A DNA stretch of 32,000 nucleotides from Acaryochloris marina MBIC11017 (GTDB lineage: Bacteria > Cyanobacteriota > Cyanobacteriia > Thermosynechococcales > Thermosynechococcaceae): contig NC_009925.1 of the NCBI RefSeq assembly GCF_000018105.1, positions 3,720,001 to 3,752,000 on the forward strand, read 5' to 3'. The position numbers and the translations under genes are program-made. Positions 1 to 32,000 of this stretch are shown here, in pieces (within the stretch, counting starts at the first letter, position 1; each line of letters opens with the position of its first letter). A model generated the notes under the pieces. That model searched no databases. It was not told the origin of the DNA and worked only from the letters and a program-made list of their open reading frames with translations.

Positions 1-372
1 AGTCACTTGAGCCTGTTTTTGTAATAATTTTGTCAGCTTGCTACGACCATCCGGTTTGGTAGTTTGAGTTAATAACAAGTGGGATGTGGGGGGTAAATCG
101 GGGAGGGTGCGTTCAAATTCGGGTAGCAGATCGGCTGTGGCTCCTACTAAGGGATTCGTTAACCAGACCAAACGATGCCCTAATCCAAACGGTGGCGTCA
201 TCACTTGATTCAGACCTTGAATCACCGATGCGGTGCCATCGGATCCAGAAGCGACATCTATTTTATCCAGGTTGAAGCTTAGCCACTCTGGATCTAAGAC
301 CTCTTGATGAAGGGCCTGAACTGCTTTCGATAAGCGATAAGTATCTTCTCCCCAGAAGAGATAAACGGGCAT
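1..372 (-). CDS. holA: DNA polymerase III delta subunit, N-terminal 124 codons (partial; runs off the left edge)
   Basis: Hand translation of the reverse complement from ATG at 372-370 gives MPVYLFWGEDTYRLSKAVQALHQEVLDPEWLSFNLDKIDVASGSDGTASVIQGLNQVMTPPFGLGHRLVWLTNPLVG...TKPDGRSKLTKLL. It is open to position 1. The pattern (FN..., TPPFG, RLVWL, DGRSKL.K) is typical of HolA N-termini. It is absent from the ORF track because it is open-ended. Confidence 0.7.
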   Translation of the reverse strand, partial: MPVYLFWGEDTYRLSKAVQALHQEVLDPEWLSFNLDKIDVASGSDGTASVIQGLNQVMTPPFGLGHRLVWLTNPLVGATADLLPEFERTLPDLPPTSHLLLTQTTKPDGRSKLTKLLQKQAQVT

Positions 373-563
373 AGCAAGCTGGTGTGACTACTCACATTAT
401 GAATAGTGTTAGGGCAACAAAGCGATCTTGTGGTTTGGTTAGGATGCCCTTTTTTGGAGAGTCGACAGCTATCTGAAAGCTGGAGTCTCCCTCACAATTT
501 TTGTAGATGGACGGGTGGAGAATAGCAGTAGAGTAAGGTATTGGTCCTTGATGTCGTTGTGAC

Positions 564-1184
564 ATGACGCTTATTCTTCATCCGATTTTGCAGCAGAGCT
601 TTGCGACCATCGATCGGGAAATTGGCTCGCATCATTTTTCTGTTCAGCAATATGCTGTCTTGCGCCGTGTCATCCATAGTACGGCTGATTTTGAGTTTCG
701 AGAGCTGTTGCGCTTTAGCCCCGATGTGGTGGCTGTGGCTACCGCAGCCTTAGCCGCAGGTACCCCCATTGTGACCGATGTGAAGATGGTTTCTATGGGG
801 ATTCAAACGGTCGTCCAACAAACCTTTCAAAATCCGATTGTCACGGCTGTCGATGCCTGTCAATCTCCTCCCTCGGGGCAAACTCGGACTGAAACAGGCA
901 TGCTTCAATGTCTGCAAGTTCACCCCCAGGCTATTTATGTGATTGGTAATGCGCCAACGGCCTTATCCGCCCTCTGTCGACAGATCGCTCATGTACCTAA
1001 GCCGCCATCTCTGATTATTGGTGTACCCGTTGGCTTTATTGGTGTCCTTGAAGCCAAATCTGCTTTGGCTCAGTCTGGAATACCCCATATTCGAACGGAG
1101 GGGCGCAAAGGGGGATCGCCTGTGGCGGCGGCAATTACGAATGCACTATTGACGCTGGCTTGGCAACAAAGGAATACACACTGA
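564..1184 (+). CDS. cobH: Precorrin-8X methylmutase (CobH/CbiC)
   Basis: The 206-aa ORF starts at ATG 564. Its length and sequence (HPI...S..IID.EIG, STADFE, VIGNAPTAL, IIGVPVGFIGV.E.K) are characteristic of CbiC/CobH. Its stop overlaps the start of the next cobalamin gene. Confidence 0.88.
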   Translation: MTLILHPILQQSFATIDREIGSHHFSVQQYAVLRRVIHSTADFEFRELLRFSPDVVAVATAALAAGTPIVTDVKMVSMGIQTVVQQTFQNPIVTAVDACQSPPSGQTRTETGMLQCLQVHPQAIYVIGNAPTALSALCRQIAHVPKPPSLIIGVPVGFIGVLEAKSALAQSGIPHIRTEGRKGGSPVAAAITNALLTLAWQQRNTH

Positions 1185-2440
1185 TGACGCCCATTCATGT
1201 TATTGGGATCGGGCTGACCGGTGGATCAGGGTTGCAGTCCCACCTCCATATGCTGATTGATCAAGCCACTGTCTTAGTCGGCAGCGAACGACATCTCCAA
1301 TACTTTCCATCGCATCCAGGAAAACGCATTACCCTGACGAATTTTGCTCAAGGTTTAGAGGCGATTCAACAGCATTTAGATCAGTCTCCCAACCCACTCG
1401 TGGTCGTGATAACGTCTGGAGATCCGCTATTTTTCGGGTTTGGCCGTCTATTGTTGCAAACTTTTGCGGCTGATCTATTGTGCTTTCATCCCTATCTCAG
1501 TTCTGTCCAAATTGCTTTTAACCGCCTCAAGGTGCCTTGGCAAGATGCTGAGGTGATTAGTGTTCATGGTCGTTCCCTATCTTCCTTGGTTACAGCATGG
1601 CAAAAGGGAGTGAGAAAAATTGCAGTGTTGACGGATCATAAGAATACGCCTGCTGCGATCGCAAAATTATTCCTCAGTTTAAATCTACCCATCCACTATG
1701 AATTTTGGGTGTGTGAAAATCTAGAAGGCTCAGATGAGCGTGTTCAAAAATTTGAACCCAAGACGCTACTCAACCAACAATTCTCAGCTCTAAATGTTGT
1801 CGTTTTACTACGTTATGACCTAGAAAAGCGAGAAAAATCTGATCTTGCCTCTTTACCAGTTCTTGGACTTCCTGATCAGGCTTTTTATAGCTTTGCCGAT
1901 CGTCCTGGGTTAATGACCAAGCGAGAAATTCGTATTCTGGCATTGGCTGAATTACAGCTGCAAGACCATCAAATAATTTGGGATATTGGATCGGGTACTG
2001 GCTCAGTTGCGATTGAAACCGCTCGCATAGTCCCTAGTTCCCAAGTTTATGCCGTTGAAAAAACAGCTTTAGGGACCCAGCTCATCCACCAAAATTGTCA
2101 GCATTTTCAGGTGAACAATGTTCATATCGTTTTGGGCGAAGCCCCCACCGCATTAAATAATTTGCCTGACCCCCACCGAATATTTATTGGAGGAAGTGGA
2201 GGGCATCTTCAGGAGATCTTAAATTATTGCCAAATGCGACTTGACCTATCAGGTGTCATCGTCGTGAGCCTGGCAACCTTAGAAAATTTTTATATTGCTA
2301 CCCAGTGGTTTGATAAACCCAATTGGGTAGTAGAACATCTGCAAATTCAACTATCACGTTCTGTTCCCGTTGCATCCATGACTCGATTAACTCCATTAAA
2401 CCCAGTCATGCTGATCAGAGCCAGCAGAAACCCTAACTAG
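1184..2440 (+). CDS. cobL: Precorrin-6Y C5,15-methyltransferase (decarboxylating), fused CbiE + CbiT domains (CobL)
   Basis: The N-terminal half is tetrapyrrole-methylase-like (IHVIGIGLTG, ITSGDPLFFG). The C-terminal half is a SAM methyltransferase (IWDIGSGTGSVAIE). The track start at 1160 is TTG. ATG at 1184 overlaps the cobH TGA (TGATG), which suggests translational coupling, so I prefer 1184. Confidence 0.88.
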   Translation: MTPIHVIGIGLTGGSGLQSHLHMLIDQATVLVGSERHLQYFPSHPGKRITLTNFAQGLEAIQQHLDQSPNPLVVVITSGDPLFFGFGRLLLQTFAADLLCFHPYLSSVQIAFNRLKVPWQDAEVISVHGRSLSSLVTAWQKGVRKIAVLTDHKNTPAAIAKLFLSLNLPIHYEFWVCENLEGSDERVQKFEPKTLLNQQFSALNVVVLLRYDLEKREKSDLASLPVLGLPDQAFYSFADRPGLMTKREIRILALAELQLQDHQIIWDIGSGTGSVAIETARIVPSSQVYAVEKTALGTQLIHQNCQHFQVNNVHIVLGEAPTALNNLPDPHRIFIGGSGGHLQEILNYCQMRLDLSGVIVVSLATLENFYIATQWFDKPNWVVEHLQIQLSRSVPVASMTRLTPLNPVMLIRASRNPN

Positions 2441-2570
2441 AATTTAGATAGAGCTTCTGTTAAATAATGCATTTATGAGAAATACATTAGACTCTGAAGT
2501 CGTTTGATGTTTATGCCGAATTTCAGCTAATAAGGAAACAGGAGCAAACCCTAAGACTTAGAGGCAAGCC

Positions 2571-2954
2571 TTATACATCTTCATCTTCATCGACTTGAAT
2601 GAGATGAATATGCTTATATCCCAACTTAATTGAAAACTCATCGCCAGGTTTTAATCCCATGGCTTGGGTATAGGTGGAGCCAATTACAATTTGACCATTC
2701 TTATGCACACTAACCCGATACGTCGGTTCCCGTCCACGCCCATCTTTGGAGCCATCAGGATTGAGATCAATCCCTCTTGCTTCAATAACGGCATTGAGAA
2801 ATTCGCCGAGATTAACGCGGGTTTGCTTATTCTTTGTAATCGAATAATATCCGCATCGTTTAGCCTTTTCACGGCGAGACAAGTGCTGAAGTTCTTTAAC
2901 TTTTTGCAAGAGTGCTTTGCCAGTCAAAGGCGTTGTTTCGGTATCGGTTGCCAT
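2571..2954 (-). CDS. Cyanobacterial AbrB-family transcriptional regulator (cyAbrB/CalA type)
   Basis: The 127-aa ORF has an ATG start. The C-terminal SpoVT/AbrB-like fold signature (YRVSVHKNGQIVIGSTYTQAMGLKPGDEFSIKLG) and the N-terminal LLQKVKEL...KRCGYY segment are typical of the cyAbrB clade. Confidence 0.82.
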   Translation of the reverse strand: MATDTETTPLTGKALLQKVKELQHLSRREKAKRCGYYSITKNKQTRVNLGEFLNAVIEARGIDLNPDGSKDGRGREPTYRVSVHKNGQIVIGSTYTQAMGLKPGDEFSIKLGYKHIHLIQVDEDEDV

Positions 2955-3488
2955 CTACAAAAATATCCTTGCAATCAACGTGTAGAGAAACAGAAGCATT
3001 TCTGCTTAGGGGAGATCTTTAAAGCTGGATGATGAATTCCAACAACTAGACCTTATTTAAACTATTGCAATTGTAGCAAAAAGAAAACGAATTGCTTTCT
3101 AAATATTATTCTAACGGTTTCTTTTTAATTAGCAACTAATTTTTATCGATGAAAGATCAGTCGAGGATATATCGTCTTCCCTGTAGAGAGGCAAGATTTT
3201 GCTGCTCTTATTTAGTAAAAGGTTTTGCTAAACCTAATTTTTAGGTTAGAGAAAGTCGGTATCTCTCTAAGACCTACTAAATTCTCTCGAACTTGTACAA
3301 AGGTAGAACAATAATATGGAGACTTCCATAGAGATTATTTACCTGTGATACATTGATCGTAATAATAATATGCCTGCATAGTTGTCCGTATACCTTTACT
3401 AAAGGTAATCTTTCTTTAGACTTTCCAGAAAACTCGACAAATATAACAGAAAAATTGATAATCTCTCAAAGTTCTTAGGCATGAAATC

Positions 3489-4538
3489 ATGCAAGTTCTG
3501 TTCAAAATATCCCGTCAACAGCAACAAAGTGCAGTTAAAGTCCAGACGTATTCATTAGATGTAGATCCGAGTACCACGATTCTGGACTGTTTGAATTTGA
3601 TTAAATGGCAGCAGGATGGGTCTCTAGCCTTTCGAAAAAACTGTCGCAATACCATTTGTGGTAGCTGCAGTATGCGGATTAATCATCGGGCGGCTTTGGC
3701 CTGTCAACAGAATGTGAAAGCAGAAGTGGCCCGTTCTTATTCAGCCTGGAACAAACAGAATGGTGCCGACTCAGATCGAGAAAATCCAGACTCAATTCCC
3801 GTGATAGAAATTGCGCCTATGGGGAATATGCCAGTCATTAAAGACTTGGTTGTGGAAATGGATCAGTTTTGGCAAAAGTTGGACCAGGTTGAACCTTATG
3901 TCAGTTCTGCCAGCCGACAAGTCCCTGAACGGGAGTTTCTCCAGTCTCCAGAAGATCGCAGCAAGCTTGATCAAATGGGGAATTGTATTTTATGTGGGGC
4001 TTGTTATTCTGACTGTAATGCCCTCCCGGCAAATGGGTCTTTTGTGGGTCCCCATGCGTTGGCAAAAGCCCACCGATTGTTAGCCGATACTCGTGATCAA
4101 GCGACGGAACATCGCCTTGAACAATATAACCAGGATATCCAAGGGGTCTGGGGTTGTACCCGTTGTTTTAATTGCAATACGGTATGCCCTATGGGTGTGG
4201 CTCCCCTGGATCAGATCAGTAAAATCAAATCTCAGGTCCTGGCGAACCCAACTCTTCCTGACAGTCGCCCCCTGCGCCATCGGCGGGTCTTGGTGGATTT
4301 AGTTCAAGAGGGGGGCTGGATCGATGAACGGAAATTTGGATTGAAAGTGGTGGGCAATAACTTTAAAGATTTGCCAGGGCTTTTTAGTCTGGTGCCTTTG
4401 GCTGGACAAATGCTCCGGCGTCAAAAACTGCCGATTAAATTTGATGCTTCAACCGGGACAGATGAAGTGCGAGGGCTGATTGAGGCCGTTAAAAAGCGGC
4501 AGTCTAAGACGGCTTCTCAGAGCGAGTCAACGCGCTAA
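3489..4538 (+). CDS. sdhB: Succinate dehydrogenase/fumarate reductase iron-sulfur subunit (SdhB), with three full Cys clusters and a C-terminal extension
   Basis: The 349-aa ORF has three Cys motifs. They are C52-x4-C-x2-C-x11-C72 (2Fe-2S), C166-x2-C-x2-C-x3-C176 and C223-x2-C-x2-C-x3-C233-P. Confidence 0.82.
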   Translation: MQVLFKISRQQQQSAVKVQTYSLDVDPSTTILDCLNLIKWQQDGSLAFRKNCRNTICGSCSMRINHRAALACQQNVKAEVARSYSAWNKQNGADSDRENPDSIPVIEIAPMGNMPVIKDLVVEMDQFWQKLDQVEPYVSSASRQVPEREFLQSPEDRSKLDQMGNCILCGACYSDCNALPANGSFVGPHALAKAHRLLADTRDQATEHRLEQYNQDIQGVWGCTRCFNCNTVCPMGVAPLDQISKIKSQVLANPTLPDSRPLRHRRVLVDLVQEGGWIDERKFGLKVVGNNFKDLPGLFSLVPLAGQMLRRQKLPIKFDASTGTDEVRGLIEAVKKRQSKTASQSESTR

Positions 4539-4651
4539 TTCTGAATGAAGTCAGAATCAGACAGGGGGGATAGATACAGATTGCTAGGGTTTCTTCAGTG
4601 CGATCGCAAGGGAATTCCGTTAAGATCCTGAAGTCCTTTGCTGCTTTGTTT

Positions 4652-4846
4652 ATGAGTTCATCAAATGTCCCTGAGCCGGATCAAACCCCCTCAACAGAGC
4701 TAGAGACCGTCCCTGAACCTGGGTTTGGGTGGACGGATTATGCAGAGCGGATTAATGGTCGCTTTGCCATGGTGGGGTTTATGGTGCTTCTTTTATTAGA
4801 ACTAGTGACCCGCCAAGATTTCTTTACTTGGGTGGGATTGCGCTAA
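4652..4846 (+). CDS. High-light-inducible protein (HLIP/Scp, CAB/ELIP/HLIP family), 64 aa
   Basis: A single chlorophyll-binding helix motif is present (ERINGRFAMVGFMVLLLLE). The track start at 4598 is GTG. The internal ATG at 4652 gives the usual HLIP size. Confidence 0.8.
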   Translation: MSSSNVPEPDQTPSTELETVPEPGFGWTDYAERINGRFAMVGFMVLLLLELVTRQDFFTWVGLR

Positions 4847-4880
4847 TCAAAAGAGGCGCTGTACAGCGCCTCTTTTGATT
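4845..4880. terminator. Perfect 16-bp-stem hairpin between the convergent hli and sodB genes (probable bidirectional terminator)
   Basis: aatcaaaagaggcgct (4845-4860), gtac loop, agcgcctcttttgatt (4865-4880). The arms are exact reverse complements. The 3' half of the stem is U-rich on both strands. Confidence 0.75.
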
Positions 4881-4912
4881 CTAAATAGAGATCGGTCTAC
4901 CGCATCCTTGGA

Positions 4913-5512
4913 TTAGGCGGCTCCAAAGTTTTGGGCGGCAAAGTCCCAGTTGACCAAGCTAGATAAAAAGGTGTCAATATAGCCAGGACGGCTGTTTTGG
5001 AAATCTAGATAATAGGCATGCTCCCAAACATCCATCGTCAGCAAAGGGGTTTGCCCATGGACCAACGGATTTTCAGCATTGGGTGTTTTGGTGATTTTTA
5101 GCTTGCCATTCTCCAAGACGAGCCAAGCCCAGCCACTGCCAAACTGAGTGGCGCCAGCTTCCTTAAAAGCAGCCTTAAAGTTATCGTAGTTGCCAAAATC
5201 CGTATTGATTTGGGCCGCTAATGCACCACCGGGCAGACCACCGCCGCCGGGCTTCATGGAGTTCCAATAAAAGCTGTGGTTCCAAGCTTGGGCTGCATTG
5301 TTAAAGAGACCGGCTTTGGCAGAATCCTTGTAGGCAGACTGAATGACTTCCTCAATGGACATGTCATCCATCGGAGTATCCTTGGTCATGCCATTACACT
5401 TGGTCACATATGCTGCATGGTGTTTGTCATGGTGGAACTCTAGGGTTCGGGCGGAAATATGAGGCTCTAAAGCGTTGTAATCGTACGGCAGGTCAGGTAG
5501 TTGGTAAACCAT
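4913..5512 (-). CDS. sodB: Iron superoxide dismutase
   Basis: YQLPDLPYDYNALEPHIS..TLEFHHDKHH, AAQAWNHSFYW and DVWEHAYYLDFQNSRP are Fe-SOD signatures. The track start (5644) is TTG and adds 44 aa. ATG at 5512 is preceded by GAGG and gives a canonical 199-aa protein. Confidence 0.9.
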   Translation of the reverse strand: MVYQLPDLPYDYNALEPHISARTLEFHHDKHHAAYVTKCNGMTKDTPMDDMSIEEVIQSAYKDSAKAGLFNNAAQAWNHSFYWNSMKPGGGGLPGGALAAQINTDFGNYDNFKAAFKEAGATQFGSGWAWLVLENGKLKITKTPNAENPLVHGQTPLLTMDVWEHAYYLDFQNSRPGYIDTFLSSLVNWDFAAQNFGAA

Positions 5513-5805
5513 GCAGTTCATCCTCTCTTGACAATAGGGTAAATGAGCCTTTTCAAGATCATGGTGATCTAAAAACGACTCTAATTCGATGGGACTATAC
5601 GGCTGTAACAGCTGTATAGTCTGTGTTCTCTCAAAGATCGCCAAATTATCCTATCACTCATCCTCAGTCTTCTAGGTCTATCTTGAGGTGAGGATAGGGG
5701 GGTGTCCGTAACGTAGCTAGAAAATGTTTACTAGTTATGGATCCTTAACCTAACCATAGGTCTTTATTTACCCGGGCGCTACAGCTGCCAATAACTGGGG
5801 AAGCC

Positions 5806-6885
5806 CTAGGCCACTTTCTTGAATGAAGTGTTTTTATTACCCCATAGAAAGGGTTGCTGGCGGACTTGATCAATCAGGCGACGGATAGTGAAGTTACTTA
5901 ATACGGTGAAGGGACCCACCATAATTAAAGACTTGACCTCTGCTCTGGAAATTTTAATATTCCCGCCAGATTTGAGCATTGCGGTTGATCCGGTGATATC
6001 CCGCAGGGTCGCATAGGCAAACACTAGAGGCAAGATGCAAAAAAGCCGAATAGGGATGGCAGACCGAGGAACCTCCATCAAATATTGGGCTGCTTTATCC
6101 AGATCGGACCACGCCAGTTCTACCAAAGATGTGATGGCCGCATGATTCTGGGTGAGAAACTCTGGATCTAACAGTTTCTCATGACTGCTGCCATGGGATT
6201 CTAAGGCATCTTGGGGGACATAAATGGAGTTTTCATGTTCAGCATCCCAAGCAATATCCTTGAGAATATTGACGGTTTGTAACCCTTCACCAAAGGCTGC
6301 ACAGGTCTGCCGCAGGGTATGGTATGTGGCAAAATCAACGCTGGGAGAATGCTCAAACCATAAATCTGTGAGCAAATAGCCAACGGTACCGGCGACGTAG
6401 TAACAATATTCTTGATATTCTTCTAGGGTTTTAATGCGGATGCCTTGGGCATGCAGTTTGACGAACTTTTGCATCCCCTGCACCATTTCTGTAATCCAAT
6501 GCTGTAGGGTCTGTTGTGATTTGGCCGGTAAACTACGAAATAGGGCAAAAACAAGATGGGTGTTTTCAACCAAATGGAGATGGGCTGTTTCCCCTTCTAG
6601 GGTGCCGACGACTTGGGGGAAAATATCGGCCTGAGCTGGATCATCAAAGCAGGCTAAAAATTTGTCCAAGAGTCTGATTTTGGATTCTACTGTGGCGACG
6701 GGATCATCTTCGATGGTGTCTGCAATTCTAGCCAGTAAGTAACCACAGAGGACGGCACGTCCTAGGTTGCCTGGTAAAAACCGAATACTTAAGGCAAAGG
6801 TGCGAGAGACTTGTGGCAATATCTCTTGGCAAAAGCGTTCAACTTGCCGATGATCGGTGGGAGACTCCAGGGCCATTTGTACCAT
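5806..6885 (-). CDS. sqs: Squalene synthase (farnesyl-diphosphate farnesyltransferase; squalene/phytoene synthase family)
   Basis: SRTFALSIRFLP, LLARIADTIEDD and YCYYVAGTVGYLLTDL match SQS-type rather than CrtB-type motifs. An alternative ATG lies at 6876. Confidence 0.72.
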   Translation of the reverse strand: MVQMALESPTDHRQVERFCQEILPQVSRTFALSIRFLPGNLGRAVLCGYLLARIADTIEDDPVATVESKIRLLDKFLACFDDPAQADIFPQVVGTLEGETAHLHLVENTHLVFALFRSLPAKSQQTLQHWITEMVQGMQKFVKLHAQGIRIKTLEEYQEYCYYVAGTVGYLLTDLWFEHSPSVDFATYHTLRQTCAAFGEGLQTVNILKDIAWDAEHENSIYVPQDALESHGSSHEKLLDPEFLTQNHAAITSLVELAWSDLDKAAQYLMEVPRSAIPIRLFCILPLVFAYATLRDITGSTAMLKSGGNIKISRAEVKSLIMVGPFTVLSNFTIRRLIDQVRQQPFLWGNKNTSFKKVA

Positions 6886-7131
6886 AATCGTTCACTCCTG
6901 CTTTAAACCAACACTCAAAATGCAAATCACACCACGGCCACAGAGGTCTTTAAGGACAGCATCACTCGTTGACGAATGAGTATGTATACCTGTCTCCGAG
7001 TGAACATAGCATACGGAACTCTCAAATTACAGAAGTAGTGTGCGAGTTTTAGATCTGTCCTTTGAATCGTGAACGTCTGAAACCGTTTCCTGCTCAGGCT
7101 TTCTTTATTCCAAAACTGGAGATTCATTACC

Positions 7132-7824
7132 ATGCCACTTCAGATTGATTTTGTGTTTGTGCCCCAAGGAGCAGAGTATCGGTCGGTCTATAAGGGCTTA
7201 CAAATTGCAGGCTATAACGCTGCAACGGTTGTGCCCATTCCCGTGGGTCCCCAGGGGGTGACCCAGTTTCTCCAAAAGTGGCTGCAGCTGTTTCCTGGGA
7301 AGACCTCTCTTAATGCCTTACTCATGGGCTTAGGCGGCAGTTTGACTCCTCAACTCTCGGTGGGTGATGGGGTGATCTACCAGACTTGTGTTGACGGTGC
7401 CCAAGGGGGAGACGTTCCAATGACTTGTGATCAACAAATCTTTCTGAGTCTATCCCAGCGGCTCTCGGAGACTGTGATACCTGCCACGGGGGTGAGTTGT
7501 GATCGCATCATTCATACCGCTACCGAGAAGCGACAACTTGCCCAAACCTATCAAGCGGATGTCGTGGATATGGAAGGGTTTGCGCTGTTGTCGGGGTTGA
7601 AATCTACCCCGATCTCCCTAGGCATTGTCCGGGTAATGAGCGACGATGTTCACCATGATTTACCAGATTTGAATGGGGCGATTAGCCCAGAAGGTCGCCT
7701 CCAAACCTTGCCCATGGCTATGGGAATGCTGCGGCAGCCACTGCCCGCCCTGCGACTGATTCGAGGATCTCTCAAAGGGCTTAAACAGTTGGAGCAAATC
7801 ACCACTCAGATCTTTAAGCCCTGA
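7132..7824 (+). CDS. PNP/UDP-1 family phosphorylase/nucleosidase, HpnG-like (possible hopanoid-associated adenosylhopane nucleosidase)
   Basis: The 230-aa ORF contains GLGGSL.P.LSVGD, ADVVDMEGFAL and VRVMSDDV.HDLPDLNGAISPEG, a layout like the MTA/SAH-nucleosidase fold and HpnG. It is divergent from squalene synthase. Confidence 0.5.
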   Translation: MPLQIDFVFVPQGAEYRSVYKGLQIAGYNAATVVPIPVGPQGVTQFLQKWLQLFPGKTSLNALLMGLGGSLTPQLSVGDGVIYQTCVDGAQGGDVPMTCDQQIFLSLSQRLSETVIPATGVSCDRIIHTATEKRQLAQTYQADVVDMEGFALLSGLKSTPISLGIVRVMSDDVHHDLPDLNGAISPEGRLQTLPMAMGMLRQPLPALRLIRGSLKGLKQLEQITTQIFKP

Positions 7825-7839
7825 ATTTTACCTGAATGC

Positions 7840-8802
7840 TTAGAGAGCGGCTAGCACCGGATCATGGATGCTGCCATTGCTGACGACGACCCCTTGGTTG
7901 TTCACCAGTTTTGCGCCTAGGGAGAAGTCGAGGGCTTGACCGGTAATATCTGTTACTCGACCGCCCGCTTCTTCTACTAAAATCACCCCTGCGGCATGGT
8001 CCCAAATCTTCTCGCGATAATCAGGGGTTTTGGGAGAGGGGAGCCGCAAATAGAGGGCGGCTTCTCCAGCAGCAACCGCCATATATTTGGCTTGGCTATC
8101 CATTCGTAGGGAGTCTTGGGTGATACCTGCTGCTTTGGCAACAGCGGCTTGGCGGGACTGATCGCCATGGCCGGATTCTACGCTTTCTACAAAGCGGAGA
8201 TGGTCAGATTGATCCGCAGAGACGACTTTTATAGATTGAGGGGCTCCCCCTGCTAAAGGAGATAGGGTTGCGCCGGCTCCGCGCACGGCAACGCCCATGA
8301 GCCCCGTTTGACCCTCTGTAAAAGAGAGGGCTGGACAGCCCAAAACGCCGACTTTAATTTCGCCATTTTCAATTAAGGCTAAGGCGATGGCATATTGATC
8401 CCCACGCAGGAACCCTTTGGTGCCGTCAATGGGATCTAAAGTCCAGTAGCGTGATCCTACCTGACCATTGCCATGGTCAATCCAGCCAGTGACTTGATCA
8501 GGCGTGGCATCGGGAACAATGGCCTGCACATATTGAGTGACCTGGGCTAATCGCTCAGTCATCTCCGGAGTTCGTAAGTCTGCGGCATCCTCTTCACCCA
8601 CCACGGGATCTTGAGGAAAAGCTGTAGATAAGGCTCGACAAATTAGAGCTTGAGCGCCAAAGTCAGCCACGGTTACCGGGCTTTTATCTTTCTTCTCAAT
8701 GGCTTCTGGGACAATTTCGCGCCGCACTTGTTCGCAAAGGTGGGCTGCCGCTTGTACAGCTTGGATGGCGATATTTCTCTCAGATTCGTAGGGCATAATC
8801 AT
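7840..8802 (-). CDS. 3'(2'),5'-bisphosphate nucleotidase, HAL2/SAL1-type (inositol monophosphatase superfamily)
   Basis: KSPVTVADFGAQALI, VGEED, WTLDPIDGTKGFLRG and WDHAAG are IMPase-fold metal-binding motifs in the HAL2-like arrangement. Alternative start at 8796. Confidence 0.8.
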   Translation of the reverse strand: MIMPYESERNIAIQAVQAAAHLCEQVRREIVPEAIEKKDKSPVTVADFGAQALICRALSTAFPQDPVVGEEDAADLRTPEMTERLAQVTQYVQAIVPDATPDQVTGWIDHGNGQVGSRYWTLDPIDGTKGFLRGDQYAIALALIENGEIKVGVLGCPALSFTEGQTGLMGVAVRGAGATLSPLAGGAPQSIKVVSADQSDHLRFVESVESGHGDQSRQAAVAKAAGITQDSLRMDSQAKYMAVAAGEAALYLRLPSPKTPDYREKIWDHAAGVILVEEAGGRVTDITGQALDFSLGAKLVNNQGVVVSNGSIHDPVLAAL

Positions 8803-8855
8803 GTGGCGTCAACAGGGCAATGTCTACCATAGCTGATTCGCTAGGGTGAAACCAG

Positions 8856-9170
8856 TCAATCTGAAGACAGAGGGTCAGCCCAGGTGGAGACGCTTTTGAC
8901 TAACGGGGGGATGTCGTAGAAGTCTGGTGGAAACTCGAGCTGGGTTTCCCGTAAACCTAAATAGCCCGACTCTTGAAATGCCAATAAGACTCGCTTCAGG
9001 GCTAGCCAGACTTCCATTTCATATTCCCAATCTCCATACCTTGGGGCATGGCCGGCAATAGCCCGCATGGCCCAAAAATAGCTGTTACGAACTACAGACC
9101 CACCCTTCTTAAACTTCGGTAAGTCGTCCTTGTGAATGATGATCAGATCTTGGTCGAGCCGTGCTCGCAT
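8856..9170 (-). CDS. Hypothetical protein (104 aa) immediately downstream of chlM
   Basis: The ORF has an internal ATG at 9170, 10 nt after the chlM stop. The track start at 9206 would overlap chlM. I recognise no family. Codon usage looks native. Confidence 0.5.
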   Translation of the reverse strand: MRARLDQDLIIIHKDDLPKFKKGGSVVRNSYFWAMRAIAGHAPRYGDWEYEMEVWLALKRVLLAFQESGYLGLRETQLEFPPDFYDIPPLVKSVSTWADPLSSD

Positions 9171-9180
9171 GTTGAATCTG

Positions 9181-9873
9181 CTATGCGTCTGGACGCTTGG
9201 CTTCAATGATGCGGGAGAAATAGAAGCTGGTTTTAGTCATAGCTTTGCGTTCAATGGTCCATCCTTGGGATCGCAAAATGTCGCAAATATCAAAATCTCG
9301 ATGTAGATAAGCGCGGGTCGTTTTGCTGGGACCGGGGAAGAAGCTGCCGATTTTCTTCAACAACATATAGCCAATCGTCCAGGGGGCAAAGCTCAGAATA
9401 ATCCGGGATTTGGCAAGGGATGCTAAGTGGTTGATCATTTCCGGTACTTTTTGGTCGGGATAATGGATCAAAACGTCCAGACAAATGACCGTATCAAAAC
9501 TCCCGGATAAGGTTTCTAAGTCTTGAACGCTGAAGTTAGGATTTTGATCTTGGCCCAAGGTTTGCTGGGCTCGAGACTGGGCCTCTTCCACCATTTTTTT
9601 AGAAATATCGCTGGCCGAGACCTGGATGCCCATTGTTGCCAAGGGGATACTTAAACTACCCACGCCACAGCCTGCATCGCAAAAGGATTGTCCCGATAAA
9701 TCTCCGTCGGCTTTTAGCCAGGAGATCACGGTATCTACCGTTTGCTGATGGCCGATGCGAATGTCTTTTTGAACTTTATTGACATCTCCGTCGCCATAAA
9801 TCCGCCGCCAACGGTCGAAACCAACGGTATTGAAATAATCTTGGACAACAGCTTTATCGTTGGTGGTAGGCAT
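9181..9873 (-). CDS. chlM: Magnesium-protoporphyrin IX O-methyltransferase
   Basis: The 230-aa ORF contains VVQDYFNTVGFDRWRRIYG...VNKVQ.DIR.GH and DAGCGVGSLSIPLA (SAM motif I). It is a typical ChlM/BchM. Confidence 0.92.
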   Translation of the reverse strand: MPTTNDKAVVQDYFNTVGFDRWRRIYGDGDVNKVQKDIRIGHQQTVDTVISWLKADGDLSGQSFCDAGCGVGSLSIPLATMGIQVSASDISKKMVEEAQSRAQQTLGQDQNPNFSVQDLETLSGSFDTVICLDVLIHYPDQKVPEMINHLASLAKSRIILSFAPWTIGYMLLKKIGSFFPGPSKTTRAYLHRDFDICDILRSQGWTIERKAMTKTSFYFSRIIEAKRPDA

Positions 9874-9960
9874 GGGTATATTTCTGGCAACGGTCTCAAT
9901 CCTCTATGGTTGCAGAAAATTGGACGATCAGGGATTTTTTGCACGACCTAAATATTCAGC

Positions 9961-10004
9961 CCTTCCTCAAGGGGACGTTGCCCGCTCATATCCCTTGAGG
10001 AAGG
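9961..10004 (-). terminator. 13-bp perfect inverted repeat between the small secreted-protein gene and chlM (possible terminator or chlM leader structure)
   Basis: ccttcctcaaggg (9961-9973) and cccttgaggaagg (9992-10004) flank an 18-nt loop. The U-tail on the minus strand is weak. Confidence 0.35.
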
Positions 10005-10106
10005 ATCAGGATTGCAGGGGTAGGCAATTCGCTAAGGCTCACCTAGGTCATCTAAGGTTTGAGGGATAACATTGTGGATGTTAGCGCTGGCTTCTACCTC
10101 AGGCCT

Positions 10107-10481
10107 TCAGCGCTTTGTTTTATATCTTTTGTTATAGAGTCGACAGACCAACGGGCTCGGATCTCCGTCTTCAAACGGAATGACTGTACCATCGGCTTGA
10201 ATGCGAAAGCGATCACGACAGTTATAAGTTTCTCGAGGTTGTCTGGCCCCATCAATGGTGACGATGGCTCGATATTCCCAATAATTTTTGGCTGTACGAT
10301 TTAAAGACGCTTCACAAATGCGACGGCCTTTGATATTCCGGCAGCTAGCTGCGTAGGCAGGATCAGGAAGACTGAACAGCACTATCCCTCCTATCAATAC
10401 AATAAGCAAGCTCTTGCGAAGTAGCGTTTTCAACCCTAGGACAGTGATGGGTATCTGTGGCAACGAGAATTGTGAGGTCAT
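10107..10481 (-). CDS. Small secreted or membrane-anchored Cys-containing hypothetical protein (124 aa)
   Basis: The N-terminal hydrophobic segment ends in PAYA-AS. The mature part has four Cys and a basic C-terminus. The track start is TTG, so I use ATG at 10481. Confidence 0.5.
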   Translation of the reverse strand: MTSQFSLPQIPITVLGLKTLLRKSLLIVLIGGIVLFSLPDPAYAASCRNIKGRRICEASLNRTAKNYWEYRAIVTIDGARQPRETYNCRDRFRIQADGTVIPFEDGDPSPLVCRLYNKRYKTKR

Positions 10482-10617
10482 CAGCAAAAACTCAACAGAA
10501 GTATTGATTTATATCTTGACTTGTATCACAGTCCATACCCAGATTGGCTTAACCTAAACGTACCCTCAATATTTTTTCAACTATTGAGGGGCAATGTGAA
10601 ATGGCTGCTTAAGTCTA

Positions 10618-11499
10618 ATGGTCGTCTTCCAACCTCACAACCCATCCTGCTCAGCGGCTAAAGTAGTGATGATTACGGGCTGTTCCTCGGGAATTGGCAA
10701 AGCCCTCGCCCTAGAATTTCACCACCAGGGCTATCAGGTCTATGCCACTGCTCGAAACCTGGCTGATATGGAAGAATTGGCCCAACAAGGGATGGCTACA
10801 TTGAAGTTAGATGTCACTTGCCCGGCAGAGATTGCCGCTGTCATTGATACCCTGGTGGCAGAGACGCAGAGGCTCGATATTCTGGTGAATAATGCAGGCT
10901 ATGCGGTAATGGGACCGTTACTGGATATTCCCCATGCCGAGCTGGTGAACCAGTTTCAAACCAATGTATTTGCACCGATCCAACTGATTCAGCAGGTGGT
11001 GCCGTTGATGGGGGAGGGAGGTCTAATCCTTAATTTGGGCAGTGTCTCAGGAATCATGAGTACGCCGTTTGCAGGGCCTTACTGTGCGTCTAAAGCGGCC
11101 TTGCATGCGTTATCTGATGCATTGCGTATGGAACTGGCCCCTTTTAATATCCACGTGGTGACCATGCGAGCTGGTGCTATTCAATCCCAATTTGGGCAAA
11201 CAGCCTCCCAAAGGGCTGAACGGTTGCTCCCTTCCAATTCTCGATATCAGCACCTTGCCCCTCACATCCAGGCGCGCGCCCGAGCGTCTCAGAACCAGGC
11301 CACGCCTGCTGCTACCTTGGCCCAACAGCTCGTGCATCGGATTCAGCAATCGGATCGACTCCCCCCTGAAATTGCTATTGGCCATAAAAGTCTTACCTTG
11401 CCACTGTTAAAACGATGGCTACCGACTCGACTCTTGGATCGAATTTTGATGCGGAAATTTGGCCTAGGCGATTGGCAACCGGGTCCATTGCAGAAATAA
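10618..11499 (+). CDS. Short-chain dehydrogenase/reductase (classical SDR)
   Basis: TGCSSGIGKALA (TGxxxGIG), NNAG and YCASKAAL (YxxxK) motifs are present. Confidence 0.85.
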   Translation: MVVFQPHNPSCSAAKVVMITGCSSGIGKALALEFHHQGYQVYATARNLADMEELAQQGMATLKLDVTCPAEIAAVIDTLVAETQRLDILVNNAGYAVMGPLLDIPHAELVNQFQTNVFAPIQLIQQVVPLMGEGGLILNLGSVSGIMSTPFAGPYCASKAALHALSDALRMELAPFNIHVVTMRAGAIQSQFGQTASQRAERLLPSNSRYQHLAPHIQARARASQNQATPAATLAQQLVHRIQQSDRLPPEIAIGHKSLTLPLLKRWLPTRLLDRILMRKFGLGDWQPGPLQK

Positions 11500-11544
11500 G
11501 TCTTGCTCCGGTGCCAACTCGAAGAGCAGTGAGTCGTGAGCCAG

Positions 11545-12018
11545 CTAAAGCTCTAAGCGCATTTCGTTGGACGGTGTAAAGCCAATCTGCTCATAGACGG
11601 GTTTGCCCCAAGGGGAAGCATGGAGGATGGCATGGGTACAATGTTGCAATCGCAAATATTCCACAGCCACTTCAGTCAGTTGCCGACCAAACCCCTGACG
11701 ACGGTAGGCTGCTTCCACATAGACGCCCCAAATATAGCCATAGTGACGTTGGTCTTGGCTAATCAGAAATGGATACAGCCCCGAAAAGACTTGACAGCCC
11801 ACCGATCCGACAATGTCCTCATCCAGAGAGGCGATATAGCCCTGATAACCCAACTGATCGCGGGCCGTTGCCAGGAATGCTAAGGTGACGGCTTGCCAAT
11901 CCGGGCGGATCTGTTCAGCAGGGACCTGGTTATCCAGCCACATTTGGTAAAAATGCAGGGCAATCTGTTCATCATCAGCGGGGGTTGCAGGGCGAATCGT
12001 AAGAGAAGAGTCTTGCAT
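11545..12018 (-). CDS. GNAT family N-acetyltransferase
   Basis: The 157-aa ORF has an acetyl-CoA binding motif (YRRQGFGRQL) with typical spacing. Confidence 0.78.
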   Translation of the reverse strand: MQDSSLTIRPATPADDEQIALHFYQMWLDNQVPAEQIRPDWQAVTLAFLATARDQLGYQGYIASLDEDIVGSVGCQVFSGLYPFLISQDQRHYGYIWGVYVEAAYRRQGFGRQLTEVAVEYLRLQHCTHAILHASPWGKPVYEQIGFTPSNEMRLEL

Positions 12019-12302
12019 GGCGGCATATCCCAGAATGACAGATTAATCTTGGGGGACAGACTGTGAGGATGCATTGCTTTGAATAACGCTACTATGGCCG
12101 ATGATCACTTGCCATAGACCTTGAGGGGAATGCTGCCATAGACGAGTAAACCTGAGATCGTCCTGGAACGGGGTCTCGCCATAAAGGCCTGCCCACTGCA
12201 CTCGCAAAACCGATAAAACAGAGCGCAAAGCGGGCATCCTTGACCCAACATCAATGGGGGCTTAGGAGTCACAATAAATAAATTTAAGCTCGTCTATTTT
12301 AT

Positions 12303-12722
12303 TTAGGGCTGGCAGCGATCACATAGGCCACTGACGGTAACCTCATAGGTTTGGGCTTTTAAGCCGGGCCGGAGGTTGTTAAGGCTAATTTCTTGGAAAC
12401 AATTCCAGGGGATGTCTTCAATTTCGCCACACTGGCGGCAGCGGAAATGATGGTGAGGATCGACGTTAGCGTCGTAGCGGGACACGCCTTCTTCAAGTAA
12501 GACTTCCCGGACCAGCCCTACATCCCTTAGGGCTTGCAGCGAGCTATACACCGTCGCTTGAGAAGAAATGGGAAAATCTTGATTTAGATCCTGCAATAGA
12601 TGCTCTACGGTCGGATGATCGGTCCGAGACAGTAAATTGGCATACACCGCATAACGCTGGGGTGTGACTCGGAGACCTTTCTCCTTCAAAACTTGCACGA
12701 TGGTGTCAGCAGACTGCTTCAT
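12303..12722 (-). CDS. perR: Fur-family peroxide-responsive repressor (PerR-like)
   Basis: A winged-helix segment (LRVTPQR.AVY..L) is followed by HHHFRCRQCG...CDRC, with two CxxC pairs. It is divergent from a peroxiredoxin gene. The track start is TTG, so I use ATG at 12722. Confidence 0.78.
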   Translation of the reverse strand: MKQSADTIVQVLKEKGLRVTPQRYAVYANLLSRTDHPTVEHLLQDLNQDFPISSQATVYSSLQALRDVGLVREVLLEEGVSRYDANVDPHHHFRCRQCGEIEDIPWNCFQEISLNNLRPGLKAQTYEVTVSGLCDRCQP

Positions 12723-12846
12723 TATTTTGTTTGTCAAACAGCAAATACTATTGCGGCAATTTATTCACTAATTATAGATGCAAAACTTGCAATGTCTCAA
12801 TAAAATATAGTATTTCTTAAAAATAAGTATATATTACTATTGAAAT

Positions 12847-12870
12847 ATTCTTAAATAAGAATTATTCTTA
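12847..12870. promoter_or_regulatory. Candidate Fur/PerR-type operator: three alternating 7-nt half-sites ATTCTTA-aa-TAAGAAT-t-ATTCTTA
   Basis: It contains an exact 7-1-7 palindrome TAAGAATtATTCTTA (12856-12870), overlapping a 7-2-7 palindrome (12847-12862). It lies 54 nt upstream of the prx ATG in the perR-prx divergent region. Each half-site matches 5 of 7 positions of the B. subtilis Per box TTATAATnATTATAA. Confidence 0.5.
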
Positions 12871-12923
12871 GATATGTGGAGGCGATTGCCGACACCTGTT
12901 CACCCCAACACATGAGGAAAAAC

Positions 12924-13496
12924 ATGGCTGTATTTGCAACTGAGCGAGTGCCTGACGTCGTCTTCAAGACCCGAGTTCGTGATGAGTCCGTTCCAGGACC
13001 CAATCCCTATCGATGGCAAGATAAAACCACCCAAGATATTTTTGGTGGCAAGCGGGTTGTTCTGTTCTCCCTGCCAGGTGCATTTACCCCCACCTGTTCA
13101 TCGACTCACTTACCTCGCTATGAAGAGCTTCATGAAGAAATCAAAGCTCAAGGCGTTGACGAGATTATCTGTCTATCGGTGAATGATGCTTTTGTAATGT
13201 TCCAATGGGGTAAGCATCAAGGGGCGGATAAAGTCTTTTTGCTACCCGATGGCAATGGTGAATTCACCCGCAAGATGGGGATGTTGGTGGACAAGTCTAA
13301 TCTAGGCTTTGGTATGCGTTCCTGGCGCTATTCGATGGTGGTCAATAACGGCCAAATCGAAAAAATGTTTATTGAAGCCGACTATGGCGACAACTGCCCC
13401 ACGGATCCCTTTGAGGTGTCTGATGCCGACACGATGTTGGCCTATCTCAAAGGTGTACACGCCACTGCAGCTCCTACTGCAGCAGCAGTGGGCTAA
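12924..13496 (+). CDS. Type II (Prx5-like) peroxiredoxin
   Basis: [18 protein letters not shown] is the PrxII peroxidatic-Cys motif. ATG at 12924 is preceded by GAGGAA. The track start at 12876 is GTG. Confidence 0.88.
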
Positions 13497-13604
13497 ATCG
13501 GCCTGATGTCACAGTCTGGAGTTGGTCACCGAGCCAGCTCCAGTGTGCCATGCATTGATTAGGCTAAAGTGAAACGTGATTGAATCTGCAAAGGAGGGAA
13601 GGCG

Positions 13605-14963
13605 ATGAGTTACGACTATGATGTATTTGTAATTGGTGCAGGCTCCGGTGGAATTGCCACAGCCCGTCGCGCTGCCGAGTATGGTGCCAAAGTTGGCATT
13701 GCAGAATATGGCCGTTTGGGCGGCACCTGTGTGAATCGCGGCTGTGTACCTAAGAAGCTGATGGTCTATGCGTCTCACTTCCCGTCCCATTTTGATGCTG
13801 CCACAGGCTATGGCTGGAGCCCAGTGGAGAGTCAACTAGACTGGCTCAAAATGATCACGGCGGTGAATGATGAAGTCACACGTCTTAACGGTATCTATCA
13901 ACGGATGCTAGATAACTCCAAAGTGGAAGTCTACCGGGGACGTGCGGCCCTTGTCGATGCCCATACCGTTGCAATCGGTGATCAAAAGGTCACTGCAGAT
14001 AAGATTTTGGTGGCGGTGGGGGGCAAACCCGTTAAGCCTGCCAATATTCCCGGTATCGAACATGCCATTACTTCAGACGATATTTTTAATCTGAAAGAGC
14101 AGCCTAAGCATCTGGTTGTTCTCGGTGGGGGCTATATCGGCATTGAATTTGCCTGCATTCTGAAAGGATTAGGGTCAGAAGTGACGCTGATTATCCGGGC
14201 TGACAAGATTTTGCGCGGTTTTGATGACGATATCCGCACAGAAATTCAAGACGCGATGCAGAAGCATGGTATTCGGGTACTGAATAATATGACGGATCTT
14301 GCGATCGCAAAATCCGATACGGGACTCCAAATCACCGTTAAGCAGGCTGATAATGCTGAGGAAACGATTCTAGCCGACGCTGTAAGCCTGGCGGCGACGG
14401 GGCGTATCCCCAATCTCGAAGGCTTGGGACTGGAAAATACTGCCGTTGAAGTAGACGGCGGTGCGATCTCAGTTAATGAATATAGCCAGACCGCAGAGCC
14501 CAATATCTATTCCGTGGGCGACTGTACAGATCGGATTAACCTCACGCCGGTAGCAATTAACGAAGGCCGAGCCTTTGCTGATACCCATTTTGGCGGCAAG
14601 TCACGAACCATGAGCTATGACAATGTACCGACAGCCATTTTCACCACCCCTGAAGCCGCTACGGTGGGTTTAACGGAAGCAGAAGCTCAGGAACAGTATG
14701 GCGAAGACAAAATCAAAGTCTTTCGCAGTCGCTTCCGCCCTATGTATTACACCCTTCCTAATCATGATGTGAAAACCTTGATGAAGTTAGTGGTCAATAC
14801 CGACACCGATCAGGTTTTAGGAGCGCATATGGTGGGGGACCATGCGGGAGAAATTATTCAAGGGGTTGCGATCGCCGTCAAGATAGGAGCTACAAAAGCC
14901 CAGTTTGACGCTACTGTCGGGATTCACCCCAGTTCTGCCGAAGAATTTGTAACAATGCGCTAA
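13605..14963 (+). CDS. gor: Glutathione-disulfide reductase
   Basis: GAGSGG, GGTCVNRGCVPKK (redox-active disulfide) and the C-terminal HPSSAEEFVTMR are GR signatures. A strong AAGGAGG RBS precedes the start. Confidence 0.9.
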   Translation: MSYDYDVFVIGAGSGGIATARRAAEYGAKVGIAEYGRLGGTCVNRGCVPKKLMVYASHFPSHFDAATGYGWSPVESQLDWLKMITAVNDEVTRLNGIYQRMLDNSKVEVYRGRAALVDAHTVAIGDQKVTADKILVAVGGKPVKPANIPGIEHAITSDDIFNLKEQPKHLVVLGGGYIGIEFACILKGLGSEVTLIIRADKILRGFDDDIRTEIQDAMQKHGIRVLNNMTDLAIAKSDTGLQITVKQADNAEETILADAVSLAATGRIPNLEGLGLENTAVEVDGGAISVNEYSQTAEPNIYSVGDCTDRINLTPVAINEGRAFADTHFGGKSRTMSYDNVPTAIFTTPEAATVGLTEAEAQEQYGEDKIKVFRSRFRPMYYTLPNHDVKTLMKLVVNTDTDQVLGAHMVGDHAGEIIQGVAIAVKIGATKAQFDATVGIHPSSAEEFVTMR

Positions 14964-15043
14964 GCAAGGTGTCACTTTTTGGAATTAAGAGGGCACTTTA
15001 AGCTCAGGAATCTGGTATCGAGAGATTCCTCCTCAGAGGATTT

Positions 15044-15076
15044 AACCCCTGACTACATGTCAGGGGTTTCTTTATT
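15044..15076 (+). terminator. Rho-independent terminator after gor
   Basis: aacccctgac (15044-15053), tacat loop, gtcaggggtt (15059-15068), then tctttatt. Confidence 0.7.
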
Positions 15077-15091
15077 GAAATTAAGCGATTT

Positions 15092-15562
15092 TTAGCCCGC
15101 TTTCACCAAGATGGCGTCTCCGTCTACCTTCGCTTCATAGGTAGGAAGTGAGTCTTTTGCAGGACCGTTGGTAACGGTCCCATCTGCCTTGAACTTGGAA
15201 CCATGGCAGGGGCAATCCAGGGTCCCTTCTTCTGCATTCCAATCAACAGGGCATTGACTATGGGTACATTGATTTTTGAACGCAACGACTTTGGTTTTGT
15301 CATCAGGATTGAAAATGACGAGTAGGGGGGCACCACCAAAGTCTTCCATAACCACAGACCCATTGCTTTCTAGGTCTGCCAGCTTACCGACTTCGGTGAA
15401 CCCATCTGCTGTTGTAGCTGGAGCGGCAGATTCAGCAGTATCAGAGCCTTCTGGTGACGATGCTTCTGGTGAGTCACTAGAGGTGCAGGCAGCGAGCACC
15501 ACGGGTAAGCTGCTGGCTAATGTACCAACTCCTACCCACGAGAGAAATGTACGACGATCCAT
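15092..15562 (-). CDS. Rieske [2Fe-2S] protein with Tat signal and lipobox (PetC3-like)
   Basis: MDRRTFLS is a twin-arginine motif and VLAAC is a lipobox. CTHSQCP...CPCHGSKF are the Rieske boxes. Confidence 0.8.
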   Translation of the reverse strand: MDRRTFLSWVGVGTLASSLPVVLAACTSSDSPEASSPEGSDTAESAAPATTADGFTEVGKLADLESNGSVVMEDFGGAPLLVIFNPDDKTKVVAFKNQCTHSQCPVDWNAEEGTLDCPCHGSKFKADGTVTNGPAKDSLPTYEAKVDGDAILVKAG

Positions 15563-15643
15563 TCAGTGTTCTCCTGTATCTGAGATACGGACTTCGCTGG
15601 ATATTATGCCTGATCTAATCTCAATTCGCTGTTCTTCAGTGAT

Positions 15644-15680
15644 AAAAAACCCCAATCACATTACAATCTGCGCGATTGGG
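15644..15680 (-). terminator. Candidate Rho-independent terminator downstream of the Tat-signal small protein gene
   Basis: On the minus strand the sequence is cccaatcgcgcagattgtaatgtgattggg followed by gtttttt. The stem is 7-8 bp with a long loop and a T6 tail. Confidence 0.4.
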
Positions 15681-15760
15681 ACTATGCCATGGCCTCGCTT
15701 TAGGGAAGAGTCTCGCTGATGGGTTCATCTACCTTAGATGGCTTTGGCTCGAGACCGAGA

Positions 15761-16192
15761 TTAGACCAGGAGGCGAGTGAAGGCAGCTTGATAATACATG
15801 CTTGTCGTAGGTTCTCCTGTGGGAACCAGAAACAAGCTAAAGCGCCCCAGCTGACGATGCTGAATCTGATAAGTCCCTTGAGGTAAAGATTGGCCTTGGG
15901 GGTCTCGAAAAATAAGCGAAAATTGCTCCAACTGTTGGGACTGTCCAAGATCATCGACTTGCTCTAGCTGGAGGTGCAGCTGCTCTTCTCCTTCGGTGAA
16001 GACTTGAAATGTTTTATCCTTGAGGGTCTCAAAAGTAGAGCAATGCATCTGGCTCAAAGATGGATTGCTGGAATTCAATGTCTTAGCCCAGGTGTGAGAG
16101 TTTTGTTTAGTACCCAGGGGCAAGAAAGAAGTTCCAACTGTGATGAAAGTGGTGCCAGAGAATAAAAGAAAATGTCGTCGGGAAATACTCAT
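15761..16192 (-). CDS. Small Tat-exported protein (143 aa), paralog of the ORF at 17122-17433
   Basis: ATG at 16192 gives MSISRRHFLLFSGTTFITVG, a canonical S-R-R-x-F-L twin-arginine signal. The C-terminal ~50 aa align with the 17122 ORF (22 of 48 identical by hand; shared TYQ.QH..LG...FLVP......YY.A.F). The track start at 16216 is TTG. Confidence 0.65.
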   Translation of the reverse strand: MSISRRHFLLFSGTTFITVGTSFLPLGTKQNSHTWAKTLNSSNPSLSQMHCSTFETLKDKTFQVFTEGEEQLHLQLEQVDDLGQSQQLEQFSLIFRDPQGQSLPQGTYQIQHRQLGRFSLFLVPTGEPTTSMYYQAAFTRLLV

Positions 16193-16484
16193 AGCAGTAG
16201 ACTGATATCCATTCAACGCATAAAAATTTTTACTTCAAGCATTGGCCTGAAGATAATTGTTGCGGCCATTAAACATGAGTTTTTGTGTGCAATAGCTTCA
16301 CTCATATTTTATTGGCTGAAGCAAAATTGTAATCCTTGTAGCTAATTATAGAGCTTCACTTCAGAATAGAAATTAAGAAATAAGTAGTTTTAGGTGCATG
16401 CAAATAATTCATCTTATATAAAATAAAAAGCCTATCAGTTGAAGATATTTTAGAGGAAAATATTACGGCTTTTAGCAGGTGATT

Positions 16485-16961
16485 ATGCATTTGTCTATCG
16501 ACTTTCGTCCAATATGTGATGACGATCTCAATTATTTAAAGCAAATCTATGCAAGCACTCGTGCAGAAGAATTGCAGGTCTTATCCTGGAGTCAGGAAGA
16601 GAAGGAGATCTTCTTGCAGAGACAGTTTCAGGCCCAGCACCAATATTATCAGGCTCAGTTTAGAGAGGCTGAATATTTGATGATTTTGGAGGGAAATCAG
16701 CCAATTGGTCGCTTATATGTCGACCGACGCCCTGATGAGATTCGAATTATTGATATTGCTATTTTACCTGCCTATAGAGGACAAGGAATTGGTTCATCGC
16801 TACTACAGCAAATCTTAGCTGAAGGGCAGTGCTCACATAAATCCGTCAGGATTCATGTTGAGCAAAATAATAGAGCTTTAAAGTTATACCAACGTCTTGG
16901 GTTCCAAAAGAAATCTGAGAATGGTGTTTATTTTTTGATGGAATGGATGCCTAATTCTTAG
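16485..16961 (+). CDS. GNAT family N-acetyltransferase (158 aa) in an AT-rich setting
   Basis: ILPAYRGQGIGSSLL (acetyl-CoA motif A) and ALKLYQRLGF are present. The track start at 16479 is GTG, so I use ATG at 16485. Confidence 0.8.
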   Translation: MHLSIDFRPICDDDLNYLKQIYASTRAEELQVLSWSQEEKEIFLQRQFQAQHQYYQAQFREAEYLMILEGNQPIGRLYVDRRPDEIRIIDIAILPAYRGQGIGSSLLQQILAEGQCSHKSVRIHVEQNNRALKLYQRLGFQKKSENGVYFLMEWMPNS

Positions 16962-17121
16962 CGAAAATATATTTATAAGACAGCAGTTTTGGAGTGATTA
17001 TATTCATTTTTGATAGAAAAATAATGACTTTATAAACATAAGATAGAAAGACCTGTCTTGTGAGTGATTGAGGAGCTGTTAACGGTTAATAAAGATGACG
17101 TTATAGGTGCAAAGTGAGGCG

Positions 17122-17433
17122 ATGAGACTAGCAGAATTAACACAATCACAATTTTCAGACTATTTAGGGGATGCGTTCCGAATCGAAGGAGAATTGGAGG
17201 CATGCCTGAACCTTCAGTTGATTGAGGCGACCCATCTATCATCAGGACGCCATACGAAGTCCAACGGTCAACGTCCAGAACCTTTTGCTTTAGTTTTTCA
17301 AGGACCGCAAACTAGCCCTTTAGATCAAGCGACTTATCAGCTACAGCACGAGCATTTGGGAGAGCTGCCTGTGTTCTTGGTGCCTATTGATCAGGATGAA
17401 GAAGGGGTCTACTACGAGGCAATTTTTAATTAG
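17122..17433 (+). CDS. Small signal-less protein (103 aa), paralog of the ORF at 15761-16192, directly upstream of the tail-collar triad
   Basis: It shares FALVFQGPQ...ATYQLQHEHLGELPVFLVPI....GVYYEAIFN with the Tat-signal paralog. GTG at 17107 is an alternative start. Confidence 0.62.
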   Translation: MRLAELTQSQFSDYLGDAFRIEGELEACLNLQLIEATHLSSGRHTKSNGQRPEPFALVFQGPQTSPLDQATYQLQHEHLGELPVFLVPIDQDEEGVYYEAIFN

Positions 17434-17501
17434 GCTGACAGCATAATTCTGCAAGATAGCCACTGTTGAATGATTTATTTCAAATTGTGAGGGTATTGCT
17501 T

Positions 17502-18002
17502 ATGTCAGAACCGTTTTTAGCAGAAATACGAATAGTAGGCTTTAATTTTGCTCCGCGAGGTTGGGCTTTTTGCGATGGGCAAATTTTGCCGATTAATCAA
17601 AATCAATCACTTTATTCACTTTTAGGTACGACCTATGGCGGAGATGGTCGCACATCTTTTGCCCTGCCTGATTTGCGGGGGCGAACACCGATTCATGTCA
17701 GCAGTAGCCATCTCCAGGGACAAAAGGGAGGTGAAGAAACCCATACCTTGGCTGGGAATGAAATGCCACAACATACCCATCAACTTCAAGCCTCATCTAG
17801 TGCTGCGAATAACCCTATTCCGACTGGCCATGTGTTGGGAGAGGTCTCATCTGGGTTGTATCACAGCAATACTAACTCTGTAGCACTGCTTGCGGGCACA
17901 GTGACTAATGTTGGAGGTGGTCAGGGACACGATAATATGCAGCCCTATCTCGCTGTTAACTTCTGCATTGCCTTACAAGGTCTTTTCCCGTCCAGAAATT
18001 AG
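17502..18002 (+). CDS. Phage-tail-collar-domain protein, paralog 1 (166 aa)
   Basis: The start is MSEPFLAEIRIVGFNFAPRGWAFCDGQILPINQNQSLYSLLGTTYGGDGRTSFALPDLRGR, the hallmark of the Collar domain (Pfam PF07484 by recollection). HTH lies at 17772-17780. The C-terminus is GGGQGHDNMQPYLAVNFCIALQGLFPSRN. ATG at 17502 is preferred over the upstream alternative start in the track. Confidence 0.85.
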   Translation: MSEPFLAEIRIVGFNFAPRGWAFCDGQILPINQNQSLYSLLGTTYGGDGRTSFALPDLRGRTPIHVSSSHLQGQKGGEETHTLAGNEMPQHTHQLQASSSAANNPIPTGHVLGEVSSGLYHSNTNSVALLAGTVTNVGGGQGHDNMQPYLAVNFCIALQGLFPSRN

Positions 18003-18017
18003 TAGGAGATATCACTT

Positions 18018-18536
18018 ATGTCAGAACCTTTTGTTGGTGAGATCCGTATGTTTGCAGGCAATTTTGCCCCGCGTGGATGGGCGTTCTGTGATGGGCAACT
18101 GCTGGCTGTGTCCCAAAATGATGCTTTATTTTCTTTGCTTGGCACGATTTATGGCGGTGATGGTCGAACTACCTTTGGATTACCCGATCTGCGGGGACGT
18201 ATTCCCATTCATGCAGGGACAGGTCCAGGGCTTTCCCAGCGTAGGCTAGGTGCGAAAAGTGGTGTTGAGCAAGTCACCTTGACTGCAAATCAGCTACCCA
18301 GCCACACTCATACATTGCAAGCCTCAACTGACTTAGCTGATCAAACGGCACCACAGGGCAACGTCATAGCCCAGCCCTCAACACTGTCTCTCTATGCCCA
18401 AGAACCTATTGATACCAATATGAATGTTGCTGCCATTACCAGTGTGGGAGGGAGTCGAACGCACTCCAACCTACAGCCATTTGTATGTATCAATTTCATT
18501 ATTGCTTTGTTGGGTATCTACCCATCCCGTAACTAA
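18018..18536 (+). CDS. Phage-tail-collar-domain protein, paralog 2 (172 aa)
   Basis: It starts 15 nt after paralog 1, with an AGGAGA RBS. The first 60 aa are 44/60 identical to paralog 1 and 48/60 to paralog 3 (hand count). HTH lies at 18303-18311. Confidence 0.88.
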   Translation: MSEPFVGEIRMFAGNFAPRGWAFCDGQLLAVSQNDALFSLLGTIYGGDGRTTFGLPDLRGRIPIHAGTGPGLSQRRLGAKSGVEQVTLTANQLPSHTHTLQASTDLADQTAPQGNVIAQPSTLSLYAQEPIDTNMNVAAITSVGGSRTHSNLQPFVCINFIIALLGIYPSRN

Positions 18537-18546
18537 GGAGTGTTAC

Positions 18547-19065
18547 ATGTCCGAACCTTTTATTGCCGAAATTCGCATTTTTGCAGGCAACTTTGCACCA
18601 CGAGGTTGGGCCTTTTGTGATGGGCAATTGTTACCTGTTTCCCAAAACACCGCGCTCTTTTCTTTAATTGGCACAACCTATGGCGGTGATGGTCGTAGCA
18701 CTACGGCATTGCCTAATCTACAAGGACATGCGCCGATGCATCCAGGACGTGGTCCAGGTTTAACGTCTCGTAGTCTAGGTCAGAAGGGCGGAGCAGAAAT
18801 AATTACACTGTCTGAAGCTCAAATGCCTAACCATACCCATACGTTAAGAGCAACTTCGGAAACTGCTGAGCTTCAAGAACCTGGAACAGATCGGGCACTG
18901 GCTCGTTCTTCTCGGGGACTTGCCTATCAATCTGCTGCGACTAACCTCGTTACTATGGCTGACCTCCCTAATGCGGGAGGGAGCCAATCCCATAACAATA
19001 TGCAGCCCTATTTAGCTGTCAATTTTATTATTGCTTTGCAAGGGCTCTATCCATCGCGCAGCTAA
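18547..19065 (+). CDS. Phage-tail-collar-domain protein, paralog 3 (172 aa)
   Basis: It starts 10 nt after paralog 2, with an AAGGAG RBS. HTH lies at 18832-18840. The track ORF from 18424 is an upstream extension overlapping paralog 2. Confidence 0.88.
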   Translation: MSEPFIAEIRIFAGNFAPRGWAFCDGQLLPVSQNTALFSLIGTTYGGDGRSTTALPNLQGHAPMHPGRGPGLTSRSLGQKGGAEIITLSEAQMPNHTHTLRATSETAELQEPGTDRALARSSRGLAYQSAATNLVTMADLPNAGGSQSHNNMQPYLAVNFIIALQGLYPSRS

Positions 19066-19084
19066 TTGTCTAGTTTTTAGACTG

Positions 19085-19119
19085 TTGGTGGTTAGCTTCA
19101 AACTAGCCACCAATTTTTG
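19085..19119 (+). terminator. Rho-independent terminator of the tail-collar operon, in the 90-bp gap to the convergent giant gene
   Basis: ttggtggttag (19085-19095), 7-nt loop, ctagccaccaa (19103-19113; one G-U pair), then TTTTT (19114-19118). Confidence 0.7.
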
Positions 19120-19155
19120 TCTGAGCGTAGACCGGGACAGTCATACTTGGGTCAA

Positions 19156-22100
19156 TTAAGGAGGGGTGGGGCAAGAAACACCACCACTGAAGGTGAGGCC
19201 GGCATCAATAGTGGTGTTGTCAGCCACACCATTATTGCGTCCTGTTAAATAGGTTTCTACATCTGTTGCACTGGTCCCCAATCCTGTGAAGCCCGGCAAA
19301 ACAAACGAATCTGTGCTGCTTCTCAATCTCAAGCGAATATCAATAACCCCGGCTTCTGTCGTGATTGTGTTAGCTAGCGCACCAGCCCCGCCAATATCAG
19401 CGCAAGCATTTATGTCGTCAGTTGTCGAGCCTGAGGCACCAGATTGAAAGAAAATGCCTGGTAGGCCAAATATATTGGATTGTGTCAACGTGTTACCGGT
19501 GATTGTTGCATTGAATGTGTTGTCTCCATCTCTAGCAAATAGTCTAACAACTTCATTAAAGCCATCATTGACGAGTGTGTTATCAGTAATTGTGATTGTC
19601 AATGTTCCGTTACCCTGAGCAATTGCTTCAATAGGTTCACCGAAATTATTCGTATCGGTCAGACTAATAAAATTGTTGTCAATATTGCCCTGTAAGCGTC
19701 CAGATGTTGTCGATTGACTACCCAGTAGCACGTTAATCCCATCAGAAGCTGCATTGCTAAAGAGCACGGGATTACCTGCTGTTCCGTGATTTCGGATGTC
19801 GAAATTTACGACTGCATTTAGATTCGACGTAATCTGACCAAACGTATTTGTTCCAGTGATGGTGTTTCCATCTAACACCACATCAGCTGTCCCTTGATCC
19901 GTGACATTAATGATGAAAGCGCTGGCAGGAATATTCTGAATGGTGTTATTGGCAATATTGGCCGTTGTTAAGACTGAAGTTCCCGTCCCTTCGTAGACAA
20001 AGGCACTGTCTTGCGTATTATTCGAGATAGTATTGCCTGTTAAGGTCAAGCTGCTAAGCGTGCCCGAACTATTGCGAATATCAATGCCAAAGGATTGACT
20101 ACTATCGATGAGACTATTGGTAATGGATACTGCGCCAGTGACTCCATTGAGAGGTGTTGTTGTATCACCAAACTGAATTCCAGATTCTCCGTTAGCATTG
20201 CCGTTACGGAGAATGCGCCCGCTGGTCAGGGTAAACCCATTCACGTTGTCGCCAAAAATACCATCATCGCCGCCATCGGTGACATCTATAAAGCTGAGTG
20301 AAATATTTTGGGCATTACTCAAACGGATGCCTGCCCCTGTGCTGTTATCAATGAGCCCTCCCGATCCTAAGGTTGCTCCATCTCCTGTCACATTGAAACC
20401 GCCACTACCAACATTATTTAAATTGATGCCATTAGTTCCACCATTTGCTGAAATGCTCTGAAAAGTGACTCCACTTGTACCTATCGTGGTGTTGGCTATA
20501 TTGAGCGCTGTGGTTGCCCCGGAATTAATTGTGTTGGCTGTACCCGTAACATTCACTGTGCCCCCGTTGGTGGCATTGAAGCCTATGCCTGTAGTGGTAT
20601 CGATATCTAAATTGCTACCTGCAAAATTAATCGTAGCGCCAGTATTGCTGGTCAAATTGACCGCATTGACCGTCCCAGAATTCAACGTGAGGGGACCCGT
20701 AATGGCGACCGTACCCCCTGTCTTATTCGCCACATTGACATTGCGAGCGCTGAAAGCTGTTCCAGTTCCACGGGTAATAGTGATATTACCCGTCCCACCA
20801 TTCGCGTTGAGTAATGCCCCAGCAACATTGATAGTGTTGTTCTGGGCGGTCACATTCGTCGTCAGGTTCGCAACATTGAAGACCGTAGCATTGGCACTAA
20901 CATTTTGAATGACATTGTTCTGAATCGTGATACCCGTGCCATTACTGAACCCAGCGGTGGCATTATCAATATCGAAAATGTTAGCCGTGCCAGTGCTGTA
21001 TTCAAAGGTATTGTGCTCGATGGTATTGTTGCCCCCTAGTGTCAAGACATCGCTACCCGCTGTTGAGTTGGTGATCACGGCAGAGTTGGCTGTGATAGTC
21101 CCCCCGACTGTACTGAACGTGCCTAAAATATTGGCCGGTTTTATAGACCCAAACGATACCGAGTTAGTGTTGGCAAAACCTGTAATGCTTTGACCTGTCG
21201 CCAGGGTAAAGCCTGTAGCTCCCTGGGCCGTTACATCAATATTGCCGATAAAGGCAAAGGTTTCGGTTCCGGCCAATAGATCCGCCGCAGCTACAGAGAT
21301 CGTACTGATGGATTGACTTAGGCCAAAGCTCCCAGCGGTGAGCGTGCCGCCATTCTGACTGACAAAGGTGGCTGAGGCTGCACCCGCAGGGAAATTCGCT
21401 GCATCGCCTGCACCAAACGTGACATCTTCAAAATCAAAACTGGAGGCGGCTAGGGTGCCATTCCCGGCATCTACGGTGAAGGCTCCTGCTTGAGCGTTGA
21501 CATTAATGCTGGACCCGGTATCACTGGCAGATTCACCATCGCCAAAGGTAAACTGAACCGCCGCAGTATTATCGATGACGACCCCTCGGTGCAGATCCGT
21601 AATACTGCTGGATGGGCCTGTTGCTGGTGTGGTTTGGGTCCCTAGATTGACAGTCTGATTGCCAGCCAATGCGGTTAAATCAACCCCGATAGAGTTAGTC
21701 GAGGTATCAGGACCAGAAATGGCGACTGAGTTATAGGCCGCAGTCCCTGATAAGGTGGCTCCATTGAAGTTGATGCCGACCTGATTGGCGGCAGCCCCCA
21801 CATCTGTAATTGTGGTGGTACCGAACGTTGTTGCAGCGTTCGTGCCGACATAGCGAATGCCACTCGTGCTGGCGGTTGTCCCCAGGTCGATATTGACGGT
21901 GCCAAAGGTGAGGGTGCCACTATTGCTGGTTAAGGCAATGGCATTACCTGTGGGGCTGTTAACGGTTGTAGTGCCAGTGACTGCAAAGGAACCCGTCAAA
22001 GTGTTGAGGGAAATACCACTGGCTCCTGCTGTAGAAGAGACGGTATCAACAGTAATGTTAGACGCAATTCCATTGAGGTTGATAGCCTGACCAGATGTTG

Positions 22101-25100
22101 TGGTGACGGACTCATCCCCTGCTGTAGCCGCTACACCCACTGTGCCGCCAGTGGTGGCATTCAAGCCTGTGCCTGTGGTGGTATCAATGTTTAAACCACC
22201 ATTGAAATTGATAGTGCTGCCTGTATTGTTGGTGAGGTTAATGCCAGGGGCAGTACTGGTATTGGCAGTAACTAAGCCATTAAAAGCGGTGGTGTTTCCG
22301 GTTTTGTTGTTGATATTGACCGCACTGGCTGCATTATTTTGGGTAATGGTGCCAGCGTAGGTGACGGAGGCGGTGCTGGTGTCTTCATTAAACGCAGTTC
22401 CTGATGGGCTGGTGATGGACGTATTGGCACTAAAGGTGAACGTGCCCGCAGACCCATTGAGGATATCAATTCCAGCATCACCACCATTCAGAGTTGTAGT
22501 GCCGTTGAAGTTGTAGGTGCCATCAGCATTATTAAACTGCAGGCCATTGCCATTCGTGGCATTAATGTTGGTTGTGTTGGCAAAAGTGATGGTGCCTGTA
22601 TGCCCACTTTGAACATTAACGGCGCTAACATTATTGGCCTGAGCAATCGAACTGGTGCCGTTATAGTTGATATTGGCTGCACCACCGTCAACATTCAAAC
22701 TAATGCCAGTGGGACTGGTGATAGTTGTGTTTGCAAAGGTGAATGTGCCTGCAGACCCATTGAGGATATCAATTCCAGCATCACTGCCATTCAGGGTTGT
22801 GGTGCCGTTGAAGTTGTAGGTGCCATCAGCATTGTTAAACTGCAAGCCATTGCCATTCGTGGCACTTAGCATTCCAGTTTGGAAGGTGACCGTTCCTGTA
22901 GAATGGCCGCCCGTTACATTGACCGTGCTGGCATTATTGGCCTGAGCGATACTGCCGCTATAGGTAATGCTGGCCGTACCCCCATTGAGATTGAATGCTG
23001 TACTTGTGGGATTGGTGATGGAGCTAGCGGTATCAAAATCAAAGGTGGCGTTGCCTCCGCTGATATCCACGCCAATACCGGTGGCGTTGGTGATGTCTAA
23101 ATTATCGATGTTGATGGTGCCAGCGGCATTGGTAAAGACGACCCCCCCAGCTAGGGATACATTCTGGAGGGTAGTTGTCCCGGTAGCATTTGTGATTTGA
23201 AGCGATGTCCCCGTGGTGCCCGTACTGGTGATATTAGAGAGCATCGTATCCGCAGCATTAACAATGACATCAGTGTTATTGCCGCTAAAGGTGACATTGT
23301 TGAGGGTGGTATTGGTCGAAGGTGTAATTTCAATCCCAGTAGTGAAATTCTGGATGGTTGTGTTTTGAATGGTGGTATTGTTTGCACCTGTTAAACCTGC
23401 GATCGCACGGGTAGCCGTACTACTACCATCGAAGATCACATTCTGAATCGTATTGTTATTCGCCAGGGTGATAACGTTATTCCCAGCGCTAGTACTGAGG
23501 ACCGCAGCACCATTCCCCGTGGGATCTGTGATGTTGGTACTTGGGAAAGTACCTAATACATTAGCGGGTTGCTGAAAACCAAAGGTTTGACCATTACCAA
23601 ACCCATCGATGGCATCGCCAGTACCCAGGGTAAAGCTATTGCCTGCCGCCGCCAGCAGCGTATCAAAGTTATAGGTAGTGCCATTGTTGATAAAGACAAA
23701 GGTGTTGACGGTAGCCAAATTCGCTTGAGTTTGAGCAGCAGCAACACTAGCGGCTTGAGTTGGAGAGCTACCATTCCCCGTCCCCGTATCAGAGACAAAG
23801 AAGAGCTGCCCCGCGACCCCGGCTCCACCTGGGAAGTTGGGATTGCCCGTAAAGGTGACATCGTTAAAGTTATAGGTGCCACTAGCAGGATCTAAACCGA
23901 CAGCCTGCACTGTAAAGCCACCCGCTGTGACGCTAATTGTACTTGCTTGATCGACGGTATCTTCACCATCCCCAAAGATAAAGTTGACGTTTGCCGTTGT
24001 TCCGACGGCTTGACTGGAAGACAGCTCTACTCCAATTTCGACATTGGCGATGGAACTGGGAGTGTCCGTACCTGGGTTCATTGAGTCACCCACCTGGATC
24101 AGACGATTGCCGAGGGTGGAGGACAAGTCGATACCCACAGACCCTGCAGTTCCCGTTCCTGCAATGTTCAAAGACGTAAACCGGACCCCACCTACTGGAT
24201 CAGACCCAGCAAAATCGACTCCCGTATCGTCTCCGAAATTCGTAATGCTGGTGTTGCCAAAGGCAATAGCTCCATTATTAACCCCTTCAATATCAATACC
24301 CGCTGCATCAATCACACGAGGCGTGAATAATGGTGTGGGGACAATCGGCGCTCCAGGGTTACTGATATTGGTCGTGCCAAAGGTAACGTTGCCTGGATTA
24401 TTAGAAATAAGAATGCCATCTTCAACAGTGGTGTTGATAGTGGTAGTTCCTGTGGCGGTGAAGGTTCCTGTATTCCCTGTCAATTGAATGCCTACAGTGG
24501 GTCCTCCGTTAGTCAGGACATTACCTGTGGCTGGAGTGATTGTAGAGGGGGCAATACTAATTGAATTGAAAGCAAAGTTCGCGCTGGAGTTGCTAATATT
24601 TATCCCTTGCGTTGTTCCTGCACTAGGATTAGGACTAAAGAATTGTGCACCTATCTCTTGAGAAATTTCTGGTGCGGTAATAGAAGTTGCCCCAGTGACC
24701 GTGAATGAGCCTGTGACTTGATTAGCCACAAATCCACTGTCAAATCCATCCCCATTTAAATTTAGACTAGATAGAGTGATTTCAGAATTGACCTGGTTAA
24801 GGTCAATTTGGCCCGCATCGACATTGCCATCTAAGATCCGAATCGTCAAATCAGCACTACTCGCATTGGTTAAGATGGCGGCATTGGTTACGTTGGCATT
24901 GAATTGGTCAAAGCGAATCGTTCCTCTACTGCTCCGGCCAGTATCAAGTGTTGCTGCAGTAAAGCCAAAAGAAGTCCGTTCCGTGGGACTGCCAAGGGTT
25001 AAGGTACCCCCCTGTACTTCTTGCAAACCCGCCGTGTTGGGATCTGCATCAAACACGACCCCGTCAAACCGGAAGCCGTTCGCCATAAAAGCGGGATTGA

Positions 25101-28100
25101 AGGCTGTGGAATCTCCTTGCAGCGTGTTGTTACTAAAATCGGTAACGATTAAGCCTTCTGTAATGCCCTGAATAACAACCCCCTGATCTTCTGTTTTGAA
25201 GATGCTGTTGGCAATGGATAGTACTAACTGATCGTCATCACGGGTTTCTGCAAACACCCCAAAATCCAAGCCTCCAATACTGGCAGTGGCATCATGAATG
25301 ATAGAAATGCCGTCGATTGCCACCGTGAGGTTGCGAGTCGTTGTAACATCATTCTGAATAATAGAAAAGCTATTTTGATTGCCGCCCACTGGTGAGCTGA
25401 GGGTGCCGCCATTCACGGTAAATGCGCCATCTAAATTACTGAGGGTTATCCCAGAACCAGAGGTTGACCGAGTGGCGCTAATGGAATTGAAGGTTGTATT
25501 CACTGTACTATCGGCAATATTGACGGCCAGACCATCCGTAGTGACGACGGTGTAGGTGCCTGTAGAGCCCATTGCCCCCACATTGACCGTACTGCCTGTG
25601 ACATTGAATCCAATGGCTGTCGTTGTATCTATATCTAGTCCGCCTGTAAAGCTGACCGTGCTTCCCGCATTACTTGTTAGATTCACTCCAGTTGCCGTAC
25701 CGGTATTGGCGGTGACTAAGCCATTAAAGGTGGTGGTGCCTCCAGTCTTGTTGTTGATATTGATGGCACTAACCGCATTATTTTGAGTAATCGTGCCGGT
25801 ATAGGTAACAGTTGCAGTACTTGTATCTTCGTTGTAGGCAATTCCGGTTGGATTCGTGATGGCGGTATTGGCAAACGCAAAGGTGCCTCCAGAGCCATTG
25901 AGAATATCAATACCCGCATCCCCGCCATTGAGCGTAATCGGACTATTAAAGGTGTAAGTTCCATCAGCGTTGTCAAACTGCAACCCATTGCCGTTAGTGG
26001 CATTGATGGTGGTGGCCGCATCAACCGTCAAGGCACCCGTGTGTCCCCCGCTAACGTTGACTGTGGCTAACGGATTGCCGTTGTTGAGGGTGGAGCCTGT
26101 AATATTGACGTTTACAGTGCCGCCATTAAAGTCCACCGTTGGCAACGTAGACTGTTGAATCGTGGCTGTTCCCGCTAGACCTGTACCAGAAACGGCTGGC
26201 CCATTACTGCCATTATCCAGAACGACTCCATTGATAGTGTTGTTATTGGCGAAGGCCACGGTTGCAGGCGTTCCTGCTCCCGTGGTGGTCAAGGTAGGGA
26301 CTCCGTTACCAGTCGTGTCTGTAATTGACCCTGTTGAGGCATTCAGTAGCACATTGCCGGGACCAGCAAACGGAACATTGATTGTGGATCCGTTGCGGAA
26401 ACTGAGAATTTGTTGATTAGCAGTCAGGTCAAAAGAGCCCCCTGCATTGATGGCATCAATGACATCTGTTCCAGATGTATTCACCAAGATAAAAATATCG
26501 GCCGTTGGGCTGGCCTCTGCAGCGGTAATACTGCCTGGATCTGTAATCGTGGCTCCTGAGCCATTCGTATTCTGATCAACGAAGAATAACTCAGGGAACG
26601 TAAACCCAAGTCCCGGACTGCCTGCAAAGGCAACATCTCGGAAGTTATAGGTGCCATTTGTCCCCACAGCACTGGCATCAATGGGAGTCGTCGCTGCAAT
26701 CGTACTGGGAGCATCCACCGTCAACTCCCCATCCCCAAAGATAAAGTTGGCATTGGCATTATTCAATTGCACCCCAACACTCACCCCCGCAATCGAACTG
26801 GGCGTATCTCCATTGATATTGGCTGGATCACCTAAGGTAATCACCCGATTACCCGTGGTATTCGTCAGGTCAATCCCCGTGCCCACATTGCCCGTATTCG
26901 TAATCGCCACCGTGGGAGCCGTGACGCCGACATTCGCCCCCGCCAGATTAATCCCTGTTCCCGTAAAGCCATTAATCGTCAATGCCCCCAAGTTAAACAC
27001 TGTGGTGGCATCATTAATTCCTGAAAGATCCAAGCCATCTAACCCAGCGTTGGTGATGGTCACGGGACCAAAGGTATAGGTCCCTGTACTATTGGTCGCT
27101 AAGAACCCATCTCCAGTGGTGTTGGCAATCGTAGTGGTTCCAGATACCCCCACCGAACCTGTTACTGTATCCAGGTTGATGCCATTCGTTCCCCCAGTCG
27201 AAGACACTGAATCAAAGGTGATGTTGGCCGCTATATTGTTGAGATTCAGAGCAGTGCCACTGGTCGTGGTGACCGATTCATCCCCACTTGTGGCAGTGAC
27301 ATTGACGGTGCCGCCATTGGTGGCGTTAAATCCAGTCCCTGTGGTGGTATCAATATCTAAGCCCCCATTAAAGGCAACAGTATTCCCGGTATTGTTGGTC
27401 AGGTTCACTCCAGGAGCAGTACTAGTATTAGCCGTCACCAACCCATTAAAGGTGGTTGTCCCTCCTGTCTTATCCGCAATATTGACCGCACTGGCTGGAT
27501 TATTTTGGGTAACCGTACCGTTATACGTAACGGTTGTGGTTCCACCGGCAACATTGAATGCTGAACTCGTGGCATTGGTAATGGAGCTGGTGTCGTCAAA
27601 AGTGAAGGTGGCATCACCGCCTGTAATATCGATACTGTTATCGCCAGCATTGGTGATATCGACATTAGTGGCCGTAATCGTTCCTGATGGGTTGGCAAAC
27701 TGGAGACCGTCTCCACCTGAATTGGAGATATTGACATTGGTGAGGGTGGTGGTGCCTGTGGCATTGAGAATCTGAATGGCGGGACCCGTGGCGTTGGTGC
27801 TCGCAACGTTGGCTAAGGTCGTATTGGCGGCATTGACGATGGCATCTGTAGCGTTGTTGTTGAAGACCACATTGTCGATGGTGGTGTTGGTGGAGGGGGT
27901 GATCTGAATGCCAGCGATGGTGAAGTTCCCGAGGCTGCTGTTGCGGATGGTGGTGTTGGTGGCTCCTGTAACGGCAGCTATTCCCCGAGGAGCTGTATTT
28001 TGACCATTGAAGGCAAGACCATCGATGGTGTTGTTATTGGCGAGGGTGAGGACGTTGTTGTTGGCACCATTGACCAGTTGGGGTTGTCCGGCATCGAAGA

Positions 28101-29949
28101 TGGTGACTGAGCCCAGGTTGGGAACAGTGAAGACAAAGTTGGGAGTGGTGCCGACCCCTAGTGCTTGTTGTCCCTCCTTTAGGGAGAGGGTTCCACCGGT
28201 TCCGGTTTGGGTATCGATGGCTCCAGCATCGTTGAGAAAGAAGAGAATATCGTTGGCTTGGGTAAGAGCGCTGGCCTGAGCAATAGTTAAAGGACTGCTT
28301 TGGGTTCCACTGCCAGCGGTGCCATCTCCATCGATGAAGAAAATATTGATGGGGAGTCCAGTGGCGGGGTTAAGGGCTACTTGGGAATTTGAGGCAATAA
28401 TCTGAGGTCCAAGGGGAGAAAGGGAACCTTGACCCGCTGCCGCTGCCTGGAGTTCAGCCATAGAAATAGGACGATTGATGTCCTGGGCAAAGGTCGTGAT
28501 TTCGTACTCGCGCTCAATCGGGCGACGGGCTAATCGCTGGGTAAGGGTGAGGGGCTGAGAGCGTTTAGGGCCTCCAAAGGGAATCCCCAGACGAACAAAG
28601 CCTTCGAGTTCTGAGCCTCGGGTTTCATCAAAGCGGAAACGGCCGCCAACTTGTAACAAGCCTCCGTTCATCCCTAAAGGATCTTGAACTTCGAGTTGGG
28701 TACGGGCCATGGGGCCATCGATGCTGAGGGTTTCGCGACTGTCAAAGAAGAAGTAGCCTCCAAACAGGCCGAGACTGACTTTGTCATTGAAGTGATGACG
28801 ATGGCCTGCTTCAAAGTCAAACCCGGCCAGGGCTCGTTCACGAGCTTCTAGAGTAAGGGTTTGTTGGACAATGTTGGTGCCCAGGCCATTCGCTCTCGGC
28901 TGAATCCCTAAAACACCGTTGATGGTGCGTTGACCGACGACATTAGGGTTACTGCCAGGGAGATAGCCGTTAACTCTAAACTCGAATTTCTTGTTGACGA
29001 GTTCAGCCCCAAGGCTGCCTTGGTGATACTGAAAGCCGTTTTCACTCCGTTTAGAATCGTAGAAGGCATGGGTGCCGAGAATCCAAGGGTTCTCGTTCGA
29101 GGTGTTGAGGATACGGCGATAGGCGAGACCAAGGTTGCCCAGGAAGGTTTCGTTACTGCCTCCTTCAAAATGAACATCAGCAAAGGCGAAGGATTGATCA
29201 TCCTGCCAGAAGGGAAGTCGGAGGTTGATCCCTCCAAATTGACGACGGGTACTGCCACGGAATTCGGTATCGACAAAGTAGGGAATGCCTAGGTTGGTAG
29301 AAGTGTCTGCTTCTGTATTGGTGTCGTTAGAAGTATCTGATTTCTCGCCAGTTTTGGTGTCCGTAGGGACATTAGGCTCTGCTTGGACTAAGCGGTGGGA
29401 TGTTGCTGCAGGAAGATTAGATGGAGTCGTTCCTTTATTGATCGCGACAACTTGTGGTGCTGTTGTCCATCCTGCTTCTGCCAACGTGCGAGGCGGAGAG
29501 GCTGTAAAGGGTGGATTGGTGTCAATCGTTGGAGGAAGCTGGTCGATGACAGGCTGATCCGTCAGGTCCTTGGGTGAAGGCTGGGGGTGTTGGTCAGATT
29601 CTAAAGGAGCTGTTAGGGATGCTTCAGGACGCTGTGTGATGCTCTCATCCTGGGGTAAAGGAGATAGAGAATGTTCGGGAACGGTGTCAGCAGAGTCAAG
29701 CGCCAATTGAAAGTCGCTGGGTGGAGAGATGTAGGCTGCAGTAATCTCCGATTCTGCCGAAGGTGGTGCCTCTAATGGTGCTGGATCAGTACCGATATTC
29801 CCTAGAGGCTCGGTTGCTTGGGGTAGGGCAGCCGAGATCTCTTCGGCCAGCGCCGCCATGGGCCATACCCCTGCGATCAGCAAACTAAGTGCTAAGGATT
29901 TCCCAAGGTGAGATCGCACCTTGGGATCAATACTCATCCAGCCAGCCAT
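19156..29949 (-). CDS. Giant (3597 aa) outer-membrane inverse-autotransporter-like adhesin with a parallel beta-helix repeat passenger
   Basis: A single uninterrupted ORF with an ATG start and GAGG 7 nt upstream. It has a signal peptide, a Pro-rich spacer, a barrel signature and about 3100 aa of T/N/G-rich beta-helix-type repeats. See the sub-features and findings. Confidence 0.85.
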   Translation of the reverse strand: MAGWMSIDPKVRSHLGKSLALSLLIAGVWPMAALAEEISAALPQATEPLGNIGTDPAPLEAPPSAESEITAAYISPPSDFQLALDSADTVPEHSLSPLPQDESITQRPEASLTAPLESDQHPQPSPKDLTDQPVIDQLPPTIDTNPPFTASPPRTLAEAGWTTAPQVVAINKGTTPSNLPAATSHRLVQAEPNVPTDTKTGEKSDTSNDTNTEADTSTNLGIPYFVDTEFRGSTRRQFGGINLRLPFWQDDQSFAFADVHFEGGSNETFLGNLGLAYRRILNTSNENPWILGTHAFYDSKRSENGFQYHQGSLGAELVNKKFEFRVNGYLPGSNPNVVGQRTINGVLGIQPRANGLGTNIVQQTLTLEARERALAGFDFEAGHRHHFNDKVSLGLFGGYFFFDSRETLSIDGPMARTQLEVQDPLGMNGGLLQVGGRFRFDETRGSELEGFVRLGIPFGGPKRSQPLTLTQRLARRPIEREYEITTFAQDINRPISMAELQAAAAGQGSLSPLGPQIIASNSQVALNPATGLPINIFFIDGDGTAGSGTQSSPLTIAQASALTQANDILFFLNDAGAIDTQTGTGGTLSLKEGQQALGVGTTPNFVFTVPNLGSVTIFDAGQPQLVNGANNNVLTLANNNTIDGLAFNGQNTAPRGIAAVTGATNTTIRNSSLGNFTIAGIQITPSTNTTIDNVVFNNNATDAIVNAANTTLANVASTNATGPAIQILNATGTTTLTNVNISNSGGDGLQFANPSGTITATNVDITNAGDNSIDITGGDATFTFDDTSSITNATSSAFNVAGGTTTVTYNGTVTQNNPASAVNIADKTGGTTTFNGLVTANTSTAPGVNLTNNTGNTVAFNGGLDIDTTTGTGFNATNGGTVNVTATSGDESVTTTSGTALNLNNIAANITFDSVSSTGGTNGINLDTVTGSVGVSGTTTIANTTGDGFLATNSTGTYTFGPVTITNAGLDGLDLSGINDATTVFNLGALTINGFTGTGINLAGANVGVTAPTVAITNTGNVGTGIDLTNTTGNRVITLGDPANINGDTPSSIAGVSVGVQLNNANANFIFGDGELTVDAPSTIAATTPIDASAVGTNGTYNFRDVAFAGSPGLGFTFPELFFVDQNTNGSGATITDPGSITAAEASPTADIFILVNTSGTDVIDAINAGGSFDLTANQQILSFRNGSTINVPFAGPGNVLLNASTGSITDTTGNGVPTLTTTGAGTPATVAFANNNTINGVVLDNGSNGPAVSGTGLAGTATIQQSTLPTVDFNGGTVNVNITGSTLNNGNPLATVNVSGGHTGALTVDAATTINATNGNGLQFDNADGTYTFNSPITLNGGDAGIDILNGSGGTFAFANTAITNPTGIAYNEDTSTATVTYTGTITQNNAVSAININNKTGGTTTFNGLVTANTGTATGVNLTSNAGSTVSFTGGLDIDTTTAIGFNVTGSTVNVGAMGSTGTYTVVTTDGLAVNIADSTVNTTFNSISATRSTSGSGITLSNLDGAFTVNGGTLSSPVGGNQNSFSIIQNDVTTTRNLTVAIDGISIIHDATASIGGLDFGVFAETRDDDQLVLSIANSIFKTEDQGVVIQGITEGLIVTDFSNNTLQGDSTAFNPAFMANGFRFDGVVFDADPNTAGLQEVQGGTLTLGSPTERTSFGFTAATLDTGRSSRGTIRFDQFNANVTNAAILTNASSADLTIRILDGNVDAGQIDLNQVNSEITLSSLNLNGDGFDSGFVANQVTGSFTVTGATSITAPEISQEIGAQFFSPNPSAGTTQGINISNSSANFAFNSISIAPSTITPATGNVLTNGGPTVGIQLTGNTGTFTATGTTTINTTVEDGILISNNPGNVTFGTTNISNPGAPIVPTPLFTPRVIDAAGIDIEGVNNGAIAFGNTSITNFGDDTGVDFAGSDPVGGVRFTSLNIAGTGTAGSVGIDLSSTLGNRLIQVGDSMNPGTDTPSSIANVEIGVELSSSQAVGTTANVNFIFGDGEDTVDQASTISVTAGGFTVQAVGLDPASGTYNFNDVTFTGNPNFPGGAGVAGQLFFVSDTGTGNGSSPTQAASVAAAQTQANLATVNTFVFINNGTTYNFDTLLAAAGNSFTLGTGDAIDGFGNGQTFGFQQPANVLGTFPSTNITDPTGNGAAVLSTSAGNNVITLANNNTIQNVIFDGSSTATRAIAGLTGANNTTIQNTTIQNFTTGIEITPSTNTTLNNVTFSGNNTDVIVNAADTMLSNITSTGTTGTSLQITNATGTTTLQNVSLAGGVVFTNAAGTINIDNLDITNATGIGVDISGGNATFDFDTASSITNPTSTAFNLNGGTASITYSGSIAQANNASTVNVTGGHSTGTVTFQTGMLSATNGNGLQFNNADGTYNFNGTTTLNGSDAGIDILNGSAGTFTFANTTITSPTGISLNVDGGAANINYNGTSSIAQANNVSAVNVQSGHTGTITFANTTNINATNGNGLQFNNADGTYNFNGTTTLNGGDAGIDILNGSAGTFTFSANTSITSPSGTAFNEDTSTASVTYAGTITQNNAASAVNINNKTGNTTAFNGLVTANTSTAPGINLTNNTGSTINFNGGLNIDTTTGTGLNATTGGTVGVAATAGDESVTTTSGQAINLNGIASNITVDTVSSTAGASGISLNTLTGSFAVTGTTTVNSPTGNAIALTSNSGTLTFGTVNIDLGTTASTSGIRYVGTNAATTFGTTTITDVGAAANQVGINFNGATLSGTAAYNSVAISGPDTSTNSIGVDLTALAGNQTVNLGTQTTPATGPSSSITDLHRGVVIDNTAAVQFTFGDGESASDTGSSINVNAQAGAFTVDAGNGTLAASSFDFEDVTFGAGDAANFPAGAASATFVSQNGGTLTAGSFGLSQSISTISVAAADLLAGTETFAFIGNIDVTAQGATGFTLATGQSITGFANTNSVSFGSIKPANILGTFSTVGGTITANSAVITNSTAGSDVLTLGGNNTIEHNTFEYSTGTANIFDIDNATAGFSNGTGITIQNNVIQNVSANATVFNVANLTTNVTAQNNTINVAGALLNANGGTGNITITRGTGTAFSARNVNVANKTGGTVAITGPLTLNSGTVNAVNLTSNTGATINFAGSNLDIDTTTGIGFNATNGGTVNVTGTANTINSGATTALNIANTTIGTSGVTFQSISANGGTNGINLNNVGSGGFNVTGDGATLGSGGLIDNSTGAGIRLSNAQNISLSFIDVTDGGDDGIFGDNVNGFTLTSGRILRNGNANGESGIQFGDTTTPLNGVTGAVSITNSLIDSSQSFGIDIRNSSGTLSSLTLTGNTISNNTQDSAFVYEGTGTSVLTTANIANNTIQNIPASAFIINVTDQGTADVVLDGNTITGTNTFGQITSNLNAVVNFDIRNHGTAGNPVLFSNAASDGINVLLGSQSTTSGRLQGNIDNNFISLTDTNNFGEPIEAIAQGNGTLTITITDNTLVNDGFNEVVRLFARDGDNTFNATITGNTLTQSNIFGLPGIFFQSGASGSTTDDINACADIGGAGALANTITTEAGVIDIRLRLRSSTDSFVLPGFTGLGTSATDVETYLTGRNNGVADNTTIDAGLTFSGGVSCPTPP
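19159..21372 (-). repeat. Passenger super-repeat U4 (aa 2860-3597), with a divergent, more highly charged C-terminal beta-helix and a Cys pair
   Basis: It begins ATFVSQNGGTL...TFAFIGN...LTLGGNNTIE. The distal part has PbH1-like turns (GIRLSNAQNISLSFIDVTDGGDDGIFGDNVNGFTLTSGRILRNG...). Confidence 0.55.
21373..23808 (-). repeat. Passenger super-repeat U3 (aa 2048-2859)
   Basis: It begins QLFFVSDTGTGNGSSPTQAASVAAAQ...TFVFINN...ITLANNNTI and ends ...QFTFGDGESASD...SSFDFEDVTF. Confidence 0.55.
22333..22938 (-). repeat. Tandem duplication of a 303-bp (101-aa) unit inside U3
   Basis: 22442-22562 and 22745-22865 are offset by exactly 303 nt and differ at about 7 of 120 positions by hand comparison. 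The peptides are NATNGNGLQFNNADGTYNFNGTTTLNG[GS]DAGIDILNGSAGTFTF. Confidence 0.75.
23809..26592 (-). repeat. Passenger super-repeat U2 (aa 1120-2047), carrying a unique, more highly charged insert
   Basis: It begins ELFFVDQNTNGSGATITDPGSITAAEA..ADIFILVN...VAFANNNTI and ends ...NFIFGDGEDTVD...GTYNFNDVTF. Confidence 0.55.
26593..28350 (-). repeat. Passenger super-repeat U1 (aa 534-1119): beta-helix domain with its own N-terminal cap-like segment
   Basis: It begins INIFFIDGDGTAGSGTQSSPLTIAQA..ANDILFFLN...LTLANNNTI and ends ...NFIFGDGELTVD...GTYNFRDVAF. Confidence 0.55.
28570..29292 (-). other. Inverse-autotransporter (intimin/invasin family) beta-barrel domain signature (aa ~220-460)
   Basis: NLGLAYRRIL....WILGTHAFYDSKRSENGFQYHQGSLGAELVNKKFEFRVNGYLPGS...ERALAGFDFEAGH follows the IAT_beta pattern as I recall it (NlGlGyR, GvNaFYD, R.glGaE, NgYlPls, Gydle). 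Alternating hydrophobic strands continue up to RLGIPFGG. Confidence 0.62.
29293..29844 (-). other. Pro/Ser/Thr/Asp/Glu-rich low-complexity spacer (aa 36-219), presumably periplasmic
   Basis: Composition is visible in the translation (PAPLEAPPSAESE..., HPQPSPKDLTDQPVIDQLPPTIDTNPP...). I did not recognise LysM or SLH motifs. Confidence 0.5.
29845..29949 (-). other. Sec signal peptide of the giant protein (aa 1-35)
   Basis: MAGWMSIDPKVRSHLGKSLALSLLIAGVWPMAALA/EE has a basic n-region, a hydrophobic core and an A-x-A cleavage site. Confidence 0.6.
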
Positions 29950-30636
29950 TAGTACCTCACTTACCGCTCAGCGGTTGTGTCTCACTTGCAAGTCACCCTG
30001 GCAACCATTGGGTTGCTAGATTTATCTCTTGTTCCCAAAAATCATGGCAACTTACATGACTAGGGATAATTAGTCTTTGGTAGGGGAGCGAAGAAGATTT
30101 CAATCAGTCATGCAGGTATCTTTGGGGTTATCTAGTATTTGTTCTAGTCAAAAAGTATGAGAGTGACCTGCCTTGATTCCACGCCATCAGCCATGCTCTA
30201 TACGTGTCTGGAAAAGGACTATCGTCAGTCTTGAAGAGGTCAAGCCCGGTTCTTTATTCAAACAGTGAAAATCTAAGGTGCAAAGTAGCTTGTGTCCTAG
30301 TCGAGATAAGCTATTGCTGACGTCATGTTGCAGCAAAATAATTTAAATTTCAAAGAATGATTTTTGCTGAATTAATTTAAGATCAATCCTGTCTAACCAT
30401 TTCAGTGAAATGATTTTAAGGAAATTATTTAGTAATTTATCTGCAAAAAATTGCTAAATAAAGTCTCTGAATAGAACTTGCTTAACGTCTTTTTATCTCC
30501 TTTGAAATAAGCCTCAGAAAACGGCATTAGACTAAAAACTTAAATTACTCTGTCAAAAGATATGCAATAATTTGTTACATTCAAGATCTGAGCTGTATGA
30601 GTAACAGTTCAAGCCCTTTGTTTGAGAAAAAGAAGC

Positions 30637-32000
30637 ATGCGTGTTGCGATTGTTGGTGCGGGTTTGGCAGGGATGGCCACCGCTGTTGACTTAGTGGATG
30701 CCGGTCACGAAGTCGAGCTATACGAAGCTCGTCCCTTTGTTGGTGGTAAGGTCAGCAGCTGGGTTGATGACGACGGCAACCATATTGAAATGGGCCTGCA
30801 TGTCTTCTTTGGCAATTACCGTCGCCTGTTTGACCTGATGGCAAAGGTAGGGGCTTTAGATCACTTCTTGCTAAAAGAGCATGTTCATAACTTTGTGAAT
30901 AAAGGTGGGCGTCTTGGGGCCCTGGACTTCCGGTTTTTTGCTGGGGCGCCCTTTAATGGCCTAAAAGCCTTTTTTACGACGTCGCAACTGTCCTTGAGAG
31001 ACAAGATTCAGAATGCGATCGCACTCGGTACCAGCCCCATTGTTCGCGGTCTAGTCGATTACGAAGGGGCCATGCGCAACATCCGCGCCCTAGATAATGT
31101 CAGCTTTGCCGATTGGTTCCGCCGTCATGGTGGCAGTGACGGCAGCATCAAACGTATGTGGAATCCCATTGCCTATGCTCTTGGGTTTATCGACTGTGAA
31201 AATATCTCCGCCCGCTGCATGCTCACCATCTTTCAGATGTTTGCGGTCCGCCGCGAAAACTCCATGCTACGGATGCTCGAAGGCTCACCCCAAGAATATC
31301 TGCATCAACCCATCATTAACTACTTAGAAGAGCGGGGCGTTAAATTTCATCTGCGTCGGCGCACCCTAGAAGTGATGTACGACAACAAAGATGACGAGAC
31401 CCATATTACCGGCCTCCGAGTGGCGAAGGAAGAAGGGGATGAAATCATTACAGCAGATGCTTATGTTTGTGCCTGCGATGTCCCTGGAATTAAGCGTCTG
31501 ATTCCAGATGATTGGCGCCACTGGTCAGAATTTGACAATATCTATAAACTTGATGCTGTTCCTGTGGCCACCGTGCAGCTCCGCTTTGATGGCTGGGTCA
31601 CCGAAATGAACGACCCCCAAGCTCGTAAACAAGTGGAAAAAGCAACGGGATTGGATAACCTGCTCTATACTGCCGATGCTGATTTCTCGTGTTTTGCCGA
31701 TCTAGCCCTGACGAGTCCTAGCGATTACTACAAAGAAGGTGAAGGGTCCCTCATGCAGCTGGTGCTAACCCCTGGCGATCCTTTTATCAAAAAGAGCAAT
31801 GAAGAAATTGCTAACCATGTCCTTCAGCAGGTTCAAGAGCTGTTCCCCTCGGCCCGAGATCTCAATATGACTTGGTATAGCGTGGTTAAGCTGGCCCAGT
31901 CTCTCTATCGAGAAGCGCCCGGCATGGAACCCTATCGCCCCCACCAAAAAACACCCATTCCTAACTTTTTCCTAGCCGGAAGCTACACCAATCAAGACTA
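30637..32000 (+). CDS. crtQ: Zeta-carotene desaturase (partial; continues past the right edge)
   Basis: Hand translation from ATG 30637 gives [61 protein letters not shown]...[10 protein letters not shown], which is the ZDS pattern rather than the PDS pattern. It is open to the window end and absent from the ORF track for that reason. Confidence 0.88.

Follow-up and report, generated by a model that had tools for sequence, protein, structure and literature searches.

The window analyzed here, a 32,000-nt stretch of the genome of Acaryochloris marina MBIC11017 (contig NC_009925.1, positions 3,720,001 to 3,752,000), carries two genes encoding small related proteins, a GNAT acetyltransferase gene lying between them, three tandem genes encoding phage tail collar domain proteins and, convergent with this collar operon, the gene of a giant surface protein (Table 1). 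The window flanks are occupied by housekeeping genes, among them those for cobalamin and chlorophyll synthesis, SOD, FUR, peroxiredoxin and a Rieske protein. Apart from the collar genes, no sheath, tube, baseplate or other phage gene is present in the neighborhood, and a prophage or tailocin tail module was therefore rejected, as was a defense system, given that none of the six cassette proteins has a PADLOC match. Alternative start codons exist for the ORFs of 143 aa (an in-frame TTG upstream, at 16216) and of 103 aa (a GTG at 17107), and in the GNAT ORF an ATG lies two codons past the GTG start. Around the divergent spacer the GC content is 0.373 (positions 16001-17000), and the spacer itself displays promoter-like hexamers on both strands, but without enrichment over shuffled sequences. 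An RNA element in the AT-rich spacers was discarded, as no match in the window attains the gathering score of an Rfam family.

Table 1. Features of the locus, with positions counted from the first letter of the window.
Feature	Position	Strand	Evidence
Tat-form DUF6916 protein, 143 aa	15761..16192	-	PF21880, E 1e-25, residues 51-138
Predicted twin-arginine signal peptide, aa 1-36	16085..16192	-	Read from sequence
AT-rich divergent intergenic region between the Tat-DUF6916 and GNAT genes	16193..16478	.	Sequence read
GNAT acetyltransferase, 160 aa from the GTG start	16479..16961	+	PF00583, E 1.7e-16
Signal-less (bare) DUF6916 protein, 103 aa	17122..17433	+	PF21880, E 1.3e-27, residues 6-102
Collar subunit 1, orthology group 'L', N-terminus MSEPFLAEIR	17502..18002	+	PF07484, E 5e-29
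Collar subunit 2, orthology group 'G', N-terminus MSEPFVGEIR	18018..18536	+	PF07484, E 2e-30
Collar subunit 3, orthology group 'A', N-terminus MSEPFIAEIR	18547..19065	+	PF07484, E 4e-27
Terminator-like hairpin closing the collar operon, 12-bp stem followed by a T run	19084..19114	+	
Giant surface protein, 3597 aa, convergent with the collar operon	19156..29949	-	ORF; weak Pfam Beta_helix match

The original prediction had noted both small ORFs, which are present exactly at these positions, and the 68 nt that separate the plus-strand copy from the ATG of the first collar gene at 17502, and had described a shared C-terminal block for which it named no family. The count of 22 identical positions out of 48 in this block was reproduced by hand, and the similarity is real (BLASTP E 1e-16); it is not restricted to the C-terminus, however, because the BLASTP alignment, with 35 of 101 residues identical, covers the whole domain of about 100 aa. 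A profile search supplied the family: the two ORFs are true paralogs, and each belongs over its full length to Pfam DUF6916 (PF21880), the 143-aa protein scoring 90.1 bits over profile positions 3-91 of 91 and the 103-aa protein 96.1 bits over positions 1-91 of 91, against a gathering score of 27 bits. A full-text literature search returned no mention of DUF6916 or PF21880, and nothing combining the tail collar domain with twin-arginine.

This family, with 7707 representatives at E<=1e-3, occurs in two architectures, a bare domain of about 100 aa and a longer form of about 140-180 aa in which a Tat signal precedes the domain. Among the 148 best-scoring representatives, counted without the window's own two clusters, none of the 96 short forms displays an RR motif, and a motif of the type [ST]RRxF[LIV] is found in about 42 of the 52 long forms, 33 of which pass a strict test for RR plus a hydrophobic region. 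The nearest neighbors of Tat forms are themselves Tat forms in 21 of 42 cases, an enrichment that does not amount to a clean split from the bare forms. Within the loci surveyed, Tat forms are seen in diderm lineages only. In the minus-strand copy of the window an n-region of MSI is followed by SRRHFLL (residues 4-10), close to the Tat consensus S/T-R-R-x-F-L-K, and then, as read from the sequence, by an h-region, LLFSGTTFITVGTSFLPLG, and a c-region, TKQNSHTWA/K, after the TWA of which the predicted signal would be cleaved. The N-terminus of this protein, MSISRRHFLLFSG, is unchanged letter for letter in seven orthologs of 58-95% identity, and among 48 long-form relatives R5 and R6 never vary, F8 being kept in at least 90%. 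The Tat motif that had been proposed for the minus-strand copy is thus upheld, and the plus-strand copy lacks a signal, as had also been said. Pfam TAT_signal (PF10518) is matched by 16 of the 48 long-form members, with a best E of 2.5e-4; the window protein has no match to PF10518 at E<=1 and none in NCBIfam either, such models being very short and insensitive.

An AF2 model of the 103-aa protein (pLDDT 84) consists of a short helix and a six-strand beta-barrel; in that of the 143-aa protein a helix and a six-strand barrel are built from residues 46-141, and the pLDDT of residues 1-42 stays under 50. As modeled, the Tat form is the barrel of the bare copy preceded by an unstructured segment, residues 1-42. 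The residues Q105, Y108, H112, Y133 and Y134 are conserved in Tat and bare forms alike, which points to one activity in two compartments. The DUF6916 profile has no match among PDB sequences at E<=10, and a Foldseek search with the model of pLDDT 84 gave nothing significant (best E 0.2 in the PDB and 0.009 in BFVD, TM at most 0.5). Naming a fold family was dropped, as only generic small barrels (PilZ, Hcp, phage neck and tube proteins) were obtained, at TM ~0.4. A phage origin of DUF6916 was likewise dropped, since neither a match in PHROGs nor a relative in viral contigs was found.

Soil, marine and cyanobacterial genomes commonly encode triads of collar-domain 'tail fiber proteins' (COG4675, 'microcystin-dependent protein'), and COG4675 collar proteins have been detected in metaproteomes and exoproteomes; to our knowledge, no function or export route is known for the triads. 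In the exoproteome of Ruegeria pomeroyi a PF07484 protein was detected (PMC4949626). The three collar subunits of the window match PF07484 with 94-105 bits, against a 24-bit cut-off, and contain HTH motifs. Subunit 1 has in addition a weak Gp10_C match, and its HxH motif reads PQHTHQ; in the PDB, subunit 2 matches T4 gp12 and a long tail fiber by sequence, and, judged in this way, the collar subunits are homologous to T4 gp12. Across loci the collar genes fall into three ancient clades, or orthology groups, and each locus holds one member of each, which implies a heterotrimer. The collar triad of virophage DSLV2 has been shown biochemically to be a heterotrimer, and it binds cyanobacterial LPS (PMC12724248). 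All of the 153 distinct collar subunits collected start at the collar domain, with a conserved N-terminal extension in 0/153 and a signal in 0/153, in accordance with the earlier description of the collar proteins as signal-less; position 2 is S, A, G or T in 148, position 4 is P in 145 and HxH is present in 151. As in T4 gp12 and gp37 and in DSLV2, the PF07484 domain is followed by an HxH-containing head, and DSLV2 shares with the cassette the arrangement of three consecutive paralogous collar genes (PMC12724248). Unlike the T4 and DSLV2 proteins, the bacterial subunits begin at the collar domain, the shaft and the virion-attachment part being absent, and their genes are located on chromosomes or megaplasmids among housekeeping genes, with other phage genes absent nearby and with DUF6916, a GNAT and giant adhesins added.

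The GNAT of the window matches PF00583 with 61 bits (cut-off 20.7 bits). Its best NCBIfam match is RimI (TIGR01575), the ribosomal protein S18-alanine N-acetyltransferase, at 56.2 bits; this lies under the 86.4-bit equivalog cut-off, so that the GNAT being RimI itself was ruled out. By sequence, the cassette GNAT best matches RimI, Naa50 and the tandem-GNAT N-terminal acetyltransferases 6wqb and 7wx5, and the closest solved structures are likewise N-terminal acetyltransferases. Small N-terminal residues such as those of the collar subunits are of the type used by RimI/Naa50-like enzymes. The proposal that the GNAT might act as immunity found no support, its nearest characterized relatives being protein N-terminal acetyltransferases. 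An apparent fusion of GNAT and surface protein in one locus (L018) was discarded as a frame artefact after reading of the ORF.

A test set in advance concerned the co-occurrence of this family with collar triads and GNATs in other genomes, and such co-occurrence holds in 36 of the 36 loci with enough flank, spanning seven phyla despite extensive rearrangement of gene order. These loci were retrieved by DUF6916 patterns alone, and metagenome loci were kept if at least 8 kb long. Collar genes and an orthologous GNAT are found in 15 of the 15 genome loci; the 21 metagenome loci likewise all have collar genes (three or more in 17) and the GNAT, 13 of them have a giant protein of at least 800 aa, and 11 have both Tat and bare DUF6916. 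The same cassette is encountered on Pfam-annotated contigs and RefSeq plasmids. DUF6916 is found only within one conserved cassette, in at least seven bacterial phyla, and this cassette is composed of three tandem collar genes, one or two RimI/Nat-like GNATs, DUF6916 and, usually, a giant repetitive surface protein. Across phyla, about one cassette in two contains the pair of Tat and bare DUF6916, A. marina being one example; only the bare form is present in the cassettes of Ruegeria sp. TM1040 and Sinorhizobium meliloti. The bare copy alone is within reach in all three monoderm-type loci (Chloroflexales, Anaerolinea and Actinomycetota) and in 25 plasmid records (23 alphaproteobacterial, plus Comamonas and Azospirillum). 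Collar triads accompanied by a GNAT or a formyltransferase and by a giant protein, and free of DUF6916, occur in Paenibacillus, Deinococcus and Spirosoma, and in one Spirosoma cassette the formyltransferase takes the place of the GNAT.

The two forms of DUF6916 differ in their genomic partners. A collar gene adjoins the Tat copy in 26 of 34 loci versus 10 of 54 for the bare copy (p 1e-7), and a GNAT adjoins the bare copy in 46 of 54 versus 17 of 34 for the Tat copy (p 6e-4), p values that are to be read with the phylogenetic non-independence of the loci in mind, many of them from soil Acidobacteria. The Tat copy is often located directly upstream of the collar genes, in the same operon. In Acaryochloris the cassette responds strongly to far-red light: in two A. 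marina strains the genes most induced by far-red or low light include AM1_3686 (acetyltransferase), AM1_3687 (hypothetical) and AM1_3688-3690 (phage tail collar), and in MBIC11017 they include AM1_3684 as well (PMC11633204). AM1_3684 may be the Tat copy. The order of AM1_3686-3690 agrees with that of the window and of a syntenic contig (L106). Environmental control is also a feature of two operons, of chromosomal or plasmid location, that encode collar-domain proteins with no assigned function, RhiB of rhiABC(D) in Rhizobium leguminosarum (quorum sensing) and MrpB of mrpAB in Microcystis (light). RhiA and RhiC are reported to have no Pfam domain (PMC13133039), and hence the rhi operon has neither DUF6916 nor a collar triad; it also differs from the cassette in having no reported GNAT. 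RhiC as a Tat-form DUF6916 was ruled out on the same grounds.

In about 60-80% of the cassettes, and in different phyla, a giant repetitive surface protein is encoded alongside. That of the window, in which a signal-like N-terminal segment is combined with a beta-helix passenger, is probably an inverse autotransporter: PF11924 (IAT_beta) is undetected in it at E<=0.01 and is recorded for the syntenic 3675-aa ortholog of L106 and for a neighbor in a further locus (L023). The domain types of the cassette giants vary, comprising beta-helix/inverse autotransporter, cadherin-like, DUF7933/DUF11, FG-GAP and HYR, and a docking domain common to them was discarded, as only repeat-type similarities were found.

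The original prediction had offered two roles, a chaperone or adaptor and Tat 'hitchhiker' export of a pre-folded collar complex; its interpretation is partly supported, both roles being putative. In order to accommodate these observations, we hypothesize that DUF6916 binds the collar trimer, the bare copy working with the GNAT and the Tat copy carrying the folded trimer over the membrane, a reading that is offered tentatively and whose chances we judge to be somewhat short of even. The DUF6916 domain would thereby constitute a module binding the collar heterotrimer. The three signal-less subunits would fold in the cytoplasm into a 1:1:1 heterotrimer around the HxH metal site, in a manner comparable to T4 gp12 and gp37. 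The bare copy, genomically coupled to the GNAT, would then hold or present the trimer during acylation by this enzyme, whose likeliest target would be the conserved mature collar N-terminus [S/A]-x-P-[F/Y]. The Tat copy, genomically coupled to the collar genes, would bind the finished, folded trimer and direct it to TatABC by 'hitchhiker' export, and the trimer would finally take up its role in the envelope, binding glycans or receptors, probably in concert with the neighboring giant adhesin.

The established Tat hitchhikers include hydrogenase-2 HybO/HybC and the DMSO reductase DmsA/DmsB of E. coli. As in these systems, the cassette combines one small signal-bearing protein with signal-less partners encoded in a cluster, and all 153 collar subunits are signal-less; likewise, an oligomeric cargo would fold, and probably bind metal, in the cytoplasm. 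In contrast, the cargo would be a phage-tail-fiber-like heterotrimer instead of a redox enzyme, the putative carrier is a domain of about 100 aa without a recognized fold, and a signal-less paralog, paired with an acetyltransferase, would stay behind. A hitchhiker's carrier is also expected wherever the cargo is, and against this a Tat form is within reach in only about half of the cassettes and some triads are without any DUF6916. Since about half of the cassettes have the bare copy alone within reach, Tat carriage is not the general export route. A complex of Tat-form DUF6916 and collar subunits in the cytoplasm is putative, with indirect support from the gene adjacency in 26 of 34 loci. In diderms, Tat delivers to the periplasm only, and such a destination fits poorly with a receptor-binding trimer expected on the surface, which speaks against the hypothesis favored here. 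Phage tail-fiber assembly chaperones, namely T4 gp57A/gp38 and lambda Tfa, offer another comparison, as DUF6916 is also a small protein beside tail-fiber-type genes whose role cannot be read from its sequence; it has, however, no sequence or fold similarity to them and is not found in phages, and we know of no phage tail-fiber chaperone with a Tat-exported paralog.

Alternatively, the Tat-form DUF6916 might be exported alone, as a periplasmic counterpart of the bare copy (a holdase, an inhibitor or an 'immunity' factor for the collar trimer), with the trimer leaving by lysis, vesicles or another secretion system and no co-export taking place. The restriction of Tat forms to lineages with a periplasm and the equal conservation of residues in both forms are in agreement with this, as are the many cassettes that have no Tat copy, although collar-family proteins are seen extracellularly. 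In addition, the existence of DUF6916-free triads means that trimer export cannot depend on DUF6916 in general. We nevertheless regard export alone as unlikely, as the cassette encodes no other route for subunits that are uniformly signal-less, and the linkage between the Tat copy and the collar genes, often directly upstream and in one operon, is tight and specific. Furthermore, the collar proteins have no detectable toxic domain, leaving nothing obvious to neutralize, and a PADLOC match is absent.

A different possibility is that DUF6916 binds a small ligand or a metal and is not an adaptor, either as a metallochaperone for the HxH site or as a binder of the GNAT substrate or product, with the Tat copy exported together with its bound cofactor. 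Tat is the usual route of cofactor-loaded proteins, a polar set of residues (Q, Y, H, YY and E) is conserved on the small barrel, and the bare copy is coupled to the GNAT and not to the collar genes. The top fold matches also include ligand-binding barrels of the PilZ type, but these are weak and not significant (E at least 0.2, TM ~0.4). With no recognizable metal motif, a single conserved His, and the absence of the family away from collar triads left unexplained unless the ligand is trimer-specific, we consider this role quite unlikely. Still less is to be expected of DUF6916 as a chaperone or docking factor of the giant surface protein, with the collar trimer and the GNAT as parallel accessories of the same adhesin. 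A client crossing both compartments would explain cytoplasmic and periplasmic paralogs, and the giants do flank most cassettes across phyla; they are, however, heterogeneous in domain type, share no identified docking domain and are missing from a substantial minority of loci, while collar genes are present in 100%, which makes such a role very unlikely. Finally, the possibility that the two proteins do not function together, with an RR motif that is no working Tat signal or with genes that are neighbors through shared island ancestry, is scarcely credible even though the window protein lacks a Pfam TAT_signal match, for R-R-x-F is (nearly) invariant in 48 divergent long forms and followed in each by a hydrophobic stretch, the co-occurrence is complete across seven phyla with much rearranged gene order, and the cassette genes are co-induced in Acaryochloris.

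The hypothesis of a trimer matured and exported with the help of DUF6916 may be set in a wider reading, in itself doubtful, according to which the cassette is a pathway, widespread and so far overlooked, in which bacteria domesticated the tip of a phage tail fiber as a heterotrimeric surface lectin. DUF6916 would then mature the trimer in two steps, the cytoplasmic form presenting it to an N-terminal acyltransferase and the Tat form subsequently exporting the folded, metal-bound trimer by piggyback, to work with the giant adhesin.

What is new here is the name of the family, the recurrence of Tat and bare forms across phyla and the neighbors specific to each copy. The COG4675 triads are now placed in a fixed cassette with an acetyltransferase, a family known only as a DUF and giant adhesins, and the cytoplasmic and Tat forms of DUF6916, with their different genomic partners, give rise to a testable hypothesis of export and maturation. 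If the wider reading is true, PF21880 and the bacterial COG4675 triads would gain a function, and the trimer would be the first non-redox, phage-derived hitchhiker cargo of the Tat pathway; the hitchhiker step, if it holds, would extend Tat piggyback export past redox enzymes.

The two small ORFs, the GNAT between them and the collar genes lie where the original prediction had placed them, as both an ORF listing and a reading of the sequence itself confirm. The 143-aa ORF could start earlier, at an in-frame TTG at 16216, and 68 nt separate the 103-aa ORF from the first collar gene. The proposed paralogy of both proteins, based on a C-terminal block for which the count of 22 identities in 48 positions is correct, extends over the whole domain (BLASTP, 35/101 identities, E 1e-16). 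Both match Pfam PF21880 (DUF6916) end to end, with E values of 1e-25 (143 aa) and 1.3e-27 (103 aa), which supplies the family name missing until now; the literature searched held no mention of DUF6916 or PF21880. An exhaustive profile search returned 7707 representatives. AlphaFold predicts the same fold, a short helix and a six-strand barrel, for the twin-arginine (Tat) form and the signal-less (bare) form, the latter with a mean pLDDT of 84.

Features of the window and of compared loci
Feature	Position	Strand	Remarks
Fe/Mn superoxide dismutase	4913-5644	minus	catalytic domains from residue 47
Rieske [2Fe-2S] protein	15092-15562	minus	N-terminus MDRRTFLSWVGVGTLASSLPVVLAAC
Tat-form DUF6916 ORF	15761-16192	minus	143 aa, N-terminus MSISRRHFLLFSG
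GC dip	16001-17000		0.373
GNAT gene	16479-16961		between both small ORFs
Bare DUF6916 ORF	17122-17433	plus	103 aa
Collar triad	17502-19065		first start at 17502
Strong hairpin	19084-19114
Giant ORF	19156-29949	minus	3597 aa
L010, upstream ORF	4528-4917	plus	129 aa, Tat motif DRRQFLRVVFISASAALTPLL
L018, apparent GNAT fusion	8453-11212	plus	probably two genes
L019, hydroxylase and sulfotransferase	5481-7991
L079, Tat-motif protein	1449-2462	minus	about 336 aa, MISDRRSFLRVGSLLVCG
L095, Tat-motif protein	1359-2369	minus	about 336 aa, MISDRRSFLRVGSLLVCG
L109, triad without DUF6916	5436-8081		Spirosoma oryzicola plasmid

Related loci were retrieved by DUF6916 peptide patterns alone, so that the retrieval does not bias the test of which other genes accompany the family. 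The suggested association was borne out: collar genes (PF07484), in most cases as a tandem of three, occur together with a GNAT in 15 of 15 genome loci from Cyanobacteria, Verrucomicrobia, Acidobacteria, Chloroflexi, Actinomycetota, Planctomycetes and Proteobacteria, the GNAT being a specific ortholog of that in the window (E 1e-17 to 1e-79). Likewise, the 21 metagenome loci that measure 8 kb or more all carry collar genes (three or more in 17), a GNAT and the bare form; 11 have the Tat form as well, and 13 an ORF of 800 aa or longer. The same gene set is found on Pfam-annotated contigs and on RefSeq megaplasmids of Ruegeria sp. TM1040 and Sinorhizobium meliloti, where the giant neighbors are annotated as cadherin-like, HYR, FG-GAP/Big_3_5, 'choice-of-anchor D' or Ig-like. 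DUF6916 is an obligate member of a conserved cassette, a solid observation that is general across phyla. The dependence is one-way, as DUF6916 loci always have collar genes but collar triads do not always have DUF6916: triads with a giant protein and no DUF6916 occur on plasmids of Paenibacillus and Deinococcus, with a GNAT, and of Spirosoma, with a formyltransferase instead. On the S. oryzicola plasmid this formyltransferase-family gene occupies the GNAT slot, between the triad and a giant cellulose-binding-domain protein, which suggests that N-acylation of some amine is what is conserved. An otherwise typical cassette (L019) has an Asp/Arg hydroxylase (PF05118) and a sulfotransferase (PF13469) between GNAT and DUF6916. 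A GNAT apparently fused to FG-GAP/Big_3_5 repeats in L018 was rejected, given Arg-rich nonsense in mid-ORF and a better ORF in another frame.

The N-terminus of the 143-aa protein had been read as a Tat signal, and residues 4-10, SRRHFLL, indeed fit the consensus S/T-R-R-x-F-L-K; a 19-residue mildly hydrophobic stretch follows, then a c-region with Lys, ending in T-W-A. This N-terminus is identical in seven orthologs, the rest of which is 58-95% identical. Among the 148 best-scoring of the 7707 representatives, with the two clusters of the window excluded, 96 are short forms of about 100 aa, none with an RR motif, and 52 are long forms with an N-terminal extension of 30-60 residues; motifs of the type [ST]RRxF[LIV] occur in about 42 of these 52, and 33 satisfy the strict requirement of RR plus a hydrophobic region. 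An alignment of 48 long forms shows no variation at R-R and at least 90% conservation of the next F; Pfam TAT_signal, a very short model, matches 16 of these and not the protein of the window. The AlphaFold model of the Tat copy gives residues 46-141 a pLDDT of 83-94 and the 42 residues before them less than 50, the appearance expected of a signal peptide and linker. The predicted Tat-type N-terminus of the long form is conserved.

Tat motifs were also observed in other genes. The Rieske gene directly beside the Tat form, syntenic in L001 and in L106 (a contig syntenic with the window), encodes a twin-arginine motif and a lipobox. In an Anaerolinea MAG (L010) a non-DUF6916 ORF with an Asp-box-like SKDGRNW sits directly upstream of the triad, the slot of the Tat form elsewhere, in one operon with the triad and a bare form that follows the GNAT. 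In L079 and L095, cassettes without a Tat form, the Tat-motif protein is divergent from the bare form. Apart from these, the superoxide dismutase of the window has an N-terminal extension ahead of its catalytic domains.

The Tat and bare paralogs have different genomic partners, and conserved polar residues are common to both forms. Counting only copies with called genes on both sides, the Tat form adjoins a collar gene in 26/34, often directly upstream in one operon or divergent, whereas the bare form does so in only 10/54 and adjoins a GNAT in 46/54, often in a GNAT-DUF-GNAT sandwich in which stop and start codons overlap. The p-values from Fisher tests, 1e-7 for collar and 6e-4 for GNAT adjacency, overstate the case because the loci are phylogenetically non-independent. 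The best GNAT matches are RimI, below cut-off, and solved N-terminal acetyltransferases. The GC dip (0.44-0.53 in neighboring kilobases) takes in the GNAT gene and the spacers on either side of it, the divergent one and the one towards the bare DUF6916.

The 54 collar subunits of 18 loci form three ancient clades in a neighbor-joining tree, each with one member from nearly every locus, from which we infer an obligate 1:1:1 heterotrimer, in agreement with the virophage triad, heterotrimeric and LPS-binding by biochemical evidence (PMC12724248). In all 153 distinct subunits the protein starts where the collar domain starts and, as predicted, a signal peptide was found in none; position 2 is S/A/G/T in 148, position 4 is Pro in 145, and 151 contain the tail-fibre HxH motif. 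The collar proteins match T4 gp12, a long tail fibre (PDB) and phage tail PHROGs. A prophage is ruled out, as the flanks are ordinary chromosomal genes and DUF6916 has no PHROG match and no viral-contig relative; PADLOC gave no hit for it either. The three subunits of the window are 70-72% identical to those of the Ruegeria sp. TM1040 megaplasmid (L024, TM1040_RS01850-01860), and subunit 2, the sole subunit searched there, is 75% identical to its counterpart on Tritonibacter mobilis plasmids; these values equal those for an Acaryochloris MAG (71-76%, BLAST), whereas the accompanying GNAT and DUF6916 are only 47% and 36% identical. It looks as if the triad alone had been transferred or replaced across phyla, between cyanobacteria and roseobacters.

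We hypothesize that DUF6916 would bind the collar heterotrimer, that the bare form and the GNAT may cooperate in the cytoplasm, the likely target being the conserved collar N-terminus, and that the Tat form may take the trimer, folded and with its metal, through TatABC. That DUF6916 binds the collar directly in some way is somewhat more likely than not; the full model is a tentative proposal, slightly on the doubtful side. What speaks against it most is the absence of the Tat copy from half of the cassettes and of DUF6916 from some triads, which makes Tat carriage at most a lineage-specific export solution. Alternatively, the Tat copy may be exported solo and serve in the periplasm as a holdase or inhibitor. 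DUF6916 could also have a ligand-binding or metal-binding role. Or it might serve the giant adhesin and not the collar trimer; the giants of related cassettes differ in domain type, and a search for a docking domain common to them found none. The giant of the window has T/N/G-rich beta-helix-like repeats after an N-terminal signal-like segment and is convergent with the collar operon, the hairpin lying between; it is syntenic with an orthologous 3675-aa protein in L106 bearing an inverse-autotransporter barrel.

HybO/HybC and DmsA/DmsB are Tat hitchhiker pairs. The cassette would work in the same way, but differs in one would-be defining feature, since the carrier, the Tat-form DUF6916, is not always present. 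Its collar proteins are true PF07484 members, with phage tips, virophage triads and RhiB/MrpB among their relatives; the rhi operon has no DUF6916. No description of DUF6916 with a collar triad and GNAT was found in the literature searched. We consider the cassette a variant of collar-domain operons, possibly of Tat piggyback export too, rather than something new in kind, since all of its components come from catalogued families and its function is putative.

In two strains of Acaryochloris marina, AM1_3686-3690, an acetyltransferase, an adjacent hypothetical gene and three 'phage tail collar' genes, rank with the genes that far-red/low light induces most strongly; in one of the strains AM1_3684 is induced together with them (PMC11633204). 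This cassette, orthologous to that of the window, belongs to the top 35 gene sets by induction in far-red/low light versus white light and is induced together with PsbU and a phage-tail-like (sheath/baseplate) cluster; the paper gives no explanation for its induction (PMC11633204). The gene order matches the window, and the cassette is co-regulated in one genus. The mechanism is so far inferred, and the cassette hypothesis is clearly testable.

Follow-up and report, generated by a model that had tools for sequence, protein, structure and literature searches.

Why should a cyanobacterial chromosome carry, outside any phage context, three consecutive genes for proteins that resemble the tips of phage tail fibres, and what might such proteins do for the cell? 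The question is raised by a stretch of 32,000 nt from Acaryochloris marina MBIC11017 (the window, by which we mean the whole stretch of DNA that was analysed), in which the genes, here called A, B, and C, lie back to back. The answer that we favour, with a probability of roughly 0.5, is that A, B, and C form a 1:1:1 heterotrimeric recognition knob that is probably modified by a GNAT acetyltransferase and that may, in some lineages, be exported folded by the Tat route and work with a giant adhesin. The triad and the element that follows it are laid out as follows:

17502..18002, + strand: collar paralogue A, 166 aa, with the MSEPF N-terminus, the collar at aa 8-63, HTH at aa 91-93, a head of hypervariable sequence, and a C-terminal strand that is conserved
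18018..18536, + strand: collar paralogue B, 172 aa, with HTH at aa 96-98 and the head at ~aa 99-142
18547..19065, + strand: collar paralogue C, 172 aa, with the HxH His at aa 96 and 98
19084..19120, + strand: terminator-like hairpin with a 12-bp stem and a 7-nt loop, then TTTTTG, between the converging triad operon and giant gene

A previous description made from the DNA letters (the sequence-only reading) had reported three adjoining ORFs of 166, 172, and 172 aa separated by 15 and 10 nt, and the coordinates agree, all on the + strand. It had also given each ORF an AGGAG-type RBS, which is correct for B and C; A has GAGGG only. The N-terminal likeness that it put at 73-80% was recomputed as 73/73/80% across the first 60 aa, with full-length identities of 52-55% among the three window proteins, and the shared mid motif, the HTH, and the C-terminal motif that it listed were found in all three translations. 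The N-termini are signal-less, as it had said, in that no signal peptide is seen by inspection. The A, B, and C proteins are identical to A. marina MBIC11017 ABW28678.1, ABW28679.1, and ABW28680.1, respectively; their annotation and the order of the genes identify them as AM1_3688-3690. The hairpin at 19084..19120 is the longest terminator-like stem (12 pairs) within 15600-19300. Alternative-frame ORFs at 17908..18249 and 18424..19065 (the latter an N-terminal extension of C), as well as antisense ORFs, were dismissed as mechanical artefacts.

The expected collar was readily recovered with Pfam: PF07484 matches all three proteins at aa ~7-63 with E-values of 5e-29, 2e-30, and 4e-27 (100.5 bits for A, 104.9 for B, and 94.5 for C vs. 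a gathering cutoff of 24). Over aa ~60-159, Gp10_C (PF21939) scores 28.3, 23.5, and 19.2 bits, so that A alone passes its cutoff of 27. The single conserved His-Thr-His previously noticed in each copy lies ~25-35 residues past the collar; both His are invariant in an alignment of 54 sequences, and the pair is at least 95% conserved in the 74-80 orthologues of each paralogue. Among solved structures, the protein sequences match chains of T4 gp12 (1ocy/5iv5; E ~1e-5) and the long tail fibre 8kec, which has an HxH that aligns with that of the window proteins. The collar fibre proteins of T4 are knitted trimers with axial Zn, in which the His-x-His of the three chains bind the metal. The MSEPF N-terminus, invariant across all three paralogues, begins only 5 residues ahead of the collar, which leaves A, B, and C without a shaft or baseplate-attachment domain. 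By these matches and motifs, each triad protein is best described as a shaft-less fibre tip of the T4 gp12/gp10 type, composed of a collar and a small head with an invariant His-x-His. NCBIfam and PADLOC searches gave no match for A, B, C, or DUF6916 (a partner family described below). An AF2 monomer model of B, computed with 54 sequences at ~75% identity, was unusable (pLDDT 39.9), and a monomer modelled so poorly would fit an obligately intertwined trimer.

A fast-evolving tip beyond the HxH had also been proposed, and the comparison of orthologues bears it out: the ~45-aa head is 22-25% identical vs. 89-94% for the collar, and in a relative with 97% identity all substitutions (5/5) sit in the head. 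Collars elsewhere are 91-96% identical to those of the window in amino acids, yet their fourfold sites are only 28-29% identical, and the combination of saturated synonymous sites with a conserved collar indicates purifying selection rather than recent transfer. A collar that stays >90% identical across phyla at saturated synonymous sites while carrying a hypervariable head is the signature of a recognition device.

To what extent do the three genes travel together? The survey for conserved triads that had been proposed was carried out on 80 related genome loci from at least 10 phyla, a set chosen by similarity to B and thus biased toward intact triads. The order A-B-C is kept in 73 of the 80 loci (69 single triads and 4 double triads), the others being five incomplete triads at or near contig ends and only two rearranged loci; it is also kept in 5/5 modules found independently via DUF6916. 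Gaps between A and B and between B and C have a median of 12 nt and a minimum of 8-9 nt, which leaves room for an RBS and little else. Duplication affects the triad as a whole, there is no concerted evolution, and paralogue identity is equal within a locus (0.501) and between loci (0.497), from which it follows that the triplication is older than the spread. Among 66 strongly conserved columns, 13 hold paralogue-specific fixed residues. The module is very common: protein B has >8000 clusters at 90% identity among the matches listed. An apparent B-C fusion (P0400), of interest as a Rosetta-stone case, was ruled out as a frameshift artefact.

The sequence-only reading had thus correctly recognised the triad, but its unit was incomplete, missing a GNAT gene, two DUF6916 genes, and a convergent gene of 3597 codons' worth of protein (3597 aa). 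Across the 80 triad loci, the GNAT occurs in 74 (at 38-59% identity), DUF6916 in 63, and giant proteins with the window-type C-terminal domain in 35, and all these partners are found in the window, together with a second, Tat-signal DUF6916 copy:

15761..16192, - strand: DUF6916 'b' copy with Tat signal; PF21880 E 1e-25 at aa 59-146 of the ORF
16485..16961, + strand: module GNAT acetyltransferase, 158 aa; Pfam Acetyltransf_1 E 2e-16; mechanical ORF from 16479
17122..17433, + strand: DUF6916 'a' copy, 103 aa, signal-less; PF21880 E 1.6e-27; mechanical ORF from 17107
19156..29949, - strand: giant surface protein, 3597 aa, with a signal-like N-terminus by inspection and a passenger of beta-helix-like repeats
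28801..29295, - strand: IAT_beta barrel of the giant protein, aa 219-383; PF11924 44.9 bits vs. a cutoff of 22.3
19159..20952, - strand: C-terminal domain of the giant protein, ~580 aa, ending ...GGVSCPTPP

Gene content and conservation mark the triad as the central part of an old module that belongs to cells and not to phages, and that is made up of A-B-C, the GNAT, one or two small DUF6916 beta-proteins, and a giant adhesin. The presence of conserved GNAT, Tat-copy DUF6916, and inverse-autotransporter partners changes the likely biology of the triad.

For the GNAT, no family-level NCBIfam model was above its cutoff, the best being RimI TIGR01575 with 56.2 bits vs. 86.4. Its top PDB sequence matches are the tandem-GNAT 7wx5 (“N-acetyltransferase”) and 6wqb/6wqc (“N-terminal acetyltransferase”), at E 2e-11 to 2e-10; Naa50 (E 1e-5) and RimI (E 1e-4) follow more weakly, amid generic GNATs. 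The enzyme could possibly work like an N-terminal acetyltransferase, a suggestion about activity that carries no claim of RimI/Naa family membership; the similarity is weak (E 1e-4 to 2e-11), which counts against this part of our favoured explanation. Cellular tail-collar proteins were previously predicted to be substrates of co-encoded modifying enzymes (Iyer et al. 2010; PMC2938197). No tRNA-acetylating toxin of the TacT/AtaT type appears by molecule name among the PDB matches of the GNAT at E <=1e-3. The GNAT and DUF6916 genes are frequently convergent in triad loci, and a GNAT/DUF6916 toxin-antitoxin pair was rejected on the basis of this orientation and the absence of likeness to known toxins.

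DUF6916 is a large family, with 9044 clusters at 50% identity. The AF2 model of the signal-less copy (pLDDT 80.8) is an all-beta small barrel or sandwich for which Foldseek gave no significant match (best E 0.12 in the PDB and 0.027 in BFVD, with TM <=0.5); faint likenesses to phage head-tail adaptor/stopper barrels and to PilZ barrels were non-significant and set aside. The second copy probably starts at the ATG at 16192 (the mechanical ORF runs from 16216), and a close relative (L131) has a 143-aa gene called at the same place. Its N-terminus, MSISRRHFLLFSGTTFITVGTSFLPLG...HTWA|K, precedes the DUF6916 domain by ~50 aa and has the features of a Tat signal, with an S/T-R-R-x-F-L motif, an h-region, and an AxA-like site in SISRRHFLLFSGTTFITVGTSFLPLG...HTWA|K. 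DUF6916 copies with a Tat motif were found in 21 module loci, mostly abutting the triad. This is only about a quarter of the modules, and elsewhere no small component has an export signal; Tat export is therefore not universal, or else the carrier is encoded elsewhere. Two related triads (L083 and L084) carry Sec signal peptides, which indicates that relatives of the triad are exported.

The giant protein shows the features of an inverse autotransporter, namely a signal-like N-terminus, an IAT_beta barrel, and a C-terminal passenger, in which a sub-threshold Beta_helix match lies at aa 3173-3324. In the 35 triad loci counted above, giant proteins have a homologue of its C-terminal domain (27-50% identity, E 1e-7 to 1e-48); beyond that sub-threshold match, nothing was found for the domain in Pfam, NCBIfam, or the PDB. 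The N-terminal regions of the giant proteins beside triads in other phyla are unlike that of the window protein, by inspection of ~10 sequences. Of the 59 loci with at least 2.5 kb of upstream sequence, 28 have such a giant protein encoded in the same direction as A and ending <=500 nt before it. The gene is missing from about half of the loci with enough flank, which counts against our favoured explanation. Accessory proteins of 400-450 aa and of 180 aa, searched against the PDB, NCBIfam, and Pfam, gave nothing save a faint PLL beta-propeller match in L128.

The sequence-only reading had emphasised that no phage genes occur nearby. Comparison of the 24 other window ORFs with Pfam revealed no phage structural or integrase gene; 22 belong to ordinary cellular families typical of cyanobacteria, and 2 have no match. 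Nor do phage genes recur among the neighbours in the 80 loci. The genes do lie outside any phage context, but they are not orphans, given the conserved GNAT/DUF6916/adhesin module that surrounds them. An IMG/VR search for virophage triads orthologous to A/B/C retrieved only L083/L084, which are the signal-peptide triads mentioned above, probably bacterial and not 1:1 orthologous to A/B/C, and L085, with A-B-C-GNAT at a contig end; the other viral matches are collar-only and inside longer tail proteins. Proteins of this kind carry only the labels “phage tail protein,” “tail fiber protein,” or “microcystin-dependent protein.” The searchable literature contains no mention of DUF6916 and assigns no function to the bacterial triad. 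Expression is documented by published RNA-seq, in which low-light far-red raises AM1_3684 together with AM1_3686-3690 in two strains (PMC11633204), and the module ranks with the most strongly induced genes of A. marina. Judged by gene order, AM1_3684 is probably DUF6916b, AM1_3685 being a less likely candidate.

How might these parts work together? Like the sequence-only reading, we favour a 1:1:1 heterotrimer with a metal bound by its six His; it would be a pseudo-threefold “knitted” assembly of ~55 kDa, formed in the cytoplasm by co-folding of A, B, and C. The near-invariant collars would be the scaffold for assembly and docking, and the three distinct, fast-evolving heads would present an asymmetric ligand-binding surface. 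The GNAT would modify the subunits, most plausibly by N-alpha-acetylation of Ser2 in MSEPF, and DUF6916 would bind the knob. Where a DUF6916 copy bears a Tat motif, as in the window, it might carry the folded, signal-less knob over the inner membrane. Once outside the cytoplasm, the knob would act with the giant adhesin to recognise variable ligands, probably glycans, on the surfaces of other cells or of substrates. A periplasmic folded knob has no evident path over the outer membrane to the adhesin tip, and this counts against the model.

The heterotrimer must be weighed against three separate homotrimers, A3, B3, and C3, a fixed set of lectin-like knobs that differ in specificity and share one operon. 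T4 gp12, gp10, and gp37 are homotrimers, the structurally characterised collar proteins that match the triad (T4 gp12 1ocy/5iv5 and 8kec) are all homotrimeric fibres, and each paralogue has kept the full set of motifs, including the HxH; these facts count against a heterotrimer. Single-copy cellular collar genes also exist (e.g., RhiB), and the head lengths of A, B, and C are uncorrelated (rho 0-0.12), although this comparison, meant to gauge co-packing, proved uninformative. However, separate homotrimers would not lead one to expect a copy number of strictly three in fixed order in at least 10 phyla with duplication as whole triads only, uniform spacers of about 8-13 nt, or paralogue-specific residues fixed in the scaffold and not in the tip alone. 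Further, the analogous triad of the virophage DSLV2 is a heterotrimer by experiment: its three collar proteins, totalling 58.3 kDa, co-purify 1:1:1 as ~16-nm fibres and bind cyanobacterial LPS (J Virol 2025; PMC12724248), which provides a precedent for an A:B:C heterotrimer. We consider separate homotrimers doubtful on balance, and retain the heterotrimeric knob. Its location is a further matter, because A, B, C, the GNAT, and the common DUF6916a all lack signal peptides, about three quarters of the modules show no Tat copy, and arms-race receptors typically combine hypervariability with a conserved scaffold. The knob might accordingly be imagined as a cytoplasmic sensor or adaptor whose head would recognise some variable target inside the cell (e.g., phage proteins); the GNAT would then be the effector or modifier, and the adhesin would be linked by genomic position alone. 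We judge this unlikely, since no component matches a PADLOC defence model, TacT/AtaT-type toxins are absent by name from the PDB matches of the GNAT within the E-value limit given above, and the often convergent GNAT and DUF6916 genes are unlike a toxin-antitoxin layout; the Tat-signal paralogue, the Sec-signal relatives, and the signal-peptide adhesin all indicate an extracytoplasmic site.

Two other explanations take the resemblance to phage more literally. The triad could provide the fibre tips of a contractile injection system, a phage-tail-like particle whose genes would lie in another part of the genome. This idea gains some appeal from strain MU13, whose 35 most-induced low-light far-red genes include those of the triad as well as a tail-sheath/baseplate cluster, orthologous to AM1_0267-0278 and AM1_6406 (PMC11633204). 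This co-induction is unspecific, being shared with photosystem and many other genes; moreover, the neighbours in the 80 loci show no recurrent sheath, tube, or baseplate family, and the proteins lack a shaft and a baseplate-attachment domain. We consider injection-system tips very improbable. A decayed prophage remnant without cellular function would account for the name “phage tail protein” in the source databases and for remote phage minor tail proteins that match the triad at <=39% identity. It is effectively refuted by the conservation data, with collars 91-96% conserved across phyla despite saturated synonymous sites and non-phage partners conserved alongside; a window without phage genes and strong, coordinated expression also speak against it.

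We thus return to the heterotrimeric recognition knob. A more far-reaching version, in which bacteria of many phyla build an exchangeable receptor-binding tip, with a metal-containing A:B:C that is N-acetylated by the GNAT, exported folded on a Tat-signal DUF6916, and docked on the C-terminal beta-helix domain of giant adhesins, strikes us as improbable when taken with all its parts; the tip would then pair an invariant scaffold with a hypervariable head for recognition and be the cell's equivalent of a phage tail-fibre tip, serving attachment to hosts or between cells. If the heterotrimer and its export were to prove true, many genes now misannotated as “phage” would find an explanation, Tat would gain a cargo of a new type, and giant adhesins would be seen to bear a modular tip that sets specificity. 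For prophage predictors, the locus calls for caution, as these collar genes are cellular. A. marina is culturable, and a vague annotation thereby becomes experimentally approachable.

The closest structural comparison is with the C-terminal domains of T4 gp12 and gp10, which share the PF07484 collar and an HxH after the collar; the head matches Gp10_C above the cutoff in A and below it in B and C. The window genes differ in having no shaft or virion attachment, in being cellular, in comprising three fixed paralogues instead of one gene, and in having dedicated GNAT, DUF6916, and adhesin partners, and the constraint on their collar far exceeds what is usual in phage fibres. DSLV2 likewise has three consecutive same-strand PF07484 genes for proteins of ~170-200 aa, a likeness in gene layout and size; however, the virophage genes adjoin capsid genes and have no GNAT, DUF6916, or adhesin, whereas the window has no viral genes. 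RhiB of Rhizobium leguminosarum (rhiABCD; COG4675 “microcystin-dependent protein”) resembles the triad proteins in being a PF07484 protein that belongs to the cell and not to a phage, and in being expressed under particular ecological conditions, but it is encoded by a single collar gene beside the unrelated RhiA, RhiC, and quorum-sensing regulators, with no triad, GNAT, or DUF6916. In Tat hitch-hiker export, the hydrogenase small subunit carries the signal-less large subunit. DUF6916b has a comparable, classical S-R-R-x-F-L signal, and its proposed cargo would be signal-less, oligomeric, metal-containing, and folded in the cytoplasm; in contrast to the hydrogenase case, its co-export is something that we infer purely from genes, and only about one module in four has the Tat copy. 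Finally, the giant protein resembles the inverse autotransporters (intimin/invasin, type Ve) in its signal peptide, IAT_beta barrel, and long passenger, the last domain of which would form the distal tip. It departs from them in a passenger of ~3100 aa of beta-helix-like repeats, and in a C-terminal domain of ~580 aa that it has in common with the giant proteins found beside triads in other phyla.

Three tail-collar paralogues, A, B, and C, form a compact triad in the window, accompanied by a GNAT acetyltransferase gene, two DUF6916 genes (a signal-less copy, DUF6916a, and a copy with a Tat signal, DUF6916b), and a giant adhesin gene. In window coordinates, these members of the module are:

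15761..16192, reverse strand, DUF6916b, the second DUF6916 gene, divergent from the GNAT gene
16485..16961, module GNAT
17122..17433, forward strand, DUF6916a
17502..18002, forward strand, ORF of A, 166 aa
18018..18536, forward strand, ORF of B, 172 aa
18547..19065, forward strand, ORF of C, 172 aa
19156..29949, reverse strand, giant ORF of 3597 aa, convergent to the triad

The positions that the sequence-only reading gave for the three collar ORFs are exact, with spacers of 15 nt (A-B) and 10 nt (B-C); the AGGAG-type ribosome-binding site that it assigned to each gene is present upstream of B and C, whereas A has GAGGG. Its estimate of 73-80% N-terminal identity also holds (73, 73, and 80% over the first 60 residues, against 52-55% over the full length), as does the expected Collar domain, which Pfam places at aa 7-63 of all three proteins (PF07484; E 5e-29, 2e-30, and 4e-27). 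The C-terminal head domain of T4 Gp10 (PF21939) matches aa ~60-158, above the curated cutoff in A and below it in B and C. A PDB sequence search matched the long tail fibre 8kec (E 1e-8), whose HQH aligns with the HTH of the window proteins, and T4 gp12 over the collar only (E 1e-5). The products of A, B, and C, none of which has a signal peptide, resemble fibre tips that lack a shaft; they are 100% identical to ABW28678/79/80 of A. marina MBIC11017. Phage context is absent, as had been claimed: the 24 other window ORFs scanned include no phage gene, 22 of them belonging to ordinary cellular families (among them CbiC, SOD, phytoene synthase, Mg-protoporphyrin methyltransferase, FUR, peroxiredoxin, and Rieske) and two having no match. 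A second, unrelated GNAT gene lies at 11545..12018 on the reverse strand, 4.5 kb upstream of the module. An apparent 348-aa B-C fusion in a Logan assembly (P0400), corresponding to 18018..19065, is not natural; a frameshift into an alternative-frame ORF (18424..19065) marks it as an assembly or sequencing artefact.

More than 8000 relatives of protein B were scored, and the best, at 74-81% identity, belong to unrelated phyla. A scan at one genome per species yielded 80 loci, picked by similarity to B, from Acidobacteriota, Chloroflexota, Bacteroidota/Rhodothermota, Planctomycetota, Deinococcota, Gemmatimonadota, Calditrichota, Actinomycetes, Desulfobacterota, and Alpha- and Gammaproteobacteria, and every ORF in them was classified with the A, B, and C of the window as references. 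Gene order is A-B-C in 69 loci and A-B-C-A-B-C in four; another five, located at or close to contig ends, are incomplete, and only two are rearranged. Since this order is conserved, independent occurrence of the three genes, which the sequence-only reading had named as fatal to its proposal, is not the pattern found. Intergenic gaps are highly uniform (median 12 nt, minimum 8-9), and six look-ups from distant DUF6916 seeds led to five modules, all with A-B-C order. Each protein is 60-77% identical to its own orthologue and ~50% to the other two paralogues. Paralogues from one locus are as similar to each other (0.501) as paralogues from different loci (0.497), so there is no gene conversion, and the triplication is older than the spread of the triad. 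In the tandem triads (L024, L040, L044, and L053) both halves keep A-B-C order and the second set is just 53-67% identical to the window's, so complete triads were duplicated as whole units. One of the five modules reached from DUF6916 (L130:9853-13441) is visibly decaying, with C fragmented, A a weak remnant, and a PhdYeFM-PIN toxin-antitoxin pair inserted between GNAT and triad. In a 780-aa protein of a viral contig (L086:4681-7023), a complete collar-plus-head unit occurs twice in tandem (aa 208-361 and 459-605).

Conservation within each protein differs by region. Orthologue identity between loci is 0.89-0.94 in the N-terminus and collar (aa 1-66), 0.55-0.75 in the linker, 0.76-0.81 in the C-terminal 30 aa, and only 0.22-0.25 in the head, the ~45 aa from HxH to GGxxxHxN, where it barely exceeds the 0.16-0.20 between paralogues. 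The closest relative, at 97% identity, has all five of its substitutions in the head, bearing out the rapidly evolving tip that had been proposed; relatives at 76-81% identity have at most two in the first 57 residues, and four of the five have none. Collar codons encode amino acids 91-96% identical to those of the window, while the four-fold degenerate sites of conserved codons are saturated, with only 28-29% identity at the third position; the scaffold is thus under very strong purifying selection, rather than recently transferred. Head length is near-constant (42-55 residues), the MSEPF N-terminus is invariant in A, B, and C, and so are both His of HxH, His65, and His149 (B numbering). At 13 positions, 12 of them in the scaffold, the three paralogues have different fixed residues, each at least 90% conserved within its paralogue. 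The triad forms one fixed unit of three paralogues, in which the scaffold and the His pair are invariant and the head is hypervariable. Positive selection has been reported by a codon-based test for tail-collar paralogues of Solibacter (PMC3174227).

The triad itself is real, and the sequence-only reading, confined to it, overlooked a wider module. When all neighbours in the 80 loci were clustered, four families recurred in addition to the collar genes: the GNAT, DUF6916, the giant proteins, and a protein of 400-450 aa. The GNAT occurs in 74 loci (38-59% identity) and DUF6916 in 63. The latter is a very large family of stand-alone ~100-aa proteins (9044 clusters at 50% identity), for which we found no mention in the searchable literature; AF2 confidently models it as all-beta (pLDDT 80.8), and the model has no significant structural match in PDB or BFVD. 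Seventeen loci, mostly alphaproteobacterial, have a signal-less protein of 400-450 aa between C and GNAT (e.g., L041:1200-2477 and L128:9854-11077), with a faint PLL-lectin beta-propeller match and otherwise no Pfam family. A ~180-aa protein without Pfam or NCBIfam match adjoins triads at L024:6408-6950 and six other loci.

Giant proteins near triads have 1000-3090 aa, with signal-peptide-like N-termini where these were read. The window giant is homologous over its last ~580 aa (19159..20952) to giants in 35 of the 80 loci (E 1e-7 to 1e-48), mostly to their C-terminal part. Upstream flanks of sufficient length exist for 59 loci, and in 28 of these such a giant is encoded on the same strand as A and ends no more than 500 nt before it. 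The shared domain matches nothing in Pfam, NCBIfam, or PDB except a sub-threshold Beta_helix; it has a conserved Cys-Pro-rich tail (GGVSCPTPP in the window) and a second conserved Cys ~60-90 residues upstream, and the two Cys may form a disulfide. The N-terminal part of the window giant contains an inverse-autotransporter barrel (IAT_beta, PF11924; 44.9 bits; 28801..29295), which would place the conserved C-terminal domain at the distal tip of a surface fibre. Where the window giant has this barrel, non-cyanobacterial giants have a conserved domain after the signal peptide (..Y.V.LD.D.N..TGC...G.E......PVGLN.G..G.DV.E; N-termini compared from L004, L013, L014, L017, L018, L020, L028, L029, L056, and L063).

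DUF6916b starts with MSISRRHFLLFSGTTFITVGTSFLPLG...HTWA|K, a textbook twin-arginine signal (motif SISRRHFLLF) ~50 residues before the domain. By subfamily HMM, Tat-signal copies occur in 21 module loci, usually directly after C or before A, in Gammaproteobacteria, Planctomycetota, Gemmatimonadota, Acidobacteriota, and A. marina (N-termini include MKRRKFSAGL, MNRRDFAKKT, MKRRNFTQSL, SRRKFLRTGL, and ATRREFLKKC). Two short IMG/VR contigs (L083:2099-3968 and L084:1148-3018) carry triads 51-56% identical to A/B/C, not 1:1 orthologous, in which each member has a Sec signal peptide (MKKQI..LFCGTNQTQAQ) cleaved just ahead of the ..PF(I/L)GE.. start; the contigs are labelled viral and look like Bacteroidota. 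Judged by these signals, part of the module, and in some lineages whole triads, are predicted to be exported.

Expression of the module is coordinated. RNA-seq of A. marina MBIC11017 and MU13 compared low-light far-red with high-light white (PMC11633204), and the genes listed there as AM1_3684 (conserved hypothetical), AM1_3686 (acetyltransferase), AM1_3687 (conserved hypothetical), and AM1_3688-3690 (phage tail collar) agree with the window in order and annotation, the collar proteins being sequence-identical. We infer that AM1_3687 is DUF6916a; AM1_3684 is probably DUF6916b, the alternative being AM1_3685. All six rank among the 35 most strongly induced genes of MBIC11017 under low-light far-red (log2 fold changes -3.2 to -4.0), and four of their orthologues do so in MU13 (PMC11633204). 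The scan reported no terminator-like hairpin between GNAT and C; a strong 12-bp hairpin plus T-run 3' of C (19084..19114), between the converging triad operon and giant gene, is a probable terminator, perhaps a bidirectional one. The triad has conserved non-phage partners, one with a Tat signal, and a surface adhesin.

We favour a 1:1:1 heterotrimer of A, B, and C (probability roughly 0.6-0.65) over three homotrimers, on the grounds of fixed copy number and order, spacing that leaves room for a ribosome-binding site only, duplication as a whole unit, paralogue-specific scaffold residues, and the precedent of virophage DSLV2; assembly of each paralogue with itself appears rather unlikely against this evidence. 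A purely cytoplasmic sensor or defence role is improbable, given the export signals and the lack of PADLOC matches. In MU13, a tail-sheath and baseplate cluster elsewhere in the genome (MBIC11017 orthologue tags AM1_0267-0278 and AM1_6406) is co-induced with the triad operon in low-light far-red (PMC11633204) and is a possible contractile injection system; that A/B/C serve as its fibres is very doubtful, as the two are unlinked in the genome and A/B/C have no attachment domain. Origin as a prophage remnant is refuted by the conservation data.

For the heterotrimer, a His6 metal site may be expected by analogy with gp12. The mechanism of the module, which we largely infer, could include modification of the subunits by the GNAT, in keeping with the proposal of Iyer et al. 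(PMC2938197) that modifying enzymes encoded alongside cellular tail-collar proteins act on them. The simplest guess would be N-alpha-acetylation of Ser2, because all three substrates would begin with the invariant MSEPF; the best-scoring solved relatives of the GNAT (7wx5 and 6wqb/6wqc) are deposited as N-acetyltransferase or N-terminal acetyltransferase, and Naa50 and RimI rank lower amid other GNATs, all as weak matches. DUF6916 might bind the assembled A:B:C knob, and its Tat form could export the folded complex by hitch-hiking, a route that would fit a knitted trimer with bound metal; together with the giant adhesin, the knob may then recognise variable ligands. Weak points are that just about a quarter of modules have a Tat copy, that outer-membrane crossing has no evident route, that the adhesin is missing from about half of the loci, and that similarity to B was the basis on which the 80 loci were picked.

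We found no description in the searchable literature of the cellular module (A-B-C triad, GNAT, cytoplasmic and Tat DUF6916, and adhesin with a shared tip domain) or of an extremely constrained scaffold combined with a hypervariable head, and we consider the cellular collar-triad module to be of substantial interest. The collar domain family was already known, as was the idea of a heterotrimeric collar triad, demonstrated for virophage in 2025: in DSLV2, three collar proteins that match A, B, and C in size co-purify 1:1:1 and form 16-nm fibres (PMC12724248).

What the first reader, a model, noticed from the sequence alone, without database searches (positions are those of the whole stretch)
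28570..29292. Intimin/invasin-type inverse-autotransporter barrel signature at the N-terminus of a cyanobacterial giant protein
Seen in the sequence: aa ~220-460 read NLRLPFW...FADVHFE...NLGLAYRRIL...WILGTHAFYDSKRSE..YHQGSLGAELVNKKFEFRVNGYLPGS...ERALAGFDFEAGHRHH...LGLFGGYFFFD...VGGRFRFDE...FVRLGIPFGG. This segment lies after a signal peptide and before the whole repeat region.

Established knowledge: type Ve (inverse) autotransporters have an N-terminal 12-stranded barrel and a C-terminal passenger. The motif series above resembles the IAT beta-domain consensus as I remember it.

Two things are unusual. The periplasmic part is a ~185-aa Pro-rich acidic spacer instead of a LysM domain. The passenger is beta-helical rather than the Ig-like (Big) arrays classic for intimin and invasin. 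A ~3100-aa beta-helix exported through a Ve barrel would be an extreme case for this pathway.
Basis: partly seen in the sequence, partly recalled or inferred. Interest (0 to 1): 0.72.

Follow-up and report, generated by a model that had tools for sequence, protein, structure and literature searches.

The report
Giant cyanobacterial inverse autotransporter adhesin
The segment is a genuine intimin/invasin-type outer-membrane barrel at the start of a 3597-residue Acaryochloris marina surface protein; databases and one paper already recognise this, but the gene also sits in a conserved, apparently undescribed cluster with three phage-tail-collar genes.

Summary
Window 19156-29949 (-) encodes a 3597-aa protein identical to A. 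marina MBIC11017 AM1_3691 (WP_012164066.1). RefSeq already names it "inverse autotransporter beta domain-containing protein".

Evidence for the barrel:
- Residues 1-600 hit Pfam IAT_beta at 45.1 bits (cut-off 22.3).
- An AlphaFold2 model of aa 151-640 (pLDDT 85.7) has invasin and intimin barrels as its top three PDB matches (TM 0.70-0.74).
- A profile alignment to E. coli YeeJ spans most of the barrel.
- Twelve strands show a conserved membrane-type pattern. Two further strands (aa 336-371) form a variable hairpin inserted between strands 7 and 8.

The N-terminal spacer is disordered, Pro-rich and acidic. The passenger is four right-handed beta-helix modules.

None of this is new in kind. Heinz et al. 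2016 reported cyanobacterial inverse autotransporters and ones with pectin-lyase-type passengers. Hoeflea relatives reach 4550 aa.

The more novel item lies next door. Three orthologous tail-collar genes, a GNAT and DUF6916 flank this gene and its homologues in three phyla. The same cassette flanks other giant adhesins that share the C-terminal cap.

The parts
19156..29949 (-). Whole gene: 3597-aa inverse autotransporter, identical to A. marina MBIC11017 AM1_3691 / WP_012164066.1 / ABW28681.1
   Evidence: ORF list and translation. Exact identity to cluster member P0153, which RefSeq names 'inverse autotransporter beta domain-containing protein'.
29845..29949 (-). Sec-type signal peptide, aa 1-35 (MAGWMSIDPKVRSHLGKSLALSLLIAGVWPMAALA|EE). 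A GAGG Shine-Dalgarno-like box lies 5 nt upstream of the ATG.
   Evidence: Read directly from the sequence. The n-region/h-region/AxA layout is conserved in homologues. No predictor was run.
29290..29844 (-). Disordered Pro/Thr/Ala/Ser-rich acidic spacer, aa 36-220. Presumed periplasmic; occupies the position of LysM in intimin.
   Evidence: P 15.2%, D+E 27 against K+R 7. No Pfam family. AF2 pLDDT 46-54 over aa 151-210. Sequence and length are not conserved among cyanobacterial homologues.
29467..29496 (-). Only conserved island in the spacer: PPRTLAEAGW, aa 152-161 (consensus P-x-T-L-[AV]-E-A-G-[WL])
   Evidence: Alignment of six cyanobacterial-clade N-termini. Function unknown.
28576..29280 (-). 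IAT beta-barrel domain, aa 224-458: 12 membrane-type strands plus an inserted hairpin
   Evidence: Pfam IAT_beta 45.1 bits. AF2 strands. Foldseek top three hits are the invasin and intimin barrels. hhalign to YeeJ gives 84% probability, E 7.6e-6. Conservation pattern.
28834..28956 (-). Variable beta-hairpin, aa 332-372, inserted in the loop between barrel strands 7 and 8. Presumed extracellular.
   Evidence: High entropy, up to 0.9 gap fraction, no hydrophobic alternation. Absent from YeeJ in the profile alignment. 10 aa shorter in Hoeflea proteins.
28405..28575 (-). Linker, aa 459-515: short helix 469-474, conserved extended segment 475-486 (RRPIEREYEITT; family consensus RRMTxPxVRDVDIVT, R480 invariant), then a clade-specific insertion with helix 497-504
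   Evidence: AF2 secondary structure, pLDDT 78-95. Column conservation. Same R-[DNE]-x-[DNE]-I pattern as YeeJ's VDRNNNIVLEY. Passage through the pore is inferred, not seen.
19159..28404 (-). Passenger, aa 516-3597: four concatenated right-handed beta-helix modules whose heads start near aa 534, 1120, 2047 and 2859
   Evidence: Internal repeats 35-70% identical. Module head motifs located. Beta_helix PF13229 scores 15.6, 22.5 and 25.8 bits, all just under the 25.9 cut-off. AF2 of aa 3040-3597 gives pLDDT 84.5, pTM 0.88, all-beta solenoid. All Foldseek matches are beta-helix proteins but only weakly (best pertactin, E 0.014).
19159..19485 (-). C-terminal cap module, aa 3489-3597, bracketed by the protein's only two Cys (3516, 3593) and ending ...SCPTPP
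   Evidence: Cys positions. Consensus TxCAxISGN...CPTxP in homologues. The same module ends unrelated giant adhesins next to Collar triplets.
17502..19065 (+). Three tandem phage-tail-collar (PF07484) genes convergent with the IAT gene: 17502-18002, 18018-18536, 18547-19065. No signal peptides; each has an HTHxL motif.
   Evidence: Pfam Collar 94-105 bits each. Sequences. The same triplet lies next to homologous IATs in seven loci. Three orthologous groups are 58-78% identical across phyla.
15761..17433 (.). Rest of the conserved cassette: DUF6916 with an RRHFLLFSG Tat-like signal (15761-16216, -), GNAT acetyltransferase (16479-16961, +), and a second DUF6916-like ORF directly upstream of Collar1 (17107-17433, +)
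   Evidence: Pfam. The 17107-17433 ORF aligns with the PF21880-annotated gene of locus L009. GNAT and DUF6916 accompany 22 and 24 of 28 Collar triplets that have enough downstream flank.

Best explanation
The segment is the outer-membrane beta-domain of a type Ve (inverse) autotransporter.

Proposed pathway:
1. The protein is exported by Sec through a cleavable N-terminal signal peptide.
2. A roughly 185-aa disordered, acidic, Pro-rich spacer stays in the periplasm.
3. Residues 224-458 are inserted by the cyanobacterial BamA/Omp85 machinery as a 12-stranded barrel of the intimin/invasin fold. The barrel carries an extra variable surface hairpin between strands 7 and 8.
4. The conserved linker (aa 467-486) runs back through the barrel lumen.
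5. The roughly 3080-aa passenger is threaded out N-to-C as a hairpin. It folds outside into four concatenated right-handed beta-helix modules ending in a disulfide-bracketed cap. The result would be a very long fibre that stays attached to the cell.

The most likely role is adhesion or aggregation in the biofilm and epibiotic lifestyle of Acaryochloris.

Shown here: sequence and fold membership of the barrel, domain order, the disordered spacer, and the beta-helical passenger. Inferred: topology, linker inside the pore, hairpin secretion, surface exposure, and adhesin function.
For: - Pfam IAT_beta scores 45.1 bits against a 22.3 cut-off and is the only family on aa 1-600.
- The AF2 model has pLDDT 85.7 and pTM 0.73. 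A barrel at aa 224-458 is followed by a short helix and an extended linker, then beta-solenoid strands.
- The Foldseek top three are invasin 4e1t and intimin 4e1s/5g26, with TM 0.70-0.74 normalised to the target. Other 12- and 14-stranded barrels score 0.40-0.62.
- hhalign of the family profile against E. coli YeeJ aligns strand 2 through the start of the linker at 84% probability, E 7.6e-6. The extra hairpin appears as an insertion.
- A profile search of the PDB hits invasin at E 3.8e-5.
- Twelve strands show alternating conserved hydrophobic and polar columns. Strand 12 ends in RLGIPF. The linker motif is near-invariant.
- The family is large: 779 cluster representatives at E<=1e-30. It includes 550-aa forms and 3.5-4.5 kb-aa giants with the same barrel and passenger repeats.
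- RefSeq names this protein and its homologues inverse autotransporters.
- The passenger is beta-helical.
- Heinz 2016 documents IATs in Cyanobacteria and IATs with pectin-lyase passengers.
Against: - The Pfam match covers only the first half of the model. The second half of the barrel has no independent sequence hit.
- phmmer against the PDB gives only E=0.39.
- DSSP counts 14 strands, not 12. I could not inspect coordinates, so the 12+2 reading rests on conservation, the YeeJ alignment and TM-scores.
- The linker's location in the lumen was not seen.
- No experimental data exist for any beta-helix-passenger IAT or for this protein. A literature search for AM1_3691 found nothing relevant.
- Cyanobacterial BAM has 3 POTRA domains and lacks most accessory lipoproteins (PMC6604945), so the E. 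coli mechanism is an extrapolation.
Confidence: 0.87

Rival explanations
1. The barrel is a 14-stranded variant. Under this reading the two extra strands (aa 336-371) are part of the membrane wall. That would make a wider pore, perhaps adapted to a bulky beta-helical passenger, and so a structural departure from the 12-stranded type Ve/Va barrels.
For: DSSP on the AF2 model lists 14 strands of similar length (10-16 residues) joined by short 3-8-residue turns. An even number keeps the topology legal. The model's RMSD to intimin and invasin is 6.7-8.2 A.
Against: Strands 8-9 are the least conserved part of the domain (entropy about 3 bits). They contain up to 90% gaps and show no alternating hydrophobic face, unlike all 12 others. 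They are 10 aa shorter in Hoeflea proteins and align to a gap in YeeJ. The 14-stranded OmpG fits worse (TM 0.45-0.53) than the 12-stranded intimin/invasin (0.70-0.74), PcoB (0.62) or COG4313 (0.60).
Confidence: 0.08
2. The N-terminal barrel belongs to another outer-membrane family, such as an OprB-type porin, a TpsB/Omp85 transporter or a classical type Va translocator, and only resembles IAT_beta superficially.
For: The Pfam alignment is partial. Generic barrels (OmpG, NalP, FapF, EspP) also appear in the Foldseek list at E 4e-6 to 1e-4.
Against: No other Pfam or NCBIfam barrel family is hit. There is no POTRA domain. The barrel is N-terminal to the passenger, the opposite of type Va. The three IAT structures outrank every other barrel by more than 3 orders of magnitude in E-value and by 0.1-0.3 in TM-score. 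hhalign to YeeJ covers strands 2-12.
Confidence: 0.02
3. The protein does not act alone. It would be the fibre component of a multi-gene surface system that also includes the neighbouring heterotrimeric tail-collar proteins, a GNAT and DUF6916. The C-terminal cap at the fibre tip would be the point of interaction or modification. This extends the best explanation rather than excluding it.
For: - Seven loci from Acaryochloris-type cyanobacteria, Hoeflea and a Desulfuromonas-like bacterium keep the set IAT + Collar x3 + GNAT + DUF6916, although the gene orientation differs.
- Collar orthologues are 58-78% identical across phyla and their 1-2-3 order is fixed. The IAT barrels are only about 30% identical and the passengers about 40%.
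- In 80 metagenomic Collar loci, 61 have complete triplets. GNAT and DUF6916 follow in 22 and 24 of 28 loci with enough flank.
- In 18 loci an ORF carrying the same Cys-bracketed C-terminal module ends 4-564 bp upstream of Collar1. The examined complete giants are Ig/cadherin-type, not IATs.
- Three consecutive PF07484 genes in virophages are reported to form a heterotrimer proposed to bind cyanobacterial LPS (PMC12724248).
Against: - The Collar proteins have no signal peptide, so their route to the surface is unknown.
- The paralogue AM1_0106 has the cap but no adjacent triplet. P0158 and the 556-aa P0002 also lack the triplet.
- Linkage is not proof of physical interaction.
- My ORF calls in metagenomic loci are stop-to-stop, which overcalls long ORFs in GC-rich DNA.
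Confidence: 0.55

Closest known systems
Intimin (EHEC/EPEC Eae) and invasin (Yersinia): prototype type Ve inverse autotransporters; barrel structures 4E1S, 5G26, 4E1T
   Same: Signal peptide, then N-terminal barrel, linker and C-terminal passenger. The barrel fold is the best structural match (TM 0.70-0.74). Shared sequence motifs include GN(L/F)G, NGY, ER..G(F/W)D and the R-[DNE]-x-[DNE]-I linker motif.
   Different: No LysM domain; a 185-aa disordered acidic Pro-rich spacer takes its place. An extra ~25-40-aa hairpin lies between strands 7 and 8. The passenger is right-handed beta-helix modules rather than Big/Ig arrays with a C-type-lectin tip. Only 14-15% identity in the structural alignment. 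The host is a free-living or epibiotic cyanobacterium, not an enteric pathogen.
'Pectin lyase'-passenger group of invasin_beta proteins and the cyanobacterial IAT groups, described bioinformatically by Heinz et al. 2016 (PMC4943183)
   Same: Same combination of an IAT barrel with a beta-helical (IPR011050-type) passenger, and occurrence in selected cyanobacterial taxa. The ~550-aa proteins found here, such as the Mariprofundaceae protein P0002, fit that description.
   Different: The paper's supplementary lists were not available, so I could not confirm that this protein was in their set. The window protein strings four such modules into a 3100-aa passenger. It also adds the N-terminal spacer and the gene-neighbourhood association, neither of which the paper mentions.
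E. coli YeeJ (b1978): a 2358-aa inverse autotransporter adhesin that binds peptidoglycan and promotes biofilm
   Same: A large IAT adhesin. Its barrel aligns to the family profile over 191 columns (hhalign 84%). YeeJ's role in adhesion to abiotic surfaces and biofilm (PMC6555100) is the functional analogy used here.
   Different: YeeJ has a LysM domain and an Ig-like repeat passenger. It has no Collar/GNAT/DUF6916 neighbours in K-12.
Classical type Va autotransporters with beta-helix passengers: pertactin 1DAB, Ag43 7KO9, UpaB 6BEA
   Same: A 12-stranded barrel combined with a single-chain right-handed beta-helix passenger. These three are the top, though weak, structural matches for the C-terminal passenger model (E 0.014-0.023).
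   Different: The domain order and direction of threading are opposite. There is no sequence homology in the barrel. The Foldseek E-values are not significant, so only the fold class is shared.
ZirT-type IATs with co-encoded partner proteins (discussed in Heinz 2016)
   Same: A precedent for an IAT barrel working together with small proteins encoded next to it.
   Different: ZirT has no large passenger of its own, and its partners are not tail-collar proteins. Whether the Collar proteins here are substrates or partners is unknown.

Membership tests
Inverse autotransporter (type Ve secretion; Pfam IAT_beta PF11924) | Significant match to the IAT_beta profile above the curated threshold | tested here: met
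   45.1 bits against GA 22.3, E 1.2e-11, aa 218-383 matched to profile 40-173/279; 45.5 bits. The match is partial: the C-terminal half alone gives no hit.
Inverse autotransporter (type Ve secretion; Pfam IAT_beta PF11924) | Barrel fold of intimin/invasin | tested here: met
   AF2 pLDDT 85.7. Foldseek ranks 4e1t, 4e1s and 5g26 first, second and third, with TM 0.70-0.74 and E 2e-10 to 2.5e-9.
Inverse autotransporter (type Ve secretion; Pfam IAT_beta PF11924) | Twelve transmembrane strands | tested here: inconclusive
   There are 14 DSSP strands. Twelve have a conserved alternating pattern. Two (aa 336-371) are variable, gap-rich and absent in YeeJ, which favours 12 plus a surface hairpin. Coordinates could not be inspected.
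Inverse autotransporter (type Ve secretion; Pfam IAT_beta PF11924) | Inverted domain order: signal peptide, barrel at the N-terminus, passenger at the C-terminus | tested here: met
   Signal peptide aa 1-35, barrel 224-458, passenger 516-3597.
Inverse autotransporter (type Ve secretion; Pfam IAT_beta PF11924) | Conserved linker after the last strand that occupies the barrel lumen | tested here: inconclusive
   The linker aa 467-486 is the best-conserved non-barrel stretch (R480 invariant). It resembles YeeJ's RYDLVDRNNNIVLEY. It is modelled as a short helix plus an extended chain at pLDDT 78-95. Its position inside the pore was not visible with these tools.
Inverse autotransporter (type Ve secretion; Pfam IAT_beta PF11924) | Passenger exposed on the cell surface, exported N-to-C via a hairpin | not testable with these tools
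   Needs protease shaving, immunofluorescence or reporter display.
Intimin/invasin subfamily proper | Passenger of Big_1/Big_2 Ig-like domains capped by a C-type-lectin-like domain | tested here: not met
   No Big or Intimin_C hits; only sub-threshold Beta_helix. The AF2 model is a beta-solenoid. The protein is therefore an IAT superfamily member but not an intimin or invasin.
Intimin/invasin subfamily proper | Periplasmic LysM domain (present in intimin and YeeJ; not universal) | tested here: not met
   No Pfam family on aa 1-220; a disordered Pro-rich acidic spacer.
Two-partner secretion TpsB / Omp85 | POTRA domains plus a 16-stranded barrel | tested here: not met
   No POTRA or Bac_surface_Ag/ShlB hits. 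The barrel is about 235 aa with 12-14 strands.
Right-handed parallel beta-helix (pectin-lyase fold) passenger | Beta-solenoid of three-stranded coils | tested here: met
   AF2 of aa 3040-3597: pTM 0.88 with periodic short strands. All 50 listed Foldseek matches are beta-helix proteins, though none has E<=1e-3. The family-profile passenger hits pectate lyases and polygalacturonase. PF13229 scores 25.8 bits against GA 25.9.

The most novel reading that the evidence does not exclude
The inverse autotransporter is the fibre of a previously undescribed, widely distributed surface module. The module would consist of a giant adhesin ending in a ~110-aa Cys-bracketed cap, three ancient orthologous tail-collar paralogues that likely form a gp12-like heterotrimer, a GNAT and DUF6916. 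The cap at the distal tip would be the site where the collar trimer docks or where the adhesin is modified. In effect this would be a cellular counterpart of a phage tail fibre with a receptor-binding tip. The IAT barrel would be only one of several interchangeable export and anchor devices; Ig/cadherin giants that have only signal peptides carry the same cap next to the same cassette.
Probability: 0.3. Interest if true: 0.7.

Novelty: already known. Interest (0 to 1): 0.35.

Why it matters
As an annotation, the finding adds little. RefSeq already names the protein an inverse autotransporter, and the class (cyanobacterial IATs, and IATs with pectin-lyase passengers) was described in 2016.

It is still a useful case, because no beta-helix-passenger IAT has been studied experimentally. 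This one combines four features:
- a 3100-aa solenoid that must be threaded N-to-C;
- a disordered periplasmic spacer with a single conserved motif;
- an enlarged surface hairpin on the barrel;
- a host whose BAM complex is reduced.

It could therefore test how general the hairpin and folding-driven secretion model is.

The conserved linkage to a tail-collar triplet, a GNAT and DUF6916 across three phyla and hundreds of metagenomic loci is the part that could open something new. It may identify partners for a large class of environmental giant adhesins. It may also give a cellular role for the widespread 'microcystin-dependent/phage tail collar' proteins.

Tried and rejected
- **Full-length hmmscan:** gave no IAT_beta hit; only the N-terminal 600 aa did. 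I suspect HMMER's filters on this giant T/G/N-rich sequence. The same problem made my C-terminal-cap HMM unreliable on full-length giants.
- **Word-indexed homologue search:** found only 2 proteins. The exhaustive profile search was needed.
- **phmmer of the barrel against the PDB:** only invasin, at E=0.39.
- **C-terminal half of the barrel alone against Pfam:** nothing.
- **NCBIfam:** only a meaningless SinH fragment (9.9 bits).
- **Genome-collection scan with the two-sequence alignment:** returned one locus, a Mariprofundaceae MAG. 
- **Tandem repeat finder and first self-BLAST attempts on the gene:** nothing. The modules are diverged at the DNA level and were found only by chunked protein BLAST.
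- **Foldseek of the C-terminal passenger model:** gave fold class only, with no significant specific match. A weak PLL-lectin similarity at E 0.2 was dismissed as chance.
- **NCBIfam and PADLOC on the Collar, DUF6916 and GNAT proteins:** no informative names and no defence-system match.
- **Literature:** nothing on AM1_3691, on DUF6916, or on tail collar plus autotransporter. The Heinz 2016 supplements are not held.
- **Rejected hypotheses:** OprB porin or TpsB (no hits); pseudogene or misassembly (the intact ORF is conserved in strain CCMEE 5410 at 3589-3593 aa).

Full report
**1. What is there**

The finding lies inside one long minus-strand ORF, window 19156-29949, of 3597 aa.

The protein is identical over its full length to cluster member P0153. 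That is ABW28681.1 / WP_012164066.1 / UniRef B0C4D7 / AM1_3691 of Acaryochloris marina MBIC11017. RefSeq names it "inverse autotransporter beta domain-containing protein".

Strain CCMEE 5410 has a 3589-3593-aa orthologue. A. marina also has a 1743-aa paralogue, AM1_0106, that is 73% identical over the first ~1240 aa. The gene upstream and divergent is an Amino_oxidase-family carotenoid-desaturase-like gene, separated by a ~690-bp AT-rich spacer.

**2. Is the barrel an inverse-autotransporter barrel?**

Sequence evidence:
- Pfam IAT_beta is the only family hit on aa 1-600: 45.1 bits against a cut-off of 22.3, E 1.2e-11.
- The match is partial. It covers profile positions 40-174 of 279, and the C-terminal half of the domain is not recognised alone.
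- phmmer against the PDB gives only invasin at E 0.39.
- An 89-sequence family profile raises invasin 4e1t to E 3.8e-5.
- hhalign of that profile against the YeeJ beta-domain from E. coli K-12 aligns 191 columns, from strand 2 to the start of the linker, at 84% probability and E 7.6e-6.

Structure evidence:
- AlphaFold2 on aa 151-640 with the 89-row alignment gave mean pLDDT 85.7 and pTM 0.73.
- Foldseek against the PDB ranks invasin 4e1t (E 2.1e-10, TM 0.70), intimin 4e1s (1.4e-9, 0.74) and intimin 5g26 (2.5e-9, 0.73) first.
- OmpG comes next at 3.8e-6 with TM 0.45. Classical autotransporter barrels (NalP, EspP, BrkA) score TM 0.3-0.4.
- No porin, POTRA or TpsB family is hit.

**3. Strand number**

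DSSP on the model lists 14 strands between aa 224 and 458. I could not view coordinates, so I used the alignment.

- Twelve strands show the classical alternation of conserved hydrophobic and polar/Gly columns.
- The two strands at aa 336-351 and 358-371 have about 3 bits of entropy, up to 90% gaps and no alternation.
- This stretch is 10 aa shorter in Hoeflea proteins.
- It aligns to a gap in YeeJ, between "NGYLRLTNWRSAP" and "NDYEARPANGWD".
- 12-stranded barrels fit the model better than the 14-stranded OmpG.

I conclude that this is a 12-stranded barrel with a lengthened, variable surface hairpin between strands 7 and 8. I leave about 8% for a true 14-stranded wall.

**4. Linker**

After strand 12 (…FVRLGIPF) come a short helix (aa 469-474) and an extended, confidently modelled stretch.

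Columns 467-486 are the most conserved non-barrel part of the family. The consensus is L..ERRMTxPxVRDVDIVT, R480 is invariant, and the window reads LTLTQRLARRPIEREYEITT. The R-[DNE]-x-[DNE]-I core matches YeeJ's VDRNNNIVLEY.

Residues 495-515, including helix 497-504, exist only in the cyanobacterial clade (gap fraction 0.93). Passenger strands start at about aa 516.

**5. N-terminal part**

Residues 1-35 have a basic n-region, an 18-residue hydrophobic core and an ALA|EE site; no predictor was run.

Residues 36-220 are 15% Pro with 27 D+E against 7 K+R. They have no Pfam hit and pLDDT of about 50. They are unalignable among homologues except for one island, PPRTLAEAGW at aa 152-161. In most family members the barrel follows the signal peptide directly, with a median of 34 aa before it.

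**6. Passenger**

- Chunked self-BLAST shows large internal duplications of 35-70% identity.
- Four module heads (…FF[IV]D…G.G…) sit near aa 534, 1120, 2047 and 2859.
- PF13229 Beta_helix scores 15.6, 22.5 and 25.8 bits in three passenger pieces, against a cut-off of 25.9.
- AF2 of aa 3040-3597 with an 8-row alignment gives pLDDT 84.5 and pTM 0.88, with a regular all-beta solenoid.
- All 50 listed Foldseek matches are right-handed beta-helix proteins: pertactin, UpaB and Ag43 first, then tailspikes and polysaccharide lyases. None is significant; the best E-value is 0.014.
- The protein's only two cysteines (3516, 3593) bracket the last ~80 residues, and the chain ends SCPTPP.

**7. Family context and prior knowledge**

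An exhaustive profile search found 4159 cluster representatives at E<=1e-3 and 779 at E<=1e-30. Most are about 550 aa: signal peptide, barrel and one beta-helix module. An example is P0002 from a Mariprofundaceae MAG.

Giants with the same barrel and about 40%-identical passenger repeats occur in Hoeflea (3908-4550 aa) and in uncultured cyanobacteria (3640-3884 aa). RefSeq names these proteins inverse autotransporters.

Heinz et al. 2016 (PMC4943183) reported invasin_beta proteins in particular cyanobacterial taxa. They also reported a group with a C-terminal "pectin lyase" domain, which they compared to pertactin. The 2019 type V review still describes type Ve passengers as Ig-like or lectin-like (PMC6555100).

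The architecture is thus known bioinformatically and uncharacterised experimentally. It is not a size record.

**8. Mechanism**

By homology with intimin/invasin, the pathway would be:
1. Sec export.
2. BamA-dependent barrel insertion.
3. Formation of a linker hairpin in the pore.
4. N-to-C threading of the passenger, driven by sequential folding outside. This follows the model summarised in PMC6555100.

All of this is inferred. Cyanobacterial BamA has 3 POTRA domains and few accessory lipoproteins (PMC6604945). Function as an adhesin or aggregation fibre is inferred from architecture and lifestyle.

**9. An unexpected neighbourhood**

Convergent with the 3' end of the gene lie three tandem PF07484 "phage tail collar" genes: 17502-18002, 18018-18536 and 18547-19065. 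They are preceded by a DUF6916-like ORF (17107-17433), a GNAT (16479-16961) and a DUF6916 gene with a Tat-like signal (15761-16216, minus strand).

The same set flanks homologous IATs in:
- an Acaryochloris-like contig (L009);
- another cyanobacterial-type contig (L003);
- Hoeflea olei, a Hoeflea MAG and a related contig (L008, L011, L010). These add a PLL-type beta-propeller lectin;
- a Desulfuromonas-like contig (L012), where all the genes are co-directional.

The cassette is absent next to AM1_0106, P0158 and the short P0002.

The three Collar paralogues fall into three orthologous groups in a fixed 1-2-3 order. Orthologues are 58-78% identical across phyla, while paralogues are 42-60% identical to each other. 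They are far more conserved than the adjacent IATs.

A metagenome scan with Collar1 found at least 564 relatives. Among the 80 loci kept:
- 61 have complete triplets;
- GNAT follows in 22, and DUF6916 in 24, of the 28 with enough downstream flank;
- in 18 loci an ORF ending in the same Cys-bracketed cap stops 4-564 bp upstream of Collar1.

None of the 80 loci shows the IAT barrel within the sequence held. For giants longer than the 10-kb flank, the N-terminus would lie outside it. The complete giants examined carry Big_9, cadherin-like or He_PIG repeats instead.

The conserved pairing is therefore "cap-bearing giant adhesin + Collar triplet + GNAT + DUF6916", with the IAT barrel as one of several anchor types.

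Further points on the Collar proteins:
- They lack signal peptides and carry an HTHxL motif. From my recollection of the T4 gp12 structure, its metal-binding histidines look similar.
- A 2025 paper reports that three consecutive PF07484 genes of virophages form a heterotrimer proposed to bind Synechococcus LPS (PMC12724248).
- In Microcystis, the RhiA/RhiB-like MrpA/MrpB proteins are discussed together with the extracellular cell-contact glycoprotein MrpC (PMC3328848). That MrpB and RhiB carry PF07484 is my recollection of the Pfam description and was not tested here.
- I found no paper on DUF6916, or on tail-collar genes linked to autotransporters.

Caveats: the metagenomic ORFs are stop-to-stop calls, several loci are related, and linkage does not prove interaction.

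**10. Verdict**

- Observation: confirmed.
- Interpretation: supported, with corrections on novelty, size and linker limits.
- The finding itself is already known at annotation level and belongs to a published class, so its interest is modest.
- The neighbouring conserved cassette is the item most worth a follow-up.

Noticed in passing
window 15761-19065, next to the IAT gene; also loci L003, L008-L012 and L013-L092: A conserved cassette of three tandem tail-collar (PF07484) genes + GNAT + DUF6916 lies next to this IAT and its homologues in cyanobacteria, Hoeflea and a Desulfuromonas-like bacterium. In metagenomes the same cassette lies next to other giant adhesins that share the C-terminal Cys-bracketed cap. 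The Collar paralogues form three orthologous groups that are 58-78% identical across phyla. I found no literature on this association.
   Followed up: partly
window 29467-29496 (aa 152-161, PPRTLAEAGW): This is the only conserved island in an otherwise unalignable disordered periplasmic spacer. It is shared by all six cyanobacterial-clade homologues examined (P-x-T-L-[AV]-E-A-G-[WL]). It may be a short linear motif for a periplasmic or peptidoglycan partner; its function is unknown.
   Followed up: partly
window 19159-19485 (aa 3489-3597): The C-terminal cap is bracketed by the protein's only two Cys, 77 residues apart, and ends CPTPP. A similar C...CP ending closes the passengers of Hoeflea giants and of Ig/cadherin-type giants. 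The 550-aa family proteins end with a shorter, possibly different, two-Cys cap. AF2 confidence here is only 56-75.
   Followed up: partly
window 15761-16216 (-) and 17107-17433 (+): Two DUF6916-type ORFs. The first carries a twin-arginine-like signal (SRRHFLLFSG) and the second has none. The Hoeflea and Desulfuromonas-like loci have one or two as well, so periplasmic and cytoplasmic forms may coexist.
   Followed up: no
locus L005 (A. marina AP026075.1, AM1_0106 region): A 1743-aa paralogue is 73% identical to the window protein over aa 1-1242. It has the same spacer motif and cap but no adjacent Collar triplet, which suggests a recent intragenomic duplication. Its neighbours are DUF4329, DUF4915 and a transposase.
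   Followed up: partly
loci L008, L010, L011 (Hoeflea): A 425-aa Beta-prop_PLL protein (Photorhabdus PLL-type propeller lectin) is inserted between Collar3 and the GNAT. MipA and IalB genes flank the cassette. The lectin reinforces a carbohydrate-binding theme.
   Followed up: no
window 19156-29949 (methodological): hmmscan of the full 3597-aa protein misses IAT_beta entirely, while the first 600 aa score 45 bits. The precomputed Pfam annotations for the homologues P0160 and P0158 also show '-'. Giant low-complexity passengers may be hiding N-terminal barrels from routine domain annotation.
   Followed up: partly
window 29950-30636: A ~690-bp AT-rich intergenic region separates the IAT gene from the divergent carotenoid-desaturase-like gene (Amino_oxidase family, 30637 onward). 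The same gene pair is adjacent in locus L009. It is probably the promoter/regulatory region; it was not analysed.
   Followed up: no
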